Assembly (NCBI GenBank): GCA_945881775.1
Contig: CAMCVE010000005.1
Coordinates: 54,281 to 118,280, forward strand
Origin: Bacteriovorax stolpii
GTDB lineage: Bacteria > Bdellovibrionota > UBA2428
Direction of reading: 5' to 3'
Length of the DNA: 64,000 nucleotides
Shown here: one piece after another, positions 1 to 64,000 of the stretch
How the letters are laid out: each line of letters begins with the position of its first letter
How positions within the stretch are numbered: position 1 is the first letter of the stretch
Notes under the pieces: generated by a model
Databases searched by the model: none
Seen by the model: the letters and a program-made list of their open reading frames with translations, nothing else
Told to the model about the DNA's origin: nothing
Position numbers and translations under genes: made by a program

Positions 1-6
1 GTCGAA

Positions 7-1557
7 GTGCCCCAACTTGGCGGTGGACTTGCCGCATTGCCGGCACCCTCTCAGTTCCAAGGTGCGGCCGCACAATTTGAATTTGAGGGCGGCGGAAACA
101 ACAACAGCACGATCGTAAACGTTCCTGTTCCCTACGATCCCCATGTGGCTCGGGGCACCTCCTCGCCCCATGGGGCAACCGCCTCTTCAGCGACTTACGA
201 GGCCTACAGCGCCGAGCCTGGCGCGGCTTCACGCACCGCGAGTTCACAAAACGACGAGTCCGAAGAGAAAGGTCCCCCTTGGCTCAGAAACGCCAAGAAA
301 AAGTATTCCGCGTTTCGTGTCGCTTGGTTCCAGCTGCCCAAGCAAAAACGCATCCTCTACGGAGGTGTTGGAGCCGTTATTCTAATCTTGGTCCTTTCGA
401 GCCTAGCGGGCTCACCCGCCGATGAGGCGACATCTACAGTTGCGGAGACTGTCGAAGAGAAAGCCAGCCCCGGCATCAACGTCGCGCAAAGCCCCGACAT
501 CTCACCGACATTCTACGCACTCAGCATCGACAAACAGAATACCATCACCAAGCTCTACGCAGAGGCAGAGCGCGCCATCTCCAAAAACGAATGGCAGGCG
601 GCTTTCGACTCTACGAGTAAGATTTTGGAAATGGTCGACAAGTACAAGAAATCCAAAGACATGCTTTTGCAAGCACAGTCGAACCTCAATGATGCCATGT
701 TCAACAAGATCTCTCCCGGGGTCGAGGATGCGGCCCAAGCTGCAAAAAGCAATCAGGAACAGATCGCGACGTTCATCGCGGCGGGAACCCAGGCGCTCGC
801 AGAGAAACGTTGGGATGCTGCCGAAACTTCGTTTACAAGTGCCCTCACATTGGACCCGACCACCAAGGAGGCGGAACTCGGGCTGATCGCTGCCCGTAAA
901 AAGAACACCTTGGCGCAAGCTGAGGGCGAAGACGAAGTTGTCGCAGAAGTGGCTCCTCCCGACCCCGACATGGAGGCCAAACAAAAAGAGCTGGACTCGA
1001 TTGAGGGCTATAGAGTCCAGTACCAGGTCGCAGAGGACAAAGTGCGCGCGGCCGAATACCACGATGCGATTCCGATTCTCGAGGAACTCTATGACAAGCT
1101 CAACACAAAAAGCGACGACTACAGCGCAGGTCGAGGGCCCGCTTCCATTCGCAGCGAACTTTCCATGGCTGTTAAAGCGCTCCAAAGCAATGTTCAAGAA
1201 GCCTACCAGAATGCATTTGCCCAGCTAGATGTCGAGTACGGAACACAGCTCGCAGATGCCGATCAATTTGTCGCCAACCGCCAATATGTTCAGGCTCGCG
1301 AAATTTACGATCAAATTATTGAACGCGCTCCTTACTATCACAATGTCAAAGATGCCCGCGATCGCCTTTACGAGAAGATTCTCAGTGAAGCGAAAGCTCT
1401 CTATCAGGGAGCACTCATCTACGAGTCTGTGGGAGACCTTCGGGCAGCAACATCGGGCCTTCAGAAGACATCAGAACTGCTGAATAACGTGCGTCGTTAT
1501 GAAGCGGTTGAATACCGCCAAAAAGCCGAAGCACGTCTGCGTTATCTGAAGCGTTGA
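7..1557 (+). CDS. Hypothetical membrane-anchored protein: Pro/Ala/Ser-rich N-terminus, one TM helix (ILYGGVGAVILILVLSSLAG), then a long helical/TPR-like periplasmic region. The reading frame is open to the window edge, so the true start may lie upstream.
   Basis: 516-aa ORF. No stop codon upstream within positions 1-6. Predicted TM segment. Repetitive A/E/K/Q-rich helical C-terminal part. No recognisable catalytic motif. Confidence 0.5.
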   Translation: MPQLGGGLAALPAPSQFQGAAAQFEFEGGGNNNSTIVNVPVPYDPHVARGTSSPHGATASSATYEAYSAEPGAASRTASSQNDESEEKGPPWLRNAKKKYSAFRVAWFQLPKQKRILYGGVGAVILILVLSSLAGSPADEATSTVAETVEEKASPGINVAQSPDISPTFYALSIDKQNTITKLYAEAERAISKNEWQAAFDSTSKILEMVDKYKKSKDMLLQAQSNLNDAMFNKISPGVEDAAQAAKSNQEQIATFIAAGTQALAEKRWDAAETSFTSALTLDPTTKEAELGLIAARKKNTLAQAEGEDEVVAEVAPPDPDMEAKQKELDSIEGYRVQYQVAEDKVRAAEYHDAIPILEELYDKLNTKSDDYSAGRGPASIRSELSMAVKALQSNVQEAYQNAFAQLDVEYGTQLADADQFVANRQYVQAREIYDQIIERAPYYHNVKDARDRLYEKILSEAKALYQGALIYESVGDLRAATSGLQKTSELLNNVRRYEAVEYRQKAEARLRYLKR

Positions 1558-1588
1558 GGATTCACCGCCACCCTTCTATACTGTAAAG

Positions 1589-2206
1589 ATGCTGCTCTCG
1601 CTGGCGCCGCTCGAATGCGGAGATTTGACTGGAATCCTCGTATTGCTTCATCGTCAATGGACCTCATCCGCTTCGGGTCAGGCCGAGGACGTCATTGGAA
1701 GCTATGGAGAAGCCTTGTTTCGTCTCCACAACGACACCGAGAGCACAAAGCCCTATCTTGCGAGACTCGGCTCCACCGTCTTGAGCGACCTCGAGTCCGC
1801 ATCTGAAATTTGTATGCGTCGTCTTCCCGATCGCTTCAGAAGAGGCTGCAGTCTCTTTACCTTGGCCCAAGACAGTCGCGCCTCAAAAATGCGTCTCCAC
1901 TACAAAATTCCACCATGGATTCATCTCACACTCGTGAACGAGGATCAGAATGCCTTCGAAATGAGTGGTGCAGAGGAATCTGCATGGAAAACCTTCGACG
2001 AGGCAAAAGGGCACGAGGCCCCTGGGCCTTGGCGCCAGGCCTTGCTAAATTTCTTTGCTCCACCTACGGCACCTAGTCTTCTCCAGCTTCAGCTTCCTTT
2101 GCCTCAAGGGATCACTCACTACCGGCTCGCAGAACTAATTCAAAGATCCACACTTCCCGCGCTTGCTCCTTGTTTTTCTCTGGCCCTCACAGGAAAAAAG
2201 GCGTGA
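1589..2206 (+). CDS. Hypothetical protein (205 aa), no recognisable domain
   Basis: Only sizeable ORF in a same-strand gap between two genes. Overlaps the next ORF by 7 nt. Composition gives no signature. Confidence 0.35.
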   Translation: MLLSLAPLECGDLTGILVLLHRQWTSSASGQAEDVIGSYGEALFRLHNDTESTKPYLARLGSTVLSDLESASEICMRRLPDRFRRGCSLFTLAQDSRASKMRLHYKIPPWIHLTLVNEDQNAFEMSGAEESAWKTFDEAKGHEAPGPWRQALLNFFAPPTAPSLLQLQLPLPQGITHYRLAELIQRSTLPALAPCFSLALTGKKA

Positions 2207-2859
2207 AACGTCCTCTTCTGATCGGCTCCTTGCTCGTTCTTGCCGCGACTGTCCTCAGTATTTTGGGCGTCCGCAAGGAAGAGTTTTTGGTTTCTGAGCG
2301 ATCCGGAGCACCAAAAAATTCTGAGATCGCCTCTTCAAAAGCCGAAGAACAAGAAGTTCTCTCCGGAGCTTCAGACACCTCCGCGGCTCAAGCCATTGAA
2401 CACACCCACACTATGCCCACTGAGGTTGAACTTGAGCGAGAGCTTCCTCAGCGTTTCGGAGTCGAGAAGATCCAAAGCACCGTGGAAGGATTCGAAGCAG
2501 GGATCGAAATCGACGGACTTCCTCTCTTGGGAGCTCGTCTGTTTGTCTCTTCAGGGAGCGGTGGGCTCCGACAACAGATTATTCCCGCGTTGCAGACGCC
2601 TCCCAGAGGCGAGCACAGCCGATCTTTTAACGCCGAAGTCGAAAGCAAAGCGCAAAAAGAGGCGAGTCTTTTGGAGAAGTGCAAAATTATTTCGATTGGG
2701 AAATCGCGCCAAATCTGGTTCAACGCCAACGATGCTGGAGTCGTGCCTGCCTATGCAATTGAAGTTTATGGAATTTGCTCGAGGGAGCGCAAGCGCGAAG
2801 ACTGGATCTACAGAGACCCCGACCTTGAAAGAATCGGGCGTATTCTAAACCGAAACTGA
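2200..2859 (+). CDS. Hypothetical signal-anchored protein. Probable GTG start at 2200; the ATG alternative is at 2170.
   Basis: AGGAAAA Shine-Dalgarno about 8 nt upstream of GTG 2200. N-terminal KRPLLIGSLLVLAATVLSILG hydrophobic anchor. No known motif. Confidence 0.4.
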   Translation, partial: GVKRPLLIGSLLVLAATVLSILGVRKEEFLVSERSGAPKNSEIASSKAEEQEVLSGASDTSAAQAIEHTHTMPTEVELERELPQRFGVEKIQSTVEGFEAGIEIDGLPLLGARLFVSSGSGGLRQQIIPALQTPPRGEHSRSFNAEVESKAQKEASLLEKCKIISIGKSRQIWFNANDAGVVPAYAIEVYGICSRERKREDWIYRDPDLERIGRILNRN

Positions 2860-2874
2860 ACTGGAACGCGTGGC

Positions 2875-3174
2875 TCACTCCTTAATAGGATTCTTCTTCG
2901 AATCGTCGATGAGCTTCTTGAGCTCTTTGCCGACTTTAAAGAATGGAAGTTTTTTCTCAGGAACTCCAACCGCAGTTCCGGTCTTTGGATTACGACCGGT
3001 GTAGCTCTTGTATTGCTTCACGTACCAGCTGCCGAATCCTCGAACCTCGATGCGGTCACCGTTCACCAGCGCCTCGAACATCGTGTCGAAACAACAGTTG
3101 ACGACCGCTTCGACCTTCTTCTTGGTGAGGTTCGTCTTCTCGGTGATGAGGTTTACTAGATCGGATTTGGTCAT
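2875..3174 (-). CDS. HU/IHF-family DNA-binding protein (IHF-beta/HU-like)
   Basis: 99 aa. MTKSDLV..ITEKT.LTKK.VE.VV start, then GFGSW...R.GRNP.TG...V beta-arm with a conserved Pro. These are classical HU/IHF signatures. Confidence 0.85.
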   Translation of the reverse strand: MTKSDLVNLITEKTNLTKKKVEAVVNCCFDTMFEALVNGDRIEVRGFGSWYVKQYKSYTGRNPKTGTAVGVPEKKLPFFKVGKELKKLIDDSKKNPIKE

Positions 3175-3230
3175 GGATATGATTGTGACAAAGATTCCCC
3201 AGACTGGGAAGAGTCAAAGTCTTTCAACTC

Positions 3231-4109
3231 TTAACGCTTGGCATTATTTTGCCAGTATCGAGCTCCACTGAGCGCCGGTAGTCTTTCGCGAAGCTCATTT
3301 TGAGCTGTCAGATCAATATCGGCTACCAAAAGTCCTTCTTCAGAGCCCGGAAGTTCGGCGACCGTCTCGCCCCAGGGACCGTAAATCACGCTATTGCCGT
3401 AACACTGACAAAGCTGGCCTCGTGAATCGGTGTGAAAACCAAATTGACCCGAGGCTACAACGAACGATTGGTTCTCAATCGCGCGGGCACGAAGCAACGT
3501 GTTCCAGTGCGCTTCACCGGTTTCTTGTGCAAAGGCCGCCGGCACGAGAAGTACACTCGCACCTCGTCCGAGCACCATCTCTCTAAAAAGTTCAGGGAAA
3601 CGCAGGTCGTAGCAGATGCTCATCCCCACACGCACGCCGTCAATGTCGACACAGTGAACCGAATCGCCCGGACTGATGTCGCGAGATTCCTCGTAGTGAG
3701 CCTGCCTTCCACGGAACGCAAAGAGGTGCTGCTTTCGATACACCACCATCGTTCCATCTGCCTTGCGAAGTAGATGGGCGTTGTAGGGGTGAGCTTCGTC
3801 ACCGCGGCATTCAAGCGTCGAACCCAGACTCACGGCAGCCGTCCACCCCCGCATGATCTCAGCCAACGCACGTGCAAATTCACGGTCAGGTAGAAGCTCG
3901 CCACGCTCCGAGAAACGCAGACAAATCTCTTTGCGATCGAAGGTCTCCGAGGTTTTTGGACCACGGTAAAAAACATTCTCCGGAAAACAAACGAGATCTG
4001 CGCCGCGCTCAACGGCTTCTTTCACGAAGGAATCGACGACAAGAAGGTTCTCCATCGGGTCTGCGCTTGAACACATCTGAACCAAAGCAATCTTCATTTT
4101 TTCTGACAC
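3231..4109 (-). CDS. Carbon-nitrogen hydrolase (nitrilase/omega-amidase superfamily)
   Basis: 292 aa. Glu-Lys-Cys triad context: VCFPE (Glu), RKQHLF (Lys), MSICYDLRFPE (Cys). Typical Nit-fold order. Confidence 0.85.
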   Translation of the reverse strand: MSEKMKIALVQMCSSADPMENLLVVDSFVKEAVERGADLVCFPENVFYRGPKTSETFDRKEICLRFSERGELLPDREFARALAEIMRGWTAAVSLGSTLECRGDEAHPYNAHLLRKADGTMVVYRKQHLFAFRGRQAHYEESRDISPGDSVHCVDIDGVRVGMSICYDLRFPELFREMVLGRGASVLLVPAAFAQETGEAHWNTLLRARAIENQSFVVASGQFGFHTDSRGQLCQCYGNSVIYGPWGETVAELPGSEEGLLVADIDLTAQNELRERLPALSGARYWQNNAKR

Positions 4110-5539
4110 TCCTCAGACGCCCAAATCAAACCCTGCGGCGGAACCCAATAGATGCTTCTCGCTGGAACTGCGATCCTCGAGGGCAGTCGCTCGTCCGTAA
4201 ATCCCCACTCGCGTCCTTCAAAGTACCACAGCGCAAAAGCTTCCATGCGGTAGACGTCGATCGCTGGCCTAGGAACAAGAACGCGACATCGCGCCGGGGC
4301 GCTGTTCACGCGTTCTCGGATCGCGATGAATTCTTGGCCGCGATTTTCGGTGCTGCTGATTCTTTCGCCTCGCACAATCACAAACGCAACCGCCGCGAGC
4401 AGAGAAACCCAGCGCAACCAAGGACTCACAAGCCACGGGAAGCGCGGAACAAGGAAACTGCGCGCGAGAAAATCTATCGAAAAGCCTGCGAGTGGGGCAA
4501 GAACCAGATAGGTGGGATGCAGATAATGTGGGAGTTTGTAAGATATTAGACTCAGGGGCACGATAAAGGCCGAGAAAAACGAACCCGAAACAAGAATCCA
4601 CCTAACGAGCGTCTTGTCACGAAAGCCTTCTTTGCCGCGAAAAGAGAGGACCAAAGTCATGGGAACCGCCCACCACCACGGCCAAAGGTTTTTTACGATG
4701 ACCTCGATATAATAGAAAAAATTATGAGCTTCACGGAAAAACTCTTCTCCACGATCTGTCGTGGCCGAACGGAAAACTTGTTTTACAAAATAGCCATGCA
4801 ACCACTCAAACAAGGCCGGCTGCTTCACGGCCTGCAGAAGCCAGTAAAGAAAGGGGAGCGCACCAAAGAAAAACAGGGAGAGCCCAAGAAACGGAACAAA
4901 GAAAAGTCTGCGCAGGGGTTTGTTCTCGAGGAAAAAATGTCCGACCACCGCGAGCAAACAGCCACCCCATGCGCCGAGTCCAATAACTCCTTTGATTGCG
5001 CAGGCGAGCGCGATTCCTGCCCCCATCATTAAGACACCACCGAGCTGAACAAAATTTCGGTTCGCGTAGAGATAAACGTAACAACCTAGGGCGGCTAAAA
5101 CGACACCCAGAGCAAGCGGTCCCTCCATCATCGACGTCGAAGCGTATTTGGTGAAATGTACTGTCGAGGTGACAGCGAGAACGGTCCAAGCTGCTACGGA
5201 CCAGCCCCAACTTCTCCAGGTGAAAATGGTGATCATAAAAAGTGCCATGAGTGCCGGCAGGGCTCCCATCGCTTTGGCGCTCCATTCATGAACTCCAAGT
5301 CGAGCCATCAGCCAAGCGCCCCATTGGAAGAAGTAAGGTGGATGCTCAAAGAATTTTGGAAACTTCTCTGCGCTCGCGGAAAGCATCCAGGCCTCGCCCG
5401 TATGGAGAATTTTTTGGGCGAGTCCTGCATAGAGGGCGGCATCCGGTTGCAAACCAATGACGCGGATCGAGGCAAACAGCGCCAGAATCGCGAGTGCACT
5501 TACCCAGGCCGCTTTTTCGAAGATAGAATAGTTTTTCAT
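4094..5539 (-). CDS. Glycosyltransferase family 39 (ArnT/PMT-like, GT-C fold) polytopic membrane protein
   Basis: 481 aa, more than 10 TM helices. N-terminal ..DAALYAGLAQKIL.TGEAWMLS...KFPKFFEHPPYFFQW..W signature of ArnT/PMT_2-type undecaprenyl-phosphate-sugar transferases. Overlaps the C-N hydrolase start by 16 nt. Confidence 0.75.
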   Translation of the reverse strand: MKNYSIFEKAAWVSALAILALFASIRVIGLQPDAALYAGLAQKILHTGEAWMLSASAEKFPKFFEHPPYFFQWGAWLMARLGVHEWSAKAMGALPALMALFMITIFTWRSWGWSVAAWTVLAVTSTVHFTKYASTSMMEGPLALGVVLAALGCYVYLYANRNFVQLGGVLMMGAGIALACAIKGVIGLGAWGGCLLAVVGHFFLENKPLRRLFFVPFLGLSLFFFGALPFLYWLLQAVKQPALFEWLHGYFVKQVFRSATTDRGEEFFREAHNFFYYIEVIVKNLWPWWWAVPMTLVLSFRGKEGFRDKTLVRWILVSGSFFSAFIVPLSLISYKLPHYLHPTYLVLAPLAGFSIDFLARSFLVPRFPWLVSPWLRWVSLLAAVAFVIVRGERISSTENRGQEFIAIRERVNSAPARCRVLVPRPAIDVYRMEAFALWYFEGREWGFTDERLPSRIAVPARSIYWVPPQGLIWASEECQKK

Positions 5540-5602
5540 GGATTCGGCCCGATCCCATTGTAGAGCCCAGACTGCGCACCCTCAAGATGGGCGGAGTGAG
5601 AT

Positions 5603-6259
5603 ATGAACGCTGATCTCGAAAGCGATCCCCTTAAGACGCGCTGCCTACCGGACAGTCTGTGTCTCAAATTGCCCGCATCCTTGGTCGAATGGGACCGATC
5701 GACTCGCGTGAGCTGCCACAAATCGATGGAGGCCCACCCAAAAAGTGTTGAGGCCCTGCGTTGGCTTGTTGAGAAGCCTCCGGGCATTTCCCTTATGGCC
5801 GTCCTGTTCTTGCTGCTTTTTTGGCGCCTCTTTCGATGGCCCAAGCTCCGTCCCGGCGAGATCCTGCGCAAGTTAATCTATCTTGTCGTTGGCGCGGGCC
5901 TCTCAGACCTTTTAGCGAGCAGTCTCAAAGTTGCCATCGGCCGACTCAAACCGCACGTGACGTTCTACAATCCTAACGTTCTCCCCGCCCTAAGCCTCCC
6001 CTCGAATCACGCCTTCAACACGGCCTTTATCTGTGTCTGGTTCTGTCTCGAGAGCGCTCGCCTCCAAGAAAAGTTTACTGGTGCTCGCTTCATTTTTGTG
6101 AGCTTTCTCTTCGCACTCGTCGCCTTCATCGACGTGAGCCGGATGGTGCTCGGTCAGCACTATCCTCTCGACGTGATCGGCGGAAATATCGGAGGAACTC
6201 TGTTTGCACTCATTTATTCGTTTTTGGTGAGTCGCGTGAGGTCCACAAAACCATTGTAG
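5603..6259 (+). CDS. PAP2-superfamily membrane phosphatase (LpxE/PgpB-like). The true start may be internal, Met42 or Met65.
   Basis: The three PAP2 motifs are present in order: KVAIGRLKP (KxxxxxxRP), PSNH (PSGH-like), SRMVLGQHYPLDV (SRxxxxxHxxxD). Divergent from the GT39 gene. Confidence 0.8.
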   Translation: MNADLESDPLKTRCLPDSLCLKLPASLVEWDRSTRVSCHKSMEAHPKSVEALRWLVEKPPGISLMAVLFLLLFWRLFRWPKLRPGEILRKLIYLVVGAGLSDLLASSLKVAIGRLKPHVTFYNPNVLPALSLPSNHAFNTAFICVWFCLESARLQEKFTGARFIFVSFLFALVAFIDVSRMVLGQHYPLDVIGGNIGGTLFALIYSFLVSRVRSTKPL

Positions 6260-7764
6260 GTAAATCCCAGCTTGCGTCCAATTTCGCCCCGAGCCATGTA
6301 GGACTTTGAATAATGATAGAGTGGAATGAGTGCAGCCTCTTTCCAAACCAAAAGATCTTCTGCTTCGAAAACTTTTTTCCAAAAATCTGAATCCGCGCGT
6401 GAGCTAGAGTCGAGAGCTGCGAGTTTTTGGTCGAAGTCCTTCGAAATCCATCGACCAAAGTTATTCAGATTGTTGCCCTCAAAAAGGCTCAGAAAAAACC
6501 GCGGATCCGGGTATACCGCCGTCCACGCGTATCGAAACACCTCGGTTGGAGACTTCTTCAGAACGTCGATATAATGATTCCACTCTTGCGGTTCGAAGAC
6601 CACCTCGAGCCCGAGTCGACGCTGCCAGTTGTTGGCCAGTCGCTCCATGAGCAACTGATGCCGAGATCCCGCTGGATAGCCCAATGCCAACTTCTTAGGA
6701 ACAGGTGTGTTTGCAGCGACTTCTCGCCAGAGACGTTTGGCCTCGACCACATCTTCGGTGTGCGTCCGACGGAATTCCGCAAGTTCCGAAGCAGGAAGCA
6801 GGTCGTCGGGATTTAAGGTGTAGGCAGCACGTTCGCCTCCTTGCAGCAGCGAGGGAATTTCTTCTCGACCCGCACTCAAAGCAAGCGCGCGCCTCAGGCG
6901 CACGTCTTGAGACCAAATCCCGCCCTTTCGAAAATCAAAAGCCACGTAGTAGGTCGCCATCATTGGAACTCGGTGAAAGTCGGGACGCCCTTTGAATTTG
7001 GGCAACAAGGCCTGAGGCACTTCGGTGAGAACCTCAAGGTCCCCTTTTTCGTACATGATGAGCGCGGTATCCGAATCGCGCACAAAAAGGAATTCGACAT
7101 TCGCTGAAAGAAATTGCGAAGGATCCACCGCGGCGATCTTGATGGAGCGCCCCCTCCGCCACTCTAAGAGACGAAAGGGGCCCGAGCTTATGCGGTGCTC
7201 AGCGTCGAGTCCTTCACGCCAAGGCGCGGTCCCTAAGAAAGCCAATGCGTTGAGTAGACTGCGGTCGCGGGGCTTAAGACTCGTAAGAATCAACTCACGA
7301 TCCGTGCATCGCAGTGCCGCCTCAAGTGCAGAGTGATCGCCGACAACGGCCGAAGAGTAGCCCTTGAGATTACGAAAAAGCTCGCTCATGGGACTCAGAA
7401 GGCCGCTGCCTTTGCCGAGCATTTTCAAAATACCCGCTCTGTAGTGACAAGCCGTTAGAGGAGCTCCGTCGGACCATTTTAGCTCTGCACGAAAACGAAG
7501 ACTGAGCTCAAAACCCGTCTCGTTCCAAGAGTAGGACTGCGCAGCATCAGCGTCCCAGTTTCCATCTGCCGCGAAGCGCAGAGGAGGACGAACCAGGTGT
7601 CGCAGAATTACCATCTCGGCACCCGTTTCGGCCAAGTAGGGACTCAGATGTGAAGGTTCCGACGACAATTGCACGCGAAGAGTCTCGCGAAAAGGAGTCG
7701 AAACTTTGGCGTTACACGCTGAGAGGCACAGCGTAGCGAGTCCTAGCATCACAGATATTTTCAT
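6214..7764 (-). CDS. ABC transporter periplasmic solute-binding protein, family 5 (peptide/nickel type), lipoprotein
   Basis: 516 aa. Signal peptide with lipobox LSAC. Length and overall pattern of SBP_bac_5 (DppA/OppA-like). Convergent 46-nt overlap with the PAP2 gene. Confidence 0.7.
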   Translation of the reverse strand: MKISVMLGLATLCLSACNAKVSTPFRETLRVQLSSEPSHLSPYLAETGAEMVILRHLVRPPLRFAADGNWDADAAQSYSWNETGFELSLRFRAELKWSDGAPLTACHYRAGILKMLGKGSGLLSPMSELFRNLKGYSSAVVGDHSALEAALRCTDRELILTSLKPRDRSLLNALAFLGTAPWREGLDAEHRISSGPFRLLEWRRGRSIKIAAVDPSQFLSANVEFLFVRDSDTALIMYEKGDLEVLTEVPQALLPKFKGRPDFHRVPMMATYYVAFDFRKGGIWSQDVRLRRALALSAGREEIPSLLQGGERAAYTLNPDDLLPASELAEFRRTHTEDVVEAKRLWREVAANTPVPKKLALGYPAGSRHQLLMERLANNWQRRLGLEVVFEPQEWNHYIDVLKKSPTEVFRYAWTAVYPDPRFFLSLFEGNNLNNFGRWISKDFDQKLAALDSSSRADSDFWKKVFEAEDLLVWKEAALIPLYHYSKSYMARGEIGRKLGFTYNGFVDLTRLTKNE

Positions 7765-7788
7765 CTCTCCCTGCTATAGTATTACCCA

Positions 7789-10332
7789 ATGAAACTGCTC
7801 AAACGGATTTTCATAGTTTTCTTGGTCGGCTTCGGCGTCGCAGTCATCGGCGCCGTCACACTGCTTGCAACTTACTCGGCGGATCTACCCAATCTCGACA
7901 GCCTGGTTCACTATTCTCCTAAACTGGTCACAACAATTTACTCAAAAGACGACAAAGTCATCGCAAGCTACGCCCAGGAGCGCCGAATCTATATTCCGCC
8001 TTCGGAAACCCCAGAGAATGTCGCCAATGCCTTTATTGCCGCCGAAGATGACGAGTTTTACACCCACTCCGGCATCAACCCGATCACGATTGCGCGGGCT
8101 GCATGGAAGAATTTTCGTGCAGGAGCAACCGTTCAAGGGGGATCTACGATCACCCAACAGGTGGCAAAATCGTTTCTTCTCACACCAGAAAAATCTTACA
8201 AGCGGAAACTCAAAGAAGTTATCCTTGCGTTCCGCATCGAAAAAACTCTCACGAAAGAACAAATTCTAAACCTCTACCTCAATCATATTTTCTTGGGACA
8301 AAACTCTTATGGCATTGAAGCCGCAGGTCTGACTTATTTTGGAAAATCCGCGAAAGACTTGAGCATTGCTGAAGCCGCAGTGCTTGCGGGACTGCCGCGC
8401 GCGCCCTCGAGAGACAATCCCGCGGTGGCTCCTCGCGCTGCCAAACACCGCCAGACCTATGTCTTAGGACGCCTGCTTGCGACTCAAAAAATCAGTAAGC
8501 CGGAATATGACGCCGCCGTGGCCGAAGAGATCAAAATCGTAAACACCGCACCGGGACTTGTGAGCCCCGCCCCTTACCTTGCGGAATACATCCGCCGCGA
8601 ACTCCTCGAAAAATACGGCGAAGAGCGCGTCAACCAAGGTCTCACTGTGTACACAACGGTGCGCCTCGACCGCCAATTAGCGGCACAAAAGTCGATTGAT
8701 CTAGGGCTCCGTGAGGTCGACAAACGTATGGGTCTCAGGCGACCCGCCCTTCATCTCAAAACCAAGACCGACATTGAAGCCTGGAGTGCGAAGAAGCACC
8801 AAGAGCTGGTCAAATCATTCTACAATTTCCGCGTCATCGATGCGCAAGGCGAGATTCACGAACCCGTCGCCAGCGACACTCCCACGCCCATAGAAATCGG
8901 AAAAAACTACCTGGGTGTGGTCGTGGCCAAAGACCGAGCTAAGCGTGCGCTCAAAGTGCAGATCGGCAACCGCACGGGCGAAGTTCTTCCTGAAGACTAT
9001 CGCTGGACGCTCGAAGCCAATCCCGACGAAGTCTACGGTGAAAAAGTTATTCGTAGCCCTATCGGCGAACTTCAGGTCGGTGACGTGATCACGGTGCAGC
9101 CTCGCGTGCTAGACGAAAAAAACCTCTATATGAAGCTCGAGCAAGAACCCGTGGTCCAGGGAGCTTTGATCGCTTACGATGTCAAAGACGGTTCGCTCCA
9201 AGCTATTGTCGGAGGATACGACTTCACCAAAACGGGCTCGCACTTCAACCGAGCATTTCAGGCCATTCGGCAGCCAGGCTCCACATTCAAACCCTTTGTG
9301 TATGGAGCAGCCCTTGAGTCAGGACTGACCCCATCCACGATTATCGTGGACTCGCCCATCGTGTACCACAACCAAGACGAACAAACACAACTCGAGAGCG
9401 TGTGGAAGCCGGACAACTACGGCGAGAAATTCTACGGCGACACGACTCTTCGCAATGCGATTGCCTACTCACGAAACATTCCAACGATCAAGCTGCTGCA
9501 GTACCTCAAAGTCCCCACTGTGATCGACTTTGCCCGCAAACTTGGTATCACGTCGAAACTCGCTCCTGACCTCTCTCTCGGACTTGGGAGTTCGGGCATT
9601 GGCCTGAATGAGATGGTGGGAGCGTGGTCCGTCTTTGCCAACCAAGGTCGTCGTCAGAATCACTTCGCCGTCGAGAGGGTCTTGGACTGGGGGGGCAACG
9701 TTCTTGAAGAAAACAAACCCGTTCCCCTCGTTGAGCAGACTCAGATCATCGACCCCAAGGTCGCCTTCCTGATCACGAGCCTTCTTCGTTCTGTTGTCGA
9801 CTACGGCACGGCAACGATTGTTCAACAGCTCAAGCGCCCTCTTGCTGGAAAAACCGGAACCACGAACGATTACAAAGACGCGTGGTTTTTTGGGTACTCT
9901 CCGCAGCTCATCGGCGGCGTATGGATTGGTTTTGACGAGGACCGCCCCATCGGACGCAACGAGACCGGAACCCGTTCGGCAGCGCCCATCTGGATTTCCT
10001 ATATGCAAGAAGCTTTCAAGGATCTGCCTGTTGAAGACTTCGAAATTCCTGAAGGAATCATCCAGGTGAAAGTCGACACCCAAACCGGAGACGTCCCCAC
10101 CCCATCGACTCAGAAGACTGTCACGGAGTATTTCATCGATGGACTCGCGCCTGGCCAGACTGCTAAGGTCGACGAGAATTCGAACCTGGCAGCGCTCGCA
10201 AACGAAGGACCGCGCGTGCTAAAGACCCAGGTCATTACCGGTAATCCTGACCTCTCGACGACGACATCGCGTCCGACGGGAGCCCCCGATTCCGGAGCGG
10301 GCATGGACGATCTCATGCGGGATGATTTGTAA
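7789..10332 (+). CDS. mrcA: Penicillin-binding protein 1A (bifunctional transglycosylase/transpeptidase)
   Basis: 847 aa. N-terminal TM. GT51 motifs EDDEFYTHSGINP and GGSTITQQV. Transpeptidase motifs STFKP, SRN, KTGT. Confidence 0.9.
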   Translation: MKLLKRIFIVFLVGFGVAVIGAVTLLATYSADLPNLDSLVHYSPKLVTTIYSKDDKVIASYAQERRIYIPPSETPENVANAFIAAEDDEFYTHSGINPITIARAAWKNFRAGATVQGGSTITQQVAKSFLLTPEKSYKRKLKEVILAFRIEKTLTKEQILNLYLNHIFLGQNSYGIEAAGLTYFGKSAKDLSIAEAAVLAGLPRAPSRDNPAVAPRAAKHRQTYVLGRLLATQKISKPEYDAAVAEEIKIVNTAPGLVSPAPYLAEYIRRELLEKYGEERVNQGLTVYTTVRLDRQLAAQKSIDLGLREVDKRMGLRRPALHLKTKTDIEAWSAKKHQELVKSFYNFRVIDAQGEIHEPVASDTPTPIEIGKNYLGVVVAKDRAKRALKVQIGNRTGEVLPEDYRWTLEANPDEVYGEKVIRSPIGELQVGDVITVQPRVLDEKNLYMKLEQEPVVQGALIAYDVKDGSLQAIVGGYDFTKTGSHFNRAFQAIRQPGSTFKPFVYGAALESGLTPSTIIVDSPIVYHNQDEQTQLESVWKPDNYGEKFYGDTTLRNAIAYSRNIPTIKLLQYLKVPTVIDFARKLGITSKLAPDLSLGLGSSGIGLNEMVGAWSVFANQGRRQNHFAVERVLDWGGNVLEENKPVPLVEQTQIIDPKVAFLITSLLRSVVDYGTATIVQQLKRPLAGKTGTTNDYKDAWFFGYSPQLIGGVWIGFDEDRPIGRNETGTRSAAPIWISYMQEAFKDLPVEDFEIPEGIIQVKVDTQTGDVPTPSTQKTVTEYFIDGLAPGQTAKVDENSNLAALANEGPRVLKTQVITGNPDLSTTTSRPTGAPDSGAGMDDLMRDDL

Positions 10333-10346
10333 GGAAGGATTTTTGC

Positions 10347-11123
10347 GTGCCGATCCCAATTAAGACCCCTGCCGAGCTCGAAACCATGCGCCGAAGCTGT
10401 GTCCTTGCAGCCGACGTACTGGTCATGATCGCACCCCACGTCAAAGTCGGCGTCACCACTCATGAACTCGACCAGATTTGTCACGACTTCATCGTAGAGA
10501 ATAAGGCGATCCCCAGCTGCCTAAACTACAAAGGATATCCCAAGAGTATCTGCACATCCGTGAACCATGTCGTGTGTCACGGGATTCCCGACAACTACCG
10601 ATTGCGCGAGGGCGATATCGTCAATGTCGACGTAACGACCTACCTCGAGGGATTTCACGGCGACAATTCGAAGACCTACCTCGTCGGCAAAACCTCTCGC
10701 GCGGCTCGCGAAATTGTAGCCGCCGCTGAGGAGGCCATGTGGGCCGGCATCCGTGCTGTCAAAGCGGGTGGAAATTTTGGAGATATCGGGTACGCCGTGC
10801 AAACTTTTGTCGAGTCCAAAGGATTTTCAGTGGTTCGCGAGTACGGTGGTCACGGCATCGGCCGCGTGTTCCACGAAGACCCTCACGTCATGCACTTTGG
10901 CCGCAAGGGCACAGGACCCAAACTTTTGCCCGGCATGGTCTTCACGGTCGAGCCGATGGTGAACCAAGGCAAACGCGAAGTTATCTTGCTCGATGACGAC
11001 TGGACCGTCGAAACTGAGGATGGAAAACTCTCTGCTCAGTTTGAACACACGATCGCTGTGCATGAGGACAAGGTAGAAATTCTCACCTTCCCCTCCAGCT
11101 ATACAGGATCGCGCTTTATTTGA
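10347..11123 (+). CDS. map: Methionine aminopeptidase type I
   Basis: 258 aa. Metal ligands in MetAP order: D(IVNVDV), HGIP, FTVEPM. 14 nt downstream of PBP1A. Confidence 0.9.
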   Translation: MPIPIKTPAELETMRRSCVLAADVLVMIAPHVKVGVTTHELDQICHDFIVENKAIPSCLNYKGYPKSICTSVNHVVCHGIPDNYRLREGDIVNVDVTTYLEGFHGDNSKTYLVGKTSRAAREIVAAAEEAMWAGIRAVKAGGNFGDIGYAVQTFVESKGFSVVREYGGHGIGRVFHEDPHVMHFGRKGTGPKLLPGMVFTVEPMVNQGKREVILLDDDWTVETEDGKLSAQFEHTIAVHEDKVEILTFPSSYTGSRFI

Positions 11124-11132
11124 ATCGGTAAA

Positions 11133-11156
11133 GAGTCGGTCTTATTCGTCCGACTC
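11133..11156. terminator. Hairpin GAGTCGG-N10-CCGACTC between convergent map and lipoprotein genes (candidate bidirectional terminator)
   Basis: Perfect 7-bp inverted repeat spanning the 18-nt convergent gap and the last codons of the minus-strand gene. Confidence 0.4.
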
Positions 11157-11846
11157 GCCTGTCTCGTCGGTCTCGCGCTGGAACTTGCGTTTGGAAAGAG
11201 CTTCGGGGTTCGAGGTCTCTCTCTTTTTAGCACGCCAGACTTTATAGCCCTGAGGACCTGTAACCCACTCACCTTTACCTTCTCCGTCTTCAGGACTGAG
11301 ACCGTTGGCGATGATCGCCTCGCGGTGTTTCTGCTCACAGATATCGATGTCTGTGGTGAACTCAGCTTTGCGAGCGGCAAGAACTTTTTTGTATCCACGG
11401 AAACGCTCGATGCGGTCACGGAGCTTTTCTTCGGTGACACCCACCAGGTTGCCCTGTTCATCGATCACAAACTTCAGATCCTCTTCGGTCTCAGTAACCC
11501 GTCCCGAAGTCGCCATAGGTTTGAGCTTACCCGTACCGCCAATGCGAGGATCGGCGAGCTTCTTCTCACAGTCTTTGTTGACTCCTTGGAGGCCTCGGGT
11601 GCCGTACTTCTCATTGCCGTAGACATCATTTTCCAAGACATAAACTTCTTTTTCGAGTCCGCGAAGCGACTCCGCGAGAAACACCTTGGTCTGCACAAGA
11701 ACCTTGCCGTCTTTGTCGAGACCAACGGTGTTGCCGTTCACGGTTTGGGATTTTTCGAGACGTGTGTCTTTCTCCTCAGCTTTGTCCTTTGAAGCGCAAG
11801 CTCCCATTCCCAACAAAGCGAGTGCAGCCAAAAATTGCATTTTCAC
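11142..11846 (-). CDS. Hypothetical lipoprotein, charged and Lys/Glu-rich
   Basis: 234 aa. Signal peptide MKMQFLAALALLGMGAC, lipobox-like. No known domain. Confidence 0.5.
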   Translation of the reverse strand: MKMQFLAALALLGMGACASKDKAEEKDTRLEKSQTVNGNTVGLDKDGKVLVQTKVFLAESLRGLEKEVYVLENDVYGNEKYGTRGLQGVNKDCEKKLADPRIGGTGKLKPMATSGRVTETEEDLKFVIDEQGNLVGVTEEKLRDRIERFRGYKKVLAARKAEFTTDIDICEQKHREAIIANGLSPEDGEGKGEWVTGPQGYKVWRAKKRETSNPEALSKRKFQRETDETGESDE

Positions 11847-11859
11847 GTGAAATCCCCCT

Positions 11860-12255
11860 CTAGAATCGAACGACGTATCGGGCCTTTAGCTCAGAATTCT
11901 GCGGGTCCCACTCCGGGACCAAGGCCCACTCGGTTCCTTCCGACGGGGTCAACAGTTCCGCTCCGGAGGGACCCACCTGGGCTACATTGTAAGTCATATA
12001 GATCGCCGCGGCGATCATGCCGACACCTGCGCCAAGCGAGATATTGCGAATATTGTCTTGCGGCTTGCTGTAGAAAGAAAGCGTCGAAAGACCCAAAATG
12101 CCACCCACAAGTCCGGCCATCAGGATCCCGCCGATGGCTTCGCGAGGTTCGAGGTCTTTTGGAAGATTCTGTTGCGCACGGAGCGCTGGACTGGCCGCAA
12201 GCAAGGCAAGCAACGCAACCCGCATCCCGAACGATTCTAAACCGCGACGTTTCAT
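11860..12255 (-). CDS. Small secreted glycine-zipper protein, possibly outer-membrane associated
   Basis: 131 aa. Signal peptide with ALRA-QQ cleavage site. GxxxG zipper tracts (GGILMAGLVGGILG, GAGVGMIAAAI). C-terminal ...RYVVRF aromatic terminus as in OMP-targeted proteins. Confidence 0.45.
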   Translation of the reverse strand: MKRRGLESFGMRVALLALLAASPALRAQQNLPKDLEPREAIGGILMAGLVGGILGLSTLSFYSKPQDNIRNISLGAGVGMIAAAIYMTYNVAQVGPSGAELLTPSEGTEWALVPEWDPQNSELKARYVVRF

Positions 12256-12380
12256 CTGTGGAATACTCTAATGGGACCCGACACGCTTGCCAAGAACCCC
12301 GCCGGACGCTTTTAGTTGAAGCGGCACGCCCTGTGCGGACTTGCGAAACAGAGCGTGTCATACTTTGATGCTTTAGATTC

Positions 12381-13076
12381 ATGACAATCGCTCACACCAA
12401 AGAAAGCCTTCAATTCGCCAAGTTTTTCGATCACACGCTTCTTAAGCCCGAAGCGACTGCTGCCCAGATCGAGACCCTTTGCCTCGAGGCCCGTCAAAAT
12501 CTTTTCTACACCGTATGCGTCAACGCGGGATGGATACCTCTGGCGAGCTCTCTACTCAAAGGCACGGATGTGCTGCCGATCACAGTTGTGGGGTTTCCCT
12601 TGGGGGCAACACTCACTCGAGCCAAGGCCCTTGAGGCCGAAGAAGCCATCAAGGTCGGTGCTCGCGAGATCGACATGGTGCTCAACGTGGGCTGGCTCAA
12701 GTCAGGTCGAGCAAACGACTGCGAAAAAGATATTCGCGATGTCGTGAAAGCCTCGGGTCAGGCATCCGTCAAAGTCATCCTAGAAACCTCACTACTCGAC
12801 ACCGAGGAAATTGCGCTTGCCTCGCGACTCAGTGAGGCGGCAGGTGCCGCCTTCATCAAAACAAGCACCGGCTTTGGTTCTCGTGGTGCCAGTCGCGACG
12901 ATATTCTGACGATGAGGTCCAGCGTTTCTCCAAAAATGCTCATCAAAGCAAGTGGGGGACTGCGCACCCTTGATGCCGTGGAGACAATGATTGCCGCAGG
13001 GGCCAGCCGTGTCGGATCTTCGTCGTCGGTGCAGATTCTTCGAGATTGGGCCCAGAAAAACGGAGTCGCGCTATGA
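12381..13076 (+). CDS. deoC: Deoxyribose-phosphate aldolase
   Basis: 231 aa. Catalytic Lys in FIKTSTGF, then IKASGGLRT and GASRVGSSS motifs. Confidence 0.9.
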   Translation: MTIAHTKESLQFAKFFDHTLLKPEATAAQIETLCLEARQNLFYTVCVNAGWIPLASSLLKGTDVLPITVVGFPLGATLTRAKALEAEEAIKVGAREIDMVLNVGWLKSGRANDCEKDIRDVVKASGQASVKVILETSLLDTEEIALASRLSEAAGAAFIKTSTGFGSRGASRDDILTMRSSVSPKMLIKASGGLRTLDAVETMIAAGASRVGSSSSVQILRDWAQKNGVAL

Positions 13077-14299
13077 CACCACAAGCCCCCTTTGATCGTG
13101 TGATCTTGGTTGTTCTCGACTCGGTCGGAATGGGAGCGGCTCCCGACGCTGGCCGCTTTGGCGACGAAGGCTCGCATACACTCGGACACATTGCCCAGTG
13201 GTGCCACAAAAATGGAAAATCGTTTGAGCTTCCCCACCTCAGCCGCTGGGGACTTGGAGAGCTCGTGCAGGCACCAGGTTTCGAAAGAAATGCCGCCCAC
13301 GCCGCAAGTCTTGCAGCGCTTGAAGAAATTTCCCCCGGCAAGGATACCACCACGGGACACTGGGAAATTTCCGGCACACCGCTGACGAAGGAATTTCCGG
13401 TCTATCCCCAAGGTTTCAGTGAGACGATTCTAAAAAAATGGGCAGCAGAGAATCAACTCGCAGGTTGGCTTTGCAATGCGCCCGGATCCGGAACCCAGGT
13501 GCTCACGGACTACGGCCTCGAGCACATGAAGAACCATAAGCCCATCGTTTACACCTCCGCCGACAGCGTCTGGCAGATCGCCGCTCACGAAGAAAGCTTC
13601 GGTCTCGAGAAGCTATATCAAATTTGTCGTTCTGCTCGCGTCTACGCCGATCAACTCGGCCTAGGACGAGTCATTGCCCGCCCTTTTGTAGGCGACTCAC
13701 CTGTAACTTTCCAACGCACCGAGAACCGTCGTGACTTCTCTGAAATGCCCCCGGCACCCAACATGCTCGATGCGATCAAAGGGGCTGGATGTTTTGTTGG
13801 AGGGGTCGGAAAGATCGAAGATATTTTTGCGCACCGTGGCCTTACGCTCTCAAATCACACCGGCCGCAACGAAACCAGCCAAGAAGCCACTCTTCAGATG
13901 ATGCACGAGACCCGCGGAAAGCGTGGTCTGGTGTTCACGAATCTCATCGACTTCGACATGCTCTATGGCCATCGTCGCGATCCCGCTGGATACGCCGACT
14001 GTCTAGTGCGCTTTGACGAATACCTCCCTCGGCTTGAGGCCGCCGCTGGACCGCGCGATCTTGTGATCCTGACTGCCGATCATGGGAACGATCCCACTCA
14101 CTCAGGAACGGATCACACTCGTGAACGAGTTCCTCTTCTTTTCTGGTCGAAAAATACGACGTTTAGGCCCAAAAATTTTGGCCGCCTCAGGGGATTTCAT
14201 CAGATTGCTCGCCTCTGTCTCGAGAGCCTTGGCCTTGATGCGCTTAGAGAAGTGCCCTCACTAAAAGATTCCATGTCATTGCTCAGCGGTGAATCCTGA
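13073..14299 (+). CDS. deoB: Phosphopentomutase. Start set at ATG 13073, which overlaps the deoC stop as ATGA.
   Basis: N-terminal FDRVILVVLDSVGMG metal-binding motif, about 400 aa of the alkaline-phosphatase-like fold. The ORF-track start at 13046 would overlap deoC by 31 nt. Confidence 0.85.
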   Translation: MTPQAPFDRVILVVLDSVGMGAAPDAGRFGDEGSHTLGHIAQWCHKNGKSFELPHLSRWGLGELVQAPGFERNAAHAASLAALEEISPGKDTTTGHWEISGTPLTKEFPVYPQGFSETILKKWAAENQLAGWLCNAPGSGTQVLTDYGLEHMKNHKPIVYTSADSVWQIAAHEESFGLEKLYQICRSARVYADQLGLGRVIARPFVGDSPVTFQRTENRRDFSEMPPAPNMLDAIKGAGCFVGGVGKIEDIFAHRGLTLSNHTGRNETSQEATLQMMHETRGKRGLVFTNLIDFDMLYGHRRDPAGYADCLVRFDEYLPRLEAAAGPRDLVILTADHGNDPTHSGTDHTRERVPLLFWSKNTTFRPKNFGRLRGFHQIARLCLESLGLDALREVPSLKDSMSLLSGES

Positions 14300-15666
14300 T
14301 GCTTCCAGTCGCCGAAATCATCCGTAAAAAACGTGAAGCTCAGCCCCTCAATTCAGAGGAGCTTGCTTTTCTCGTCAAAGGATTTTCTGACGGGAGCATC
14401 CCGGATTACCAAATCTCTGCGTGGCTCATGGCGAGCTTTCTTTGCGGTATGGACCGAGAGGAAACCTTCGTCTTGACGACGCTCATGCGCAACTCTGGCA
14501 AAACTCTCGACTGGCGCCAGCTAAGTCAAAACTTTAAATCAGCGCGCTTTGCCGACAAGCATTCCACCGGAGGAGTCGGCGACAAGGTCTCGCTGATTCT
14601 CGCGCCCTTGGCCGTCTGCTTGGGTCTCAAGGTTCCCATGATGAGCGGCCGCGGCCTGGGCCACACCGGAGGAACAGTCGACAAACTGGAGTCGATACCT
14701 GGTTTTTCGATGCGTCTCGACGAGAAGCAAATGATCCGCTGTCTCGACGAGGTCGGTGTCTGCATGATGTCCCAGAGTTCAGAATTGTGTCCGGCCGATA
14801 AAAAGTTGTATTCGCTAAGAGACGTTACGGCCACCGTCGAGAGCATTCCCCTGATCACAGCCTCGATTGTCTCAAAGAAGTGGGCCGAAGGCATCGATGC
14901 CATCGTCTACGACGTAAAATGTGGAAGCGCTGCTTTTATGGCTCACCTGGATCAAGCGGAAAATCTTTCGCGTAGTCTCGTACGCATTTCGCAGAAAGCG
15001 GGAATCAAGGCTCTCGCTTGCGTGACCCGCATGGAAGAGCCCCTTGGATCTTACGTGGGCAACTCCATGGAGGTCGAAGAGTCGATCTGGATTCTCAAAG
15101 ATGAGTACCCGAGTCCTCTCCACCGCGAGATCATTGCTCCCCTGAGGCAGCTTTGTATCGATCTTTCCTCTGAGATGGCCGTGCTTGCTGGAACCAGGGC
15201 CGACATGAGTACGGCGCGCGTCGACTGTGAGGCCGCCATCTCCTCGGGAGAGGCTTACCGTGTTTTCGAAAAAATGCTCAAGACCCAAGGCGCGCACGAC
15301 AACTGGTTTGAGTCCTTACCTCGAGCGAAGCACCAGCTTGTTTATGAGTCTCCGGAAGCCGGACATGTTCTTGAGATCCTGTCGCGCGATCTGGGAATCC
15401 TCGGCGTTAAACTCGGCGTAGGCCGCGAGAAGAGCGAAGACAGTGTCGATCCTGCAATTGGTTTCGAGATGCTTGTGCGCCCCGGAATGCGCGTCGAGCG
15501 TGGAACCCCGCTTTTGAAATTTCACGCCCATACGCCCGATGCTCTCGACAGTATTCGCGATGCTCTCGAGAAAATTTTCATCATCGAAGACCATCCCGAG
15601 AAGCTCCGCATCCTCGGAGGAGCTTCAAAGACCACAAACCTGCTCATGGAAAGGGTCCACGTATGA
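14299..15666 (+). CDS. deoA: Thymidine/pyrimidine-nucleoside phosphorylase
   Basis: 455 aa. HSTGGVGDKVSL and SGRGLGHTGGTVDKLE signatures. ATGA overlap with the deoB stop. Confidence 0.9.
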   Translation: MLPVAEIIRKKREAQPLNSEELAFLVKGFSDGSIPDYQISAWLMASFLCGMDREETFVLTTLMRNSGKTLDWRQLSQNFKSARFADKHSTGGVGDKVSLILAPLAVCLGLKVPMMSGRGLGHTGGTVDKLESIPGFSMRLDEKQMIRCLDEVGVCMMSQSSELCPADKKLYSLRDVTATVESIPLITASIVSKKWAEGIDAIVYDVKCGSAAFMAHLDQAENLSRSLVRISQKAGIKALACVTRMEEPLGSYVGNSMEVEESIWILKDEYPSPLHREIIAPLRQLCIDLSSEMAVLAGTRADMSTARVDCEAAISSGEAYRVFEKMLKTQGAHDNWFESLPRAKHQLVYESPEAGHVLEILSRDLGILGVKLGVGREKSEDSVDPAIGFEMLVRPGMRVERGTPLLKFHAHTPDALDSIRDALEKIFIIEDHPEKLRILGGASKTTNLLMERVHV

Positions 15667-16532
15667 TCAACCCAGCTTCGTTCTCACTCAAAAAAATCTT
15701 CGAGAAGCGTGCTATTCCGGCACCCGAACTCCATATCGTTCTCGGATCTGGACTTGCACCCGCTTTTAGCATGAGTGTTCCCGAGGGGAGTGTCCAAGCT
15801 CTCGCAGAAATTGGTTTCGCAGAAGTCGAAGGACTCCTCCCCTCCTCGGCTCCTGGCCACAAGGGCGCGTTCCGAATTTACCTCGACAAGAAAACGGGTA
15901 AGACCTTCTCTTTCCAGATGGGCCGTCTTCACGGTTACGAAGGGCATGCGCCTCAGTCGGTCGTGCAGCCCCTTGTTCAGATGGCGCTGAGCGGGACTCC
16001 GAAGTTCCTCCTCACAAACGCGTCTGGTTCGCTGCAACCCTCATACTTGCCTGGTTCTCTCATGATCATCGAAGATCACGTCAATCTCACGGGCCAGAGT
16101 CCGCTCTACGGACCCAACTCTCTCGACGCGAAAGGACAGCCGTACGGACCTCGCTTTACGGATATGAGCCACGCTTACGACGAGTCTCTCAATGCACTGC
16201 TCGAAAAAACTCTCTTGGCCTCGAAGCTCAGTGTCCACCGAGGCACCTACCTCGGCGTCAACGGACCTACCTTCGAAACTCCTGCCGAAGTGAAGCTCTT
16301 CTCGAAGTGGGGACTCGGTGCCGTGGGAATGTCGACCGTCTGGGAAACGATGGCTCTCAATTATCTCTCTCGCCGCGTAGCGGGACTTTCGTTTATTTCT
16401 AATCTCGGCTGTGGGCTCGTCGCCAAGCAAGCCCTCTCTCACGAAGAAGTGGAAGAAGAAGGCCGACGTATCGCACCCGTACTTCTCAAAAGCATCTTCG
16501 ACTACGCTGCCGCCACTCTTTCCGAGGTATAG
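15663..16532 (+). CDS. punA: Purine nucleoside phosphorylase (trimeric PNP-I family, PunA/XapA type)
   Basis: 289 aa. HIVLGSGL, LTNASGSL, GPTFETPAE and MSTVWE motifs. ATGA overlap with the deoA stop. Confidence 0.85.
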   Translation: MINPASFSLKKIFEKRAIPAPELHIVLGSGLAPAFSMSVPEGSVQALAEIGFAEVEGLLPSSAPGHKGAFRIYLDKKTGKTFSFQMGRLHGYEGHAPQSVVQPLVQMALSGTPKFLLTNASGSLQPSYLPGSLMIIEDHVNLTGQSPLYGPNSLDAKGQPYGPRFTDMSHAYDESLNALLEKTLLASKLSVHRGTYLGVNGPTFETPAEVKLFSKWGLGAVGMSTVWETMALNYLSRRVAGLSFISNLGCGLVAKQALSHEEVEEEGRRIAPVLLKSIFDYAAATLSEV

Positions 16533-16538
16533 ATATTT

Positions 16539-17849
16539 ATGAAAACTTTCGACACCCTTCTCAAAGCTCAGCACATCAGCACTCTTCAAAAGGGCCGCCC
16601 TTTCGTCGAGAAAGACACCTGCATTGGTATCAGCGGCAAAGAGATCGCCTACGTCGGCCCACACACGGCCGACTTGTCGGCAAAAACCGTAACCGACTAC
16701 GGTGAGGCTTGGATTATTCCTGGACTTATCAATGCGCACACTCATCTGCCGATGACACTTTTCCGAGGCTTCTCGGATGACGAACCTTTGCAAGACTGGC
16801 TCACCAAACACATTTTTCCGGCTGAAGCTCGACTGGTAAATCCAGAATTCTGTCGTATCGGGACCGAAATTGCTGCCCTTGAAGCGATGCTCAGCGGGAC
16901 CACTTGCTTTGCGGACATGTATTATTTCGAACCTGATATCGCAGACGTCATGGATAAGTCGGGAATGCGGGCCTTCCTTGGCGAGTCGGTCATCGATTTC
17001 CCAACTCCCGACAACAAGAAAAAAGATGGCAGCGACTACCGCCTCCTGGAAGAGCTCATCGAGAGAACACGAGGCCACTCGCGCCTTGCGGCGATGATCG
17101 CGCCCCACGCGCCCTACACCTGCTCCGACGAGACGCTGAGGCGTGCTGCGGATTTCGCGCGTGCTAAGAATATTCTGCTCAGCGTGCACGTTTCCGAAAC
17201 AGCTTTTGAAGTCGCCGAATCCCGCAAGAACTTCGGCGGGAAAACCCCTGTCGAGCGTTTGCTAGGTCTGGGCGTGCTCGACACCCCCGCACTCTTCGCC
17301 CACTGCGTGCACGTCACGGATTCTGACATCGAGATCATGGCCCAAAAACCTGTGGCTGCAATCTATAACCCTGAGAGCAACATGAAGCTTGGGTCAGGTG
17401 CCGCTCCCGTGCGGAAAATGCTCGACGCCGGAGTTTGTGTTGCGCTTGGAACCGACGGCTGCGCCTCGAACAACGATCTCAACATGATCCGAGAAATGGA
17501 CACCGGAGCAAAACTCCAGAAGCTTTCTCTCGCCGACAATTCCGCAATCACCGCACAGGAACTCATCGAACTAGCGACAGTGGGTGGAGCGAAGGCTCTC
17601 CAGATCAGCGAGCGCGTGGGACAACTGAAAGTGGGCCTCAGTGCAGACCTTGTAGCGATCGATCTGCGTCGCCCCCACCTGCAGCCCGTGCATGAAGTGG
17701 CGAGCCTGATCTATTCGCTTCAAGGAAACGAAGTGAAGGACGTCTTTGTTGAAGGGCGCAAAGTCGTCGAGAACGGCCGCTCGCTTACGATTGACCAAGA
17801 GGGGCTCATGGATCGACTGAGCTTCTATAGAAGCAAAGCTGGCTTCTAG
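16539..17849 (+). CDS. Amidohydrolase-superfamily deaminase (MtaD/SAH-MTA deaminase- or guanine deaminase-like)
   Basis: 436 aa. IINAHTHLPM metal-binding HxH motif, SVHVSE, ALGTDG..SNNDLNM. 6 nt after punA. Confidence 0.75.
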   Translation: MKTFDTLLKAQHISTLQKGRPFVEKDTCIGISGKEIAYVGPHTADLSAKTVTDYGEAWIIPGLINAHTHLPMTLFRGFSDDEPLQDWLTKHIFPAEARLVNPEFCRIGTEIAALEAMLSGTTCFADMYYFEPDIADVMDKSGMRAFLGESVIDFPTPDNKKKDGSDYRLLEELIERTRGHSRLAAMIAPHAPYTCSDETLRRAADFARAKNILLSVHVSETAFEVAESRKNFGGKTPVERLLGLGVLDTPALFAHCVHVTDSDIEIMAQKPVAAIYNPESNMKLGSGAAPVRKMLDAGVCVALGTDGCASNNDLNMIREMDTGAKLQKLSLADNSAITAQELIELATVGGAKALQISERVGQLKVGLSADLVAIDLRRPHLQPVHEVASLIYSLQGNEVKDVFVEGRKVVENGRSLTIDQEGLMDRLSFYRSKAGF

Positions 17850-17919
17850 AATATCTAATAGATTCAGAACTTTAAGATGATTTGTTGACGCGCAGCGTTG
17901 GCGACACTAAGCAGGGGCT

Positions 17920-19176
17920 ATGAAATCGCGCATCGCTGCCCTCGGCTTCCTTCTCTCGACGGCCCTTGTTCACGCCCAAGTCATTAGCCCTTATGGCGAA
18001 GAACTCGAGATCACCTATCAAACAAGTTTCATCAGCTCCAACGACGATGAAGACGTGGTCACTGCCGCCTCAACTCATTCGGACTACCTCATGGGAGTCC
18101 TCAAGAGCGAAGCGCTTGTCGAAAGCCTCGGCGTAAGTTTTGCGGGATCTGAAGGCCTCGGGGCTCCTCGACTCCCCCTCAAGATTACCGCAGTGAAGGA
18201 AAAGACTCTGGCCGATGGACGCACAGAAATTTCCTATAAGTACCGGGCGAAGGCGATCATTCACAAGACGGCCGCAAAACGCCTTCTGCAAAAAGGCACA
18301 CTTGATCTCGTGTTACCTTACGACCTCGACAAGGTTTACGATAAGAAGTGCACAGACTCGCACTATCCTTCATTCGGGGACTACTGGTATTTTTGGGACC
18401 CTTACCGTGCTGGCTGTGAGAACCTTCTCAAAGAGCCTGCCACTCGCTATGTCCAAGTGAGCGTTAAGCCACTTGAGTACAAACGCCTTGAGGAGAACAC
18501 ACGCCTTGACCTTGTGCGTGGGGACAATGGCAACGGTAAGCTCCTGCAAATCGACCTCATCAGCGGCTTCGACGAATCTGCAGGGCGCAGAGACATTGGC
18601 TGGAAGATTTTTAGGAACCTCAACTCTTCACTCGAAACGCGTTTTGGATTCGAACTCGTAAAAAAAGCAGGATCGGCTAAGAGCCCTTTGTATCTCTTTG
18701 AGAAACATCTCGAATCAGGCGTCAAAGTTCTCGTGAGACATCTGCTCGTAGATACGGCAATCAACTCGAGATCACTCGCTTTTGCGAGGTTCTTCAAAAA
18801 AAGTGTTCGCGATGCCGACCTTATTGTCTATTCGGGACATTCAGGGCTAGGCGGGAATCTCGATATTCCCTCGTTGCAGGAAAAGGCCGGCGCATTTGAG
18901 TTTAATCCCAAAAAACGCCAGATCTTCTTCTTTAACAGCTGCTCATCGTATTCATACTATCTCGATCATTTCCGCAGCGAGAAGACAAAGGCCCGCATCG
19001 ATATTCTCACCAACGCGCTCGCAGCGTACATGGACGACGAGTCACTCGAAGTGCAAAGCCTTCTTGAGAGCGTGCTCGACGAGAGCGAGTCTCCTGCTTG
19101 GATGAAGGTCCTCAAAAAAATGGAAGTTTCCATTCCCTTCAACATGACCTATCTGCTCAACGTGGGTGGCGTTTAA
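17920..19176 (+). CDS. Secreted hypothetical protein. Its C-terminal region has a caspase-fold-like His...Cys arrangement, a weak call.
   Basis: Signal peptide MKSRIAALGFLLSTALVHAQV. DLIVYSGHSG (beta-strand then His), then about 38 residues, then QIFFFNSCSS (beta-strand then Cys). Confidence 0.5.
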   Translation: MKSRIAALGFLLSTALVHAQVISPYGEELEITYQTSFISSNDDEDVVTAASTHSDYLMGVLKSEALVESLGVSFAGSEGLGAPRLPLKITAVKEKTLADGRTEISYKYRAKAIIHKTAAKRLLQKGTLDLVLPYDLDKVYDKKCTDSHYPSFGDYWYFWDPYRAGCENLLKEPATRYVQVSVKPLEYKRLEENTRLDLVRGDNGNGKLLQIDLISGFDESAGRRDIGWKIFRNLNSSLETRFGFELVKKAGSAKSPLYLFEKHLESGVKVLVRHLLVDTAINSRSLAFARFFKKSVRDADLIVYSGHSGLGGNLDIPSLQEKAGAFEFNPKKRQIFFFNSCSSYSYYLDHFRSEKTKARIDILTNALAAYMDDESLEVQSLLESVLDESESPAWMKVLKKMEVSIPFNMTYLLNVGGV

Positions 19177-20123
19177 GAGCGCTCGTACTTGCGGGCGGCT
19201 TCTTTGATCCAGTCTCGGAACTCGATTCCGATGCGCGACAGCGACTGTTGGCGATAGGAAATATAAAGGCGATTGCCGAGAGCGGGGAACTTTTTGGACT
19301 CAAGGGAAGCCAACTCGCCGTTGGCGATGAGGTCCTCGACTGTGTGAAGGGGGGCAACGCAAATACCCATTGCATCCATCAATAAGCGTCGAATAACGAC
19401 GTAAGAATTCACTTGGTGGCGATACTTGAATCGGCGGTCAATGACGGTGCCAAGCTGCTCTAGCCAGCGCAAGGCCCAGGTTTCAGTCGAGAAAGAATCC
19501 CCGTAACCGATCCATGAAATCTGCTCCCAAAAACGCTCGCCTTCTTTGGCCTTCTCAATAACCGACTTGAGTGCGTCGATATCTTTCTTGCGGCCAACGG
19601 GGACAAGCTTCTCCTCCATGAGAAGTTCAGAGACAGTGTTGGGATGCTCAATCTTTTTGGTGGTGATCACGAGGTCGGCGCGACCCGTAAGCAGGCGCTC
19701 GATGATCACGTCGTTGTCCTGGACCTCTAAGAAGAGGCGGGAGTCTTCGTGCTGAGCGCGAAAATCTTTGAAACGATTTAGGAGCCAAAACTCACCCACA
19801 CCCTCGACTGAAGCCAGGAACAGCTTGGGCTTGGTGAGGTGCTCTTCCTCACGAACATCGACAAGGAGAATCTCGAGACGCTCAAGCAAAGGGAGAAGCT
19901 TCTGATAGAGATCTTGGCCTCGACCCGTGAGAACGTTTCGGCGCCCGCTTCGTTCAAAAAGTGAAAACCCGAGCTGACGCTCAAGATTGGAAATTTGAAG
20001 CGACACAGCTGGCTGAGAAAGCTTCAGTGCCTCGGCAGCCTCCGCCACAGACCCCATCGAAGAGACATACGCAAAAATGCGCAAGCTCTGGATAGAATGA
20101 TCTGCGAGGTCTTTAAGAAACAT
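19173..20123 (-). CDS. LysR-family transcriptional regulator
   Basis: 316 aa. N-terminal HTH SLRIFAYVSSMGSVAEAAEALKLSQPAVSLQISNLERQLGFSLFER, typical LysR. Convergent 4-nt TTAA-type overlap with the upstream CDS. Confidence 0.85.
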   Translation of the reverse strand: MFLKDLADHSIQSLRIFAYVSSMGSVAEAAEALKLSQPAVSLQISNLERQLGFSLFERSGRRNVLTGRGQDLYQKLLPLLERLEILLVDVREEEHLTKPKLFLASVEGVGEFWLLNRFKDFRAQHEDSRLFLEVQDNDVIIERLLTGRADLVITTKKIEHPNTVSELLMEEKLVPVGRKKDIDALKSVIEKAKEGERFWEQISWIGYGDSFSTETWALRWLEQLGTVIDRRFKYRHQVNSYVVIRRLLMDAMGICVAPLHTVEDLIANGELASLESKKFPALGNRLYISYRQQSLSRIGIEFRDWIKEAARKYERS

Positions 20124-20134
20124 GTCCTAAATCC

Positions 20135-21352
20135 TCAAGCCCAGAAATCTGGAGTCTCTCCGCGCCAGAAGAAATCCGCTCGGTCGCTACCCGTACCCAC
20201 GCCCACAATCTTTGCGCCGGCCTCGGTCTCGACGTAGCTCAAGTAGGACTCGAGTTCCGCGCTCAAAGCCGTTCGCGAATCGTCTTTGTAGATCGACTTC
20301 CAACAAGGAAACTCTTTGAGGCTTCCTTTATTTAGTGCCTTCACTACGGGCTCACCCGTGAGAATATCTGCCTTGGTGAGAACAATATGCGTGCAGTCAC
20401 TTAGGCGCACGGCGAGACGAAGTTCGTCAATGTTGAGCCAGCCCACACGACGCGGACGACCCGTGGTCGCACCGAACTCGCCCCCCTTGGCGCGGATACG
20501 TTCGCCGTCTTCGTTGTCGAGTTCCGTCTCAAAGGGACCCGAACCCACGCGGGTCATGTAAACTTTGGCGACACCAATCACAGCACCCAGGCGAGAGAGA
20601 GGAAACGGTGTGCCAGCCGCTGCAGCAGAGGGCAACGTGTTCGAAGAGGTGACATAAGGATAGGTTCCGTGGTCCAGGTCGAGGAGCACGCCCTGAGCGC
20701 CTTCAAGAACGCACTTATGCGTCTTGGCGATATCGTAGAAGGGCGTAGGGTCGCTAGCGACATGCTCGCGCAGGAGTTCCTGAGCCAGCTCAACAACCTT
20801 CCAGTTGTCTTCGAAGCTGCTCTCAGAAAGGTCTTGGGCACGGATCATAGCGTTGTAGGTGTCACAGAGAAAACGGACTTTGTCTTGGATGCCAGACTCG
20901 AAAAGATCGCCGACGCGAATTCCGCAGCGATCCATCTTTGTTGTGTAAGTTGGCCCGATACCCTTGCGAGTGGTGCCGATGCTTTTGGAGCCACTTTCGC
21001 GGGCGGCATCGAGCACAATGTGAATAGGCAACGTGAGATGAGCTCGGGAGTCGATTCGAAGACGTTCACCCTTGAGGGCCGAGCCCGATTGGGAAATTTC
21101 TGCGAGCTCTTTCTTGAGAGAAACAGGATCTAGAACGCAGCCTGCGCCGATGTAGTTTTTAACATGAGAGTAGAGTACGCCCGAAGGAACCGAATGAGTC
21201 ACGAGCTTCTTGCCGTTCACCCAGAGAGTGTGGCCCGCATTGGATCCGCCGTTAAAACGGATGACCCATTCGGATTGTTTGGCCAGGGAATCTGTGATCT
21301 TGCCTTTGCCTTCGTCGCCGTATTGCAGTCCAAGAACGATAGGGTGTTTCAC
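20135..21352 (-). CDS. purA: Adenylosuccinate synthetase
   Basis: 405 aa. P-loop LQYGDEGKGK, GSNAGHT, GTTRKGIGP, GATTGRPRR. Confidence 0.9.
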   Translation of the reverse strand: MKHPIVLGLQYGDEGKGKITDSLAKQSEWVIRFNGGSNAGHTLWVNGKKLVTHSVPSGVLYSHVKNYIGAGCVLDPVSLKKELAEISQSGSALKGERLRIDSRAHLTLPIHIVLDAARESGSKSIGTTRKGIGPTYTTKMDRCGIRVGDLFESGIQDKVRFLCDTYNAMIRAQDLSESSFEDNWKVVELAQELLREHVASDPTPFYDIAKTHKCVLEGAQGVLLDLDHGTYPYVTSSNTLPSAAAAGTPFPLSRLGAVIGVAKVYMTRVGSGPFETELDNEDGERIRAKGGEFGATTGRPRRVGWLNIDELRLAVRLSDCTHIVLTKADILTGEPVVKALNKGSLKEFPCWKSIYKDDSRTALSAELESYLSYVETEAGAKIVGVGTGSDRADFFWRGETPDFWA

Positions 21353-21385
21353 TGAGCAAATTGCTAGCGAATGGCCCTATCAGAG

Positions 21386-22165
21386 TCAAGCCTCGTCGGA
21401 CACCATCAGGTGCTCTTTCAGCTTGCTGCGCAGGCGCAGGACCGCCTGAGTGTGAAGCTGGGAGACACGACTCTCTGTGACCTCAAGAATGTCGCCGATT
21501 TCTTTCAGGTTGAGATCTTCATAGTAGTAAAGCGAAAGCACCATGCGCTGCTTTTCGGGCAGATCCTCAATCGCTTTGGAAAGCTGTTCCCTCAGTTCGT
21601 TGCCCGCCAGCTGAACCATTGGGTTTGAGTCGCGACCAGCCTCCAAGAGACCCAGCAAACTCTTGCGGTCACCGTTCGAGAACGTGCCTACCTCATCGAG
21701 TGAGAGCAGGGAAACAGACTTGCATTGCTGAAGCGCTGACTGAAATTCTCCAAGCTCCATACCGAGGTCCTTTGCTACCTCGTCTTCACTTGCAGAACGA
21801 CCGAGCTTTTGTTCGAGTTTCTGAAAGGATCTTTCGATGCCCTTGGCTTTTTCGCGCATCGAACGAGGAATCCAGTCTTGCGCGCGCAGCTCGTCTAAAA
21901 TCGCGCCCCGAATGCGAAACTCAGCGTAGGTCTTGAACTTGTTGTCGCGTGCGGGATCGTACTTGTCGATCGCATCCATGAGTCCGATGACACCGGCACT
22001 CATTAGATCGTCGAGCTCGATATTTGCGGGCAGACGCACTGCGATTTTTTGCGCAATAAACTTCACCAGAGGTGAGTACTCCTGAATGATGCTTCGTTTT
22101 TCGTCGTTCGAAAGCTTCTTTGCATTTGCTTTGTACTTACGGATCAATGCTTCGCTTGAGCTCAT
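21386..22165 (-). CDS. fliA: Flagellar sigma factor sigma-28
   Basis: 259 aa. Sigma-70 region 2 (DDLMSAGVIGLMDAIDKYDP), region 3, region 4 HTH (LKEIGDILEVTESRVSQLHTQAVLRLR). Last gene of the flagellar cluster, 4-nt overlap with flhG. Confidence 0.85.
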   Translation of the reverse strand: MSSSEALIRKYKANAKKLSNDEKRSIIQEYSPLVKFIAQKIAVRLPANIELDDLMSAGVIGLMDAIDKYDPARDNKFKTYAEFRIRGAILDELRAQDWIPRSMREKAKGIERSFQKLEQKLGRSASEDEVAKDLGMELGEFQSALQQCKSVSLLSLDEVGTFSNGDRKSLLGLLEAGRDSNPMVQLAGNELREQLSKAIEDLPEKQRMVLSLYYYEDLNLKEIGDILEVTESRVSQLHTQAVLRLRSKLKEHLMVSDEA

Positions 22166-23013
22166 GAAGCCCCCCTCAGAGACACGGTAGCCAGACTCTT
22201 ATTTTGATCTTTCGGCGCGTGAGAACAAGCCAGTAGTTTGTCGGCGATCCGCACCAGGGCCAGAGCGAACGGAGACCGTGGCGAGAGCTGCACAGTGGCA
22301 CGTTGCTGACGCACGGCCTTAAGGACGCAAGGGTCTTCTGGAAGAGATCCTAGGAAATCGATCGAGATGTTCAAGAATTCAGCCGAAACGTCCGTGAGAC
22401 GCTTAAAGGACTCGAGACCGTCTTGAGCCGACTGAGCGCGGTTGATCAGCAATCGAAATTTTTTCTCTTTTCGCTCGAGGGCCATAACCTTAATGAGCGC
22501 GTAGGCGTCGGCAAGCGCGGTAGGCTCCGCATGCGCAACAACAACGATGTCGTGGGCTGAGGCGTTGAAATTCAGAACCATGGATCCAATGCCGGGCGCT
22601 GTATCGTAAATAACGATGTCGTATTCGTGGATAATTTCCTGGAGACGATCCATCAGGGTTCTCTGGGCGAAAGCATCGAGCTCGAGCATTTTTCTGACGC
22701 CACTCGAACTGGGGAGTAAGTCGAAGCCTCCTGGAGTTCGCACGAAAGTGTCCTGGAGTTTCGCGTCACCGAACATAACGTCGTCGAGCGTCTTGTCGAC
22801 TCGACATCCCATGAGGAGATTGGCGTTCGCCAGACCCATGTCGGCATCAATGAGGAGTACCTTAAGCCCCTTCGCCGAGTAGAGCGTCGCCATGTTTGCA
22901 GCAATGTTGGATTTACCAACGCCGCCTTTTCCGCTCGTGATGCTAATGATCCGCGTTTTACGACTGGATTCAGAGAATCCCGCCAATGTCCTTAGTCGAT
23001 CTGCTTGGTCCAC
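22162..23013 (-). CDS. flhG: MinD/ParA-type flagellar number regulator ATPase FlhG (FleN/YlxH)
   Basis: 283 aa. Deviant Walker A SGKGGVGKS. Sits between flhF and fliA. Confidence 0.85.
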   Translation of the reverse strand: MDQADRLRTLAGFSESSRKTRIISITSGKGGVGKSNIAANMATLYSAKGLKVLLIDADMGLANANLLMGCRVDKTLDDVMFGDAKLQDTFVRTPGGFDLLPSSSGVRKMLELDAFAQRTLMDRLQEIIHEYDIVIYDTAPGIGSMVLNFNASAHDIVVVAHAEPTALADAYALIKVMALERKEKKFRLLINRAQSAQDGLESFKRLTDVSAEFLNISIDFLGSLPEDPCVLKAVRQQRATVQLSPRSPFALALVRIADKLLACSHAPKDQNKSLATVSLRGAS

Positions 23014-24434
23014 GATGCGTCTCCCCCCGCCAAATTTAGAATCAAATCGGCCACACGTTCTTTTGTTGCGACTTCCATATCTTCGGGGACCCTTTGGCCC
23101 ATTGTAAAATAGGAGAGAGGCATGTGGGTCTTGGCGGCCAAATTGTAAATGTTTCCGTACTGTGTTGTTTCGTCGAGTTTGGTGAATACGAGATATTCAG
23201 GCTCGAAAATTTTGAAACGCTGGATAACCTGCATGAGATCTGTGTCGCGCGTTGTCGATGTCACACAAAGATGTGTTTCCGTTCTAACCGCGGACAAGAG
23301 GTTGCTGAGTTCAACGAGCTTGCGCTCATCACGTGGACCAAATCCAGCTGTGTCCACGAGGACTACGTCGTCGGGAGACAAGTGATCACGAAGAGCAGCA
23401 AAACTCTCGGCATTCTGGCACACTTCAAGAGGACACTTGAGAATATTTGCATAGGTCTGAAGCTGTTCGACAGCTGCAATCTTAAAAGTGTCTGTCGTTG
23501 CCAAAGTTACAGGACGCTTCTGATTGATCACAAGCTCAGCCGCGATCTTAGCGATGGTCGTCGTTTTACCGACTCCAGTTGGACCCAAGAAGGTGATGAT
23601 TCGAGGTGTGCTCGGAACACGCAGACGCTCTCCGAGAGACCGTGCCACGCGCAGCCGCGACATAAGAACTCGCGCCAGCTGCAAGCGAAGAAGATCTTCG
23701 CGTGTGATGTGCTCTCTGAGCATCACGGCTTTGAGCTCATCCCCAATCTCGCGGACAAGATCTTCCTGGACTCCCGCTTCGATCAGTTCGGCAACGAGCT
23801 TTGGAAAGACTTGAATTGAAGAACGAGTGGCATTGGGCACATAGCGGGCTTGAGATCCGGAGATCTCGTAACTCGGGCTCGCGACACGAGTCTGGGCCTG
23901 CACTTGAGGCGGCGGAGTATTTCGCGAGAACTGCATGCGATCGTGCGAACGCTGTGAAACCTGCTCGGCGGGGCTCTCGTCGTCTTCGATGTCAACATAG
24001 CGACGCTGAGTCGGAGGCAGTCGACTTTGTGTAATTGCGTGCGCAGTCTGGTGTGCCGAAGTGATGGATGATGTCTGGGCTTTGGCGGTTGGAGACATAT
24101 TTGACGGCTTAGATGTCAAGGCATCGGCTTCTTTCATGCGCCGCTGAATGCGAGCCCCAGAAAGAACGTCATAGCTTTGGAGAATCTTGTGAGCGGGCTT
24201 TCCAGAAAGAGCTTCGCGCTGCAGAGGACTCAGACCCGACTCTGCCTGGTTCTTTCGCCCAAGAGCTTCGCGGCTCACGGTGGCCGTGACCTCGACAGAA
24301 GCCTTGTTCATGAGGCCCCAGCCCCCCTTATTGTTCTTCGTGGACAAGATAATGGCTTCCGGGCCCATTTCGCGTTTCACGACTTTCAAGGCTTCGGCCA
24401 AGGTCGGAGCTTCGAATTTTTTGACTTCTACCAT
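22992..24434 (-). CDS. flhF: Flagellar biosynthesis SRP-type GTPase FlhF
   Basis: 480 aa. Pro/Ser/Thr/Gln-rich linker, then G-domain motifs GPTGVGKTTT, DTAG, TKLDET. Confidence 0.85.
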   Translation of the reverse strand: MVEVKKFEAPTLAEALKVVKREMGPEAIILSTKNNKGGWGLMNKASVEVTATVSREALGRKNQAESGLSPLQREALSGKPAHKILQSYDVLSGARIQRRMKEADALTSKPSNMSPTAKAQTSSITSAHQTAHAITQSRLPPTQRRYVDIEDDESPAEQVSQRSHDRMQFSRNTPPPQVQAQTRVASPSYEISGSQARYVPNATRSSIQVFPKLVAELIEAGVQEDLVREIGDELKAVMLREHITREDLLRLQLARVLMSRLRVARSLGERLRVPSTPRIITFLGPTGVGKTTTIAKIAAELVINQKRPVTLATTDTFKIAAVEQLQTYANILKCPLEVCQNAESFAALRDHLSPDDVVLVDTAGFGPRDERKLVELSNLLSAVRTETHLCVTSTTRDTDLMQVIQRFKIFEPEYLVFTKLDETTQYGNIYNLAAKTHMPLSYFTMGQRVPEDMEVATKERVADLILNLAGGDASWTKQID

Positions 24435-24447
24435 CTCGTTTTACCAC

Positions 24448-26514
24448 CTATGCGTCCGTGTCGATTGTTCCAACAGACCTCACCCGGAGCGTCGGCTGAA
24501 TCTCGTTGTGCGACAACACAACTACTTGAGGCAAGAATCGGTCCAGCAGTCTCTTGACGTGATGGCGAATCATTGGCGTGACAAGAAGTACGGGAGATAT
24601 TCCCTCTTCCGTCAATTTTTCGACGAGCCGATTTGCCGAAGGAACAAGTTTTTTAACGAGTGCGGGATCAACAACAAATTGAGTTCCTTGTCCACGCTCC
24701 CCAGGTTGCACTGCGTGAATAAGTTTTTCCTCAATCTCACGTGAGAAGGTTATCAGCGGAAGCTCATCATTCTCATCAATGAGGCGCGAGGTGATACTGC
24801 GACCAAGCGCCGCGCGAACAGCTTCCGTCAACTGATCAACATCTTTGCTCACGAGGACAGCGTCTGCGAGAGCCTCTAGGATTGTAACCAGATCGCGTAT
24901 AGGAACCTGCTCTTTAACCAAATTCTGAAGGACTTTGACGACCACGCCGAGACTAAGCTCTTTAGGCACAAGTTCTTCGACGACCTTAGGATGCGTCTTT
25001 TGAACATGCTCGATGAGGGCCTGCGCCTCTTGGCGTCCAACGAGCTCAAAGGCGTGGTTTTTGATGACTTCAGTCAGGTGCGTCGCAATGACTGTGGGAA
25101 GGTCGACCACAGTGTAGCCCGAAATTTGCGCGAGCTCTTTGTGATTCTCATGAATCCAAAGCGCATCGAGCCCGAAGACGGGTTCCTTGGTCGGAATGCC
25201 CTCGACGGGCTCAACGACGCCGCCCGGATCCATCGCCATGAAATGATCGAGCATCAGATCTCCCTTGGCGACGGGAATCCCCTTGAGCTTAAGGACGTAT
25301 TCGCCAGGCTTGATTTGGAGATTGTCTCGAATACTCATTGGAGGGACAACCACACCCATGTCTTGAGCAAACTGTTTGCGGATACTCTGAATCCGGTCGA
25401 GGAGATCGCCCTTGGCGCTGCCCTCAACAATTGAGATGAGGCCATATCCCACTTCGAGCTGGAGCGCATCGACAGACGCCGTGGCCTCAACATGTCGCTC
25501 TTCCGTCTCTAAGGCCCGTGTTGCGGCAACCTCTTTTTTAAAGAGTTCGTCGGCCTTCGTCTTCTTAATGAGGTAACCCCCACCTGCCATCGCAGCAGCG
25601 AGTATAAAGAAGGGAAAAAACGCACCCGGAAGCATGAGACCCATAACAAACAGGGCACCAGAAAGAATGAAGAGGACTTTTTCATTCAGAAAGAGTTGCC
25701 TCCCGAACTCTTCGCCGAGATTGTCGCCCGTGCTTGAAGAACGCGTTACTACAAGGCCGGCAGCGGTTGAGATAATGAGCGCCGGGATCTGAGAAACAAG
25801 GCCATCTCCGACCGTGAGCAGAGTGTAGTTCGATGCGGCCGTTGCGACGTCCAGACCCTTCTGAGCGACGCCGATAATAAGGCCGCCAACAATGTTAACG
25901 ACAGTAACGAGAATGCCCGCGATCGCATCACCTCGAACGAACTTCGAAGCACCGTCCATGGCTCCATAGAAGTCCGCCTCAGACTCGACTTCCTTGCGTC
26001 GAGTCTTGGCTTCTTTTTCATTGATAATGCCGGCATTAAGATCGGCATCGATCGCCATCTGTTTGCCAGGCAAAGCGTCCAACGTGAAGCGAGCCGCGAC
26101 TTCCGAGACTCGTCCAGAGCCCTTTGTAATGACTACGAAGTTGATGATCACCAGGATCACAAAAATGATGAAACCCACAACATAGTTTCCACCGACTACG
26201 AATTCGCCAATACTTTGAATGAGTGCGCCGGCAGCTGCAGGTCCTTCATGGCCATGGGTGAGAATCAAGCGGGTTGAGGCCACGTTGAGGGCGAGTCGGA
26301 ACAAAGTGACCAAAAGCAAAAGACTTGGAAAGACAGAAAAATCGAGAACCTTACGCGTGTAGATGGAAATAAGAAGAATCCCCATAGAACCCGCAATGGA
26401 AGCGACAAGAAAAAGATCCAGAAAAAAAGAATTCAGAGGAATCACCATCAGGAGCATCAGCATGATGACCCCTAGGCCCATGGACACGTCGGAATTTCCA
26501 AATAGCTTTTTCAT
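24448..26514 (-). CDS. flhA: Flagellar export apparatus protein FlhA
   Basis: 688 aa. N-terminal 8-TM domain with FHxxD-like region, large cytoplasmic FlhA_C domain. 4-nt overlap with flhB. Confidence 0.9.
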   Translation of the reverse strand: MKKLFGNSDVSMGLGVIMLMLLMVIPLNSFFLDLFLVASIAGSMGILLISIYTRKVLDFSVFPSLLLLVTLFRLALNVASTRLILTHGHEGPAAAGALIQSIGEFVVGGNYVVGFIIFVILVIINFVVITKGSGRVSEVAARFTLDALPGKQMAIDADLNAGIINEKEAKTRRKEVESEADFYGAMDGASKFVRGDAIAGILVTVVNIVGGLIIGVAQKGLDVATAASNYTLLTVGDGLVSQIPALIISTAAGLVVTRSSSTGDNLGEEFGRQLFLNEKVLFILSGALFVMGLMLPGAFFPFFILAAAMAGGGYLIKKTKADELFKKEVAATRALETEERHVEATASVDALQLEVGYGLISIVEGSAKGDLLDRIQSIRKQFAQDMGVVVPPMSIRDNLQIKPGEYVLKLKGIPVAKGDLMLDHFMAMDPGGVVEPVEGIPTKEPVFGLDALWIHENHKELAQISGYTVVDLPTVIATHLTEVIKNHAFELVGRQEAQALIEHVQKTHPKVVEELVPKELSLGVVVKVLQNLVKEQVPIRDLVTILEALADAVLVSKDVDQLTEAVRAALGRSITSRLIDENDELPLITFSREIEEKLIHAVQPGERGQGTQFVVDPALVKKLVPSANRLVEKLTEEGISPVLLVTPMIRHHVKRLLDRFLPQVVVLSHNEIQPTLRVRSVGTIDTDA

Positions 26515-27590
26515 AATTTTCTACCTCTCAGGCGGTACACGTATGCAAGAACTTCTGCGACCGCATTGAACAAGTCGCGCGATATAAACTGACCCACCTT
26601 GAGAGCTTTATAGAGGGCACGTGCGAGGGGAACGTTTTCGACGGTGGGAACGCCGTTCTCTCGTGCAATCTCCTTAATTCTTAGGGCCATGTGGTCCATG
26701 CCCTTGGCTACGATCTTCGGCGCAAACATACTTTCTCGGTCGTAGACCAGCGCAACCGCGAAGTGTGTGGGGTTGGTGATCACAACATCAGCCTTCTTTA
26801 CCGCCTCAAGCATTTTGTTGGTAGCAAACTTCCGCTGAATGCCTCGGATACGTGCTTTGATCTGCGGGTTTCCGTCCATCTGTTTGCGCTCTTCGCGAAC
26901 TTCTTGCTTGGTCATCATGATGCGCTTCTCGAACCGAAACTTCTGAAACGCAAAGTCTGCTGCTGACAGAACGGCCATTGCCCCTGCGATGATCAGCAAA
27001 ATACGAACTACTTTTTGCCCTAGAACCGTTCCGATAACATGTGCATCGGCACCCCAAAGAGTTCCAGCCTCACCCACCCACTTGGCGAAAACGACATAAA
27101 GAATTACTCCGACGATGGAGAATTTTATGACCGCTTTAAAAAATTCGAAGACTCCATCAAGGCTAGCGATTCGAGAAAATCCACTCATAGGATCGAGTTT
27201 GTTAAAATCGGGCTCCAGAGGTTTGGTGGTCCACATGAAACCAAACTGCAGGATGTTTCCCCCAACACCTGCCAACATTCCGGCAGCCGCAACAGGCGCA
27301 ACAACCCAGATGAAAGCCTTGAAAGCAAACTGCGCCATCGCGACTACGGTCTGCGGCGTCCAGTCCTGAACTCCCGTCGTACTCAACTCTAGAAAAGATG
27401 ACTCAAACAAGGCCCCAAGACCTCGGAAACTCCAGCCAGCAGCACCGTAAAAAACACCGACTGTTGCTAGCATGAGCAATGCAGAAACAAGCTCTCCGCT
27501 TTTGGCCACGCGACCCTGCTCGCGCATCTCCTCCCGTTTTCGAGGAGAGGCCTCTTCTGTCCGTTCTTCGCCTTCGTCTTCAGAAGCCAT
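26511..27590 (-). CDS. flhB: Flagellar export apparatus protein FlhB
   Basis: 359 aa. 4 TM, NPTH autocleavage motif (VITNPTHFAVAL). Confidence 0.9.
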   Translation of the reverse strand: MASEDEGEERTEEASPRKREEMREQGRVAKSGELVSALLMLATVGVFYGAAGWSFRGLGALFESSFLELSTTGVQDWTPQTVVAMAQFAFKAFIWVVAPVAAAGMLAGVGGNILQFGFMWTTKPLEPDFNKLDPMSGFSRIASLDGVFEFFKAVIKFSIVGVILYVVFAKWVGEAGTLWGADAHVIGTVLGQKVVRILLIIAGAMAVLSAADFAFQKFRFEKRIMMTKQEVREERKQMDGNPQIKARIRGIQRKFATNKMLEAVKKADVVITNPTHFAVALVYDRESMFAPKIVAKGMDHMALRIKEIARENGVPTVENVPLARALYKALKVGQFISRDLFNAVAEVLAYVYRLRGRKL

Positions 27591-27593
27591 CGA

Positions 27594-28397
27594 TTAGCGA
27601 GCTCCCAGAAACTTCAGCCAGAGATATTGAGTCTCAAGACCGACGGTAAATAGTTTTTGTAGTGTCTCTCCATAGACCGGCAAAGACATGGCAAGAACAA
27701 GGACTCCGACACCGATTGTAATCGGCATGCTGACAATCCAAATATTAATCTGTGGGACGAATTTCGAGAGCACTCCAAGTCCCGTCTGTAGAACCATGAT
27801 TACCACAAGCATGGGGCCCGACAGCTTGAGCATCCACGAAAAGAAGCGCGACCCCACCTCGGACCACAGGGCAACACCCGCAGCAGGATCTGTCAGACGA
27901 ACATAGAAGTCGCTGTAGGAGAATTGATAGGATTCGGCAAGGGCTTGCAATGTAAACCAGTGCCCTCCCACAGCGAGATAGATCATCAACGCAATCCAAC
28001 CATGGAGTGTCGACCAGGACGTGTCACTCTCTTCGAAGGCCGGATTCATCACGCTACCTGCAGAGAAGCCGATTTGTGATCCGATCCAACTGGCCGCCGC
28101 GACGGCCGCAGAAAAGATGAACTTTGCGAGAAATCCTAGACCAAGACCGATGATGATCTCACGAAACGCAAAAGAAACGAGCTCCGTAAGCTGTGGGGGA
28201 GCCGCGATCGACCACTGGGGCAGCGTATTCCCGACGAGTGGTACGAGGGCGAGTGAGAGCGTCAATGCACTCGCAACGCGAACCATCGGGGGAATATTAA
28301 GAGAGACTACGAACGGAAACGCGATCCAGAACGCGCCTACTCGAAAAGAAACCCATATCAATTTCATAATGGGCTCAAAAAGCGAGAGAACGTCCAT
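27594..28397 (-). CDS. fliR: Flagellar export apparatus protein FliR
   Basis: 267 aa polytopic membrane protein between fliQ and flhB. Confidence 0.8.
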   Translation of the reverse strand: MDVLSLFEPIMKLIWVSFRVGAFWIAFPFVVSLNIPPMVRVASALTLSLALVPLVGNTLPQWSIAAPPQLTELVSFAFREIIIGLGLGFLAKFIFSAAVAAASWIGSQIGFSAGSVMNPAFEESDTSWSTLHGWIALMIYLAVGGHWFTLQALAESYQFSYSDFYVRLTDPAAGVALWSEVGSRFFSWMLKLSGPMLVVIMVLQTGLGVLSKFVPQINIWIVSMPITIGVGVLVLAMSLPVYGETLQKLFTVGLETQYLWLKFLGAR

Positions 28398-28421
28398 GAT
28401 CTCAGAGTCCCTTCTTACCGC

Positions 28422-28691
28422 TTAGCGGATGTGAAGATTGATGTTCTCGTAGAGACCGGCCGTAAAGCTCGTCATGATGCGGATCATCCATGGACCCATA
28501 ATGAGAAGGGTTCCTCCGATAGCGAGAATCTTAGGGATGAACGTGAGTGTCGCTTCGTTGATCTGCGTAAGCGCTTGAAAGACAGAAACGAGCAAACCCA
28601 CGACAAGCGCGACGAGCAGCAGTGGCCCCCCGACGAGCAACATCGTCTGTAGTGCATTCTTACTAAGATCCATGACCCAAAGATCATTCAT
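28422..28691 (-). CDS. fliQ: Flagellar export apparatus protein FliQ
   Basis: 89 aa, 2 TM, typical FliQ length and hydrophobicity (LLVGGPLLLVALVVGL...). Confidence 0.85.
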   Translation of the reverse strand: MNDLWVMDLSKNALQTMLLVGGPLLLVALVVGLLVSVFQALTQINEATLTFIPKILAIGGTLLIMGPWMIRIMTSFTAGLYENINLHIR

Positions 28692-28733
28692 GTGCGCCCC
28701 CTCCTAAAAAGACTCCCCCCGGAGTCGCTTCGG

Positions 28734-29483
28734 TTAAGAAAAACTTTTAACGATCGAACCCACGATCAACTGCCATCCGTCCACCAGGACAAAGAGCATC
28801 AGCTTGAATGGCAATGAGATCAGAACTGGTGGAAGCATCATCATGCCCATCGCCATAAGGACAGATGCCACAACCATATCGAGCACCAAGAACGGTAGAA
28901 AGATAACAAAACCCATCTGAAACGCTGTCTTGAGCTCTGAGATCATGAAAGCCGGCACGAGTGTCATGAATGGCACCGTTTCAACGGTCAACTTGTCTTC
29001 TTGGCCTGTGAGCTTAAGAAATAGCTCGATGTCTTTGGGTCGAGTCTGCTTGAGCATGAAGTCGCGAATCGGAGCTTGCGCTAGTTCAAGGCCCCTTGCC
29101 TGTGTGATCGCACCCTTCATGAACGGTTGTATTGCAGTGTCATTGACCTGATTGAAAGTCGGGCCCATCACAAGAAACGTTAAGAACATAGCCAGACCCA
29201 CGAGAAGTTGGTTCGGAGGCATCTGGTTGGTGCCGAGAGCATTTCGCAAAAATGAGAGAATGACGATGATCCGCGTGAACGACGTCATCATGATGAGAAT
29301 GGCTGGCGCAAGTGTCAGAACGGTCAGCAGAAAGAGCACCTGCAGAACATTCACAACCTCGGCTGGGCTTTTTGCTTGCTGGAGGCCCATCTGAATGCTC
29401 GGCAAACTAAGCTGCGCATGGGCAAGAGAAGCAAAAACCGTCGCACTAAGGAAACAGGCAACGATGAGAAGAAGTTGCTTCAT
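28734..29483 (-). CDS. fliP: Flagellar export apparatus protein FliP
   Basis: 249 aa. Signal peptide plus the conserved FliP core (MTSFTRIIVILSFLRNALG...). Confidence 0.9.
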   Translation of the reverse strand: MKQLLLIVACFLSATVFASLAHAQLSLPSIQMGLQQAKSPAEVVNVLQVLFLLTVLTLAPAILIMMTSFTRIIVILSFLRNALGTNQMPPNQLLVGLAMFLTFLVMGPTFNQVNDTAIQPFMKGAITQARGLELAQAPIRDFMLKQTRPKDIELFLKLTGQEDKLTVETVPFMTLVPAFMISELKTAFQMGFVIFLPFLVLDMVVASVLMAMGMMMLPPVLISLPFKLMLFVLVDGWQLIVGSIVKSFS

Positions 29484-29881
29484 ACTCGAGAAATTTCCTT
29501 CAGGCGGCTGCCAAGCTGCCCCAGAAGGGTCTTTTCTTTGGTCTCTTCATGGTTCGAATCGAGCATCGACTCGAACGAATCGTTGTCGACTCCTTCTTCG
29601 TCGGCTTCGCAGAGAAGGTTTATCGTGTGGGCAGTCGCTCCGATGAGAAGCATCTTCTCGCCAAACTTAACGACGTGCAGGTTGCGCCCTTGTCCGAGCA
29701 TGCGGCTGGACTCGATACGCAGTTGTCCTTTCGACGAAGACGCATCTTTTTTCCCGCCGAGCTTAGGCAATCCTTTTCCGAAGAACTTCTTGGCGATCAT
29801 CACCGCGGCCCCAAAAGTGAGCAACACGACCCCTAAAGCGACCGACATTTTGAAACCTACTTCGAGCATTGAGGAGTCCAT
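29480..29881 (-). CDS. fliO: Flagellar protein FliO (FliZ)
   Basis: 133 aa, single TM, position between fliN and fliP. 4-nt overlap with fliP. Confidence 0.6.
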   Translation of the reverse strand: MDSSMLEVGFKMSVALGVVLLTFGAAVMIAKKFFGKGLPKLGGKKDASSSKGQLRIESSRMLGQGRNLHVVKFGEKMLLIGATAHTINLLCEADEEGVDNDSFESMLDSNHEETKEKTLLGQLGSRLKEISRV

Positions 29882-29884
29882 CGC

Positions 29885-30220
29885 TCAACCCAACTTCTCG
29901 ATGCGCTCAATGGGCGAAATGATATCGGTAAGGCGGATGCCAAATTTCTCGTTGACGACCACAACTTCGCCCCGCGCGACAAGCTTTTCGTTCACGAGCA
30001 CCTCGAGAGGCTCTCCGGCTAGCTTAGAAAGCTCGATCACAGAGCCTTGGCCCAACTGCAGAAGATCGTTTACGAGCATCTTTGTTCGACCAAGTTCGAC
30101 ACTCACTTTAAGAGGAATATCGAGAATCATCTCGAGTTTCTTCATTCGCTCTTCGAGCTGCATCTGCGGAGTTATTTCCTCCTCAGTCTGTTCTAGATCA
30201 TCACGAGCTTCTTCAGTCAT
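29885..30220 (-). CDS. fliN: Flagellar motor switch protein FliN (SpoA domain)
   Basis: 111 aa. C-terminal SpoA motif IPLKVSVELGRTKMLVNDLLQLGQGSVIEL. Confidence 0.85.
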   Translation of the reverse strand: MTEEARDDLEQTEEEITPQMQLEERMKKLEMILDIPLKVSVELGRTKMLVNDLLQLGQGSVIELSKLAGEPLEVLVNEKLVARGEVVVVNEKFGIRLTDIISPIERIEKLG

Positions 30221-30239
30221 AAAATTCTCCTTCAGGTGT

Positions 30240-31289
30240 TCAAGTCAGGTCGTCGACAACTGTGCCCGAAGGCAGTTCGTCATTACTACGACGTTTGAGG
30301 AATTCTTTGTTTCGGTTCTGAACCACTTGCGTTACTTGGATAGCGCGACTTCCTCGGCTTGCGCCAAATAGACCCCTGAAGCGAAGCACGCCCTCAACCT
30401 GGGCCGGGATCTCCGCTGTCGCATCTGTACGAAGGGGAATCACGTCGCCCTTCTTCATCTCAAGAAGCTGCCGCAGAGTCACAGCCGTGGTTCCGAGCTC
30501 GACATGAACATTGAGTTCGGTTTCTTCAAGATGTCGAATCATCATGTTGGACCAGTAGTAGTCTGTTTCGACCACTTCCTGCTGGAAGCCACTCACGAGC
30601 TTTTGACGAATCGGTTCCAAAGTTGCAAATGGCATGACAATGGTGAGCGCTCCCGAGGCATTCTCGAGCTCGACGCTAAATGTGGTCGCGATAACAATGT
30701 CCGAAGGAGGAACAATCCCCACAAACTGCGGATTTGTCTCAGTCCTAACGAAATTGATATTCATGGGCGTAACAGGTGCCCATGCTTTCTCGAGATCATC
30801 AAGGGCCGCCATCACCACTTTCTTGATAATGCTGAGCTCAATCTGTGTGAATTCCTTGCCTTCGACTTTGGTATAGGGACGATCTGTTCCACCAAGGAAG
30901 CTATCAATCAGAGCATAGGCGAGTTTTGATTCTAGGACCACGATCCCCGACCCTCGCAATGGCTCGAAACGCACCACGGTCATGCAGCTCGGCAAAGGAA
31001 GCGTGTTGATAAATTCGCCGAACTTCATTGTGTCGGTTGCTGCAATGCTGAGAGTAGCAAGTTTTCGCAGTTGAGAAGTGAGATTCATGCGGAACGCACG
31101 AATGAATCGTTCGTAGACAATATCCAAGGTCGGCATGCGACCGCGAATAATCTTGTCTTGCGACGTTAAGTCGTAAGTAACAATCGACTCTTGTTCGGGC
31201 GACGACTGACTTGTTTCCGTTGGGACGTCACCGCCGATTACGGCGTTTAGAAGAGCGTCGACTTCTTTCTGTGAAAGGACTTGTGTCAC
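30240..31289 (-). CDS. fliM: Flagellar motor switch protein FliM
   Basis: 349 aa. N-terminal CheY-P binding motif LSQKEVDALL, middle FliM domain, C-terminal SpoA. Confidence 0.85.
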   Translation of the reverse strand: MTQVLSQKEVDALLNAVIGGDVPTETSQSSPEQESIVTYDLTSQDKIIRGRMPTLDIVYERFIRAFRMNLTSQLRKLATLSIAATDTMKFGEFINTLPLPSCMTVVRFEPLRGSGIVVLESKLAYALIDSFLGGTDRPYTKVEGKEFTQIELSIIKKVVMAALDDLEKAWAPVTPMNINFVRTETNPQFVGIVPPSDIVIATTFSVELENASGALTIVMPFATLEPIRQKLVSGFQQEVVETDYYWSNMMIRHLEETELNVHVELGTTAVTLRQLLEMKKGDVIPLRTDATAEIPAQVEGVLRFRGLFGASRGSRAIQVTQVVQNRNKEFLKRRSNDELPSGTVVDDLT

Positions 31290-31304
31290 TGTCTTCTTCT
31301 CCGC

Positions 31305-31955
31305 CTATTGAATAATGAACTTTGTAAAGTAGACATTCTTGATCTGACCCTTGGTGAGGTAACCATTAACTTTGTTACGTATTTCTTCGCGCAAAAAGTC
31401 TCGCCCATCGACGCTTGCGATTTGGTCGTAAGTTTTGCTTGAAAGGATCACGATGATAAAGTCGCGGATGCGTGGCCTCAGGCGAATGACTTCTTCTTTG
31501 ACAAAATCGTCGTCAACTTCAATTTCCACATCAACAATTGCAAAATGAGCACCCGATCCGTCCGCGAGGTTCACCGTAAAGGATTCGGGTAAAAACTTCG
31601 ATTCTTTTGCAGCGCCGGCTTCTTCACCGCCTTCGCCTTGTCCCCCGCTATGTTCGGCCCCAGAAGAAGACTTTGAGGCTTCGATGTCAGCTAGAGAGAC
31701 CTGCTTTTGAGACTTGGACAAATTCATCCAGACAAATACGGCGAGCGCCAGAAGCACGACAAGATTGAGAGCGAGCACAATGTAGATCAGCTTCGGCGCC
31801 GGAGTCTTTTGACCCTCGCCTGCCTCTTCCGACTTCTTTTTGATGCTTTCATCAGCGCCTTCCGCGACTTCATCGCCTTCTTGCGCTTTTTGGTCTTTTT
31901 CTTCTTCGGCCACTGAAGTCCCCCCGACATCACTAGAAGCAATCGATATGCCCAC
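31305..31955 (-). CDS. fliL: Flagellar basal body-associated protein FliL
   Basis: 216 aa. Acidic N-terminus, single TM, C-terminal FliL domain (FTVNLADGSG..A.VDVEIEVDD). Confidence 0.75.
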   Translation of the reverse strand: MGISIASSDVGGTSVAEEEKDQKAQEGDEVAEGADESIKKKSEEAGEGQKTPAPKLIYIVLALNLVVLLALAVFVWMNLSKSQKQVSLADIEASKSSSGAEHSGGQGEGGEEAGAAKESKFLPESFTVNLADGSGAHFAIVDVEIEVDDDFVKEEVIRLRPRIRDFIIVILSSKTYDQIASVDGRDFLREEIRNKVNGYLTKGQIKNVYFTKFIIQ

Positions 31956-32045
31956 GGCAACTCGACGCTTATAGGAAATAGAATAACAGGAACTTGTCGG
32001 GATTAGCTCGCCAAGAGCTTGGCAGGGACCGTTGAAACGATGACA

Positions 32046-32076
32046 CCCGGCCCTCTCCCCTAGGAAAGAGCCGGGT
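32046..32076 (-). terminator. Hairpin immediately downstream of flgE (CCCGGCTCT...AGAGGGCCGGG), candidate attenuator/terminator
   Basis: Imperfect GC-rich inverted repeat followed by a U-rich-ish tract on the minus strand. Lies in the 146-nt gap between flgE and fliL. Confidence 0.35.
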
Positions 32077-32100
32077 TGGTGTCAGAATTTCGTCAGATTA

Positions 32101-33396
32101 TTAACGCTTCAGCTGGATGACGTCTTGGAGAAGCTCGTCGCTCGTCGTCACAGTTTTTGCGTTTGCCTGGAAGTTCCGCTGAGTCCGAATCATGTCGACA
32201 AACTCGGCCGCGATATCGACGTTTGAGTTCTCGAGTGACTTCGTGAGGATGGCACCACGGCTGCCGGTTCCGGCCTCACCGATAAGAGGTCCTCCGGACA
32301 GAACGGCTTCCTTGAAGCGGTTCTGTCCCAGCTTGTAAAGGCCTTCGTTGTTCTCAAAGCGAGCTAGACCGATCTTGGAAAGCGCTTTGGTGACACCGTT
32401 TGAATAGGAACCCGAAACAGTTCCTGCCTCGTCTACAGAAAAGTTTGTGAGGGTTCCCCCTGCGTAACCATCTTGAATCTGACGGAAGATCTGGCTGTTA
32501 GATCCATACTGAGTGCTACCTTCTGCGCCAGTGCCGTTACGGTTCTCAATTGAGTCGCCAAAGAAGAAATCAACTTTTTGGTTAGGCTCGGCTCCACGGA
32601 AACTGATGTTTGAATTGAGGAGCTCGTCTTTCTGAAGTTTCCCCTCGTTGTTGAATGTGAGCTTCCCGCTAGCGATCGCTTGCATCTTGCCGTCTTCTCC
32701 ACCCTGGAGAGTCGCACCATCTGCGGTCGCATGCCAGGTCCACTCGGAGTTGCCGGTTTTGTAGAAGTGCATATTCACAGAGCGACTTGTTCCAGTTGTA
32801 TCATAGAGACGTACTGTAGAAGTTAAATCCGCGTTCTTGTCCGCAGTAGCAATGTCGAAAGGAGTTGTATTTATCTTGAGTCGGCTGTCCATATTTGCGT
32901 CGACGCGGATTTCCTTCGTGCCCGCAGCGGGGATCGTGTTGGAGCTAAAGGTGATGTCTTGAATGTCTCCGGTGGTCTTGCCTGATTCGCTGTCGATCTT
33001 GTAGCCCTGAACCAGGTTTCCGTCGGCTGTAGCCAGGCGGCCCTTTTGGTCAAAGCGGAAACTGCCATCGCGGGTGTAGGAACTTTCTCCACCTACAGGG
33101 TTCTTGAGGATAAAGAATCCATCGCCGCGGATGGCCATATCGGCGTCGCGGTTGGTGGCCATAATGTCGCCTTGATCGAAGATCGAAGTCACACCGGCAA
33201 CGCGAACCCCGCGACCGATCTGATTACCGCCGAGAATACCCTTAAGGTTGGACGCGATGACGTCTTGGAACTCGGCCCGACTGGATTTGAAAGCCGTCGT
33301 GCCCGCGTTGGCGATGTTGTCACCGATGATACCCATGGCGGTGCCTTGAGCACGAAGACCAGAGACGCCCGTGTTAAGTGATGCAAGAATACTCAT
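32101..33396 (-). CDS. flgE: Flagellar hook protein FlgE
   Basis: 431 aa. N-terminal MSILASLNTGVSGLRAQ..IANAGTT rod/hook motif, C-terminal ...TVTTSDELLQDVIQLKR. Confidence 0.85.
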   Translation of the reverse strand: MSILASLNTGVSGLRAQGTAMGIIGDNIANAGTTAFKSSRAEFQDVIASNLKGILGGNQIGRGVRVAGVTSIFDQGDIMATNRDADMAIRGDGFFILKNPVGGESSYTRDGSFRFDQKGRLATADGNLVQGYKIDSESGKTTGDIQDITFSSNTIPAAGTKEIRVDANMDSRLKINTTPFDIATADKNADLTSTVRLYDTTGTSRSVNMHFYKTGNSEWTWHATADGATLQGGEDGKMQAIASGKLTFNNEGKLQKDELLNSNISFRGAEPNQKVDFFFGDSIENRNGTGAEGSTQYGSNSQIFRQIQDGYAGGTLTNFSVDEAGTVSGSYSNGVTKALSKIGLARFENNEGLYKLGQNRFKEAVLSGGPLIGEAGTGSRGAILTKSLENSNVDIAAEFVDMIRTQRNFQANAKTVTTSDELLQDVIQLKR

Positions 33397-33519
33397 AGAA
33401 AACTCCCCCTAAGTTGCGTTATGGGAAAGTCACCGGATCAATCAATCACCGATGATGAGCTTCGCAGTTGTCGACTGCGACCAGCTTTTGCTTTCTTTCC
33501 CGTTCTAGCCAATAGATTT

Positions 33520-33945
33520 TTAGATCATGATCGTACTGTCAATGTTCGTAAAAACGTTCTCTTTCAAACTTTCCCGGTCTACCGCCGTGATCACCGTCTG
33601 GTTCTTCACGCTTACAATGAAAGCTGCCTTATCTGTTAAGATGAGACTGTCTTTCGATCCTTTGTCGCGGGCTTTGTTAACGGCGTCTTGCAGCTTCACC
33701 AGATCTTCAGCGCTAAGGTCAATGCCTCTGCTTTCCAATCGGGTTTGTGCGTGGGCCGAGAACTTGAGACTCTGACTTTCGGTCGACGGTTTCTGCTGGA
33801 TTCTTTCTTCAAGAAGCTCTGAGAACGGTTTCGCCTTGTCTGTTCCCTTCGTCGGAGCAGCCTTTTCAGGCATCCTCGATCGAATGGAGTCAATGCGACC
33901 ACTGTTCAACAGGTCTTGGGAAAGCCCCAAACCTTTTGTCTCCAT
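33520..33945 (-). CDS. Small uncharacterised flagellar-operon protein, resembling the conserved small ORFs found next to flgD/flgE in Firmicute/spirochaete-type fla operons
   Basis: 141 aa, position between flgD and flgE. No catalytic motifs. The assignment rests on context and size. Confidence 0.4.
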   Translation of the reverse strand: METKGLGLSQDLLNSGRIDSIRSRMPEKAAPTKGTDKAKPFSELLEERIQQKPSTESQSLKFSAHAQTRLESRGIDLSAEDLVKLQDAVNKARDKGSKDSLILTDKAAFIVSVKNQTVITAVDRESLKENVFTNIDSTIMI

Positions 33946-33988
33946 AATTCTCCTATTCCTTTCTTACCCCCCCATACTATCTGAACTT

Positions 33989-35008
33989 CTATCTCATGAA
34001 GAGCGGCATCAGAGGATTCATTTTTGAATCGATCCGATTCTCATCGTCTTCACTTTTCAATGCTTCGCTCACGTCTCCAGCGATCTCAATCTCGGGCGCT
34101 CCGCTTTGGAGCTCCTTGGATTTTGTCACTTCACTTGTTCCTGCCACATTAGATACAGTTTCCGTGCCAGTCGGATTGTTGGCATTTGCTATAGCTTTTG
34201 ACGGTGTGCCGCCCAAAGCTCCTGCGATGCTATCGTCCTTTACGCTGTTGACTTCATTCATTCGGATGCGCTGATCACCAACAAGAAGGAAGGTCTCTCC
34301 GCCCGCGCGCGTGATTCCCGACACCTTGCCCTCGATCTTACTGTCAATTGTTATGGGGCTCGCGTTCAACCCTTTGGCGTCGACCTTATAGAAGTAGCGT
34401 CCGGTACCTGCCGCTTGACCGTCGTCCGTCATACCATCCCAACGAACTTTGACTTCACCCTGACCGCGTCCTTCCATAGGGAGCGTCTTGATTGTCTCGC
34501 CTGCGTCGTTCAAGATTTCAACCTTCAGTTCGGCGGCATCCTGCGGAAGATTAAAGGTAAACTGCGAAGGCTCCATCTTGCTATGGAAAAGCGCAGCTTT
34601 ATCTACAGCCACGGTTTTTCCAATCATAGAGAATGCGAGTTGCTGGTCGTCACCTTGCTTAGCGAGCATTTTTTCGAGGTACTGATTCGTTGTCACACTT
34701 TGCTCTAACTGAGAGAACATCGCCATTTGTTGCGCCATCTTTTCGTTATCAACAGGACTGGTTGGATCTTGGTACTTGAGCTGAGTCATGAACATCTTGA
34801 GAAAGGCGTCCTTGTCGAGATTCTTCTTCTTGGTGACGGCGTAGGGGTCCTTGGGTGCCGTTGCGCCCGTCATCTCGTTGAGCTGATCTCCGATCTTAGG
34901 GGCATCTTTCGGCGCAGGCGCTTCAGCGCGACGAGCCGAAGGCGTAGCCGCCCAGTCGGTCTTGACCTGCATCTTGTCTCCTGCGCTTCCAATTCCCTGC
35001 ATACTCAC
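33989..35008 (-). CDS. flgD: Flagellar hook capping/assembly protein FlgD with an extended C-terminus
   Basis: 339 aa. FlgD signature FLKMFMTQLKYQDPTSPVDNEKM. Precedes flgE. Confidence 0.75.
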   Translation of the reverse strand: MSMQGIGSAGDKMQVKTDWAATPSARRAEAPAPKDAPKIGDQLNEMTGATAPKDPYAVTKKKNLDKDAFLKMFMTQLKYQDPTSPVDNEKMAQQMAMFSQLEQSVTTNQYLEKMLAKQGDDQQLAFSMIGKTVAVDKAALFHSKMEPSQFTFNLPQDAAELKVEILNDAGETIKTLPMEGRGQGEVKVRWDGMTDDGQAAGTGRYFYKVDAKGLNASPITIDSKIEGKVSGITRAGGETFLLVGDQRIRMNEVNSVKDDSIAGALGGTPSKAIANANNPTGTETVSNVAGTSEVTKSKELQSGAPEIEIAGDVSEALKSEDDENRIDSKMNPLMPLFMR

Positions 35009-35061
35009 CCCATTTTAGGTCAAGGGACGAGTCGGGTGACTCGTCCCTCGCGTTAAGTTCT

Positions 35062-36525
35062 TTAGGCGCTTCTTCTCATCTGCGAGAAATTCGCCCATTG
35101 TTCGAGGGCCTGACCACGTCGCTCGTCGCGTGCGAAGTCTTGGCCTAAGGTTGCGTTGCTTTGTTCAGTGCGCGAAAGAGGCGCAGAACTGCGAAGAGCC
35201 TCGAGCCGTTCACTGCGAGGCTGATCAAGGTTCGTTGCCATATCGATTCCATCGCGAGCTGCGTTCCGAACGAGATCTTCTGTGAGACGCATTGAGCCTG
35301 GGTTCGTGATCACTTGGCGCGAATCCTCGATGCGAGAGAACTGACCTTTAGAGATACTAAGATCTCCTAGTTCAACATGCTTCTCGAGCTTCGAAGTGAG
35401 CTCAGAGCGACTAGCCTCGAGTTGACGTGTCAACTCCGGACTTTCGCCCGAAATTCTTACGTCGACTCGACCCGCACGCAGAGTCACCTTGATCTCAATC
35501 TGTCCCATGTCTTTTGTCTCGAGACCAACACGAAGACTTCCGCCACCAGCTGCCTGCAGGTTCTGCACTTTGTCCGAAACAAAATCAACGACGTTCTGGT
35601 CACTCGTTTTGCTCAACAGGCCCTTTGTGCCCACAGTACTCGCGAGAACCGTACGGGCTTGGGGCCCTGCCGCTGCGTTTGAGAGATCAGATCTGTCCAA
35701 GAAAAAGTCCTTCGCGTGAACGCTGGCGTTCTTTTTATCTGAGGACTTACCTTCTCGCGCAGCCTCATCTCCGTGAACCGTCGCCACACTCTGATCATCC
35801 TTAGCGACACGCTCAACAGTGCCCGCCATCGGGACAAATCCGCCCTGAATGGTTTCTTCTTTGAGGGTCTCGGGACCGACCCTAGTGAGGCCACCTTTGG
35901 CGACCACGGAATCAGCCGCAAGCTCCGTCTTTGCGATATCCGACATGATCTCTCGCTCGGCCTTCGCGACCTGGCGATCGATCTTCAAATCGCTGCCCTC
36001 GGATCCTGCTTGCGAAACATCAACGTGCTTAAGCTCTCCAGACGCAAAAGCTGCGGTCCATGCAGCGACATTAGCCGAGCCTAGACGAGCTTCGGGTTTG
36101 ACGATTTGTTGTGCGGCGGGCGCATCCAGGAGAATCTCTCCTGGGGTCGTGAACTCCTTCACGACTTTGTTTTCCGTCCCAAGAGTCTCCGCATTAGCGG
36201 CGACGTCTTGTCCAACGGTTTTAATAATAAGCCCTGCATTCAAATCAACACCAGAAATTGCCAGTCCAGCGAGAGCGGCATTCTTGTCTTTTAGGACCTT
36301 TTCGCTCGTCTCATCTTCTAAAGTCTCGCCGAGATTTGCAAAATTCAACTCGGGATCAGAAGCCGAACTCATCTCAGCGACTTCCACGCCCTCAACAAGA
36401 TCCAGCAAATTTATAAACTCGGGACCACTTCCATCGGGACTCGCTATTGGCGCCATTTCATCTTTCATCCCAGACAAAATGCCCGTTGGCATTCTTTGAG
36501 ACATCATTAACATTCCAAAATCCAT
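35062..36525 (-). CDS. fliK: Flagellar hook-length control protein FliK-like
   Basis: 487 aa, low-complexity N-terminal part, C-terminal FliK_C-like segment (GQIEIKVTLRAGRVDVRISGESPELTRQLEASRSELTSKLE). Confidence 0.6.
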   Translation of the reverse strand: MDFGMLMMSQRMPTGILSGMKDEMAPIASPDGSGPEFINLLDLVEGVEVAEMSSASDPELNFANLGETLEDETSEKVLKDKNAALAGLAISGVDLNAGLIIKTVGQDVAANAETLGTENKVVKEFTTPGEILLDAPAAQQIVKPEARLGSANVAAWTAAFASGELKHVDVSQAGSEGSDLKIDRQVAKAEREIMSDIAKTELAADSVVAKGGLTRVGPETLKEETIQGGFVPMAGTVERVAKDDQSVATVHGDEAAREGKSSDKKNASVHAKDFFLDRSDLSNAAAGPQARTVLASTVGTKGLLSKTSDQNVVDFVSDKVQNLQAAGGGSLRVGLETKDMGQIEIKVTLRAGRVDVRISGESPELTRQLEASRSELTSKLEKHVELGDLSISKGQFSRIEDSRQVITNPGSMRLTEDLVRNAARDGIDMATNLDQPRSERLEALRSSAPLSRTEQSNATLGQDFARDERRGQALEQWANFSQMRRSA

Positions 36526-36587
36526 TTTTTGTTTCCTCCTTTCTTTTAAACCACTCTTCGTGGGATCCGTTCTTAGGTCAGATCTTC

Positions 36588-37130
36588 CTATTTAGATGCA
36601 GGTTTTCGTTCGGCGATCTTGGTTTGTAGAAGCATCGCCTTGTTAGAATCCATTTTATCCATAATCGTAGCGACTTTCTTCGATTTCATCGCCATTAAAA
36701 CATCTACCGCCAACGCGTCGTCCATTACCGACAAAACTTCGGCGGCTTTTTTGGGATTCATCGTTTCAAAGGTCTTAATCATGCGCGCTTCAATATCTTG
36801 ACGACGAACAGAGAGTTCCTCTGAATTTTTTTTCTGCATGTCCGTCAAAATTCTAAGTTCTTCCACGCGTGACTTGATTCGATCTTCTTGGGTCTTGAGA
36901 CGGCTTTCCAGATCTGCAAGCCGCAGCTCTTTGTCTTGAAGGGCTTTTTCTTTCTCGTTCAGGCTTCGCGCCAAATCCTCGACGACACCCTTGTTGTTTG
37001 GAACAGCCGTTGCCTTGGCATCAGCAGCGTTCGCCGTTTCCGACTTTTCACCCAAAGCGCTGCGCACACCAACACCGAGAAGAAGGACCACGAAGGCGCC
37101 CGTTACGAAGTAGGTCCAGAATGATTTCAT
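36588..37130 (-). CDS. MgtE-N-domain flagellar protein (FlbB/MotE/YlxF-like). Start set at the ATG overlapping the fliJ stop (ATGA).
   Basis: TM helix after MKSFWTYFVTGAFVVLLLGVGV, coiled coil, C-terminal MgtE_N-like repeat (AAEVLSVMDDALAVDVLMAMKSKKVATIM). The ORF-track 5' extension to 37289 overlaps fliJ and is unlikely. Confidence 0.5.
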   Translation of the reverse strand: MKSFWTYFVTGAFVVLLLGVGVRSALGEKSETANAADAKATAVPNNKGVVEDLARSLNEKEKALQDKELRLADLESRLKTQEDRIKSRVEELRILTDMQKKNSEELSVRRQDIEARMIKTFETMNPKKAAEVLSVMDDALAVDVLMAMKSKKVATIMDKMDSNKAMLLQTKIAERKPASK

Positions 37131-37621
37131 TTGTTCACCCTCATCATGGGCGAGCGTCCCCAACGTTCGGCGACCCATGCGTCCATGCTTTGCTTTTCTT
37201 TGGTGAGGAGGTCTTTGTCGTATCTGGAGCGCTGGCGCTCTTCGAGCTTCTCGACAGCCTTCAACTCGCGGCTCAAATGGGTCACCCATTCCTGATGGCG
37301 TTCAAGTTCCTTGCGGGCAAGTTCCAGCTCTTCATTGATCGACTTTCTCAATATGAGTGCCGACTCATGTAAACGCGCTCCCATTATAAAGTCTGCCGCC
37401 GTAGAACCAATTTTGAGTGCGTCTCCGAGAGCCGCGTGAGCCTCAAGCTCACACGCTTTAAGACGATTCATAAGATCATTGTGGCGGCCGTTTACTTGAG
37501 CGAGATCACGCTTAGCAAGAAGCAGACGCTGCTCGCGATACTTCTTGAGAGACTCTAAAGAAAACTTGAATCGCTTAGCCACGGAAGATCTCCTCGAGAC
37601 GTGCCTGGGTCGAGATGTCAC
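37127..37621 (-). CDS. fliJ: Flagellar export chaperone FliJ. The start may be internal, because the ORF overlaps fliI by 47 nt.
   Basis: About 150-aa coiled-coil protein (FKFSLESLKKYREQRLLLAKRDLAQ...) immediately after fliI. Confidence 0.6.
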   Translation of the reverse strand: MTSRPRHVSRRSSVAKRFKFSLESLKKYREQRLLLAKRDLAQVNGRHNDLMNRLKACELEAHAALGDALKIGSTAADFIMGARLHESALILRKSINEELELARKELERHQEWVTHLSRELKAVEKLEERQRSRYDKDLLTKEKQSMDAWVAERWGRSPMMRVNK

Positions 37622-38918
37622 GCGGAGCTTCTCCGAGAGCCTGCTTCAGGAACTCCTGCACCTTGGGTTGCAGGTCGATCGCCGAATCCCAACGAGCATT
37701 GTTTCCTTTGCGATAGCCACCGATATTAATCAGATCCTCGGCATCCCGGTAGGTCGAAAGCACTTCTCGTACACGTCCATTGAGTTCTTGCTCGCGAGCG
37801 CTTGCTACCACCTGGGTAAGACGCGAAACGCTCGCAAGAACGTCGATTGCTGGATAGTGATTCCGATGCGCAAGTTCACGCGAGAGAACCACGTGACCGT
37901 CGACGATCGATCGGACGTTGTCGGCGATAGGATCGTCCATATCGTTGCCTTCGACGAGAACTGTATACAGGCCTGTGATCGACCCACCACCCCTCTTCGA
38001 GCCCGCACGTTCTAAAAGACGTGGCATATGACCAAACACAGATGGCGTGTATCCTTTGCTCGTAGGGGGTTCGCCCGATGCCAGGCCGATCTCGCGCAAA
38101 GCCATCGCAAAACGAGTGACTGAGTCCATCATGAGCAAACAATCCAGACCCTGATCTCGGAAGTATTCGGCAATAGCGGTCGCTAGGTAAGCTCCTCGGA
38201 CCTTAAGCACCGGGCTTTGATCGCTCGTAACTGCGATCACGATACTGTTTTTCAAACCCTCGGGTCCAAGATCATGCTCGATGAACTCCGTAACTTCGCG
38301 ACCACGCTCGCCAATCAAGGCGATCACGTTGACGTGAGCTTTTGATCGACGCGCAATCATACCCATGAGGACCGACTTTCCTACGCCTGAAGCGGCCATG
38401 ACTGCGAGGCGCTGTCCTTTGCCGAAAGGAATGCAGGCATCAAGCGCGCGAACACCCGTCGTAAGACGCTCACGAATTGGACTGCGCTGCTCCGGCGCAA
38501 GCGCCTGTCCACGGAGAGCGCGGATCTCAGACGGGGCATCCAGAGAGATGGGATTTTTCACGTCGATCCCGTGGGGAATGACGTTCCCCCGGCCGTCCAA
38601 AAGCTTCCCAAGTAAATGAGGTCCGACATTGATCCGCGGAGTCTCTCCCCTCTGTTCGATGCGGGCACCCATGGTGATCCCCGCTGTCTCGTCGAGTGGC
38701 ATCAGAATCGCAACTTTGTCGCGGAAACCCACAATTTCTGCATCGATGTCGGGACGATTTTTCTGAATAATGGCACAGACAGATCCGACAGAGGCCCCAG
38801 GAAGAGTGCCCTCAACAATCGGACCAAGCACTTGCTTGACCCGTCCCGACTCGCGGAAGAGGTTGAGGTAGTCGAGACCGCGGAGTCTCTTCTCAAAATC
38901 GAGACCAAAGCCTTCCAT
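37575..38918 (-). CDS. fliI: Flagellum-specific ATP synthase FliI
   Basis: 447 aa. Walker A MAASGVGKS, Walker B LLMMDSVTR, F1/T3SS ATPase fold. Confidence 0.9.
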   Translation of the reverse strand: MEGFGLDFEKRLRGLDYLNLFRESGRVKQVLGPIVEGTLPGASVGSVCAIIQKNRPDIDAEIVGFRDKVAILMPLDETAGITMGARIEQRGETPRINVGPHLLGKLLDGRGNVIPHGIDVKNPISLDAPSEIRALRGQALAPEQRSPIRERLTTGVRALDACIPFGKGQRLAVMAASGVGKSVLMGMIARRSKAHVNVIALIGERGREVTEFIEHDLGPEGLKNSIVIAVTSDQSPVLKVRGAYLATAIAEYFRDQGLDCLLMMDSVTRFAMALREIGLASGEPPTSKGYTPSVFGHMPRLLERAGSKRGGGSITGLYTVLVEGNDMDDPIADNVRSIVDGHVVLSRELAHRNHYPAIDVLASVSRLTQVVASAREQELNGRVREVLSTYRDAEDLINIGGYRKGNNARWDSAIDLQPKVQEFLKQALGEAPRDISTQARLEEIFRG

Positions 38919-39712
38919 CAGGTTCCCGTCTTCTCTGTCAGGTCAATATTGGGATAAATCTTAGCGAGTTCGAGGCGAAGGCTTGCGAGCTTCTCGTCGA
39001 CAAAGGATGCAATTTCGCCCGAAGAGGCCTCAACAATACAATCGCCTCGCTTGATATTTGAATCGAGATCCAGACTGATACGGCCCTTGTGCGAAATATT
39101 TTTAAACTCATCTTCGAGTTGACCCACGATATTGTGATCCTCGACAGAGAGTCGAATTCGAATGTCTTCTTCTTGACCAATTTTCTCGAGGATTGCACGA
39201 ATACTGTTGGCGACGAGTTCGGGCTTTTCCTTGATCTGATGGTCGACGACCACAGAGGCAATCCGAAAAGCGAGAGCAACCAAACGGGTTTCGTAGTCTT
39301 GGGCTAACTTAAGCTTAGCTTCTGAAATACTTCCTATGACGCTCGAGAGTCCTTCAACGAGCGCCGCCAGACGAGACCGTTCGGCCTCGAGCGCAAGTCG
39401 CTTTCCCTCGGCCTGACCCGTCGCAAAACCCTCTTTGTGAGACGTGGTGTGTATTTCTACCTGCAGTTTTTGGATTTCTTTTGCCAGTCGTTCCTCGAAG
39501 CGACGTTCCTCTTCGGCCTCAACGCTCAAATGACTGTGAACCATTTCTGACAAGAGGAACCTCGAGTCTCGAGGGCTCGCGGTTTCCGACTTGAAGGTCT
39601 TCTTGATGCTCTGATAGGTCGGACGATCCGTCTGACCGAGGACGGGCATTTCAAAGACCCGTACCACCGCTCCTGGGGGAAGAAGTTTGTTGGGCGAATC
39701 AGACGAAGCCAT
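38918..39712 (-). CDS. fliH: Flagellar assembly protein FliH
   Basis: 264 aa, charged coiled-coil N-terminus then FliH/ATPase-E-like C-terminus. Between fliG and fliI with start/stop overlaps on both sides. Confidence 0.6.
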   Translation of the reverse strand: MASSDSPNKLLPPGAVVRVFEMPVLGQTDRPTYQSIKKTFKSETASPRDSRFLLSEMVHSHLSVEAEEERRFEERLAKEIQKLQVEIHTTSHKEGFATGQAEGKRLALEAERSRLAALVEGLSSVIGSISEAKLKLAQDYETRLVALAFRIASVVVDHQIKEKPELVANSIRAILEKIGQEEDIRIRLSVEDHNIVGQLEDEFKNISHKGRISLDLDSNIKRGDCIVEASSGEIASFVDEKLASLRLELAKIYPNIDLTEKTGT

Positions 39713-40745
39713 CGCTTGAGCCTCCTCTGTCGATAAAGATCTTGCCTTCTTCCTCTAAGCGACGAGCAATCGAAACGATTGCTTGTTGAGCACCTTCGAC
39801 ATCGGAGACGCGAAGAGGCCCAAGAGTATCCAAATCGGCCCGGATCATCTCTGCACCACGTTTGGACATGTTGCGGAAGATTTTCTCTCGAATACCGTCG
39901 GGCGCTGTTTTGAGTGCCTTGAGGAGGGCATCGTTTGAAACTTCCTTGAGGATAATGCCCATGCCCTTGTCGTCGACCTTGACAAGGTCTTCGAACACGA
40001 ACATGAGTTTACGAATTTCTTCGGCGAGCAGAGGATCTTTCTCTTCCACGCGAGACATGATTGACTGCTCAGTGGCCTTATCCATGAGGTTGAACATTTC
40101 TGCAACGGGCTCGACACCACCGAGTTGGGTCATTTCCATCGTACCCATCGCGGCAAGTCCGTGCTTGAGGACCTCGTTTACTTGTTCGATAAGGTCGGGA
40201 GAAATGTAGTCTAGGTTGGCAATACGGAGCACGACTTCGCCTTGTACGGCATCCGGCAAACGACGAATCACGTCTGAGCGTTTTTCAACCGGCAAGTGTG
40301 CCATGATGAGGGCGATCGTTTGCGGGTGTTCGTTCATGAGATAGTTGGCGAGGGTGCGTGTGTCGACCATTTCTAGGGCGTCTAAGGTTTTCTGCTGACC
40401 CTGAATACCTCCAGCACCAAAAATGACTCGTGCACGATCTTCTCCAAGACTCGCTAAGAACTTCTGCCGTGCAGCTTCGCTCTCAAAGATCACTTCGTTT
40501 TCCTCGGACAGATATTTAAGGAACTCCGTCAGTGCTTTTTTGATTGTGGGAACAGGGGCCTTTTTGAATTTTCCCATCATCTGAAGGAGTCGACGAATGT
40601 CGTTGTCCTTCATATTTTTTAGGATGCTCGCTGCGGCTTCTTCTCCAATCGCATTCAAGATCAGGGCTCCGCGCTGGAGCCCGTTCATTCGCGCGAATGA
40701 TACTAACTCAGCACCTTTTGAATCTTTATCCTTGTCCTTTGCCAT
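39699..40745 (-). CDS. fliG: Flagellar motor switch protein FliG
   Basis: 348 aa. FliG N, middle and C-terminal domains with the charged torque helix. Confidence 0.9.
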   Translation of the reverse strand: MAKDKDKDSKGAELVSFARMNGLQRGALILNAIGEEAAASILKNMKDNDIRRLLQMMGKFKKAPVPTIKKALTEFLKYLSEENEVIFESEAARQKFLASLGEDRARVIFGAGGIQGQQKTLDALEMVDTRTLANYLMNEHPQTIALIMAHLPVEKRSDVIRRLPDAVQGEVVLRIANLDYISPDLIEQVNEVLKHGLAAMGTMEMTQLGGVEPVAEMFNLMDKATEQSIMSRVEEKDPLLAEEIRKLMFVFEDLVKVDDKGMGIILKEVSNDALLKALKTAPDGIREKIFRNMSKRGAEMIRADLDTLGPLRVSDVEGAQQAIVSIARRLEEEGKIFIDRGGSSDGFV

Positions 40746-40747
40746 CG

Positions 40748-42406
40748 TCAGTCTCGACTCTTCTTAGCGGGAGGCGCCTCGCTACTTGCGATCCACTCTG
40801 AGAGAATCTGAGCCGCCTTAGTGGGAGACATTTCGATAAGTGAAATGACCTTCTGCTTAAGGAGCTCTCCCTCGGCCTTCTCAACGTCGATTGTGTCCTC
40901 GATCATCGGGAGGTTGGCGAGGCCGGGCAGGGCCCCGCTGTCGCCTTGATGCATCTGTTCGAGTTCTTCAATTGTGCGAGGCAGAACCGTTTCAACTTTG
41001 CTGACCGAGATTCCAGTCACCCATCGGACGAAGGGACGCACGACCATCATAAAGAACAGAAGAACAAATAGAGCTACAGTTCCGTAGCGGATAAGCGAGT
41101 AGATAAGATGGCGACGCTCTTGTTGCTGAAGTGCCTTGTCGGCGCCTTCGAAATCCTCGAGCGCAAACTGTGAATTCTCGATAGTAACGCTGTCGCGGTT
41201 AGGAACATATCCAATCGTGTCTTTCACGAGACTTTCGACGACGCGCTTCGTATCATCCGTGAAGGCCGGCTTGCGAACAGCTTCCCCGTCGGCGGGAGCC
41301 GCTCCTTGAACCCCGTTGACCAATACCGCTACGGTAAGGCGCTTGATAGAACCGAGAGCCTTCTCTTTTTTTCGAACTTTTGTGGAAATCTCGAAAGACG
41401 ATCGGTCGTGGTTCTTAGAAATGGCCTGACGTGTCTCTGGTGTTGCGCTTGCGGGCCCAGGAAGAGCCCCTTGGGCTCCCGCTACGCCGCCACCTTCGGA
41501 GCGACTCGCATCGACCGAATCTTCAACCTTGTTCTGTTCACGCACGGCAACCTGTTCGGGATCGTAAAGCGTCTCCTCTTCTTGAAGAGGATCAAAGTCG
41601 AGATCCGCATTGACACGCGCGACCACATTGCCGCGACCTACAATTCGTTCGACGATGTCTTCGATCTTTTCTTCAAAGTCTCGCTCGATGCTCTTCTGGC
41701 GCTCGATCATGGTCTGCGAAAGCAGGGATCCCGCGTCTCCAGTGCGGCTGAGCGCGACGCCATTACTATTGACGACAGTTACGCGCTCGGGACGAAGTCC
41801 TTCGACTGAGAAGGCCACCAGATTCTGAATTCCTTGGATCTCAGGTTGTGTGAGAGTCTTACCCAGGTTGAGATCGATCACAACGCTGGCTTTTGGATCT
41901 TCAGACTTCTCGAAGAAACTCGACTTCGGAGGCATCGAAATGTGAACCGTACTTTTTTTCACACTGCGAATGGTGTTGATGGTGCGAGTGAGTTCACCCT
42001 GAATGGCGCGCACGTAATTGATGCGCTGAACGTAACTGGAAGTCCCAAAACTTTCCTTGTCGAAAAGCTCCATCCCGGGCTTTTGTCCGCCGGGAACACC
42101 TTTCATGGCGAGCTTCATAAGAGTGGGCTGAATAAATTCGGGCGGGATAGAGATTTCGGCTCCGTCTTTAGTGACCATGTACGGAATGTTCTCTTCCTGG
42201 AGAATTTTTAGGAGCTGAATCGACTGATCGGCTTGAAGATCTGTGTAGAGGGGCGCGTAGGATTTTTCACCCACCCACACGCCCATCGCAACAAGGCAGC
42301 CGATGATCAGAACCATGAGGCTTGAAAGAGCAACCTTTTTGGCAATGCCGAACTTGCCCCACTGTTCACTGATCTCGTTAAAGATCTTCACTAGCGATTC
42401 AAACAT
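40748..42406 (-). CDS. fliF: Flagellar MS-ring protein FliF
   Basis: 552 aa. Two TM helices flanking a large periplasmic YscJ/FliF domain. Confidence 0.85.
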   Translation of the reverse strand: MFESLVKIFNEISEQWGKFGIAKKVALSSLMVLIIGCLVAMGVWVGEKSYAPLYTDLQADQSIQLLKILQEENIPYMVTKDGAEISIPPEFIQPTLMKLAMKGVPGGQKPGMELFDKESFGTSSYVQRINYVRAIQGELTRTINTIRSVKKSTVHISMPPKSSFFEKSEDPKASVVIDLNLGKTLTQPEIQGIQNLVAFSVEGLRPERVTVVNSNGVALSRTGDAGSLLSQTMIERQKSIERDFEEKIEDIVERIVGRGNVVARVNADLDFDPLQEEETLYDPEQVAVREQNKVEDSVDASRSEGGGVAGAQGALPGPASATPETRQAISKNHDRSSFEISTKVRKKEKALGSIKRLTVAVLVNGVQGAAPADGEAVRKPAFTDDTKRVVESLVKDTIGYVPNRDSVTIENSQFALEDFEGADKALQQQERRHLIYSLIRYGTVALFVLLFFMMVVRPFVRWVTGISVSKVETVLPRTIEELEQMHQGDSGALPGLANLPMIEDTIDVEKAEGELLKQKVISLIEMSPTKAAQILSEWIASSEAPPAKKSRD

Positions 42407-42429
42407 CCCTTAGTTCCCCCGGTTTCCTG

Positions 42430-42786
42430 TTAAACAGGCATCTTCATGACTTCTTGGTAGGCATCGATCAGCTTGCCTCGGATTGCAGTGATCGTCCGCA
42501 AAGACAAGTCCGCCTTTTCCATAGCTATCAGTGTCTCATGCAGGCTCCCTTGGCCCGCAGCAAAATTTTTGGCACTTGTGTCAGCGCTTTTCTGAAGATC
42601 ATTCGTCGTCTCGATGGCGTTCTTCAGAGAGTCAAGAAACGAGCCCCCGCTCTGGCCGGCACCAGCGCGTTGGGCTTCGGAAGCCGATTTCATTTCTGCG
42701 TTCTTGGCTGCGGTCATCTCGCGCCCAAGCAACTGCCGCTCGAGCATCGAAGTCAGGCCGCCGCCTTTGATTCCCATTTCAGACAT
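42430..42786 (-). CDS. fliE: Flagellar hook-basal body protein FliE
   Basis: 118 aa. FliE C-terminal motif ...LHETLIAMEKADLSLRTITAIRGKLIDAYQEVMKM. Confidence 0.8.
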   Translation of the reverse strand: MSEMGIKGGGLTSMLERQLLGREMTAAKNAEMKSASEAQRAGAGQSGGSFLDSLKNAIETTNDLQKSADTSAKNFAAGQGSLHETLIAMEKADLSLRTITAIRGKLIDAYQEVMKMPV

Positions 42787-43229
42787 TATCTACCGATCTC
42801 CAGGGCTTTTAGGGCCATTTGCTTCGTGGTTTGGAAGACGTTGACATTGGTTTGAAACGCACGATCCGCCGAGATCATGTTCGCCATTTCTTCGACGGGG
42901 TTGATGTTCGGATAGTAGACGTAGCCTTCGGCGTTCGCGTCGGGATGATTAGGGTCGTAGACCGGGCGTCCGCCGCTCTCATCTTCAACGGTTTCAGCAA
43001 CTTTCACCTCAACATGGGTTCCATCGGTGTCTTTTTTGTCGAGGATCTCGCCGAACTCATTCTCATTGGCAACAGACTCAAGAACCACATCTTTGCGCTT
43101 GTAGGGTCCCGTGCCTCCAACACCGCGCGTGGTGTTGGCGTTGGCGACGTTGCTTGAGATGGCATTGAGCCTGGCCCTCTCGGCCGAAAGTGCCGAGCCC
43201 ACAACATCCATCGTTTTAAAAATGTCCAT
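42786..43229 (-). CDS. flgC: Flagellar basal-body rod protein FlgC
   Basis: 147 aa. N-terminal ALSAERARLNAISSNVANANTT, C-terminal VEEMANMISADRAFQTNVNVFQT. Confidence 0.9.
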   Translation of the reverse strand: MDIFKTMDVVGSALSAERARLNAISSNVANANTTRGVGGTGPYKRKDVVLESVANENEFGEILDKKDTDGTHVEVKVAETVEDESGGRPVYDPNHPDANAEGYVYYPNINPVEEMANMISADRAFQTNVNVFQTTKQMALKALEIGR

Positions 43230-43627
43230 TATCTAGATCCTCCCTCTTGGAGAACATAGCGGGCCATTGCGAACTTCTTGTTGATGAGCTGAATCGCAGT
43301 ATCGTAAGCGATCGTGTTTTTTGCCAGATCTGTCTGCTCACGTTCCATGTCAACAGTGTTTCCATTGCCCTTCATGCGCGCGTGGGGGTCCTCATAGATT
43401 GAGGATGTCACGTCCTCAACGGCGGCAGTCAGCGCGTGTTCCCTGGCTTGGAGCGTGCGTTCTTGTTCAGATTGAGTCACAGCCTCTTCGAGGGCTCGAT
43501 CGAACTCGATCTTACGCGCCTTGAATTGCGGAACGTTGGCGTTGGCAATATTTGAAGAGTGAACTTCGTGCGCCTTCATACGAAGGTCAAGAACACGTTC
43601 AAGCAGTGCGGTCGTCGAGTCCGTCAT
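43229..43627 (-). CDS. flgB: Flagellar basal-body rod protein FlgB
   Basis: 132 aa. N-terminal RMKAHEVHSSNIANANVPQFKAR. First gene of the cluster. Confidence 0.85.
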   Translation of the reverse strand: MTDSTTALLERVLDLRMKAHEVHSSNIANANVPQFKARKIEFDRALEEAVTQSEQERTLQAREHALTAAVEDVTSSIYEDPHARMKGNGNTVDMEREQTDLAKNTIAYDTAIQLINKKFAMARYVLQEGGSR

Positions 43628-43652
43628 GGTTCTTGCCCCCCACCCCTGGGTT

Positions 43653-43668
43653 AGCAGAAACTATGCCA
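43653..43668 (-). promoter_or_regulatory. Candidate sigma54 (-24/-12) promoter for the flgB operon: TGGCATAGTTTCTGCT
   Basis: GG-N10-GC with 13/16 matches to TGGCACG-N4-TTGCW. 25 nt upstream of the flgB ATG, followed by a GGGGGG ribosome-binding site. Confidence 0.4.
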
Positions 43669-43730
43669 TGAATAGCGGGATAGAATATTGTCGCAATCGG
43701 CAGGAAGCCGTCGCACGGAGACGTTTTAGA

Positions 43731-46583
43731 CTAAAGGGACTGCAGTTCGCTGACGGAAAGTCGACCCCACATGGAATCGGCCGACAGGGCTTTGGCAGCC
43801 TCAAAACTTTGGCGCGCTTCCTGAAGCTTTCCTTCCTTGCGCCTTAGCTGCCCCTGGCGAAACAACACCTGCTCTTTGCTAAGTTCAGTTCCCAGCTCTG
43901 CTTTGGAGAGAAGATAGCTGAGCACTGTTGCTGCGCCCGAAAGGTCACCCTGGCGCTCTCGAGCTTCGAAGAGCATAAAGAACGTTTCTGCCGCGGGAGC
44001 ATCCGAGCCTCCCTTTCCTGGAGCCGAGGCCATCCAAGGCCCCACGTAAGACTCCAGCTCAGAGCGAAGACGTCGTTCGTCTTTGTTGAGAAGAAGTACT
44101 TCGAAATAGCGTGTCCATTCTTCAGCGCCGAGAGCCGCGACTTTCTTCAGGGCTGAGAGAGTTTCGGCTTCTTTAACTGTGTTGCGCGAAAGCTTATAGA
44201 AGTCTTTCCAGAGACGCAGGATCTCCGGATCTTTACCGTCGCCTGTGGCCTCTTTCAGATGCTTCTCCACAACGCTCATTTCAATGTCACTAGACAGCAA
44301 CAACTTCAGCTCCACTTTTGAGCGCAGTTTGTTCCAGTCAACGACAGACGGGAGATAGGGTCGATCCTCGTAGGGCCTCATCGCAGCGTTAGACGCGAGA
44401 CCGCGCTCTATATATTCATGAGATTGTTTCCACAATCCAAGCGCGGCGTAGGCCCTGGCGAGTGGCCATATGAGCTCTGGGCGACTTTCGTCTAAGCCGG
44501 GCAGAACTTTTGCTTTTTGGAGAGCAGACATCACTTCGGAGGCTTTTTTCGCGTCAACTTTGGAATCGAGATACCCTGAGAGCGCCGACAAGCGGTACTC
44601 CTGGAGCCATGCAAGCAAGTCGGGCGAGCCCTCAAAGCCCCGCGTCCGGTCGAACTGCTCGTAGGACTGGAAGGGATCTCCGGCCCTCAAGAATCCGTCT
44701 GCGAGCAGCACGCGAACATAGATCTTAAGATCACTCGCAAATGAAGGCTCGAACACCGCGATGCTCTTGTTGAGCAAAACGTCCTCGATGTCTGCTACAA
44801 GACGCGGCCACTCCCCTCGATTGTTCGCATTCATGGCACGTCGGGACTGACGAGCCTTACAAAGTTTGCCTCCGAGATTCTCTCCGGTTCTAAAAACACA
44901 CTCTCTCCAGGCTCCATCGACCTTCTCCTTAGGAGCTCCAGAAATCTCCATCAGATCACCGATACGGTACAAGATCAGACCCAGGTTGGGATGGTCCGAC
45001 GCGAAACTCACAAACGCTCGAAGGTCACTCAACGCTCCCCCAACGTTTCCCATCCTAAGTCGCGCTTCGGCCCTATGTAAGAAAACTTGCGGATATCGAT
45101 TGATCTCGGACGGATACCACGCGCCCTCAAAGGACATTTTCTGCTGCGTCGGAATCAGTGCAAAGGCCTCAGTGTAGTCGGAGACGGCTTCTGCATAGAG
45201 ATTCTGCCGAAGCTGTGCATCCCCGAGACGGAAAGCTGCTAGAGGCAGAAGTCGCCGATCAAAAGCGGCGCTGAGCGGAACATCCTTGCGACTGTTCACA
45301 TAGTCTGCAAAAATTTTGTGCGATTCATCCATAAGACCGAGCCGGTAGTGCGCTTCAGCCCTTAGGAAAGCGAGTCGCTCTTCGGTGGGAGGACTCCAGC
45401 GGAATCTCTGAGCCCAAACGAGCATCGCGGCTGCTGCATAAAATTGCCCATCGGCAAACAGGTCGCGCAACGACTCGAGCATCATATAGTCGGCACCCGC
45501 CTGGTCACTGCCTCCACGACCTGCCACCCGACGAAGGCCCGTGCGCCAGATATCGAGACTTTCGCGGTGCAGATCTCGACTCGCAAGCGATTCGCTTAGC
45601 CTGCGGTAGACGAGTCCTTTGATGGCCCACCACCTTGCGGAATTTACGGGGATCATCTTTTTTACGTTGCCCTTTTCGAGAACGACTATCGACTCCCTGG
45701 CTTTGAGCCATTGTTTGTCTGCGACAAGCTGTCTGAGATAGTTGAGTCCCTCGAGGGCTGCGGCAACATGCTCCTCATCCCCCTTTGGAAGATCTCCTGC
45801 TTCGAAGCGCACGAGCTCAAAGGCTTGCTCCGAAAAACTCAACTCGGCATCTAGCATAGGGAGCGCTAGGAGCGGAGGCACGAGCGGGCGCTGCGAACGC
45901 GGCTTCTTGGTAAAAGAAACATCTCTCTCGCTGAGCGCGACTCGAAAACGATCCAGTTCAGGAGATTCAAAAGAAACCACTTGGCCCATTTGTCCAAGAA
46001 TTTTGTTCCAAGCTTCTTGGTCTTGATAGATATCGAGAACCTTATCCGAAAAATTCACAAGTGGACTGAGTCCATCGTTGTGTGCCGTTTTGGTCTTGGC
46101 TTTTTTACTTCGAGTTGTCTTGGCCGTTTTGCTGCCGCGTTTTTCGCGCACGACAAGCCAGTGATCGACGATCCAGTTCGACTGGGTTCCATAAGAGAGC
46201 GTCTGAAATTCTGAACCGGCACTTGCAACATACGACAAGCGCAACTCAAAGCCTTGAGGTGTCGGATACGCCTTAATGTCGCAGGGTCCCTGAGAGCTAA
46301 AGCGTTCAATGTCGATCCAGGGCTGCGCCTTTGCGGGCTCCGAAAACCCTAGAATCACGTCCGCAACGCTCTTGCCGCCGCACGCCGGGGAGCCCTTTTG
46401 GAAGGTCTCAGTTCGGAGGAAGTCGGGGGCCTCAAGAGGGCCCTTCAGGCGATAGACGCTGGAAACCTTCTCAAGGGATGATGCAGCATAAACATCTGAA
46501 ATTATTGTTAGTATCAGTAAAGTCTTCGTGAAGCACTTAAGAAATGACGCGGCGCGACGATAGGTCTTATATGAAGCGTCCAA
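43731..46583 (-). CDS. Large periplasmic tetratricopeptide-repeat (TPR) protein. The start is uncertain: TTG at 46583 giving a signal peptide, or the ATG ORF start at 46679.
   Basis: Up to 982 aa. A TTG start would give the N-terminus ...KTYRRAASFLKCFTKTLLILTIISDVYA-AS (n-region, h-region, AxA cleavage site). TPR-like helical repeats run throughout. Same strand as flgB and directly upstream of it. Confidence 0.55.
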   Translation of the reverse strand: MDASYKTYRRAASFLKCFTKTLLILTIISDVYAASSLEKVSSVYRLKGPLEAPDFLRTETFQKGSPACGGKSVADVILGFSEPAKAQPWIDIERFSSQGPCDIKAYPTPQGFELRLSYVASAGSEFQTLSYGTQSNWIVDHWLVVREKRGSKTAKTTRSKKAKTKTAHNDGLSPLVNFSDKVLDIYQDQEAWNKILGQMGQVVSFESPELDRFRVALSERDVSFTKKPRSQRPLVPPLLALPMLDAELSFSEQAFELVRFEAGDLPKGDEEHVAAALEGLNYLRQLVADKQWLKARESIVVLEKGNVKKMIPVNSARWWAIKGLVYRRLSESLASRDLHRESLDIWRTGLRRVAGRGGSDQAGADYMMLESLRDLFADGQFYAAAAMLVWAQRFRWSPPTEERLAFLRAEAHYRLGLMDESHKIFADYVNSRKDVPLSAAFDRRLLPLAAFRLGDAQLRQNLYAEAVSDYTEAFALIPTQQKMSFEGAWYPSEINRYPQVFLHRAEARLRMGNVGGALSDLRAFVSFASDHPNLGLILYRIGDLMEISGAPKEKVDGAWRECVFRTGENLGGKLCKARQSRRAMNANNRGEWPRLVADIEDVLLNKSIAVFEPSFASDLKIYVRVLLADGFLRAGDPFQSYEQFDRTRGFEGSPDLLAWLQEYRLSALSGYLDSKVDAKKASEVMSALQKAKVLPGLDESRPELIWPLARAYAALGLWKQSHEYIERGLASNAAMRPYEDRPYLPSVVDWNKLRSKVELKLLLSSDIEMSVVEKHLKEATGDGKDPEILRLWKDFYKLSRNTVKEAETLSALKKVAALGAEEWTRYFEVLLLNKDERRLRSELESYVGPWMASAPGKGGSDAPAAETFFMLFEARERQGDLSGAATVLSYLLSKAELGTELSKEQVLFRQGQLRRKEGKLQEARQSFEAAKALSADSMWGRLSVSELQSL

Positions 46584-47206
46584 AAGGTCCCTGGAGCGAG
46601 CTTTTCGGAAACAAAGAAGACCTGCGTCTTCTGGCCTCGCTAAAAGCACAAAAATGGAAGCCCGAAGCCTGTTATTCATTCCTCAAAGAGCTCCTTAGTC
46701 CTCTCGTGCAATCACTTCATTTTAACAGTCATTCCAGATGGGGCCTACAAATCGAGAGTCAGGAAATTCGCACCCTCTCGATAAAGTTTCTTCAATGGAT
46801 GAATCAAAAAAACGAATGGCCCGCAATCGAAGCCCGGCTCGGCGCCAAAACTGCGTCGGTCTCGCTTCTCGTGTGCCTGAGTCGCTCTTTTGTACGCTAT
46901 CAGGCTCAGAGTGGAACTAAAAAGCAACTCGAGCGTGAGCCATCGTACTCCTCAAAACGAACGGTTCTCGAACTTCCTCAACCTCAAATACTTTCTCACA
47001 TCGGAGGCGCTATCCTCGAAGCCTTCGGCTCTCTGACAGCACAGCTTCCGGATGATTTGCGCCTGCCCTATCAACTTCATCTCGAAGGACTCATCAACGA
47101 AGAGATTTCAGCGCTCCTAGGAATCGACGAGAGCGACCTCTCGACCCGCATTCGTAACGCCAAAAACTATCTGAAGGAACCAGTCACATGGAAAAGAGCC
47201 TCGTAA
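46571..47206 (+). CDS. ECF-type sigma-70 family factor (divergent). Start at ATG 46571; the alternative is 46544.
   Basis: C-terminal region-4 pattern LPDDLRLPYQLHLEGLINEEISALLGIDESDLSTRIRNAKNYLKE, matching L..LP..R.....EGLS..EIA..LG.....VK.R..RA...L. Region 2 is degenerate. Confidence 0.45.
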   Translation: MKRPKGPWSELFGNKEDLRLLASLKAQKWKPEACYSFLKELLSPLVQSLHFNSHSRWGLQIESQEIRTLSIKFLQWMNQKNEWPAIEARLGAKTASVSLLVCLSRSFVRYQAQSGTKKQLEREPSYSSKRTVLELPQPQILSHIGGAILEAFGSLTAQLPDDLRLPYQLHLEGLINEEISALLGIDESDLSTRIRNAKNYLKEPVTWKRAS

Positions 47207-47412
47207 TGACCCTGCCTTTCGATGACCCTTCGTGGGATGGAGTCTTGGAGTCCTGGCTTCAGGACTCTCTCGATCCCAGCATCAAGCAAAGGCTCGCCAC
47301 TCGTCTCGCACTTGACGCAAAATTTCGAGAAGAATTTTGCGAGTGGGTGAAATCCCTTCGAGAGCCCGGGGGATCGAGTGCCGCCCAACGTCGACAAGGA
47401 GCCTCGTCATGA
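47188..47412 (+). CDS. Small anti-sigma-factor-like protein (zinc-less anti-sigma-domain look-alike). Alternative start 47206, which overlaps the sigma stop as TAATG.
   Basis: WLQDSLDPSIKQRLATRLALDAKFREEF aligns with the anti-sigma motif YLDGELSPEERAEFEAHLATCPECRAEL. The His/Cys zinc ligands are replaced by Arg, Asp and Phe. Coupled to both neighbouring genes. Confidence 0.35.
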   Translation: MEKSLVMTLPFDDPSWDGVLESWLQDSLDPSIKQRLATRLALDAKFREEFCEWVKSLREPGGSSAAQRRQGASS

Positions 47413-48011
47413 AAACTCAAATCACCGCTGCTGTGTTTTGGAGACTCTACCAAGAGACCTCTACGAGGCCCGAAGAAGTGCCCGAGATCGAACATATGCG
47501 CCACCGCTGCTTGCTCGGCTTCACTGCTCTGGACGCATCTCTCTTCACATTCTGGGAATCCTCCGTACTGCCGGAATGGGACGAAACGATGAGCCTCGTT
47601 TCGATGGTACTCGATTCTCCGACTTCGTCGGAAACTCTCGAAGAACTTGCGGTGCTCGCAGGACCTTATCTGAAAAAATCCCAGCTCGTTGCCACTTTGA
47701 GATTTCTAGCCCATACAGGCGAGGCAAGCCGCTTCACTCCAAATTTTTTGGACTTTGCTTCGTATCTTCTTCTTCGTCAGCCCAAAAACGAAGAGACCCT
47801 CCAGGCCGTTCGTCTCCTCTGTGAACTCCAAAGCAGTCGCAATTCAGCAGTCCACACAGGGCGTCCCTGGTCCGAGATTCAAGCACATCGAAGCCTCAAG
47901 TTGATCGAAGAAACCGCATTTGTTCTCTCAAAATTGGGAAAAAATTTCAGGGATGCCTTTGGCTCTGATGTCGCAGGCGAGACCAAAAAGAAGTCGGTGC
48001 GTGCCGCATGA
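47409..48011 (+). CDS. Hypothetical soluble protein, third gene of the sigma/anti-sigma unit
   Basis: ATG 47409 overlaps the upstream stop as ATGA. 200 aa, no TM, no known motif. The ORF-track start at 47337 overlaps the upstream gene. Confidence 0.4.
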   Translation: MKTQITAAVFWRLYQETSTRPEEVPEIEHMRHRCLLGFTALDASLFTFWESSVLPEWDETMSLVSMVLDSPTSSETLEELAVLAGPYLKKSQLVATLRFLAHTGEASRFTPNFLDFASYLLLRQPKNEETLQAVRLLCELQSSRNSAVHTGRPWSEIQAHRSLKLIEETAFVLSKLGKNFRDAFGSDVAGETKKKSVRAA

Positions 48012-48107
48012 TTTCCTTTAAAGTGGGTCCATTTCTTGTCTCCGCACTCGTCGGAATCTCGGGCGTCTCTTTGCTCGCTGAACATTTTTTCAGATCTTTT
48101 GAGACAT

Positions 48108-48147
48108 AAAAAAAATCGCCGCGACCCCCCAGGGATCACGGCGACCA
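48108..48147 (-). terminator. Rho-independent terminator of ftsZ (GC-rich stem then T8 on the minus strand), in the convergent gap
   Basis: Minus-strand read GGTCGCCGTGATCCCTGGGGGGTCGCGGCGATTTTTTTT, 22 nt after the ftsZ stop. Confidence 0.65.
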
Positions 48148-48169
48148 ACTGGCTAGAAAACCTTAGCGA

Positions 48170-49549
48170 CTAGCGATGATCAGCAACGCCCTTACGAAGA
48201 AAGGCAGGGATGTCGAGATCATCGGAGCTTGAGGGCTTGAGGCCGAGTTCTTGCGCAATTTTCTTTGCTTGCAGAAGACTCAGGCTCAGCTGCTCGTTGT
48301 CGTTGTCATCTATGCTGTCGGGAACGGGTTGTGAGACCGCGTCCCTCTGAGCTGCGATCAAGGGATTTTCAATCAGCTGAGCTGAAACCTGAGTTTCGTG
48401 CTGAGGAGGCTGCACTACAAAAGGAGCTGCGTCCTGCTCGTATTGAGGAACCTGAGCGTACTGAGGAGCCTGAGTGTACTGAGGAGCTTGTTGCTGTACG
48501 GCCGGACGCTCAAAAAGTCCCTTCACATCGTTTTTGCGCGCTTCAATTGGGAAGCCCGTTGCAACGACAGTCACTTTCACGCTGCCACCAATCGAAGGAT
48601 TGAAAACGCTACCGAAAATAACTTCAGCGTCTTGGTCCGCTTCTTCAGTGACAAGCGAAACGGCTTCGTGGATTTCATGAAGAGTCAGGTCTTCAGGGCC
48701 GGTGATATTGATAATAATGCCGGTTGCTCCCTTGATCGAAACGTCTTCGAGCAGGGGGCTCGAGATTGCCATATGAGCCGCAGTGGCTGCGCGGTTCTCA
48801 CCCTCAGCAACACCAGTTCCCATAAGAGCCAGCCCGCGGTCTGTCATGACAGTTCGCACGTCCGCAAAGTCGAGGTTGATATGGCCCGAGATGTTGATCA
48901 AATCAGAGATACTTTGAACAGCATTCAACAGAACTTCGTCCGCCTTTGAAAAGGCTTCGAGAACCGTGGTCTTCTTGTCGACAATCGACAAAAGTCGTTG
49001 GTTGGGGATTTGGATGAGGGTGTCGACGTTTTCTTTGAGGTTCGTGATGCCCGACAGAGCATGACGACTGCGCTTTGGCGCTTCGAAGATAAACGGCTTG
49101 GTTACAACAGCAACAGTCAGCGCACCCATTTCACGAGCGATCTGCGCAATCACAGGAGCCGCACCCGTTCCAGTGCCACCGCCCATGCCCGCAGTAATGA
49201 AAACCATGTCAGCTCCATCAAGGGCCGCTACGATTTCTTCGCGGCTTTCTTCTGCCGAATTTTTTCCGACCGTCGGGTTCGCGCCAGCGCCGAGACCTTT
49301 TGTGAGCGTAGCTCCCAGCTGGATCTTACGAGGGGCAAGACTCTTAGCGAGAGCCTGACGATCTGTGTTGGCTGCAATAAACTCAACTCCGGTCAGTCCC
49401 GAGCGAATCATGGCGTTCAGAGCATTGCAGCCACCGCCACCCACGCCCACAACTTTGATTCGAGCGCCCAGGACAATTTCTTCCTGAGGCGCGGCTTCGG
49501 CCACTTCATTCAAGATCATGTTTTCATCAATCACAGGTTCAAAAGACAT
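48170..49549 (-). CDS. ftsZ: Cell division GTPase FtsZ. Start at the Met preceded by GGGAGGG; the ORF-track start at 49576 is 9 codons upstream.
   Basis: GGGTGTG tubulin signature ([17 protein letters not shown]), N-terminal [10 protein letters not shown]7 loop NLDFADV, disordered C-terminal linker plus conserved C-terminal peptide (DIPAFLRK). Confidence 0.9.
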
Positions 49550-49586
49550 CTCAATACCCTCCCAGGTTGTTTTCAATTCGAAGACT

Positions 49587-50834
49587 TTAGAACATCTCCG
49601 AGATGAAGTTCTTAAGTTGACTGGTAACTTGGCCTAGCTTTGGTGCGTGCGCTTTGGTCCGACGGGTGACTCCGCTACGCGATTCCGCACCCCAAAGCGC
49701 GAGGCCTACGGCCGTCGAGCATGCAGGAGAGCGGACCATATCCGCAAATCCCGCGACCTTTTCGGGTGCTGCGCGTTTTACAGGAAGATCGAAGACAAAC
49801 TCCGCGAGTTCAACAATCCCCTCAAGGAGTGTTGTGCCGCCGGTAAGGACCACACCACCACCCAAGATCTCTCCGCAGCCCGAAGCGATAATCTCGCGGT
49901 TCACAAGTTGCAAGATTTCTTCCAGGCGAGGCTCGATGATCTCACCGAGAAGTTTGCGATCAACAATGCGAGCAGGACGCCCCCCGACACTTGGAACTTC
50001 AATGGTCTCGTTGGCGTTGATGAGCTGCTTTAAGGCACATCCCGATTGAATTTTGATTTTCTCGGCCTCGTGCTGAGGAGTGCGCAATCCAATCGCAAGA
50101 TCTTGCGTGATATGATTGCCGCCAACTGGAAGTACCGCCGTGTGCACGATGCTTCCGCCATGGAAGATTGCGATGTCGGTGGTTCCACCGCCGATGTCAA
50201 CGAGAGCGACACCAAGTTCTTTTTCGTCTTTTGTGAGAACCGCTTTTGCAGAGGCCAGCGGCTGAAGAACCATGGCCTCGACCGAGAGACCCGTCTTTTG
50301 GCAGCATCGTACAATATTCTGTGTGGCAGATTGTGCCGCGGTCACGATGTGCACTTTTGATTCGAGGCGGATGCCCATCATTCCAAGCGGATCGCGAATG
50401 CCGTCTTGGTCGTCGACTTTAAATTCTTGAGGAAGAACATGTAGGGGCATGCGATCGGGGGGAATCGCAACAGCGCGGGCGGCATCGATCACGCGGTCCA
50501 AGTCACCCTTTTCGATTTCCTTGCCCTTGATTCCGACGACTCCGGTGGAGTTCAGGCCGCGAATATGTGATCCGCCGACTCCGACAAGCACGCGGTCGAC
50601 CTTAACACCGGCCATGAGCTCGGCTTCGTTGATCGCACGACGGATGGCTTCGACGGTTTCTTCGATATTAACAACAACGCCTTTTTTGATGCCGGTGGAA
50701 GGAGCCTTGCCAACTCCGAGAACCTTGAAGCCTTGTGGCGCAGAGTCAGAATCGCCCTCCGTCAATTGGCCCACCACGGCACAGATCTTTGTCGTACCTA
50801 AATCCAGTCCGACGACAAATTCATCCGCTTTCAT
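49587..50834 (-). CDS. ftsA: Cell division protein FtsA. Start at [15 protein letters not shown], preceded by GGGGGAGGGG.
   Basis: Actin-like ATPase motifs ([16 protein letters not shown]). Sits between ftsQ and ftsZ. Confidence 0.9.
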
Positions 50835-50915
50835 TTGAACCCCTCCCCCGAATCGAGGCGGCCTCCAGCGGAAAACCGACTCTCGACAAATCAAGGACTT
50901 GAGCGAGGTGTCAGT

Positions 50916-51728
50916 TTATCGAGCTTCTGCTCGAGAATCACGCGTGCGGCGCACCAACTCTCTTAAATTTAAACCACTTTGGGAATTGTGCAACTCGACG
51001 GACTCATAAACAAAGATCCGACCTTCAACCGAGGCATCCATCACCACCGCGAGGCGCCCTTGCTTTTGCATCGCAACAAATGCGGACTTGGCCCTGGCCC
51101 AACGCATGGGCCAGTTCTTAAGTCCGATGTGAACTCTTAAACCGAGGTTCTTGAAACCCAGGACCAGGTCTTCGTCAAAAGTGATCTCATCGAGCTGTCC
51201 TAACATCTCATCATTCTGGCGAGCCTCGACGATCCACTTCAAAAGCTGGGCCTTGAGAACTGGCTCTTTGTCGAAACCCCAAATGAGCGGCAACGCTTCG
51301 GCGTTCGTAAGAGGAGAAATCGGTTCTCCTGTATCATCCACGAACCATAGTTTTTTACCGTTAAACTCGAGAGCAGCTTTGGTCTTGAGCTGGGCTTCGA
51401 TCGTGACTGTGTTGGGCCAACGCCTAAGGATGCGGGCAGCGCCCACTTCGGGGTGCGCGAGCAAGACCGTCTCGAGTTCGCTCAACTTGAGTGCGAACAT
51501 GGAACGACCACTGTACGCGACCAGACTTTCCTCGATAGATTTTTTGAGAAGTCCTTCCGGGAGACGAACCTCAATACTCTGAACGCGGAAAAGTGCTTGC
51601 CGCGAGTAAAGCCATCCCCCCAGCGAAGCGACGCCAGTAAACAGAAAGACCACAATCAGAACCGCACCGAGGCGCTTCAAATGTTTCCAGCCTCTTTGAG
51701 GCGCATTTGCCTGCGGTATGAGAAGCAA
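50916..51728 (-). CDS. ftsQ: Cell division protein FtsQ (POTRA domain). The start is uncertain because it overlaps the ddl 3' end by 52 nt.
   Basis: 270 aa. N-terminal TM (LGAVLIVVFLFTGVASLGGW), then POTRA-like FRVQSIEV..., position ddl-ftsQ-ftsA. Confidence 0.7.
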   Translation of the reverse strand: MLLIPQANAPQRGWKHLKRLGAVLIVVFLFTGVASLGGWLYSRQALFRVQSIEVRLPEGLLKKSIEESLVAYSGRSMFALKLSELETVLLAHPEVGAARILRRWPNTVTIEAQLKTKAALEFNGKKLWFVDDTGEPISPLTNAEALPLIWGFDKEPVLKAQLLKWIVEARQNDEMLGQLDEITFDEDLVLGFKNLGLRVHIGLKNWPMRWARAKSAFVAMQKQGRLAVVMDASVEGRIFVYESVELHNSQSGLNLRELVRRTRDSRAEAR

Positions 51729-52672
51729 ACCAGAGCCTCGACAAAATTCTCATAACTCATCCCATCGGCTGCAGCGGATTTCGGGAGCAGCGAGGTGGGA
51801 GTCATCCCCGGCAAAGTGTTCATTTCGAGAACGAGGGGACCATCCGCTCCAATAATGAAATCGATGCGGCCGTAGTCTTGGCACTTCAGAACATGAAACG
51901 TGCGAACCGCGAGCGAACTCACGAGACCGCTCATCTCCTCCGTCAAAGGCGCAGGGCACAAGTACTCCGTCGCGCCGACAGTGTACTTGCTTTCATAATC
52001 GTAGAATTTGCTTTTGGGACGAATTTCGATCGCTGGAAGGGCGCGCCCCTCGAAGATGGGCACCGTAACCTCCGGGCCATCAATCCACTCTTCAACCACC
52101 ACATCGGAGCAAAATTTGAAGGAGCTCTGGAGCATCCTGAGGAAAGTTTCGCGACGCTTGGACTCGGGGATCTTTTCGGCGCGGTAGCGCTCAATGCCAA
52201 TCGTCGAGCCTTCTTGAGCGGGCTTAATGAACCAACTTTTTGAATAGAAATTTTCGGCGAGGCGTCCACCGCGCTCTTCATCAAAAAAGTGCGCTTCATC
52301 GATGAATTCGACATAATCCGGCGTGGGGATCTTGTCGTGAACAAGAATCGACTTCGTGAACCCTTTGTGAAAACAAACCGAAGACGAAAGAACTCCGCTC
52401 CCCACATAAGGAATGCGTCGGCTCTCGAGGTATCCCTGGATCACGCCGTCTTCACCAAAATGTCCATGGAGCGCAATGAAAACCAAGTCGGGTTTGGTGC
52501 TCCAGGGAAGCGTGTCGAGCATCTCAGGATGAACATCAAAGAGCTGCGTCGCGAATCCCTTTTTCTCGAGGGCGGCGGCAACACCGGCCCCTGTTTTTAG
52601 AGAAACATCGCGTTCGCGAGACGAGCCTCCGTAGAGGACCCAAACATTTTTGGGACGAAAACCTTGATTCAT
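51677..52672 (-). CDS. ddl: D-alanine--D-alanine ligase
   Basis: 331 aa. N-terminal VLYGGSS.ER.VSL.TG, HG..GEDG..QG, ATP-grasp C-terminal (E.N..PG). Confidence 0.9.
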   Translation of the reverse strand: MNQGFRPKNVWVLYGGSSRERDVSLKTGAGVAAALEKKGFATQLFDVHPEMLDTLPWSTKPDLVFIALHGHFGEDGVIQGYLESRRIPYVGSGVLSSSVCFHKGFTKSILVHDKIPTPDYVEFIDEAHFFDEERGGRLAENFYSKSWFIKPAQEGSTIGIERYRAEKIPESKRRETFLRMLQSSFKFCSDVVVEEWIDGPEVTVPIFEGRALPAIEIRPKSKFYDYESKYTVGATEYLCPAPLTEEMSGLVSSLAVRTFHVLKCQDYGRIDFIIGADGPLVLEMNTLPGMTPTSLLPKSAAADGMSYENFVEALVCFSYRRQMRLKEAGNI

Positions 52673-52825
52673 GGAAGATCATTCTAGGTCCTGCCAAGGA
52701 CAACGCCAATCCATATGAGTCCTCATCATAACGAATGACGCATAAAATATTTTGACGCCTTTCACCCTAGGGACCACGTCTCGGCCTCCGTGATATCGTA
52801 GAAGGGTCCAGAAAGGGGCCCGTTC

Positions 52826-54049
52826 ATGCTTCGACACCAAGACAAAAAAGCCGTCCAGTTTTTTCTCCTCACAAACTTCATCGGTTTTCTCGTAGGCCTT
52901 TACACACTTTGGCATCACGTCTCAATCAACACCAATGCGCTGGAGCGGGCCTCGTTCTGCAACGTCAGCTCCTACATCAACTGCGATGCCGTAGCTCTCT
53001 CGCCTTACAGTGCCGTCTTTGGGTATCCAGTCGCAGGACTACTCGTCATCTTTTATGGCGTGCTGATGATGCTCGGACTCGCTCTTTACTTTGCGGAGTT
53101 CGGAGCCAGCAAACCTGCTAAAGATGAAAATGAGCTGCACAAGCTACGCTCTTCAATCTTTGTTCTGAGCAGCTTCGCACTAGTGCCCACAGCTGCGCTT
53201 GGGCTCATCTCGGTGTTTGTCCTCAAACTGCTCTGTTTGTTGTGTCTAACGAGCTACCTGATCAACGTCGTGATCTGGTTCTTTGCGCTGCGTTTCTACC
53301 GCCGCAACCCCAAGACGGAAAGCATCCACGCACTTCCCCCCAAGACCAGTCGCATTTCAGCGGGGATTGTTGCCGCCGTGCTCGCGCTTAGTCCTTTCAT
53401 GATCAAAGGAATTGTGGGCGGCGGAGACATCGACGACAACGTCCTCAACTCGGCCCTTTACTCGCACTTTTCTCAGGCGCCTATGACGATCTCCACGGAG
53501 GGATCTCCCTCTTTTGGCCCTGCGGACGCCAAGGTCACAGTTGTCGAATACAGCGATTTCCAATGTCCCCACTGCGCGCGTGCTTCGACGGTGGTCCCTC
53601 AAGTGGTTCGTGCCTTTTCCCAAGCACGCTTTGTCTTCAAAAACTTTCCGCTGGATCCCAACTGCAACCCCACGATGCAAGGCCGCGGACATCCTCTGGC
53701 CTGCTTGGCCGCTAAAACTGGCCATTGTGTCTTCACATCTAAAGGAAGTGACGCATTCTTTGACTACGAAAAAAGCGTCTTCGCCAAACAAGCTGAGCTG
53801 AGCGCGCCACTCATCGAAGAAATCGCTCTGATTGGGGGCCTCTCAAAGGAAGCCCTCAAAACCTGCGTCGAAAGCCCCGAGGTTCATGCGGTCATGGTCG
53901 CTCAATCCCAAGAGGGTAAGGCCATTGGAGTGACCGGGACCCCTGCAATTTACGTTAACGGGCGCAAGCTCGACTACGGATCGGTGGCTAAAGTTCTCAA
54001 GACCGTGATAGAGCGCTATTCGGAGAACACCTCGAATGCAGGAAAATGA
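52826..54049 (+). CDS. VKOR-DsbA fusion: vitamin-K-epoxide-reductase-like membrane domain fused to a periplasmic thioredoxin-fold DsbA-like domain
   Basis: N-terminal 5-TM region with loop cysteines (FCNVSSYINCDAV) and in-membrane CLLC. C-terminal domain with CPHC active site (VVEYSDFQCPHCAR). Confidence 0.7.
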   Translation: MLRHQDKKAVQFFLLTNFIGFLVGLYTLWHHVSINTNALERASFCNVSSYINCDAVALSPYSAVFGYPVAGLLVIFYGVLMMLGLALYFAEFGASKPAKDENELHKLRSSIFVLSSFALVPTAALGLISVFVLKLLCLLCLTSYLINVVIWFFALRFYRRNPKTESIHALPPKTSRISAGIVAAVLALSPFMIKGIVGGGDIDDNVLNSALYSHFSQAPMTISTEGSPSFGPADAKVTVVEYSDFQCPHCARASTVVPQVVRAFSQARFVFKNFPLDPNCNPTMQGRGHPLACLAAKTGHCVFTSKGSDAFFDYEKSVFAKQAELSAPLIEEIALIGGLSKEALKTCVESPEVHAVMVAQSQEGKAIGVTGTPAIYVNGRKLDYGSVAKVLKTVIERYSENTSNAGK

Positions 54050-55397
54050 GAACCCGTTCGAACGCCCCGATCCAACGCTCGCCGAGCTCATTACAGAGTT
54101 CGAAGAGCTGTTGCCGGCGTCTTGTGCGGACATCCTAAAAGAGAAAGAAATTCCATTCATTCGTGATGTTCTGATCGGCGTCGCCGAGAACCAAGCTGGC
54201 GAAATTTTTAGCCACTTCACACACGAACTTCAACTCTCTCTTAGCGAGCTACTGAGCGCGCGCCAACTCACCACACTTGTCACTCATATGTCGCACGACG
54301 AGCGTGTCGACTTCTTTCAAATGCTCCCGGAAGAACGCCAAGAGTCGCTGTTTCGTCGACTGGCGCAAAGCGAACGTGACGACATCATTCGCCTAGGAGC
54401 TTACGAAGAAGGTACAGCCGGAGCAGCAATGACCTCCGAGTACGTGACGCTTCCGATCCAGGCCACGGCCGCTGAAGCTATTGGACGTTTGCGCCGCGAA
54501 GCCCCCGAGAAAGAAACCATTTACGAGTCCTATATCGTCGATGAAAACCGCAAACTCATCGGCGTCGTTTCTTTGAAAGACCTGATTCTTGCCCCCATGA
54601 ACCTACCTCTCTCGGAGATCATGCGCACAGATATTATTTTCGTGCGCTCCTCAGATGACCAAGAAGAGGCCGCTCAAAAAATTGCGAAATACGACCTCAT
54701 CGCAATTCCAGTCGTTAACGACTCCGAGGCTCTTGTGGGAATCATCACCCACGACGACGTCATCGACATCTTGACCGAAGAGCACACCGAAGACATGGAA
54801 AAGCTGATGGCTCTGACGTCGTCGGGAGGAGAGTACCTCTCCACATCTTCGTGGCATCACTTCAAGAGGCGGGCAACTTGGATCGTCTCTCTTGCGGCCC
54901 TGGGCCTCGCTTCGGGATTTATCCTTCACGCCAACGAAGCCATTCTCGATAAGTTTGTCATTCTCGCCCTCTATATGCCCATGATGGCCGATACGGGTGG
55001 ACACATTGGCGGTCAGTCCGTGGCCGTTCTTGTGCGCGCGATCGCCACGGGCGAAGTTAAAGTCAAAGACACCCTGCGGGTCTTCTGGAAAGAAGCCAAG
55101 ATCGCCGTGATGATGGCCATTGTTCTAGCCGTTCTCGCTTTCGGAAAGATCATGATCCTCTCGAGTCCTTCCGAAATTCCTGCCGGCTTTTCGATGGTCA
55201 AGATTGCGCTCACAATCACTCTAGCGCTTGTGGTTCAGGTTTTCACTGCCACCTTTATCGGCGCGGGACTTCCGCTACTGGCCGAGAGATTCAAACTCGA
55301 TCCCGCTATTGTGGCTGCGCCTGCTCTCACAACGATTGTCGATATCGTGGGAATTTTCCTGTACTTTAAGATCGCGACTGCGATCATATTCAACTGA
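54036..55397 (+). CDS. mgtE: Magnesium transporter MgtE
   Basis: 453 aa. MgtE_N, tandem CBS, 5-TM C-terminal domain with MPMMADTGGHIGGQS. Confidence 0.9.
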   Translation: MQENENPFERPDPTLAELITEFEELLPASCADILKEKEIPFIRDVLIGVAENQAGEIFSHFTHELQLSLSELLSARQLTTLVTHMSHDERVDFFQMLPEERQESLFRRLAQSERDDIIRLGAYEEGTAGAAMTSEYVTLPIQATAAEAIGRLRREAPEKETIYESYIVDENRKLIGVVSLKDLILAPMNLPLSEIMRTDIIFVRSSDDQEEAAQKIAKYDLIAIPVVNDSEALVGIITHDDVIDILTEEHTEDMEKLMALTSSGGEYLSTSSWHHFKRRATWIVSLAALGLASGFILHANEAILDKFVILALYMPMMADTGGHIGGQSVAVLVRAIATGEVKVKDTLRVFWKEAKIAVMMAIVLAVLAFGKIMILSSPSEIPAGFSMVKIALTITLALVVQVFTATFIGAGLPLLAERFKLDPAIVAAPALTTIVDIVGIFLYFKIATAIIFN

Positions 55398-55413
55398 TCG
55401 AAAAACCCTACGC

Positions 55414-56307
55414 CTAAGCGAGCTGATGAGTTTCGTGGATTTCTACGACCCAGTATCTCGGTCCCACTTTGTCGGGATTGTCGGCGAGATAGATGCCTGC
55501 TCGCGTGGGCAGAGGCAAGAGGCTCTCGTGAAGGGAGGTTTCGAGTTGTTCGCGCAACGTAGCCCAAGGATTTCCCTTGCGAGGCCAGAGCACACCCCAC
55601 ACCACGCCTTTTGAAAGCTGCATCATGTCCCAGTCGCCCGTACTATCTCCCGCAACAAAATAGACTTCCGGAATATTTTCCATTTCTAGGACTTTGCGCT
55701 TTTGCTCGGCCCATACAATCCCGTGAGGACCGTGAGACTCTCCGAACACACCATCGACAACATTCAGCTCTGTCGCAAAAACCCGGTCCTCGGTCATCCC
55801 GTAGTCACGCGCGACCGAGTAAACACTAAGCTTGGGACTTCCGCTGACAACATAGGCTCGCTTGGCCTGAGCGCGCAAAAGTGTGCCCATAGGCTCAAGG
55901 CGCCGAAGGTTTCCCATTCCCAGTGCCATCTCAAGGACCTTGTCGACGATCTCCCGAGCGACATCGCACGGAAAGCCCGCCATCAGAGTGGTTTCCATTT
56001 CAAAAATTTCTTGGTAGCCCATCTTGATTGCCTGTTCCCCTCGCATGCGTTCAAAGTCAGGGAAGTTCATGTCCCTCAGGATGGAGGGTTTCCATTCTGC
56101 AGGAACACGATCCGGACTCACCAGTCCGGAGCGAAGAAGACCCCAGGCTGCCTGGGTGCCCACATCTCCCCTCATGAGGGTGCCGTCCCAATCGAAAATC
56201 CATGGGAGTCCGTTTCCGATTTTTTCGTACGTTTTAGTGACCCACTCGACAGCTTGGTCGGGAGAGATGAGTTTCCATTTATTAGAGAACATCGAGAATC
56301 CCTTCAT
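55414..56307 (-). CDS. HAD-superfamily hydrolase (subfamily IB-like)
   Basis: 297 aa. Motif I IFDWDGTL, motif IV-like VAGDSTGDWDM. Last gene of a three-gene minus-strand unit. Confidence 0.6.
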   Translation of the reverse strand: MKGFSMFSNKWKLISPDQAVEWVTKTYEKIGNGLPWIFDWDGTLMRGDVGTQAAWGLLRSGLVSPDRVPAEWKPSILRDMNFPDFERMRGEQAIKMGYQEIFEMETTLMAGFPCDVAREIVDKVLEMALGMGNLRRLEPMGTLLRAQAKRAYVVSGSPKLSVYSVARDYGMTEDRVFATELNVVDGVFGESHGPHGIVWAEQKRKVLEMENIPEVYFVAGDSTGDWDMMQLSKGVVWGVLWPRKGNPWATLREQLETSLHESLLPLPTRAGIYLADNPDKVGPRYWVVEIHETHQLA

Positions 56308-57355
56308 GTGAACAGGCCACTCGCATCCAGCGCCAATCTTTGGAAAGTGGCTTCACCGCAATCGCCTTGTCGCGACTTTTTTGGTCTGCAAAAACAACCA
56401 GCAAACACCCACCACCGCCAGCTCCGCAGGCTTTGACAGAAACGGCGCCTAGGGTCTTAGCCCATTTGCCCGCTTTCTGGAGGACCGGTGCGTTGACGGC
56501 GCGGCTCAACTTCTGGCGCGAGGCCCATTCATCTGCCACGCCACGAATCCACGCTGATGTGCGCCCGGCTTCGAGATCTGTACTCATTTTTTTTGAAACA
56601 GCCTGGATCGCATCCAGAGCCCTGCGCACACGAGGTTTCTTGCTGATGAAATCTTTGTAAACTTGCCAGTTATTGATGCCCGAGTGGTGGGGCTTACCGG
56701 TGTAGATGAGCGCCATGCGAGACGCAACGTCGTCGGCGCGAGAAGCCCCGTGCTTAGAAATCTCACGACGAGCGACTCCCAATCGGAGGCTCAGAAGTCC
56801 CCCAAAAATGGCTGGCACATAGTCTTGGTCGCCAGCGGGATGTTCGATCTCAATACCCTCGAGATCACGCAACGTCTGTTGGAAGCCCCAGGGATTTTCA
56901 TGAATCTCCTGTTGATGCCCACTCACCTTGGCCAGCGCAGCTCCGAGAGCGACCCCGAGCGTCGACGATCCACCAAGACCCGAGCCCGGAGGCACCTCGC
57001 TCCAAGAAGTCACGAGCCAAGTTCCGCTCCCTACCTTCCACTGTCTCAGAAAATGTTCGACCACGCGCTCGACCCAGCGGAGCGGGTTGTCTTTGACGGA
57101 TTTGGCCACGGAGCGCGAAAGAGAATTCATCGAGGCGTGCTTGCGCTTGCGTTTTAGATCGCGACTTTCGACAATGAGCTGAAACTTGTCGGATGGGGTG
57201 AACTGGACCTCAGCATGAGCAAAGAGCTCGAGAGCCATGTTGTTGAGGACAAGCCCCTCGGGATAGAAAAGATATAGAGGCCAAAGATCGAGGGTGCCAC
57301 CACTCAAGTCGATGCGACACGGAGCTTTCACGTGGACGGTCTTAGTCAAAAACAT
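56282..57355 (-). CDS. GHMP-family sugar kinase (HddA/fucokinase-C-like)
   Basis: 357 aa. N-terminal KAPCRIDLSGGTLDL, GHMP motif PPGSGLGGSSTLGVAL. 26-nt overlap with the HAD gene. Confidence 0.7.
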   Translation of the reverse strand: MFLTKTVHVKAPCRIDLSGGTLDLWPLYLFYPEGLVLNNMALELFAHAEVQFTPSDKFQLIVESRDLKRKRKHASMNSLSRSVAKSVKDNPLRWVERVVEHFLRQWKVGSGTWLVTSWSEVPPGSGLGGSSTLGVALGAALAKVSGHQQEIHENPWGFQQTLRDLEGIEIEHPAGDQDYVPAIFGGLLSLRLGVARREISKHGASRADDVASRMALIYTGKPHHSGINNWQVYKDFISKKPRVRRALDAIQAVSKKMSTDLEAGRTSAWIRGVADEWASRQKLSRAVNAPVLQKAGKWAKTLGAVSVKACGAGGGGCLLVVFADQKSRDKAIAVKPLSKDWRWMRVACSHEGILDVL

Positions 57356-57374
57356 AGACGTCTTATCCTAGCCC

Positions 57375-58211
57375 TCACATGAAGATTTTCAAAACGTCGC
57401 GGATATAAAGTGCGACCGCCTCACCCACAAGAACCATCACGCAGGCCGCGTACAAAATCCCGGTAGCGGACTGGGTGGCGCGACGAGACACAGTATCGCG
57501 AACCATGAGCGCAAGGACCCAAGGAGCAATGATCCCCCAAATGAGTCGCATCGAGACAAGAATAAGTCCGTAGCTTCCCAGCTTGAGCCACAAATCGCCT
57601 TCGAGCGAAAAGAGGGAGTTCGAAGGATTGAGCTTAAGGAGAAAATCTGTGTTCGTCGCATCTTCGCCGAGAGGTCGACCCATGGGATCAATAACAGGAG
57701 CGCTCGCTATTTGAAGGCGCAGCACGATCGCCCAAAGCGCCTCGAGCGTCTTTGCCGTGAGCCCAATAAAAAGAAAGGTCATGAGGCGCCCGAGCTCCCG
57801 AATGTGCATGCCCGGCACGTTCAAAAACCAGTGCCCGAGGAACTGACCTCCGAAAAAGCCGCCGAGGATTAGCCCGGAACTGAGGAAGTGGAGGACACCT
57901 TGCACACCCGTGCTCGCAAAAGCCACAAAGGGTGCGGCCACAAGGAGAGCGAATCCCAGGAGGCGACCCCACCGTGCGTAGACCCGTGCATAAAGCTCAA
58001 AACCTGCGGCGGCTAGGGTCATGGCGCCGAGCACCTGCCACGAGTGATCGGAAAACCCGCCGAGTAAGAGTGCCGCAGCAGCCAGACCCCAAACGAATCG
58101 CGCCGCGATTTTGACGAATTTCTCTGATGATTCGGTACGGCGAACAAAGACGACCGAGAGAGCAAATCCCCAGAGAAGACGAAAGAGCAATTCAAAACCT
58201 AGCGTCGCCAT
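57375..58211 (-). CDS. Polytopic membrane protein of unknown function, first gene of the membrane protein-GHMP kinase-HAD hydrolase operon
   Basis: 278 aa, 7-8 hydrophobic helices rich in Gly and aromatics. No known motif. Confidence 0.45.
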   Translation of the reverse strand: MATLGFELLFRLLWGFALSVVFVRRTESSEKFVKIAARFVWGLAAAALLLGGFSDHSWQVLGAMTLAAAGFELYARVYARWGRLLGFALLVAAPFVAFASTGVQGVLHFLSSGLILGGFFGGQFLGHWFLNVPGMHIRELGRLMTFLFIGLTAKTLEALWAIVLRLQIASAPVIDPMGRPLGEDATNTDFLLKLNPSNSLFSLEGDLWLKLGSYGLILVSMRLIWGIIAPWVLALMVRDTVSRRATQSATGILYAACVMVLVGEAVALYIRDVLKIFM

Positions 58212-58311
58212 GTTACCTTAAGTTCCTAGAAGCTAAGAAGATAGAGCGGTGTCGCCACCCTCGCAAGGGGCGACTCGATTTAGCTTCCGAGCGACATCGG
58301 GAGGAAACAAC

Positions 58312-60327
58312 TTGGAACATTCGATCGGCTTCGTGATGGACTGGCGCCTCTTTTATGTGATTGCCCTTGCCATGGTCTGCGGAACTCTCGCCTTCAAGGA
58401 CTTCCGAAAAATCTGGCTCATCATGAGCGTCGGTCGCGCAGAGAAGCTCACAGACAACCTCGGAGAGCGTTTGTGGCTGGTGTTTAGGAACGCCGTTTTG
58501 CAGACGAAAATGTTCAAAGATTTTTGGCCCGGAGTTTTCCACGCTTTTATTCTCTTTGGCTTTGTTGTCGTGACTCTGGGGACCGGAGAGCACCTGATTG
58601 ACTCCGTGATTCGTGGTTTCTCTTTCTCGATGATCCTCGGCCCCCTCTATGCCCCGCTTGTTCTTCTCCAAGATGTTTTGCAATGGGCGATCGTCGTAGC
58701 CGTGGTGTACTTTCTCACTCGCCGCCTCATCACCAAGCCGGCTCGCATGTCTAAAAATCCGCTTCACAACCGAGACGGCTTGATCGTTCTGGCCTTCACC
58801 TCGGGACACATGCTGGCGGACATTCTCACCTATGCGTTTCTGGTTCGCGCGGGTGACCCCCATGGACAAGCTGCCTGGCGCCCTCTCTCAGAGGCGCTCT
58901 CTCAGCTTTTAGTTTCGATTGATCCTTCAACGGCACAAACTCTGGGCTGGGTTTTCTGGGCGATTCACGTTGCGACGGTTTTCTTGTTCCTGATGTACAT
59001 TCCTCATTCGAAACATTTGCACGTCATGACCGCAGGACCCAATATGTTCTTTGCGCGGCTTGAGCCCCGAGGCCAGCTCTCAAAGATCAATTTTGAAGAC
59101 GAGACTCAGACAACCTTCGGAGTTTCAAAACTTCCCGAGTGGTCCTGGAAAGATATTCTCGACGCCTACACTTGTACGGCGTGTGGACGCTGCAATGAAT
59201 TTTGTCCCACCACAATTACTGGCAAGCCCTTGCAGCCCATGAAACTTATTCAGGATCTCAAAGTTTACGCACAGAAAACGGGCGACGCCTTTGCAAAAGA
59301 CCCCGCCCTCAGCGAAGAAACCCCCATGATCTCAGAAGAAAGTGGTCTCTCTTACGACACCGTGTGGGCCTGCACCACCTGTGCGGCTTGCGTCGAGGCG
59401 TGCCCTGTGATGATCGAGCACATCGATAAAGTGGTCGATATGCGTCGTGCGCTCGTGCTCATGGAAGGCCGCATGCCCCAAGAACTCCAAAACACTTTCA
59501 CAAACTGGGAACGCCAGAGCAACCCCTGGGGAATGCCCTCGGATTCTCGCGATGCTTGGGCCCAAGAGCTTGGAGTCGCACGTCTCGCCGACAAGCCCGA
59601 AGCGGAATATCTCTTCTATGTAGGCTGTGCAGGCAGCTTCAACGATCGCAACAAGAAAATTTCCACAGCCTTTGTGAAGATTCTGCAGAAAGCTGGCGTT
59701 GATTTTGCGATTCTCGGCAAGGAGGAACTCTGCAACGGCGAAACTGCGCGCAGGGCCGGCAACGAGTATCTCGCCAAGACGATGATCGACGCGAACATTG
59801 AAACCCTGAAGAAGTATTCGGTGAAAAAGATCCTCACCACCTGTCCTCACTGTTTCAACACCATGAAAAACGAGTATCCTGAGTTTGGTTTCCGCGCCGA
59901 AAGTGTTCAGCATCACACCGACTTCATCAACACACTTATGAAAACCGGAAAGCTTCAGGTCCAGGCGAAGAAGGACTCCGTAAAGATCGCTTTCCACGAC
60001 TCGTGCTACTTGGGCCGCTACAACAGCGTTTACGAGGAACCCCGCGACGCCCTGCGCGGCATCGGCGGCGTCGAAGTGATTGAGATGCCTCGCAACCGCA
60101 AAAAGGGCCTCTGCTGCGGAGCTGGCGGTGCGCGCATGTGGATGGAAGAAACCATCGGCAAACGGATCAACGTAGAGCGCGTCGAAGAAGCCCTCGCCAC
60201 AAAACCTGATGTCATTGCGGCAGGCTGTCCCTTCTGCCAAGTGATGCTCGAAGACGGTGTGAAAGAAAAAGCTTCACCCACCCTTGTGCGCGACGTCGCC
60301 GAAATCATTGCGGACCAAATTGGTTGA
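58312..60327 (+). CDS. Membrane-bound heme-b/Fe-S oxidoreductase: NarI/HdrE-like N-terminal domain fused to an HdrD/GlpC-like CCG domain. Probable TTG start at 58312; the ORF-track ATG is at 58249.
   Basis: GGGAGGA 7 nt upstream of the TTG. 5 TM with conserved His. Two 4Fe-4S ferredoxin motifs (CTACGRCNEFCP, CTTCAACVEACP). Two CCG domains (CPHCFNT...CCGAGG, GCPFCQ). Confidence 0.75.
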   Translation: MEHSIGFVMDWRLFYVIALAMVCGTLAFKDFRKIWLIMSVGRAEKLTDNLGERLWLVFRNAVLQTKMFKDFWPGVFHAFILFGFVVVTLGTGEHLIDSVIRGFSFSMILGPLYAPLVLLQDVLQWAIVVAVVYFLTRRLITKPARMSKNPLHNRDGLIVLAFTSGHMLADILTYAFLVRAGDPHGQAAWRPLSEALSQLLVSIDPSTAQTLGWVFWAIHVATVFLFLMYIPHSKHLHVMTAGPNMFFARLEPRGQLSKINFEDETQTTFGVSKLPEWSWKDILDAYTCTACGRCNEFCPTTITGKPLQPMKLIQDLKVYAQKTGDAFAKDPALSEETPMISEESGLSYDTVWACTTCAACVEACPVMIEHIDKVVDMRRALVLMEGRMPQELQNTFTNWERQSNPWGMPSDSRDAWAQELGVARLADKPEAEYLFYVGCAGSFNDRNKKISTAFVKILQKAGVDFAILGKEELCNGETARRAGNEYLAKTMIDANIETLKKYSVKKILTTCPHCFNTMKNEYPEFGFRAESVQHHTDFINTLMKTGKLQVQAKKDSVKIAFHDSCYLGRYNSVYEEPRDALRGIGGVEVIEMPRNRKKGLCCGAGGARMWMEETIGKRINVERVEEALATKPDVIAAGCPFCQVMLEDGVKEKASPTLVRDVAEIIADQIG

Positions 60328-60515
60328 ATCATGATCTCAATGCATTTCGAAACCATCGCACAAAGGCTAAATCTCAAGCGCTCGAGCCAAGCCATTTTGG
60401 GCGACGTGCACGGACAACCCAGCACGTAGGCTCCTTTAGCGCCTATCTCCAGCTCCTTCAGACCGAAGCGGCTCCGATGGATGTACTTACGGCTTTGTTG
60501 CGATAATATTTTTCG

Positions 60516-60540
60516 TAATGCGTTTTTTAATGCGCTTTTA
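60516..60540 (+). repeat. Direct repeat TAATGCG(T/C)TTTT x2 in the AT-rich promoter region of the lipoprotein gene
   Basis: Two TAATGCG copies spaced 12 nt apart, each followed by a T-run, about 70-90 nt upstream of ATG 60609. AAAGGGAG ribosome-binding site before the start. Confidence 0.3.
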
Positions 60541-60608
60541 ATTGGCATCGCGTTATTCTTTAGCTATCCCCTAAGCAAGTCCTAAAAAAACCAAAGGGAG
60601 AACCGTCT

Positions 60609-61292
60609 ATGAAATTTCAGAATTTAGTCCTCGGAATCTGTCTCGTCGCTCTGGCTGCGTGTGGCAAACGTCTCGAAGGAAGCATGCAAGTTTCCAGCAA
60701 CCTCACGATCAACTCTACAAAAGGCCAAGTCTCTGTCCCTGCCGGCACCTACTCCACCGTCGTCAACGCCACTTCTTCGTCTGCGACCGTCGTCATGCAA
60801 ACTCAATCGAACAAAGTTTCCTTCAAGCTTCCTGCGATCCGTGAACTCAATGACCGTTGGGGTGAAGGCCGCATCTACCTTAAAGCCGCTCAAATCGGGC
60901 AGAACTTCGACATCGACCTCAACCTCGACGTCACCTCGAGCGACTCCTCCCGCACCAGCCGCACCGAAAGCTGCCTCTACGACACTCGCACCTACCAAGA
61001 CTGGGTTTGCCGCGAAGTCCGAGTCGACGACGACTGTCGTCAGAAGCCCGGAACCAATGGCGACACGCGCAGCGACTTCAATTGCCGCCCTGTCTACCGT
61101 CGTGAATGTGGTTGGGAAACCCGGACCGAAACCATCTACGGCCAGCGCACCGTTTACGGCTACTACAACACCATACGTCGCTCGGGAACCTTCAAGATCA
61201 TCCGCGGCGGAACGACCGTGGCTCGTCTTCTGGACAACAAGCAGAGCAGCACGAACTGGATCGAAACCGATTCAGATCGTTGCCGTCGCTAA
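60609..61292 (+). CDS. Cys-rich secreted lipoprotein of unknown function
   Basis: 227 aa. Signal peptide with lipobox LAAC. Cysteines in the C-terminal half (CLYD..C.EVRVDDDC..., CRPVYRREC, C-terminal CRR). Strong ribosome-binding site. Confidence 0.55.
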   Translation: MKFQNLVLGICLVALAACGKRLEGSMQVSSNLTINSTKGQVSVPAGTYSTVVNATSSSATVVMQTQSNKVSFKLPAIRELNDRWGEGRIYLKAAQIGQNFDIDLNLDVTSSDSSRTSRTESCLYDTRTYQDWVCREVRVDDDCRQKPGTNGDTRSDFNCRPVYRRECGWETRTETIYGQRTVYGYYNTIRRSGTFKIIRGGTTVARLLDNKQSSTNWIETDSDRCRR

Positions 61293-61311
61293 TTAAGAAG
61301 CGAAAACTTCT

Positions 61312-62223
61312 TTAAGCGCCGCCAAGGGCTTCGTGGATCGCCGCTCCTTCGGGAGTGGCAGGGTCTACGAGGCCCTTGAGTTTTTTTGCGTCGTCGAGCA
61401 CGTCGTCACGTTTTAGCTTGCGAGCAGCTTCAAAAGCCGAAGCGAGAAGTTGCTTCAAATCTTCCAGACTGCGCAGATCTAGCTTTCGGATCTCCGCCAA
61501 ATTAAACATTTCTTTGAGGGTTGCAACTGATCCTTCGTCTCCAACCGATGCGAGTGCGACGGCCGCATTCCAGCGCACTTCTCGCTCGGGATCTTTCAAC
61601 AATTGTTCGACAGCGGTCTGACTGCCCTCACGATCGTACTGCACAAGAAATGTGGCCGCGATTTTGCGAAAAGAAGGATCCGCGTCGTTGAGCCAAGTGC
61701 GCGGCTCTGCGAGGGTCTCAGGCGTGCGCGATTCGGGATTTTTAGAGAGGATTTCGATAAATGCCCACGCGGCGTAGAAACGAATTTCTGGATCTTTGGA
61801 ATTGATCTCTTCACGAATCGAAGGCAAGGCCTGAGCTGTGCCGAATTGCCCGAGGGTCAGGAGCACGTATTTCTTAAAGCGAAGATCGGATCCATGTTCT
61901 TTCTGCAGGCTCACCAGCGCTTCAAAGAGCTGCTGTTTCTGTTCGGGACTGACCTTTGTGTCCCACTCTCCGCGACTCTTCATGCGTTGAAGCTCTTGGG
62001 AAAGTGCGTAGACAGCCTGCCAGCGATCACCCGAAGAGCGTGCCATTTTTACGGCTTCAATGCGCGCCGGAACGTCCTGAGGCTTTCTCTCGAGAAATCC
62101 TCCAATGAGGCTCCAAGACGCCCAGACAATAAATCCCAGACAAGGAAGCACGAAAAACAGGAGCATATGGGATGCAGCCGGTGAAGCGGCCTTATGGGGG
62201 GGCTGATTTGGGGTCGTCGACAT
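61312..62223 (-). CDS. Membrane-anchored HEAT-repeat (PBS-lyase-like) protein. Start at MSTTPNQPP; the ORF-track start at 62340 is less likely.
   Basis: N-terminal TM (MLLFFVLPCLGFIVWASWSLIGG), then HEAT-like repeats (DPEIRFYAAWAFIEI, DPEREVRWNAAVALASVGDEGSV). Confidence 0.55.
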   Translation of the reverse strand: MSTTPNQPPHKAASPAASHMLLFFVLPCLGFIVWASWSLIGGFLERKPQDVPARIEAVKMARSSGDRWQAVYALSQELQRMKSRGEWDTKVSPEQKQQLFEALVSLQKEHGSDLRFKKYVLLTLGQFGTAQALPSIREEINSKDPEIRFYAAWAFIEILSKNPESRTPETLAEPRTWLNDADPSFRKIAATFLVQYDREGSQTAVEQLLKDPEREVRWNAAVALASVGDEGSVATLKEMFNLAEIRKLDLRSLEDLKQLLASAFEAARKLKRDDVLDDAKKLKGLVDPATPEGAAIHEALGGA

Positions 62224-62353
62224 AAATTCCCTTCTCTTCCCTGGGGCCTTTTCAGTCAAATATCTCACACGGATTCCGAAGCTTAGGGGCAATCGACACT
62301 TAAGCATTAACCCACTTGCACCGAAAAGAGGTCTAACCATTCAGGGGAGACAC

Positions 62354-63952
62354 ATGGACGTCGCCAAAGTTTTGACACGGAAGGCTCAACTCTCACTCTC
62401 AGTGGTCTTAGGGCTCCTGAGTGCCGAACCATGCTTGGCCGGTGTGTGGATTATTCGTCTCAAAAAAGACAAGACCTCTACATCGCCGCAAGTCCAAAGC
62501 CTGCAAACCCGCATGCGAAATTTCAAGCAATCGCGACTTTCTCGCAAAAAGGGGCTCCTGCTTCCACGCACAGAACTTCTGATCACAGAGGACCTCAGTC
62601 CCGGTGAAGTCGCGATCCTGCGTGCAGATGATTCTGTGGCCTATGTGGAAGAAGACATTCGCTGGCACACCCAAGAGAGCGTCGGCGAATCGAGCTCCTG
62701 GCCAAGCTCATTCTCCCAGGCCCCTTGGCTAAAAGATCTTATGGGATTCTCAAGCGACAATCCCGATCCAGAAATTTCTCCCAACCTCTCACAAACAAGA
62801 AGTGTTGTTGCCGTGATCGACACGGGCTCCCGCTCGGACCATCCGTTCATTTCGGCGGCGCTTGAACCCAACACCTCTGAGCTCAGCGGCAGCTCCTCAC
62901 GCGACGATGATGGAAACGGCTTCGTGGATGACTTCTACGGTGCCAATGCCATCACACGACAAGGCAGCGGCACGGAATCGAATTCTTCTCACGGCACGCA
63001 TGTCGCCGGAATCATCAAAACCATTCGCGACCATGCGATCGGAGATTTTCCCGAAGCCGCACAGGTTTCGATTCTTCCTATCCGCTTTATCGGGGACGAT
63101 GGATCAGGATCGACAGCTTCGGCCGTGATCGCGCTTGAATACGCTCTGGCTCGCGGCGCTCGCGTGGTCAATGCGAGTTGGGGCGCCAAAGGCAACGGCG
63201 CCTATTCGCAGGCTCTCTACGACGCCTTTGCAAAACTCTACGCGGACGACGTGTTCTTTGCTGTGGCGGCGGGCAACGCCGATGGACTGGGCCAGAACAA
63301 CAACGACCTCACGCCCTATTTTCCTGCCAACTACAACATTCCGAGTCTCGTGTCGGTGGCTTCTGTGACACCCTCTTACAGCTCTGCCCTGAATCGCCTT
63401 GTCTCGCTTGATCTATCGCCTTTCTCTAACTACGGAAAAAACACCGTTCAAATCGCAGCGCCCGGAGACTACGCCGACGGCCGGGGCGGAAATCCCGGCA
63501 TTCTGAGCGCCTACTCCGGCTTTGGTCCGTGGGGAAATCTCTACATCAAAAAACAAGGCACCTCGATGGCCTCTCCTGTGATCGCGGGGATCGCGGCCGT
63601 GATGCGCGCCGTGAACCCGTCTCTCACGGCCTTTGAAACAAAAGATCTTCTCATTAAAAGTGCGCGCACCTACTCTCAGCTTTCGAGTTTGCAATCCTCG
63701 GCCATGGTCGATGCCCATGCCGCAATTTCCCTTGCAGAGATCACGGCGAGCCAGGGCCTTCGTCCCCGATTACCCGCCGCTCCAGTCAGGCAAAATTTGG
63801 CAACCTCGCCTCCCGAGCGCGGCGCTGGTTGCGGCACCGTCTCTCCCGTAAAACCCGAGGGGCCGTTTGGCGGAAACTCTCTTGGGCTTGTCACGGCCGG
63901 CTACGCCGTTTGGGCTCTGCTCCAAAAGCGTCGCAAGAAATCGCGCGTCTAG
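62354..63952 (+). CDS. Subtilisin-like serine protease (peptidase S8) with a C-terminal Gly-Gly/TM/basic sorting-signal-like tail
   Basis: Catalytic triad contexts VVAVIDTGS (Asp), HGTHVAGII (His), GTSMASPVIAGIAAV (Ser). C-terminus ...PEGPFGGNSLGLVTAGYAVWALLQKRRKKSRV. Confidence 0.85.
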   Translation: MDVAKVLTRKAQLSLSVVLGLLSAEPCLAGVWIIRLKKDKTSTSPQVQSLQTRMRNFKQSRLSRKKGLLLPRTELLITEDLSPGEVAILRADDSVAYVEEDIRWHTQESVGESSSWPSSFSQAPWLKDLMGFSSDNPDPEISPNLSQTRSVVAVIDTGSRSDHPFISAALEPNTSELSGSSSRDDDGNGFVDDFYGANAITRQGSGTESNSSHGTHVAGIIKTIRDHAIGDFPEAAQVSILPIRFIGDDGSGSTASAVIALEYALARGARVVNASWGAKGNGAYSQALYDAFAKLYADDVFFAVAAGNADGLGQNNNDLTPYFPANYNIPSLVSVASVTPSYSSALNRLVSLDLSPFSNYGKNTVQIAAPGDYADGRGGNPGILSAYSGFGPWGNLYIKKQGTSMASPVIAGIAAVMRAVNPSLTAFETKDLLIKSARTYSQLSSLQSSAMVDAHAAISLAEITASQGLRPRLPAAPVRQNLATSPPERGAGCGTVSPVKPEGPFGGNSLGLVTAGYAVWALLQKRRKKSRV

Positions 63953-64000
63953 AGCGCGGATCGGGTGTATACCGAAGGGCACAATGCGTGTCTCTCCCGC

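Follow-up and report, generated by a model that had tools for sequence, protein, structure and literature searches.

Two membrane enzymes encoded head to head, a GT-C glycosyltransferase and a PAP2 phosphatase, raise the question of what they do together: do they form a dedicated pair that replaces a lipid A phosphate with a sugar, do they take part in a wider traffic of polyprenyl-linked lipids in which a carrier is recycled, or are they simply neighbors? The genes lie in a window of 64,000 nucleotides, by which we mean the whole stretch of DNA that was analyzed. The preliminary description had placed the two genes, separated by a 63-nt gap, within positions 4094-6259, an arrangement borne out by the ORF list. 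The features needed for the argument are these:

2875..3174, minus strand: HU/IHF-beta-like DNA-binding protein, 99 aa (Pfam Bac_DNA_binding, 2.1e-30)
3231..4097, minus strand: C-N hydrolase, Nit-type, soluble (Pfam CN_hydrolase, 1.7e-46)
4094..5539, minus strand: GT-C glycosyltransferase, 481 aa, polytopic, of a divergent PMT_2/ArnT-like subfamily (ORF list)
Within the GT-C protein, residues ~395-481: small alpha/beta domain at the C-terminus, periplasmic, with a pair of near-invariant Cys residues (C418, C478)
5540..5602, no strand: divergent intergenic region of 63 nt between the GT-C and PAP2 genes
5603..6259, plus strand: PAP2 integral-membrane lipid phosphate phosphatase, 218 aa (ORF list; Pfam PAP2, 3.3e-17)
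6214..7764, minus strand: family-5 solute-binding protein SBP5, peptide/Opp-type (ORF list, Pfam, NCBIfam, synteny)
7789..10332, plus strand: PBP1A, class A penicillin-binding protein with transglycosylase and transpeptidase (ORF; Pfam Transgly and Transpeptidase in the homologous genes; synteny)

Layout of the locus

Sequence comparison confirms the 481-aa GT-C ORF and the PAP2 ORF as real genes, each with its own family of homologues. The spacer between them contains a sigma-70-like promoter match for the GT-C gene (TTGAGG-17-TACAAT, 5585..5557, minus strand; a consensus match alone) as well as the Shine-Dalgarno sequence of PAP2, a GGAG 8 nt upstream of its ATG. On the far side of PAP2, SBP5 is convergent with it, the 3' ends overlapping by 46 nt, and PBP1A follows as a backbone neighbor.

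It had been suggested that the GT-C gene is co-transcribed with both the C-N hydrolase and the HU/IHF-like gene, and the first half of this suggestion stands. The GT-C stop and the hydrolase ATG overlap in an ATGA at the junction, which supports co-transcription and translational coupling of the two predicted genes. The start of the hydrolase is likely the ATG at 4097 rather than the GTG at 4109; alignments of its homologues start from residue 5, and its top NCBIfam match, deaminated glutathione amidase, is far under cut-off. The HU/IHF-like gene, in contrast, is set apart by a gap of 56 nt in which a weak hairpin resembles a terminator, and in several relatives a transglycosylase gene of opposite orientation lies between it and the hydrolase and GT-C genes. 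It is a gene of the conserved backbone, 100% identical in one relative (L001), and its protein matches the NCBIfam IHF-beta model at 1.8e-30, under the cut-off.

We scanned 47 window ORFs against Pfam, with about 19 ORFs of at least 180 aa at 29-64 kb outside the scan. Among the 47, there is a single phosphatase and a single transferase of this kind and no polyprenyl-phosphate sugar synthase, lpx or arnABCDEF-type gene, and the arnA-F operon context usual for ArnT is absent near the GT-C gene.

A GT-C family close to ArnT

The GT-C protein belongs to about 30 homologous clusters (about 33 in one count) that share 34-90% identity and 43 invariant columns. Every homologue comes from MAGs of uncultured Bdellovibrionota or Bacteriovoracaceae, which makes the genome Bdellovibrionota-like, close to the condition (a Bdellovibrio-like genome) that the preliminary description had set. 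The subfamily is sharply bounded, with bit scores of at least 260 inside and at most 127 outside, and a pattern scan of 185,579 representative species genomes for its signature returned only 8 MAG loci and no cultured Bdellovibrio genome. To our knowledge, only cultured Bdellovibrio has documented mannosylated lipid A, and this result weakens the proposed link of the pair to that lipid A.

Searched alone, the window protein retrieves nothing from Pfam (even at E<=10), NCBIfam or, by phmmer, the PDB. The family profile, however, matches Cupriavidus ArnT (5ezm) at E 1.6e-15 with the active-site residues aligned, and Pfam PMT_2 (PF13231) recognizes 4 of 32 family members (best E 1.2e-9). Judged by these profiles, the family would lie at the very margin of what the PMT_2 model recognizes, as a divergent subfamily. 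An exhaustive profile search placed it within a superfamily of 4618 proteins, in which the nearest outgroups carry PMT or PMT_2 domains. Among the 32 members, NCBIfam gave weak matches to Agl23 in six, a match to WsfD (a glycan hexose transferase) in one, and a match to the curated ArnT model (PRK13279; E 1.3e-3) in one, which was not the window protein. Neither a MIR domain nor a match to Pfam PMT (PF02366) was found in the family, and the structure matches ArnT, the closest solved structure, clearly better than Pmt1, Pmt2 or Pmt4. Measured against GT39 protein O-mannosyltransferases, which combine a PMT domain, a lumenal MIR domain and a loop-1 DE motif, the family does not qualify. The original label of a GT39/ArnT-type enzyme holds at the level of the family profile and the PMT_2 matches and is invisible to single-sequence searches. 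These results support a periplasmic-face GT-C enzyme with an ArnT fold and ArnT as its closest solved relative.

ArnT (PmrK), the CAZy GT83 transferase of 4-amino-4-deoxy-L-arabinose to lipid A, is known from structures of the Cupriavidus metallidurans enzyme (5EZM, 5F15) and resembles the GT-C protein in size, membrane architecture and small C-terminal periplasmic domain. The GT83 arrangement of a polytopic N-terminal membrane domain followed by a periplasmic domain is present in GT-C, at an identity of just 17-18%. GT-C keeps the acidic and aromatic residues of the first periplasmic loops of ArnT (D33, Y37, E65 and E139), along with K183 and Y339, and the counterparts of ArnT D55, Y59, E84, D158 (Glu in GT-C), K203 and Y345 do not vary among family members. 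The N-terminal signature of ArnT consists of the residues DExRYA ... YFEKP. Its skeleton, D..YA.....[M/I]...G..W.........FE.P....W, is recognizable in GT-C, and D33, Y37, A38, E65 and P67 are retained in the 5ezm alignment. The complete signature is nevertheless lacking: ArnT E56, R58 and K85 correspond to A34, L36 and H66, replacements that hold throughout the family with little or no variation, and ArnT H265 and H267 are not conserved. In the ArnT structure, K85 reportedly binds the phosphate of undecaprenyl phosphate, and H265 and H267 are said to be zinc ligands. The GT-C protein is not an ArnT orthologue; E56, R58 and K85 are replaced in it.

A PAP2 subfamily with altered motifs

Membership of the phosphatase in the PAP2 family is clear (Pfam PF01569, 62.9 bits against a cut-off of 27.2). 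It has 32 homologous clusters, and 27 members were aligned. The preliminary description credited it with all three PAP2 motifs, which is nearly right: the third is a canonical SRX5HX3D (S179-R-X5-H186-X3-D190), and the other two are present with one substitution each. Motif 1 (K109X6K116P) reads KX6KP, with Lys at 116 where Arg is canonical, and motif 2 (P133-S-N-H136) reads PSNH instead of PSGH. Both departures run through the family: the Lys is invariant in 27/27 aligned members, and the Gly at position 135 has given way to Asn or Ser in all 27. Catalytic K109, H136, R180, H186 and D190 are invariant, and the catalytic His/Asp/Arg/Lys set is, as read from the alignment, intact.

By hydropathy, the protein begins with a polar 58-aa segment carrying a conserved DPLxTR[C/S]LP, followed by 5 hydrophobic helices; the active site would face the periplasm. 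The N-terminal segment is specific to the family and 55-60 residues long, and some members have a hydrophobic stretch resembling a signal anchor ahead of it. Aquifex LpxE likewise has a polar N-terminus with 5 TM helices (PMC6581854), whereas YodM/PgpB has 6 TM helices. This LpxE-like topology is an observation that counts against a recycling role, discussed below. An AF2 model (pLDDT 92.8) and Foldseek confirm the PAP2 fold and rank B. subtilis PgpB/YodM (5jki) first, then Aquifex LpxE (6ebu, 2e-3). The family profile gives the same order against the PDB, 1.4e-16 for YodM/PgpB and 1.5e-6 for LpxE, scores that do not fix the substrate.

Three curated NCBIfam families recur as weak matches among the 27 members, namely SepP (27/27), the YbjG type (23/27) and PgpB (22/27), and the best family E-values to undecaprenyl-diphosphatase models and PgpB are 8e-10 to 4e-11. 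All remain under the equivalog cut-offs for YbjG (PRK11837), SepP and PgpB (PRK10699), with 18-22 bits for the window protein and ~20-45 across the family against the 229-261 required. On these scores, SepP, YbjG and PgpB are relatives of the phosphatase and not equivalogs. The distance of the undecaprenyl-diphosphatase model scores from their cut-offs likewise counts against a recycling role. It had been conceded at the outset that closest homologues among undecaprenyl-pyrophosphate phosphatases, with conserved synteny in taxa of ordinary bis-phosphorylated lipid A, would refute a lipid A function, and in part this is what we see: the nearest curated relatives, by weak matches, are undecaprenyl-diphosphate phosphatases together with PgpB. 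YodM (5JKI), E. coli PgpB and YbjG, SepP and Aquifex LpxE (6EBU) share the fold and the catalytic triad motifs with our protein, which differs from all of them in its KX6KP, its Asn/Ser in motif 2 and its DPLxTR[C/S]LP segment. LpxE and LpxF are themselves grouped by function and have little sequence in common beyond the PAP2 motifs (PMC6581854).

Gene order in relatives and the role of the two enzymes

In relatives, the region follows a conserved cell-wall backbone of HU, (MTG), C-N hydrolase, (GT-C), (Wzy_C), (PAP2), (SBP5), PBP1A and Met-aminopeptidase, where parentheses mark variable genes, MTG is a monofunctional transglycosylase and Wzy_C belongs to the O-antigen-ligase family. PAP2 and GT-C are directly adjacent in 8/12 backbone genomes, and in two of the relatives (L012, L017) they lie on one strand with an ATGA overlap. 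This adjacency does not extend beyond a single clade (neighbor-joining tree, 71% bootstrap), whose members share synteny across the entire region, and so represents essentially one evolutionary event; that it was kept through the rearrangement that produced the ATGA overlap argues for selection on co-expression. Together, the adjacency and the overlap amount to more than carrier recycling requires and count against it.

Away from this clade, the two genes part ways. Early-branching GT-C members occur in three other contexts, beside TetR-like, gamma-glutamyltranspeptidase and 2-oxoglutarate dehydrogenase genes, and no PAP2 was found in the 5-6 kb flanks of GT-C at 5 non-backbone loci from three lineages. 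On the backbone itself, L009 has GT-C without PAP2, and L014 and L015 have PAP2 without GT-C. PAP2 also has other close partners: it overlaps the stop of MTG in L014 and that of Wzy_C in L004 and L015, and in L002, L003, L016 and the P0011 contig PBP1A comes directly after it in the same orientation, with SBP5 missing from the site between the two. Wzy_C is present in L004, L009, L012, L015 and L017, the last of which adds a PIG-V-like second GT-C. L010 has rmlA/rmlC genes around GT-C and is the sole locus with DMT_6 (a small protein) and GT4 beside it. Wzy_C, the PIG-V-like enzyme and the L010 sugar genes hint at an envelope-glycan context.

The reading that we favor, tentatively and as something a little short of probable, is that GT-C and PAP2 belong to a variable island of periplasmic-face enzymes for polyprenyl-linked lipids, in which PAP2 mainly recycles the carrier. 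The comparison of relatives fits carrier recycling at least as well as a dedicated lipid A pair. The island would occupy a fixed backbone site and hold GT-C and PAP2, joined in relatives by Wzy_C and the PIG-V-like GT-C. Drawing on an undecaprenyl-phosphate-sugar donor, GT-C would add a single sugar to some envelope glycoconjugate on the outer side of the inner membrane, with LPS, at either its lipid A or its core, as the leading candidate acceptor. PAP2 would be a broad, periplasm-facing phosphatase of the PgpB/LpxE type, with the conversion of undecaprenyl diphosphate to undecaprenyl phosphate as its main task. MTG, Wzy_C and PBP1A all release undecaprenyl diphosphate, and as recurrent neighbors of PAP2 they may be what supplies it; the undecaprenyl phosphate formed would serve as the carrier and be loaded again with sugar for GT-C. 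The two enzymes would be co-located and probably co-regulated and would not form an obligate two-step pair. PAP2 may also dephosphorylate lipid A, in the manner of the trifunctional Aquifex LpxE. Both Aquifex and Francisella LpxE hydrolyze C55-PP too (PMC6581854), and in H. pylori the main phosphatase for C55-PP is LpxE/HupA (PMC6748449).

A dedicated lipid A remodeling pair, the candidate role originally proposed, seems to us unlikely, although it has good precedents. PAP2 would strip the 1- or 4'-phosphate, like LpxE or LpxF, and GT-C would put a sugar such as mannose on the freed position, so that lipid A would carry less negative charge, as it does in Bdellovibrio bacteriovorus. The same logic operates in the LpxE/RgtF and LpxF/RgtD systems of Rhizobiales and in LpxF/FlmK of Francisella, where GalA or mannose replaces a lipid A phosphate (PMC7795004, PMC2233673); FlmK is an ArnT homologue that Francisella needs for decorating its lipid A with mannose and galactosamine (PMC2233673). 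These systems are likened to the window pair by enzyme type and not by sequence, each combining a PAP2 with an ArnT-like GT-C, the latter fed by a polyprenyl-phosphate-sugar donor and both working on the periplasmic side. The kinship of GT-C with a lipid A transferase, the LpxE-like topology of PAP2, the translational coupling in two relatives on top of the frequent adjacency, and the LPS-type neighbors Wzy_C and PIG-V-like GT-C all point the same way, and in the literature searched we found no assignment of Bdellovibrio lipid A mannosyltransferase genes. Unlike in LpxE/RgtF-type systems, however, the GT-C family as a whole does not keep the pairing: it marks a single syntenic clade, early-branching GT-C members have no PAP2 nearby, either gene can occur alone, and PAP2 is coupled equally to MTG, Wzy_C and PBP1A. 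The absence of the GT-C signature from cultured Bdellovibrio genomes, the replaced ArnT residues, the much weaker profile score to LpxE than to YodM/PgpB, and the lack of a polyprenyl-phosphate sugar synthase or lpx gene among the 47 scanned ORFs also argue against it.

It is quite unlikely that the enzymes are functionally unrelated, with GT-C glycosylating a non-LPS target (such as another envelope polymer or, in a PMT-like manner, proteins of the periplasm or outer membrane), PAP2 acting as a housekeeping phosphatidylglycerophosphate and undecaprenyl-diphosphate phosphatase, and their adjacency reflecting inherited order. The strong synteny of the region accounts for the adjacency without a functional link, the early-branching members lie beside unrelated genes, the outgroups carry PMT and PMT_2 domains, matches to Agl23 and WsfD exceed the one to ArnT, and the Wzy_C family also takes in O-oligosaccharyltransferases; but the family lacks MIR domains and a PMT match, its structure is closer to ArnT than to the Pmt proteins, the ATGA coupling of PAP2 and GT-C in two lineages is hard to square with complete independence, and the characterized Gram-negative PMT_2/ArnT-like enzymes that we know of act on lipid A or LPS core.

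This locus defines a small GT-C subfamily (~30 clusters) that standard domain models miss, a PAP2 subfamily with invariant motif substitutions, and an envelope-glycan island of variable content that occupies one fixed site beside PBP1A in uncultured Bdellovibrionota. It also gives reason for caution: where a whole clade shares its synteny, conserved adjacency does little to show that two genes work as a pair. We regard it as improbable that a lineage-specific, Pfam-invisible GT-C and an N-out, five-helix KX6KP PAP2, in some members with the Wzy_C ligase and PIG-V-like GT-C, replace lipid A phosphates with neutral sugars in these bacteria. If they did, they would open the 'neutral lipid A' phenotype of Bdellovibrio to genetics for the first time, and the chemistry would be the work of enzymes that are orthologous to none of ArnT, RgtD, RgtF and FlmK. 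The enzymes for a phosphate-free, glycosylated lipid A in predatory bacteria would then have been identified, a lipid A that bears on cationic-peptide resistance and low endotoxicity.

Two intact periplasmic-face membrane enzymes

The divergent arrangement given in the preliminary description is borne out by the ORF list, in which a 63-nt spacer separates two genes:

4094-5539, minus strand: 481-aa ORF, ArnT-like membrane glycosyltransferase (GT-C)
5603-6259, plus strand: 218-aa ORF, lipid phosphatase (PAP2)
5603-5780: segment encoding PAP2 residues 1-58, modelled with high confidence; one subgroup has a Cys pair in it

Both ORFs are genuine genes, as each has homologous clusters: about 33 for GT-C among 5.8 billion proteins, at 34-90% identity and with 43 invariant columns, and 32 for PAP2. 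Identical copies of both are carried by a 294-kb metagenomic contig. The pair encodes two intact periplasmic-face membrane enzymes, a transferase and a phosphatase.

As a single sequence GT-C had no match in Pfam (to E<=10), NCBIfam or a PDB phmmer search, and its identification depended on a profile of the family and a modelled structure. A 32-member profile aligned over residues 11-364 with Cupriavidus ArnT (5ezm; E 1.6e-15). In this alignment the family-invariant residues D33, Y37, E65, E139, K183 and Y339 correspond to ArnT D55, Y59, E84, D158, K203 and Y345, while A34, L36 and H66 replace ArnT E56, R58 and K85, and the ArnT zinc ligands are not conserved in the family. For the ArnT signature we used residues that we take to be characteristic, together with those read off the 5ezm alignment. 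The [E/Q]HPP motif is widespread in the surrounding PMT_2 superfamily. Membership of PMT_2 is borderline, with four family members reaching the Pfam model and the window protein itself having no match; a profile search of a word-indexed database added no more than two remote PMT_2 proteins. When 1.84 billion representatives were searched exhaustively with the profile, 4618 superfamily hits emerged, within which the family is sharply bounded (260 bits or more for full-length members, 127 or fewer for the next proteins). All of the named members are from MAGs of uncultured Bdellovibrionota, Bacteriovoracaceae or the like. GT-C is predicted to be a polyprenyl-phosphate-sugar-type enzyme with a periplasmic active site, and ArnT is its nearest known system by fold. 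Of the earlier label 'GT39/ArnT-type', the ArnT-like fold is retained; the protein falls outside ArnT itself and is not an orthologue, and with neither PMT nor MIR domains it is not a GT39 protein mannosyltransferase.

PAP2 belongs to the Pfam family of that name (3.3e-17), and its AF2 model has a pLDDT of 92.8. The nearest known phosphatases are PgpB/YodM and LpxE: B. subtilis PgpB/YodM is the top match (profile E 1.4e-16, Foldseek 2.8e-5), followed first by human lipid phosphate phosphatases and then by Aquifex LpxE (1.5e-6 by profile, 2e-3 by Foldseek), with E. coli PgpB also found. The only curated NCBIfam models matched by the family are SepP (27/27), the YbjG type (23/27) and PgpB (22/27), all far under their cut-offs, and PAP2 is a member of none of these phosphatase equivalogs. 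It had been said to carry all three PAP2 motifs. The catalytic residues K109, H136, R180, H186 and D190 are indeed invariant, but two motifs deviate in all 27 aligned members, which have KX6KP rather than KX6RP (motif 1, Arg to Lys) and PS[N/S]H rather than PSGH (motif 2, Gly to Asn/Ser). A polar, conserved N-terminal segment of 58 residues (DPLxTR[C/S]LP) precedes five hydrophobic helices and is itself preceded by a signal-anchor-like stretch in some homologues. Together these features would imply a periplasmic N-terminus like that of Aquifex LpxE (PMC6581854), and the segment may cap the active site on the periplasmic side.

A conserved gene order with a variable slot

We compared the window with seventeen related loci. 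The shared cell-wall gene order, with variably present genes in brackets, is FHA/TPR - two hypothetical genes - HU - [monofunctional transglycosylase, MTG] - C-N hydrolase - [GT-C] - [Wzy_C, O-antigen-ligase family] - [PAP2] - [SBP5, family-5 solute-binding protein] - PBP1A - Met-aminopeptidase - DeoC.

Arrangements of the variable genes
Window, L001, L002, L003, L016, P0011 contig: PAP2 divergent from GT-C
L002, L003, L016, P0011 contig: PAP2 also directly before PBP1A, same strand
L012, L017: PAP2 then GT-C on one strand, ATGA overlap
L004: Wzy_C then PAP2 as an operon, divergent from GT-C
L009: GT-C and Wzy_C, without PAP2
L015: Wzy_C then PAP2, overlapping, without GT-C
L014: MTG then PAP2, overlapping, without GT-C, hydrolase or Wzy_C

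Extra membrane enzymes occupy the same slot at L017 2073-3176 (minus) and 3187-4359 (minus) and at L004 4869-5996 (minus); L017 has a 367-aa PIG-V-like second GT-C (PF04188, 27.4 bits) beside Wzy_C.

GT-C had been described as co-transcribed with both a C-N hydrolase and an HU-like gene. The GT-C gene ends in an ATGA, in which its stop codon shares bases with the ATG of the hydrolase gene behind it; this overlap points to translational coupling, in keeping with the first half of that claim. The HU/IHF-like gene lies a further 56 nt and a weak hairpin beyond the hydrolase and is parted from it in several relatives by an oppositely oriented transglycosylase gene, so HU is a backbone neighbour rather than a conserved operon partner. 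On the other flank, PAP2 and SBP5 converge and share 46 nt at their 3' ends (window 6214-6259). SBP5 is missing at the equivalent position in L002, L003, L016 and the P0011 contig, suggesting that it is an insertion between PAP2 and PBP1A.

In a neighbour-joining tree the backbone GT-Cs form one clade (71% bootstrap) and non-backbone members branch earlier; the adjacency of PAP2 and GT-C would therefore be essentially one ancestral event, later inherited. Within this clade we observed one kind of adjacency-keeping rearrangement and reciprocal losses. The non-backbone loci have no PAP2 in the 5-6 kb flanks examined. There, GT-C adjoins 2-oxoglutarate dehydrogenase (L007, L013, L018), occurs with gamma-glutamyltranspeptidase (L006, and L005 and L008 together with a TetR-like neighbour), or sits in a DMT_6 - GT-C - GT4 arrangement with rmlA and rmlC (L010). 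Divergent neighbours of 198 aa (L005/L008) and 174 aa (L007) were considered as degenerate PAP2s and rejected, being soluble and without a PAP2 match; one also contains a helix-turn-helix (of TetR appearance on inspection, without a Pfam match). At L010 4652-5011 (plus), a gene for a small, 119-aa membrane protein of the DMT_6 type (DUF486, EamA-like) runs into the GT-C start. In analogy to ArnE/ArnF, this protein could be part of a flippase for a polyprenyl-phosphate sugar.

The GT-C family lies repeatedly beside gamma-glutamyl/glutathione-type amide-metabolism enzymes, with no mechanistic link evident:

Window 3231-4109, minus strand
L005/L008 7621-9348
L006 2091-3800
L013 9469-11298
L018 8573-10354

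In early-branching lineages gamma-glutamyltranspeptidase is encoded immediately or about 3 kb downstream of GT-C, and the top NCBIfam match of the Nit-type C-N hydrolase coupled translationally to GT-C in the backbone clade, a weak one, is deaminated glutathione amidase. Family-5 peptide-binding proteins are also frequent near GT-C genes.

The surroundings of the pair in the window are housekeeping, its flanks encoding the FHA/TPR protein, HU, C-N hydrolase, SBP5, PBP1A and Met-aminopeptidase. No lpx, waa or polyprenyl-phosphate sugar synthase gene was found among the 47 Pfam-scanned window ORFs, a set that leaves out about 19 ORFs of at least 180 aa at 29-64 kb. Scanned ORFs also include purA, a LysR-type regulator and a 982-aa TPR protein. 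Other features of the window are:

2170-2859, plus strand: 229-aa ORF without Pfam family, synteny with adjoining HU kept in relatives
11142-11846, minus strand: 234-aa ORF without Pfam family
12381-17849: nucleoside catabolism cluster (DeoC aldolase, phosphopentomutase-like metalloenzyme, pyrimidine-nucleoside phosphorylase, purine nucleoside phosphorylase-family protein, amidohydrolase)
17920-19176, plus strand: 418-aa ORF without Pfam family
21386-42406: large flagellar cluster (sigma factor, MinD/ParA-type ATPase, SRP54-type GTPase; export proteins of the FHIPEP (FlhA), FlhB, FliR (Bac_export_1) and FliP families, T3SS-type (FliI-like) ATPase; FliM, FliL, FlgE, FlgD, FliK-like, FliF-family M-ring protein)
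48170-50894: ftsA/ftsZ
52826-54049, plus strand: VKOR (vitamin K epoxide reductase)-DsbA-like thioredoxin fusion, a few kb from ftsA/ftsZ

Possible roles of the pair

The explanation that we tentatively place first is that GT-C and PAP2 form part of a variable enzyme island for polyprenyl-linked intermediates. MTG, Wzy_C and PBP1A, the recurrent and often translationally coupled partners of PAP2, all release undecaprenyl diphosphate, and the nearest curated relatives of PAP2 are undecaprenyl-diphosphatases; the core role of PAP2 would on these grounds probably be carrier-lipid recycling, possibly with broader specificity. GT-C would decorate an envelope glycoconjugate with sugar from an undecaprenyl-phosphate-sugar donor. 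The foremost candidate for the acceptor is LPS, given that ArnT is the closest structure and that Wzy_C, PIG-V-like, GT4 and rml genes are neighbours in relatives.

The preliminary description proposed a dedicated lipid A pair, in which PAP2 removes phosphate and GT-C then adds a sugar. This logic resembles that of LpxE/RgtF-type pairs and has precedents in LpxE/RgtF and LpxF/RgtD (PMC7795004) and FlmK (PMC2233673). The LpxE-like architecture of PAP2 and the ATGA coupling of PAP2 and GT-C in L012 and L017 favour such a pairing. However, the adjacency is confined to a single clade, each gene occurs without the other (L009 versus L014 and L015), and when 185,579 species-representative genomes were scanned for the GT-C signature, only eight MAG loci and no cultured Bdellovibrio came up. 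We therefore regard a dedicated pair as unlikely. The recycling and lipid A models would nonetheless overlap to some extent, since LpxE enzymes are multifunctional (PMC6581854, PMC6748449). Less probable still are unrelated functions, with GT-C acting on proteins or another polymer.

The lipid A mannosyltransferases of Bdellovibrio are assigned in none of the searchable papers. This locus gives no direct test of that question, because the organisms are uncultured and the strain with the demonstrated chemistry lacks the GT-C family. With its slot filled by Wzy_C or a PIG-V-like GT-C in some relatives, the site behaves as a variable envelope-glycan island.

Follow-up and report, generated by a model that had tools for sequence, protein, structure and literature searches.

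The cytoplasmic ECF sigma/anti-sigma pairs of the SigR-RsrA, SigH-RshA and sigmaE-ChrR type share their basic layout with a trio of genes (ORF1, ORF2 and ORF3) from Bacteriovorax stolpii, found in a stretch of 64,000 nucleotides that we refer to as the window. In both, a sigma or sigma-like protein of ~200 aa and two domains is followed by a coupled, small, soluble helical protein that has no membrane segment. The trio departs from these pairs in lacking the HxxxCxxC zinc site and any match to an anti-sigma-domain profile, in a sigma-2 domain that is undetectable by sequence, in its obligatory third gene, which encodes a HEPN-fold protein, and in a promoter that is FliA-type rather than self-recognised. 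The EcfG-NepR-PhyR system of the alphaproteobacterial general stress response is similar in its three soluble components, its anti-sigma of 60-70 aa and a sigma-like fold whose DNA-reading features are degenerate. However, the trio lacks both a receiver domain and a phosphorylation module, its third component has a HEPN fold, and its sequence resemblance to NepR or PhyR does not exceed noise.

Three further systems bear comparison. ECF systems under ClpXP control, through an RseA fragment ending in VAA or through sigma-AntA (PMC7142297), also carry an Ala-Ala-COOH on a flexible tail conserved in orthologues, whereas the putative tag in the trio sits on a separate HEPN-fold protein and not on the sigma, nor on an anti-sigma fragment released by membrane proteolysis. 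Unlike the HEPN-MNT (HepT-MntA) type VII toxin-antitoxin (TA) systems, the trio has no adjacent MNT nucleotidyltransferase, the neighbours of ORF3 being ORF2 (no NT profile) and ftsZ; ORF3 has no Tyr after the His and ~70 extra N-terminal residues, and the locus is a conserved chromosomal one at which the ORF3 motif has been lost in several clades. Lastly, CalpL-CalpT-CalpS (type III CRISPR-associated protease, anti-sigma and ECF-like sigma) is likewise tripartite and couples an ECF-like sigma and anti-sigma to proteolysis and to a domain family of the nucleic-acid-defence type, but the trio has no CRISPR, SAVED or Lon context and lies in a housekeeping chromosomal setting under flagellar control.

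Our preferred reading, to which we give somewhat less than an even chance, is that the trio is a lineage-specific, FliA-timed and proteolysis-gated switch of the sigma/anti-sigma type with a HEPN protein as third component. The anatomy on which it builds (gene structure, co-conservation, folds, motifs and promoter motif) is solid; the mechanism we infer.

Gene layout and distribution of the trio

The trio and its flanks comprise the following features.

43731..46679, - strand: divergent TPR gene, 982 aa, heading the flgB-flgC-fliE-fliF operon (ORF list, Pfam TPR matches)
46571..47206, + strand: ORF1, 211 aa, divergent ECF-type sigma-like protein
47188..47412, + strand: ORF2, 74 aa, or 68 aa if ATG 47206 is the start; small and soluble, putative anti-sigma partner
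47409..48011, + strand: ORF3, 200 aa, protein of HEPN fold whose C-terminal tail is disordered
48114..48146, - strand: strong hairpin terminator in the gap between ORF3 and ftsZ (terminator scan: 15-bp stem, 9 G-C pairs)

In the ORF list and the window sequence the three frames span 46544/46571-47206, 47188/47206-47412 and 47409-48011. They are chained, as the earlier note had it, by a TAATG (TAA 47204-47206, ATG 47206-47208) and an ATGA (ATG 47409-47411, TGA 47410-47412). That note gave ORF1 as 220 aa starting from 46544; we correct this to the ATG at 46571, since the N-termini of homologues begin there and the -10 element of the promoter (46557-46562) falls inside the upstream nine codons. 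ORF2 directly follows ORF1 in all loci with stop and start overlapping, by TAATG or 19 nt in the window, depending on the ORF2 start chosen, and by 4 to 19 nt in all relatives. The order ORF1-ORF2-ORF3 is kept at every related locus with sufficient sequence (~25 loci, down to 27-33% identity). Because homologues share this order and the 4-nt-type overlaps, all three ORFs are genuine, translationally coupled genes. It is very improbable that they are functionally unrelated neighbours sharing only a transcript, given that order, spacing and the overlaps of 1-19 nt are invariant in those loci down to 27% identity, even where both flanks are different.

The trio is a vertically inherited operon limited to uncultured Bdellovibrionota. 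Its locus is single-copy and syntenic, and inheritance looks vertical across deep divergence. With no PADLOC match, no viral contigs, and synteny with the TPR gene and ftsZ kept, it is neither mobile nor defence-linked. The proposal that this is a lineage-specific regulatory module therefore holds, the three genes being co-conserved across a deep but narrow lineage; separation of the ORFs in relatives, which would have told against it, is seen at none of the ~25 loci.

Also borne out is the location between the flagellar and dcw clusters, with a divergent TPR/flgB-fliF side and a convergent ftsZ side. The longest ORF of the TPR gene overlaps the 5′ end of ORF1 head-to-head, in every relative this minus-strand frame runs past the ORF1 start without a stop, and TPR synteny with the trio is kept in loci L011-L014. 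On the ORF3 side, chromosomal synteny with ftsZ is likewise conserved in relatives, and the T-run of the terminator lies on the ftsZ strand.

A sigma-28 (FliA)-type promoter motif

Upstream of ORF1, where an ECF-sigma self-promoter motif had been proposed as a check, we found instead a sigma-28 (FliA)-type promoter.

46537..46562, + strand: sigma-28 (FliA)-type promoter, matching the B. bacteriovorus attack-phase FliA consensus
21386..22165, - strand: fliA (sigma-28), after a flhG-like ATPase gene (Pfam Sigma70_r2, r3 and r4 all above threshold)

The experimentally derived attack-phase consensus of B. bacteriovorus is TTAAG-N16-CCGATA (PMC3627812). The window carries TTAAG-N15-ACGATA, with a -35 TTAAG at 46537-46541, a 15-nt spacer and a -10 ACGATA at 46557-46562 that ends 8 nt before the ORF1 ATG. 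Among the loci examined, TTAAG-N15/16-CCGATA with <=3 mismatches was present in 23/23 loci, ending 7-9 nt before an in-frame ATG, and the match is perfect in L014, L023 and L027. Moreover, the sites keep this fixed distance where the upstream gene differs. A motif ending so close to the ATG implies a leaderless or nearly leaderless mRNA, with transcription predicted to start at or near the start codon. The product of fliA is presumed to be the sigma factor that reads this promoter. Since the promoter is FliA-type, the module appears tied to the flagellar and attack-phase programme, together with which a promoter abutting the start codon would switch the trio on. The operon's own promoter thus looks FliA-dependent and not autoregulated, a point that we count against our preferred reading. 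The search for promoters that ORF1 might target gave no candidate, which counts against it too.

ORF1 and ORF2 as a proposed sigma/anti-sigma-type pair

ORF1 consists of a sigma-2-like domain (~aa 15-114), a conserved linker (115-137) and a sigma-4-like HTH (~aa 138-202). The helix order fits ECF topology, in which sigma-2 lies N-terminal to sigma-4 and regions 1.1 and 3 are absent. Foldseek aligned it with AlgU, SigH, SigK and sigmaE over 190-200 columns at a probability of 0.9-0.98, with E of just ~1e-2 and TM of 0.25-0.33. The region 4 match, described earlier as good, is clear at the fold level but sub-threshold as a profile (Pfam Sigma70_r4_2, 23.4 bits where the threshold is 25.7, E 4.8e-5), and TIGR02937 matches the C-terminal part only (18 bits against 42.9). 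Region 2 had been called divergent; it resembles ECF sigmas at the fold level only, and Sigma70_r2 matched none of the 31 family members. As we read the alignment, region 2.2 has not kept its Q-E pair. Both this and the missing Sigma70_r2 match were counted against the preferred reading.

No part of ORF1 is less conserved than the putative -35 recognition helix (mean top-residue frequency 0.48), which has a net charge ranging from -4 to +3 across members and neutral to acidic in many. Such a helix, poorly conserved and often non-basic, would be odd for an orthologous DNA-reading sigma and counts against our reading. It suits the idea that ORF1 is a pseudo-sigma, a mimic like the PhyR sigma-like domain that would not initiate transcription and that would join ORF2 and ORF3 in a partner switch, titrating a regulator of another sigma, for example in the FliA/anti-FliA axis. 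The helix LPYQLHLEGL, which does not contact DNA, is nearly invariant while the recognition helix drifts, and therefore suggests a protein-protein surface; FliA-dependent expression, moreover, would suit a FliA feedback regulator. However, the clade of the window keeps a basic recognition helix (R, R and K in STRIRNAK, comparable to RSRIFRAR of sigmaE), the ECF topology of ORF1 appears complete overall, there is no receiver or other signalling domain, and no second sigma gene adjoins the trio. We consider a pseudo-sigma unlikely, and favour a divergent sigma-like protein that would bind RNA polymerase.

ORF2 is soluble, helical-looking and acidic (pI 4.9), in agreement with the earlier statement that it has no TM tail. 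Its supposed match to the ZAS anti-sigma template found no support in Pfam, NCBIfam or PDB profiles, none of which matched; among eight members there was no zf-HC2, RseA_N, RskA, NepR or FlgM match at E<=10. The zinc ligands are indeed replaced, HxxxCxxC being absent and its positions occupied by R/T, D/N and F without conservation; of the Cys residues, C45 (in FCEW) alone is invariant. A split anti-sigma with a partner had also been suggested, but none of the relatives showed such a fusion. The putative anti-sigma role of ORF2 rests on its size, on its position immediately downstream of and coupled to the sigma-like gene, and on a helix, FRExFCEWxKxxR, that is invariant among relatives. ORF2 most likely binds and holds ORF1 in an anti-sigma manner, and this helix of ORF2, together with LPYQLHLEGL of ORF1, may form the contact through which ORF1 would be sequestered. 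The absence of similarity between ORF2 and any anti-sigma family was counted against this explanation.

The HEPN-fold protein ORF3 and the proposed switch

Two short features of ORF3 bear on its function.

47838..47855, + strand: Rx4H motif, as in the active site of HEPN RNases, R144-N-S-A-V-H149, at the end of helix 128-148/start of the next loop
48003..48008, + strand: C-terminal Ala-Ala of ORF3, putative ssrA-like ClpXP-type degron (AA in most relatives)

ORF3 had been described as having no known domain. This stands at the sequence level, the window protein matching no Pfam family, no other sequence-level domain and none of the described HEPN family profiles (HEPN_Swt1 matches 1/44 relatives, E 0.031), but it fails at the fold level. 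In the predicted structure four helices form an up-down bundle, and an insert separates helices 2 and 3, as in HEPN domains; its best fold matches are the HEPN toxins of HEPN-MNT systems. The active-site motif is described in HEPN domains at the same position, at the end of helix 3 or in the following loop (PMC3710099). RNxxxH is present in 26/44 relatives and R-x4-H in 30/44. The C-terminus (VRAA-stop) is AA in 40/44 relatives and VA in 3/44, the remaining sequence being truncated, and lies on an accessible, unstructured tail (last 10-20 residues of low pLDDT; mean pLDDT of the last 10, 52). That Ala-Ala-COOH can act as a ClpXP signal in the setting of a sigma factor has been proven for sigma-AntA, where it is conserved in 67/71 orthologues (PMC7142297). 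In ORF3 conservation is higher at the AA terminus than in the catalytic motif, and the gene, with the whole trio, is retained in clades without Rx4H (about a third of lineages), which favours a regulatory or binding role.

A HEPN fold with Rx4H and Ala-Ala opens both a proteolysis step and a further reading, in which the trio is a domesticated tripartite TA-like module in the order regulator-antitoxin-toxin. ORF1 would be a sigma-4/HTH operon regulator, ORF2 a small proteic antitoxin and ORF3 a HEPN RNase toxin; the attack phase, when cells do not replicate, would be the time of growth arrest or RNA cleavage. The fold, its best matches and the intact RNxxxH of the window copy fit this, as do the small size and acidity of ORF2. 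Gene order and translational coupling resemble modules of the omega-epsilon-zeta and paaR-paaA-parE type, and fusions of HEPN domains to SIGMA-HTH domains have been tabulated (PMC3710099). Yet a single-copy, syntenic locus with vertical-looking inheritance and deep divergence, free of defence or TA profile matches and of viral contigs, argues against it. So do the retention of the whole trio where Rx4H is lost, a putative degron placed on the would-be toxin and not on the antitoxin, and a FliA-type promoter in place of an autoregulated sigma-70 operator. We judge the TA-like reading to have only a small chance.

Under the preferred sigma/anti-sigma-type switch, ORF3 would be the third partner, its abundance set by ClpXP-type proteolysis through the Ala-Ala tail, so that the switch would be time-limited once FliA-dependent synthesis stops. 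It may also cleave RNA in most lineages, where the RNxxxH catalytic pair is kept. A more far-reaching version would make this a new developmental switch of predatory Bdellovibrionota, a FliA-started leaderless operon in which a sigma-like protein, a small inhibitor and a ClpXP-labile HEPN RNase form a self-limiting timer. This timer would link the attack phase, in which cells are flagellated and do not replicate, to the return to growth and division, with the HEPN protein serving both as proteolytic 'fuse' of the sigma/anti-sigma complex and as an effector that cleaves RNA; we regard this version as quite doubtful.

FliA apart, little is understood, to our knowledge, of what controls the switch between attack and growth phase in Bdellovibrio-like predators. 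As a conserved, apparently FliA-driven set made up of a sigma-like protein, its small partner and a HEPN protein with a putative degron, the trio is a concrete candidate for a second tier of regulation, and one that can be tested. If the reading is true, a HEPN protein would here for the first time be obligately paired with two proteins of the sigma/anti-sigma type in a housekeeping setting on the chromosome and not in defence. Moreover, ORF1 would illustrate how an ECF-type sigma can drift past profile detection. Public gene calls shorten it to 135-141 aa, and the family is therefore effectively invisible in current annotation.

Gene layout, inheritance and annotation of the trio

Three plus-strand ORFs, hereafter the trio, were read between a TPR gene and ftsZ.

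46544 or 46571 to 47206, plus strand: ORF1, sigma-like protein
47188 or 47206 to 47412, plus strand: ORF2, small partner and putative anti-sigma factor
47409 to 48011, plus strand: ORF3, protein of predicted HEPN fold
43731-46679, minus strand: TPR ORF of 982 aa, upstream of and divergent from the trio
48170-49576, minus strand: ftsZ, with ftsA and ftsQ, downstream of and convergent with the trio

As an earlier note on this DNA had reported, all three are present and chained by a TAATG, in which the last A of the ORF1 stop TAA (47204-47206) is common to the ATG at 47206, and by an ATGA, in which the ATG at 47409 is overlapped by the ORF2 stop TGA (47410-47412). Beyond the TPR ORF the order is flgB, flgC, fliE and fliF. 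An Rfam scan found no RNA family, a weak ncS54 match at the terminator being noise.

ORF1 has 11 close homologues, and 41 were recovered by profile search; all are in Bdellovibrionota or Bacteriovoracaceae MAGs (metagenome-assembled genomes). For ORF3 a word-indexed search gave 16 homologues and an exhaustive search only 30 representatives among 1.84 billion, all single-domain proteins of 160-215 aa. The viral contigs searched held no relatives of the trio. In loci taken from genome, metagenome and assembly collections, ORF1 is followed by ORF2 and a third gene of 170-205 aa, with overlaps of 1-19 nt, wherever there is enough sequence, which answers the earlier note's concern that the ORFs might not be conserved together. 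This order is kept down to 27-35% ORF1 identity and also where the flanks differ, with RmuC upstream in locus L004 and the downstream ftsZ lost in L013. The third gene is recognisable as ORF3 except in L025 and L026, the loci of greatest divergence, where a gene of 174-175 aa with a 4-nt overlap is still present. Such conservation effectively excludes chance co-transcription, and it is established that the trio is coupled and co-inherited. The notion of a split anti-sigma factor fell away, as no fusion of any two components, ORF1-ORF2 or ORF2-ORF3, occurs among 41 ORF1 and 30-44 ORF3 relatives.

Synteny is conserved in the main clade, where the TPR gene diverges from the trio and ftsZ-ftsA-ftsQ-ddl converges on it, usually with a fliH-fliG-fliF-fliE-flgC-flgB block behind the TPR gene. 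In the Bacteriovoracaceae-type clade (L004-L010, L022, L028 and L030) the upstream neighbour is rmuC, without the TPR-flagellar block; ftsZ is still at most about 2.3 kb away and the FliA-type promoter is kept.

The trio is lineage-restricted and currently mis-annotated. Homologue N-termini start at the second in-frame ATG, 46571 (MKRPKGPW...). Public gene calls shorten ORF1 to 135 aa in P0005, the record of the window's own ORF1, and to 141 aa in P0057 (locus L014), apparently because the longest TPR ORF overlaps its 5′ end on the other strand, and the conserved N-terminal domain is therefore absent from databases. Three other records (P0006, P0009 and P0010) are likewise cut to the C-terminal part (135-141 aa). 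The longest TPR ORF (start 46679, minus strand) lies head-to-head over the first 36 ORF1 codons (46571-46679). In five of five genomes (the window, L003 and L011-L013) no canonical start codon precedes its signal-anchor-like segment (KTLLILTIISDVYA), so that a basic N-terminal tail of about 46 aa and a conserved 5′-5′ overlap with ORF1 both seem real. The promoters of ORF1 and the TPR gene would then each lie inside the other's coding region.

A FliA-type motif upstream of the trio

When the upstream regions were aligned, CGA(T/A)A proved invariant at 9-13 nt ahead of the ATG, including in the clade whose upstream gene differs. This is the -10 half of a bipartite motif; the features concerned are as follows.

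46537-46541 and 46557-46562, plus strand: trio promoter motif, TTAAG and ACGATA with a 15-nt spacer, matching the FliA consensus
21386-22165, minus strand: fliA, with Sigma70 regions 2, 3 and 4 all above threshold
22162-23013, minus strand: flhG/MinD-like ATPase gene, followed by fliA
62300-62326, plus strand: further FliA-consensus match, at most one mismatch
22865-22839, minus strand: the same
3342-3317, minus strand: the same
33164-33138, minus strand: the same
16882-16856, minus strand: the same

The consensus TTAAG-N16-CCGATA was derived experimentally for attack-phase promoters of B. bacteriovorus, where it accounts for 92 of 140 mapped promoters and is attributed to FliA (sigma-28) (PMC3627812). 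At all 23 loci scanned the best consensus match fell at the same place with 0-3 mismatches (none in L014, L023 and L027), and its -10 element ended 7-9 nt, mostly exactly 8, from an in-frame ATG. The FliA-type motif is thus established. Given this match, its fixed placement in 23/23 loci and the presence in the same window of fliA, the presumed sigma-28 source for this promoter, we read the trio as a putatively FliA-dependent operon. Moreover, the 8-nt gap is fixed and every locus starts with ATG, which suggests, from usual -10-to-start distances, that the mRNA is leaderless or nearly so. Beside the FliA -10 reading, CGATAGG as a Shine-Dalgarno element is a minor alternative; its reading as a 5′ hairpin was dropped because the stems are not conserved. 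A sigma-70 promoter scan gave no site, and no ECF-type self-promoter was found upstream of the trio.

Sites with at most one mismatch to TTAAG-N15/16-CCGATA number 6 in the window, against 1.34 expected. One lies within the flhG-like gene just upstream of fliA, another precedes a subtilase gene (62354-63952) by 27 nt, and a third precedes an HU gene (2875-3174, minus strand) by 143 nt. Extra copies of the upstream motif were sought as a regulon signal, and one site only was found within the window. The promoter spacer (46542-46556) and its main-clade equivalents share, always in the same place, a conserved (T/A)(G/A)ACGC block, which may extend the sigma-28 -35 element (TTAAGTTTT resembles TAAAGTTT), be an operator or reflect antisense TPR coding.

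Sequence and predicted fold of the three proteins

Across Pfam, NCBIfam and PADLOC, the last without any match, the three proteins and their family alignments gave a sub-threshold Sigma70_r4_2 signal alone. It falls in ORF1 (aa 159-207 of the 220-aa form) at 23.4 bits, E 4.8e-5, so the region-4 match claimed in the earlier note is there but lies below the Pfam cut-off of 25.7; r4_2 matched 16 of 31 ORF1 relatives at E<=1. The divergent region 2 also claimed went unmatched by Sigma70_r2 in all 31, three of which matched PhyR_sigma-like weakly. Against the PDB, the ORF1 family profile hit only sigmaE region 4 (E 0.007). An AF2 model from 31 sequences (mean pLDDT 76.5) is all-helical, with an N-terminal bundle (helices 15-26, 31-50, 63-79, 82-91 and 99-114) joined by a linker of low confidence (118-130) to an HTH domain at the C-terminus (138-202). 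Almost all of its top 20 Foldseek matches in the PDB are sigma factors, mostly ECF (AlgU, SigH, SigK, sigmaE, SigL, EcfG and SigW); the alignments span 190-200 columns and reach a probability of 0.98, but E is only ~1e-2 and TM is low, the latter expected of two mobile domains. The evidence is weak in sequence and stronger in fold: we read ORF1 as a protein of probable ECF-type fold and as no more than a putative working sigma factor. Going by their descriptions, neither the known Bdellovibrio RpoE-like sigmas (bd0743 and bd0881) nor bd3314 is related to the ORF1 family.

Three ORF1 elements are nearly invariant: the linker motif E-x-S-Y-S, the loop LHF(N/S)xxxRWG and the helix LPYQLHLEGL, which opens the HTH and is distinct from its DNA-reading helix. 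Conservation is lowest in the putative -35 recognition helix, which carries a neutral or acidic sequence in many members. This lack of constraint and the missing region-2 signal speak for a sigma mimic within a partner switch, a role that we consider improbable and that is weakened by the complete ECF topology of the model and by the basic residues that the window's clade keeps in the recognition helix (STRIRNAK, comparable to RSRIFRAR of sigmaE). The linker (~46922-46960) carries a conserved E-x-S-Y-S-x-x-(R/K)-S-L-L, with E123, S125 and S127 invariant, although the model's confidence there is very low. Conservation is unusual for an ECF linker, and this one could therefore be a binding or modification site.

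ORF2 (68-74 aa, pI 4.9) has no hydrophobic segment, in keeping with the absence of a TM tail noted earlier. Its alignment has helix-like periodicity, and the block F-R-E-x-F-C-E-W-x-K-x-x-R-(E/D)-P is invariant. It had been likened to a ZAS anti-sigma factor with replaced zinc ligands; the ligands are indeed absent, the positions being neither Cys/His nor conserved, but the likeness gained no support from Pfam, NCBIfam and PDB profiles, where no anti-sigma match (zf-HC2, RseA_N, RskA, NepR, FlgM) appeared at E<=10. We infer its putative anti-sigma role only from where the gene lies, its coupling to a sigma-like gene, and the size and solubility of the product.

ORF3 had been described as without a known domain, which holds for sequence: Pfam, NCBIfam and PDB profile searches gave no family match, profile-versus-PDB searches nothing meaningful (nor for ORF2) and a short-motif PDB search around RNSAVH nothing. 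An NCBIfam match to the protease adaptor RcdA (E 0.047) was treated as noise. At the fold level, however, the description fails. A confident AF2 model from a 44-sequence alignment (pLDDT 93, pTM 0.87; helices 2-16, 26-69, 73-84, 90-101, 113-123, 128-148, 156-174 and 178-184, the tail being disordered beyond roughly residue 185) has TTHA0636, the sacsin HEPN domain, YutE, AbiA, HI0074 and Csm6 as fold-level relatives. Residues R144-N-S-A-V-H149 form an Rx4H motif, the HEPN RNase motif, in which R is followed by a polar residue, as is typical. It spans the junction between helix 128-148 and the next loop, exactly the location given for the catalytic motif in an analysis of the HEPN superfamily (PMC3710099). 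RNxxxH occurs in 26/44 sequences and R-x4-H in 30/44; several divergent lineages, including the whole Bacteriovoracaceae-type clade, have lost Rx4H and kept the gene. The C-terminus is better conserved, being Ala-Ala in 40/44 and Val-Ala in 3/44, the sole exception a truncated sequence; only the Bacteriovoracaceae-type clade departs from the AA terminus (AAGG, ATG, SIA). In that clade ORF3 is shorter (~172 aa) and LSRKMIG replaces Rx4H. On the strength of model and alignment, the combination of a predicted HEPN fold, Rx4H motif and AA tail is established. ssrA-type ClpXP degrons depend chiefly on Ala-Ala-COOH, and it was a conserved C-terminal Ala-Ala that led to AntA, an ECF sigma, being demonstrated as a direct substrate of ClpXP (PMC7142297).

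Proposed regulation and known systems

We propose that FliA would switch on the trio together with the flagellar and attack-phase programme. ORF1 would be bound by ORF2, two invariant helices being available for contact, and ORF3 would be a third partner whose level is set by ClpXP via the AA tail, so that the switch state would decay after FliA-driven synthesis ends. ORF3 with an intact Rx4H may additionally cut RNA. The fold of ORF3 and the gene order also suit a regulator-antitoxin-toxin module with ORF3 as HEPN RNase toxin. We hold this to be unlikely in view of the vertical inheritance, the lineages that keep the trio but not its catalytic residues, the predicted degron on the supposed toxin and the FliA-type promoter. 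In evolution the AA tail is retained longer than the catalytic motif, and the module is single-copy and syntenic; both points favour regulation over the role of a selfish toxin.

In its working the trio would most resemble the cytoplasmic pairing of an ECF sigma with its anti-sigma factor, extended by an accessory third protein and by a ClpXP step. It differs from known families in having no sequence-level membership in Sigma70_r2, any anti-sigma family or any described HEPN family, and from HEPN-MNT systems, which are defined by their MNT partner, in lacking one. No sigma-HEPN operon was found described in the literature. Proof of a FliA-timed, proteolysis-gated switch, or of RNase activity, would raise the importance of the trio.

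Lastly, ORF2 has a single invariant cysteine, C45 (~47338-47340), in FCEW at 11/11 loci, and ORF3 a nearly invariant one, C34, in RHRCLLG; a thiol-based input through these residues is conceivable.
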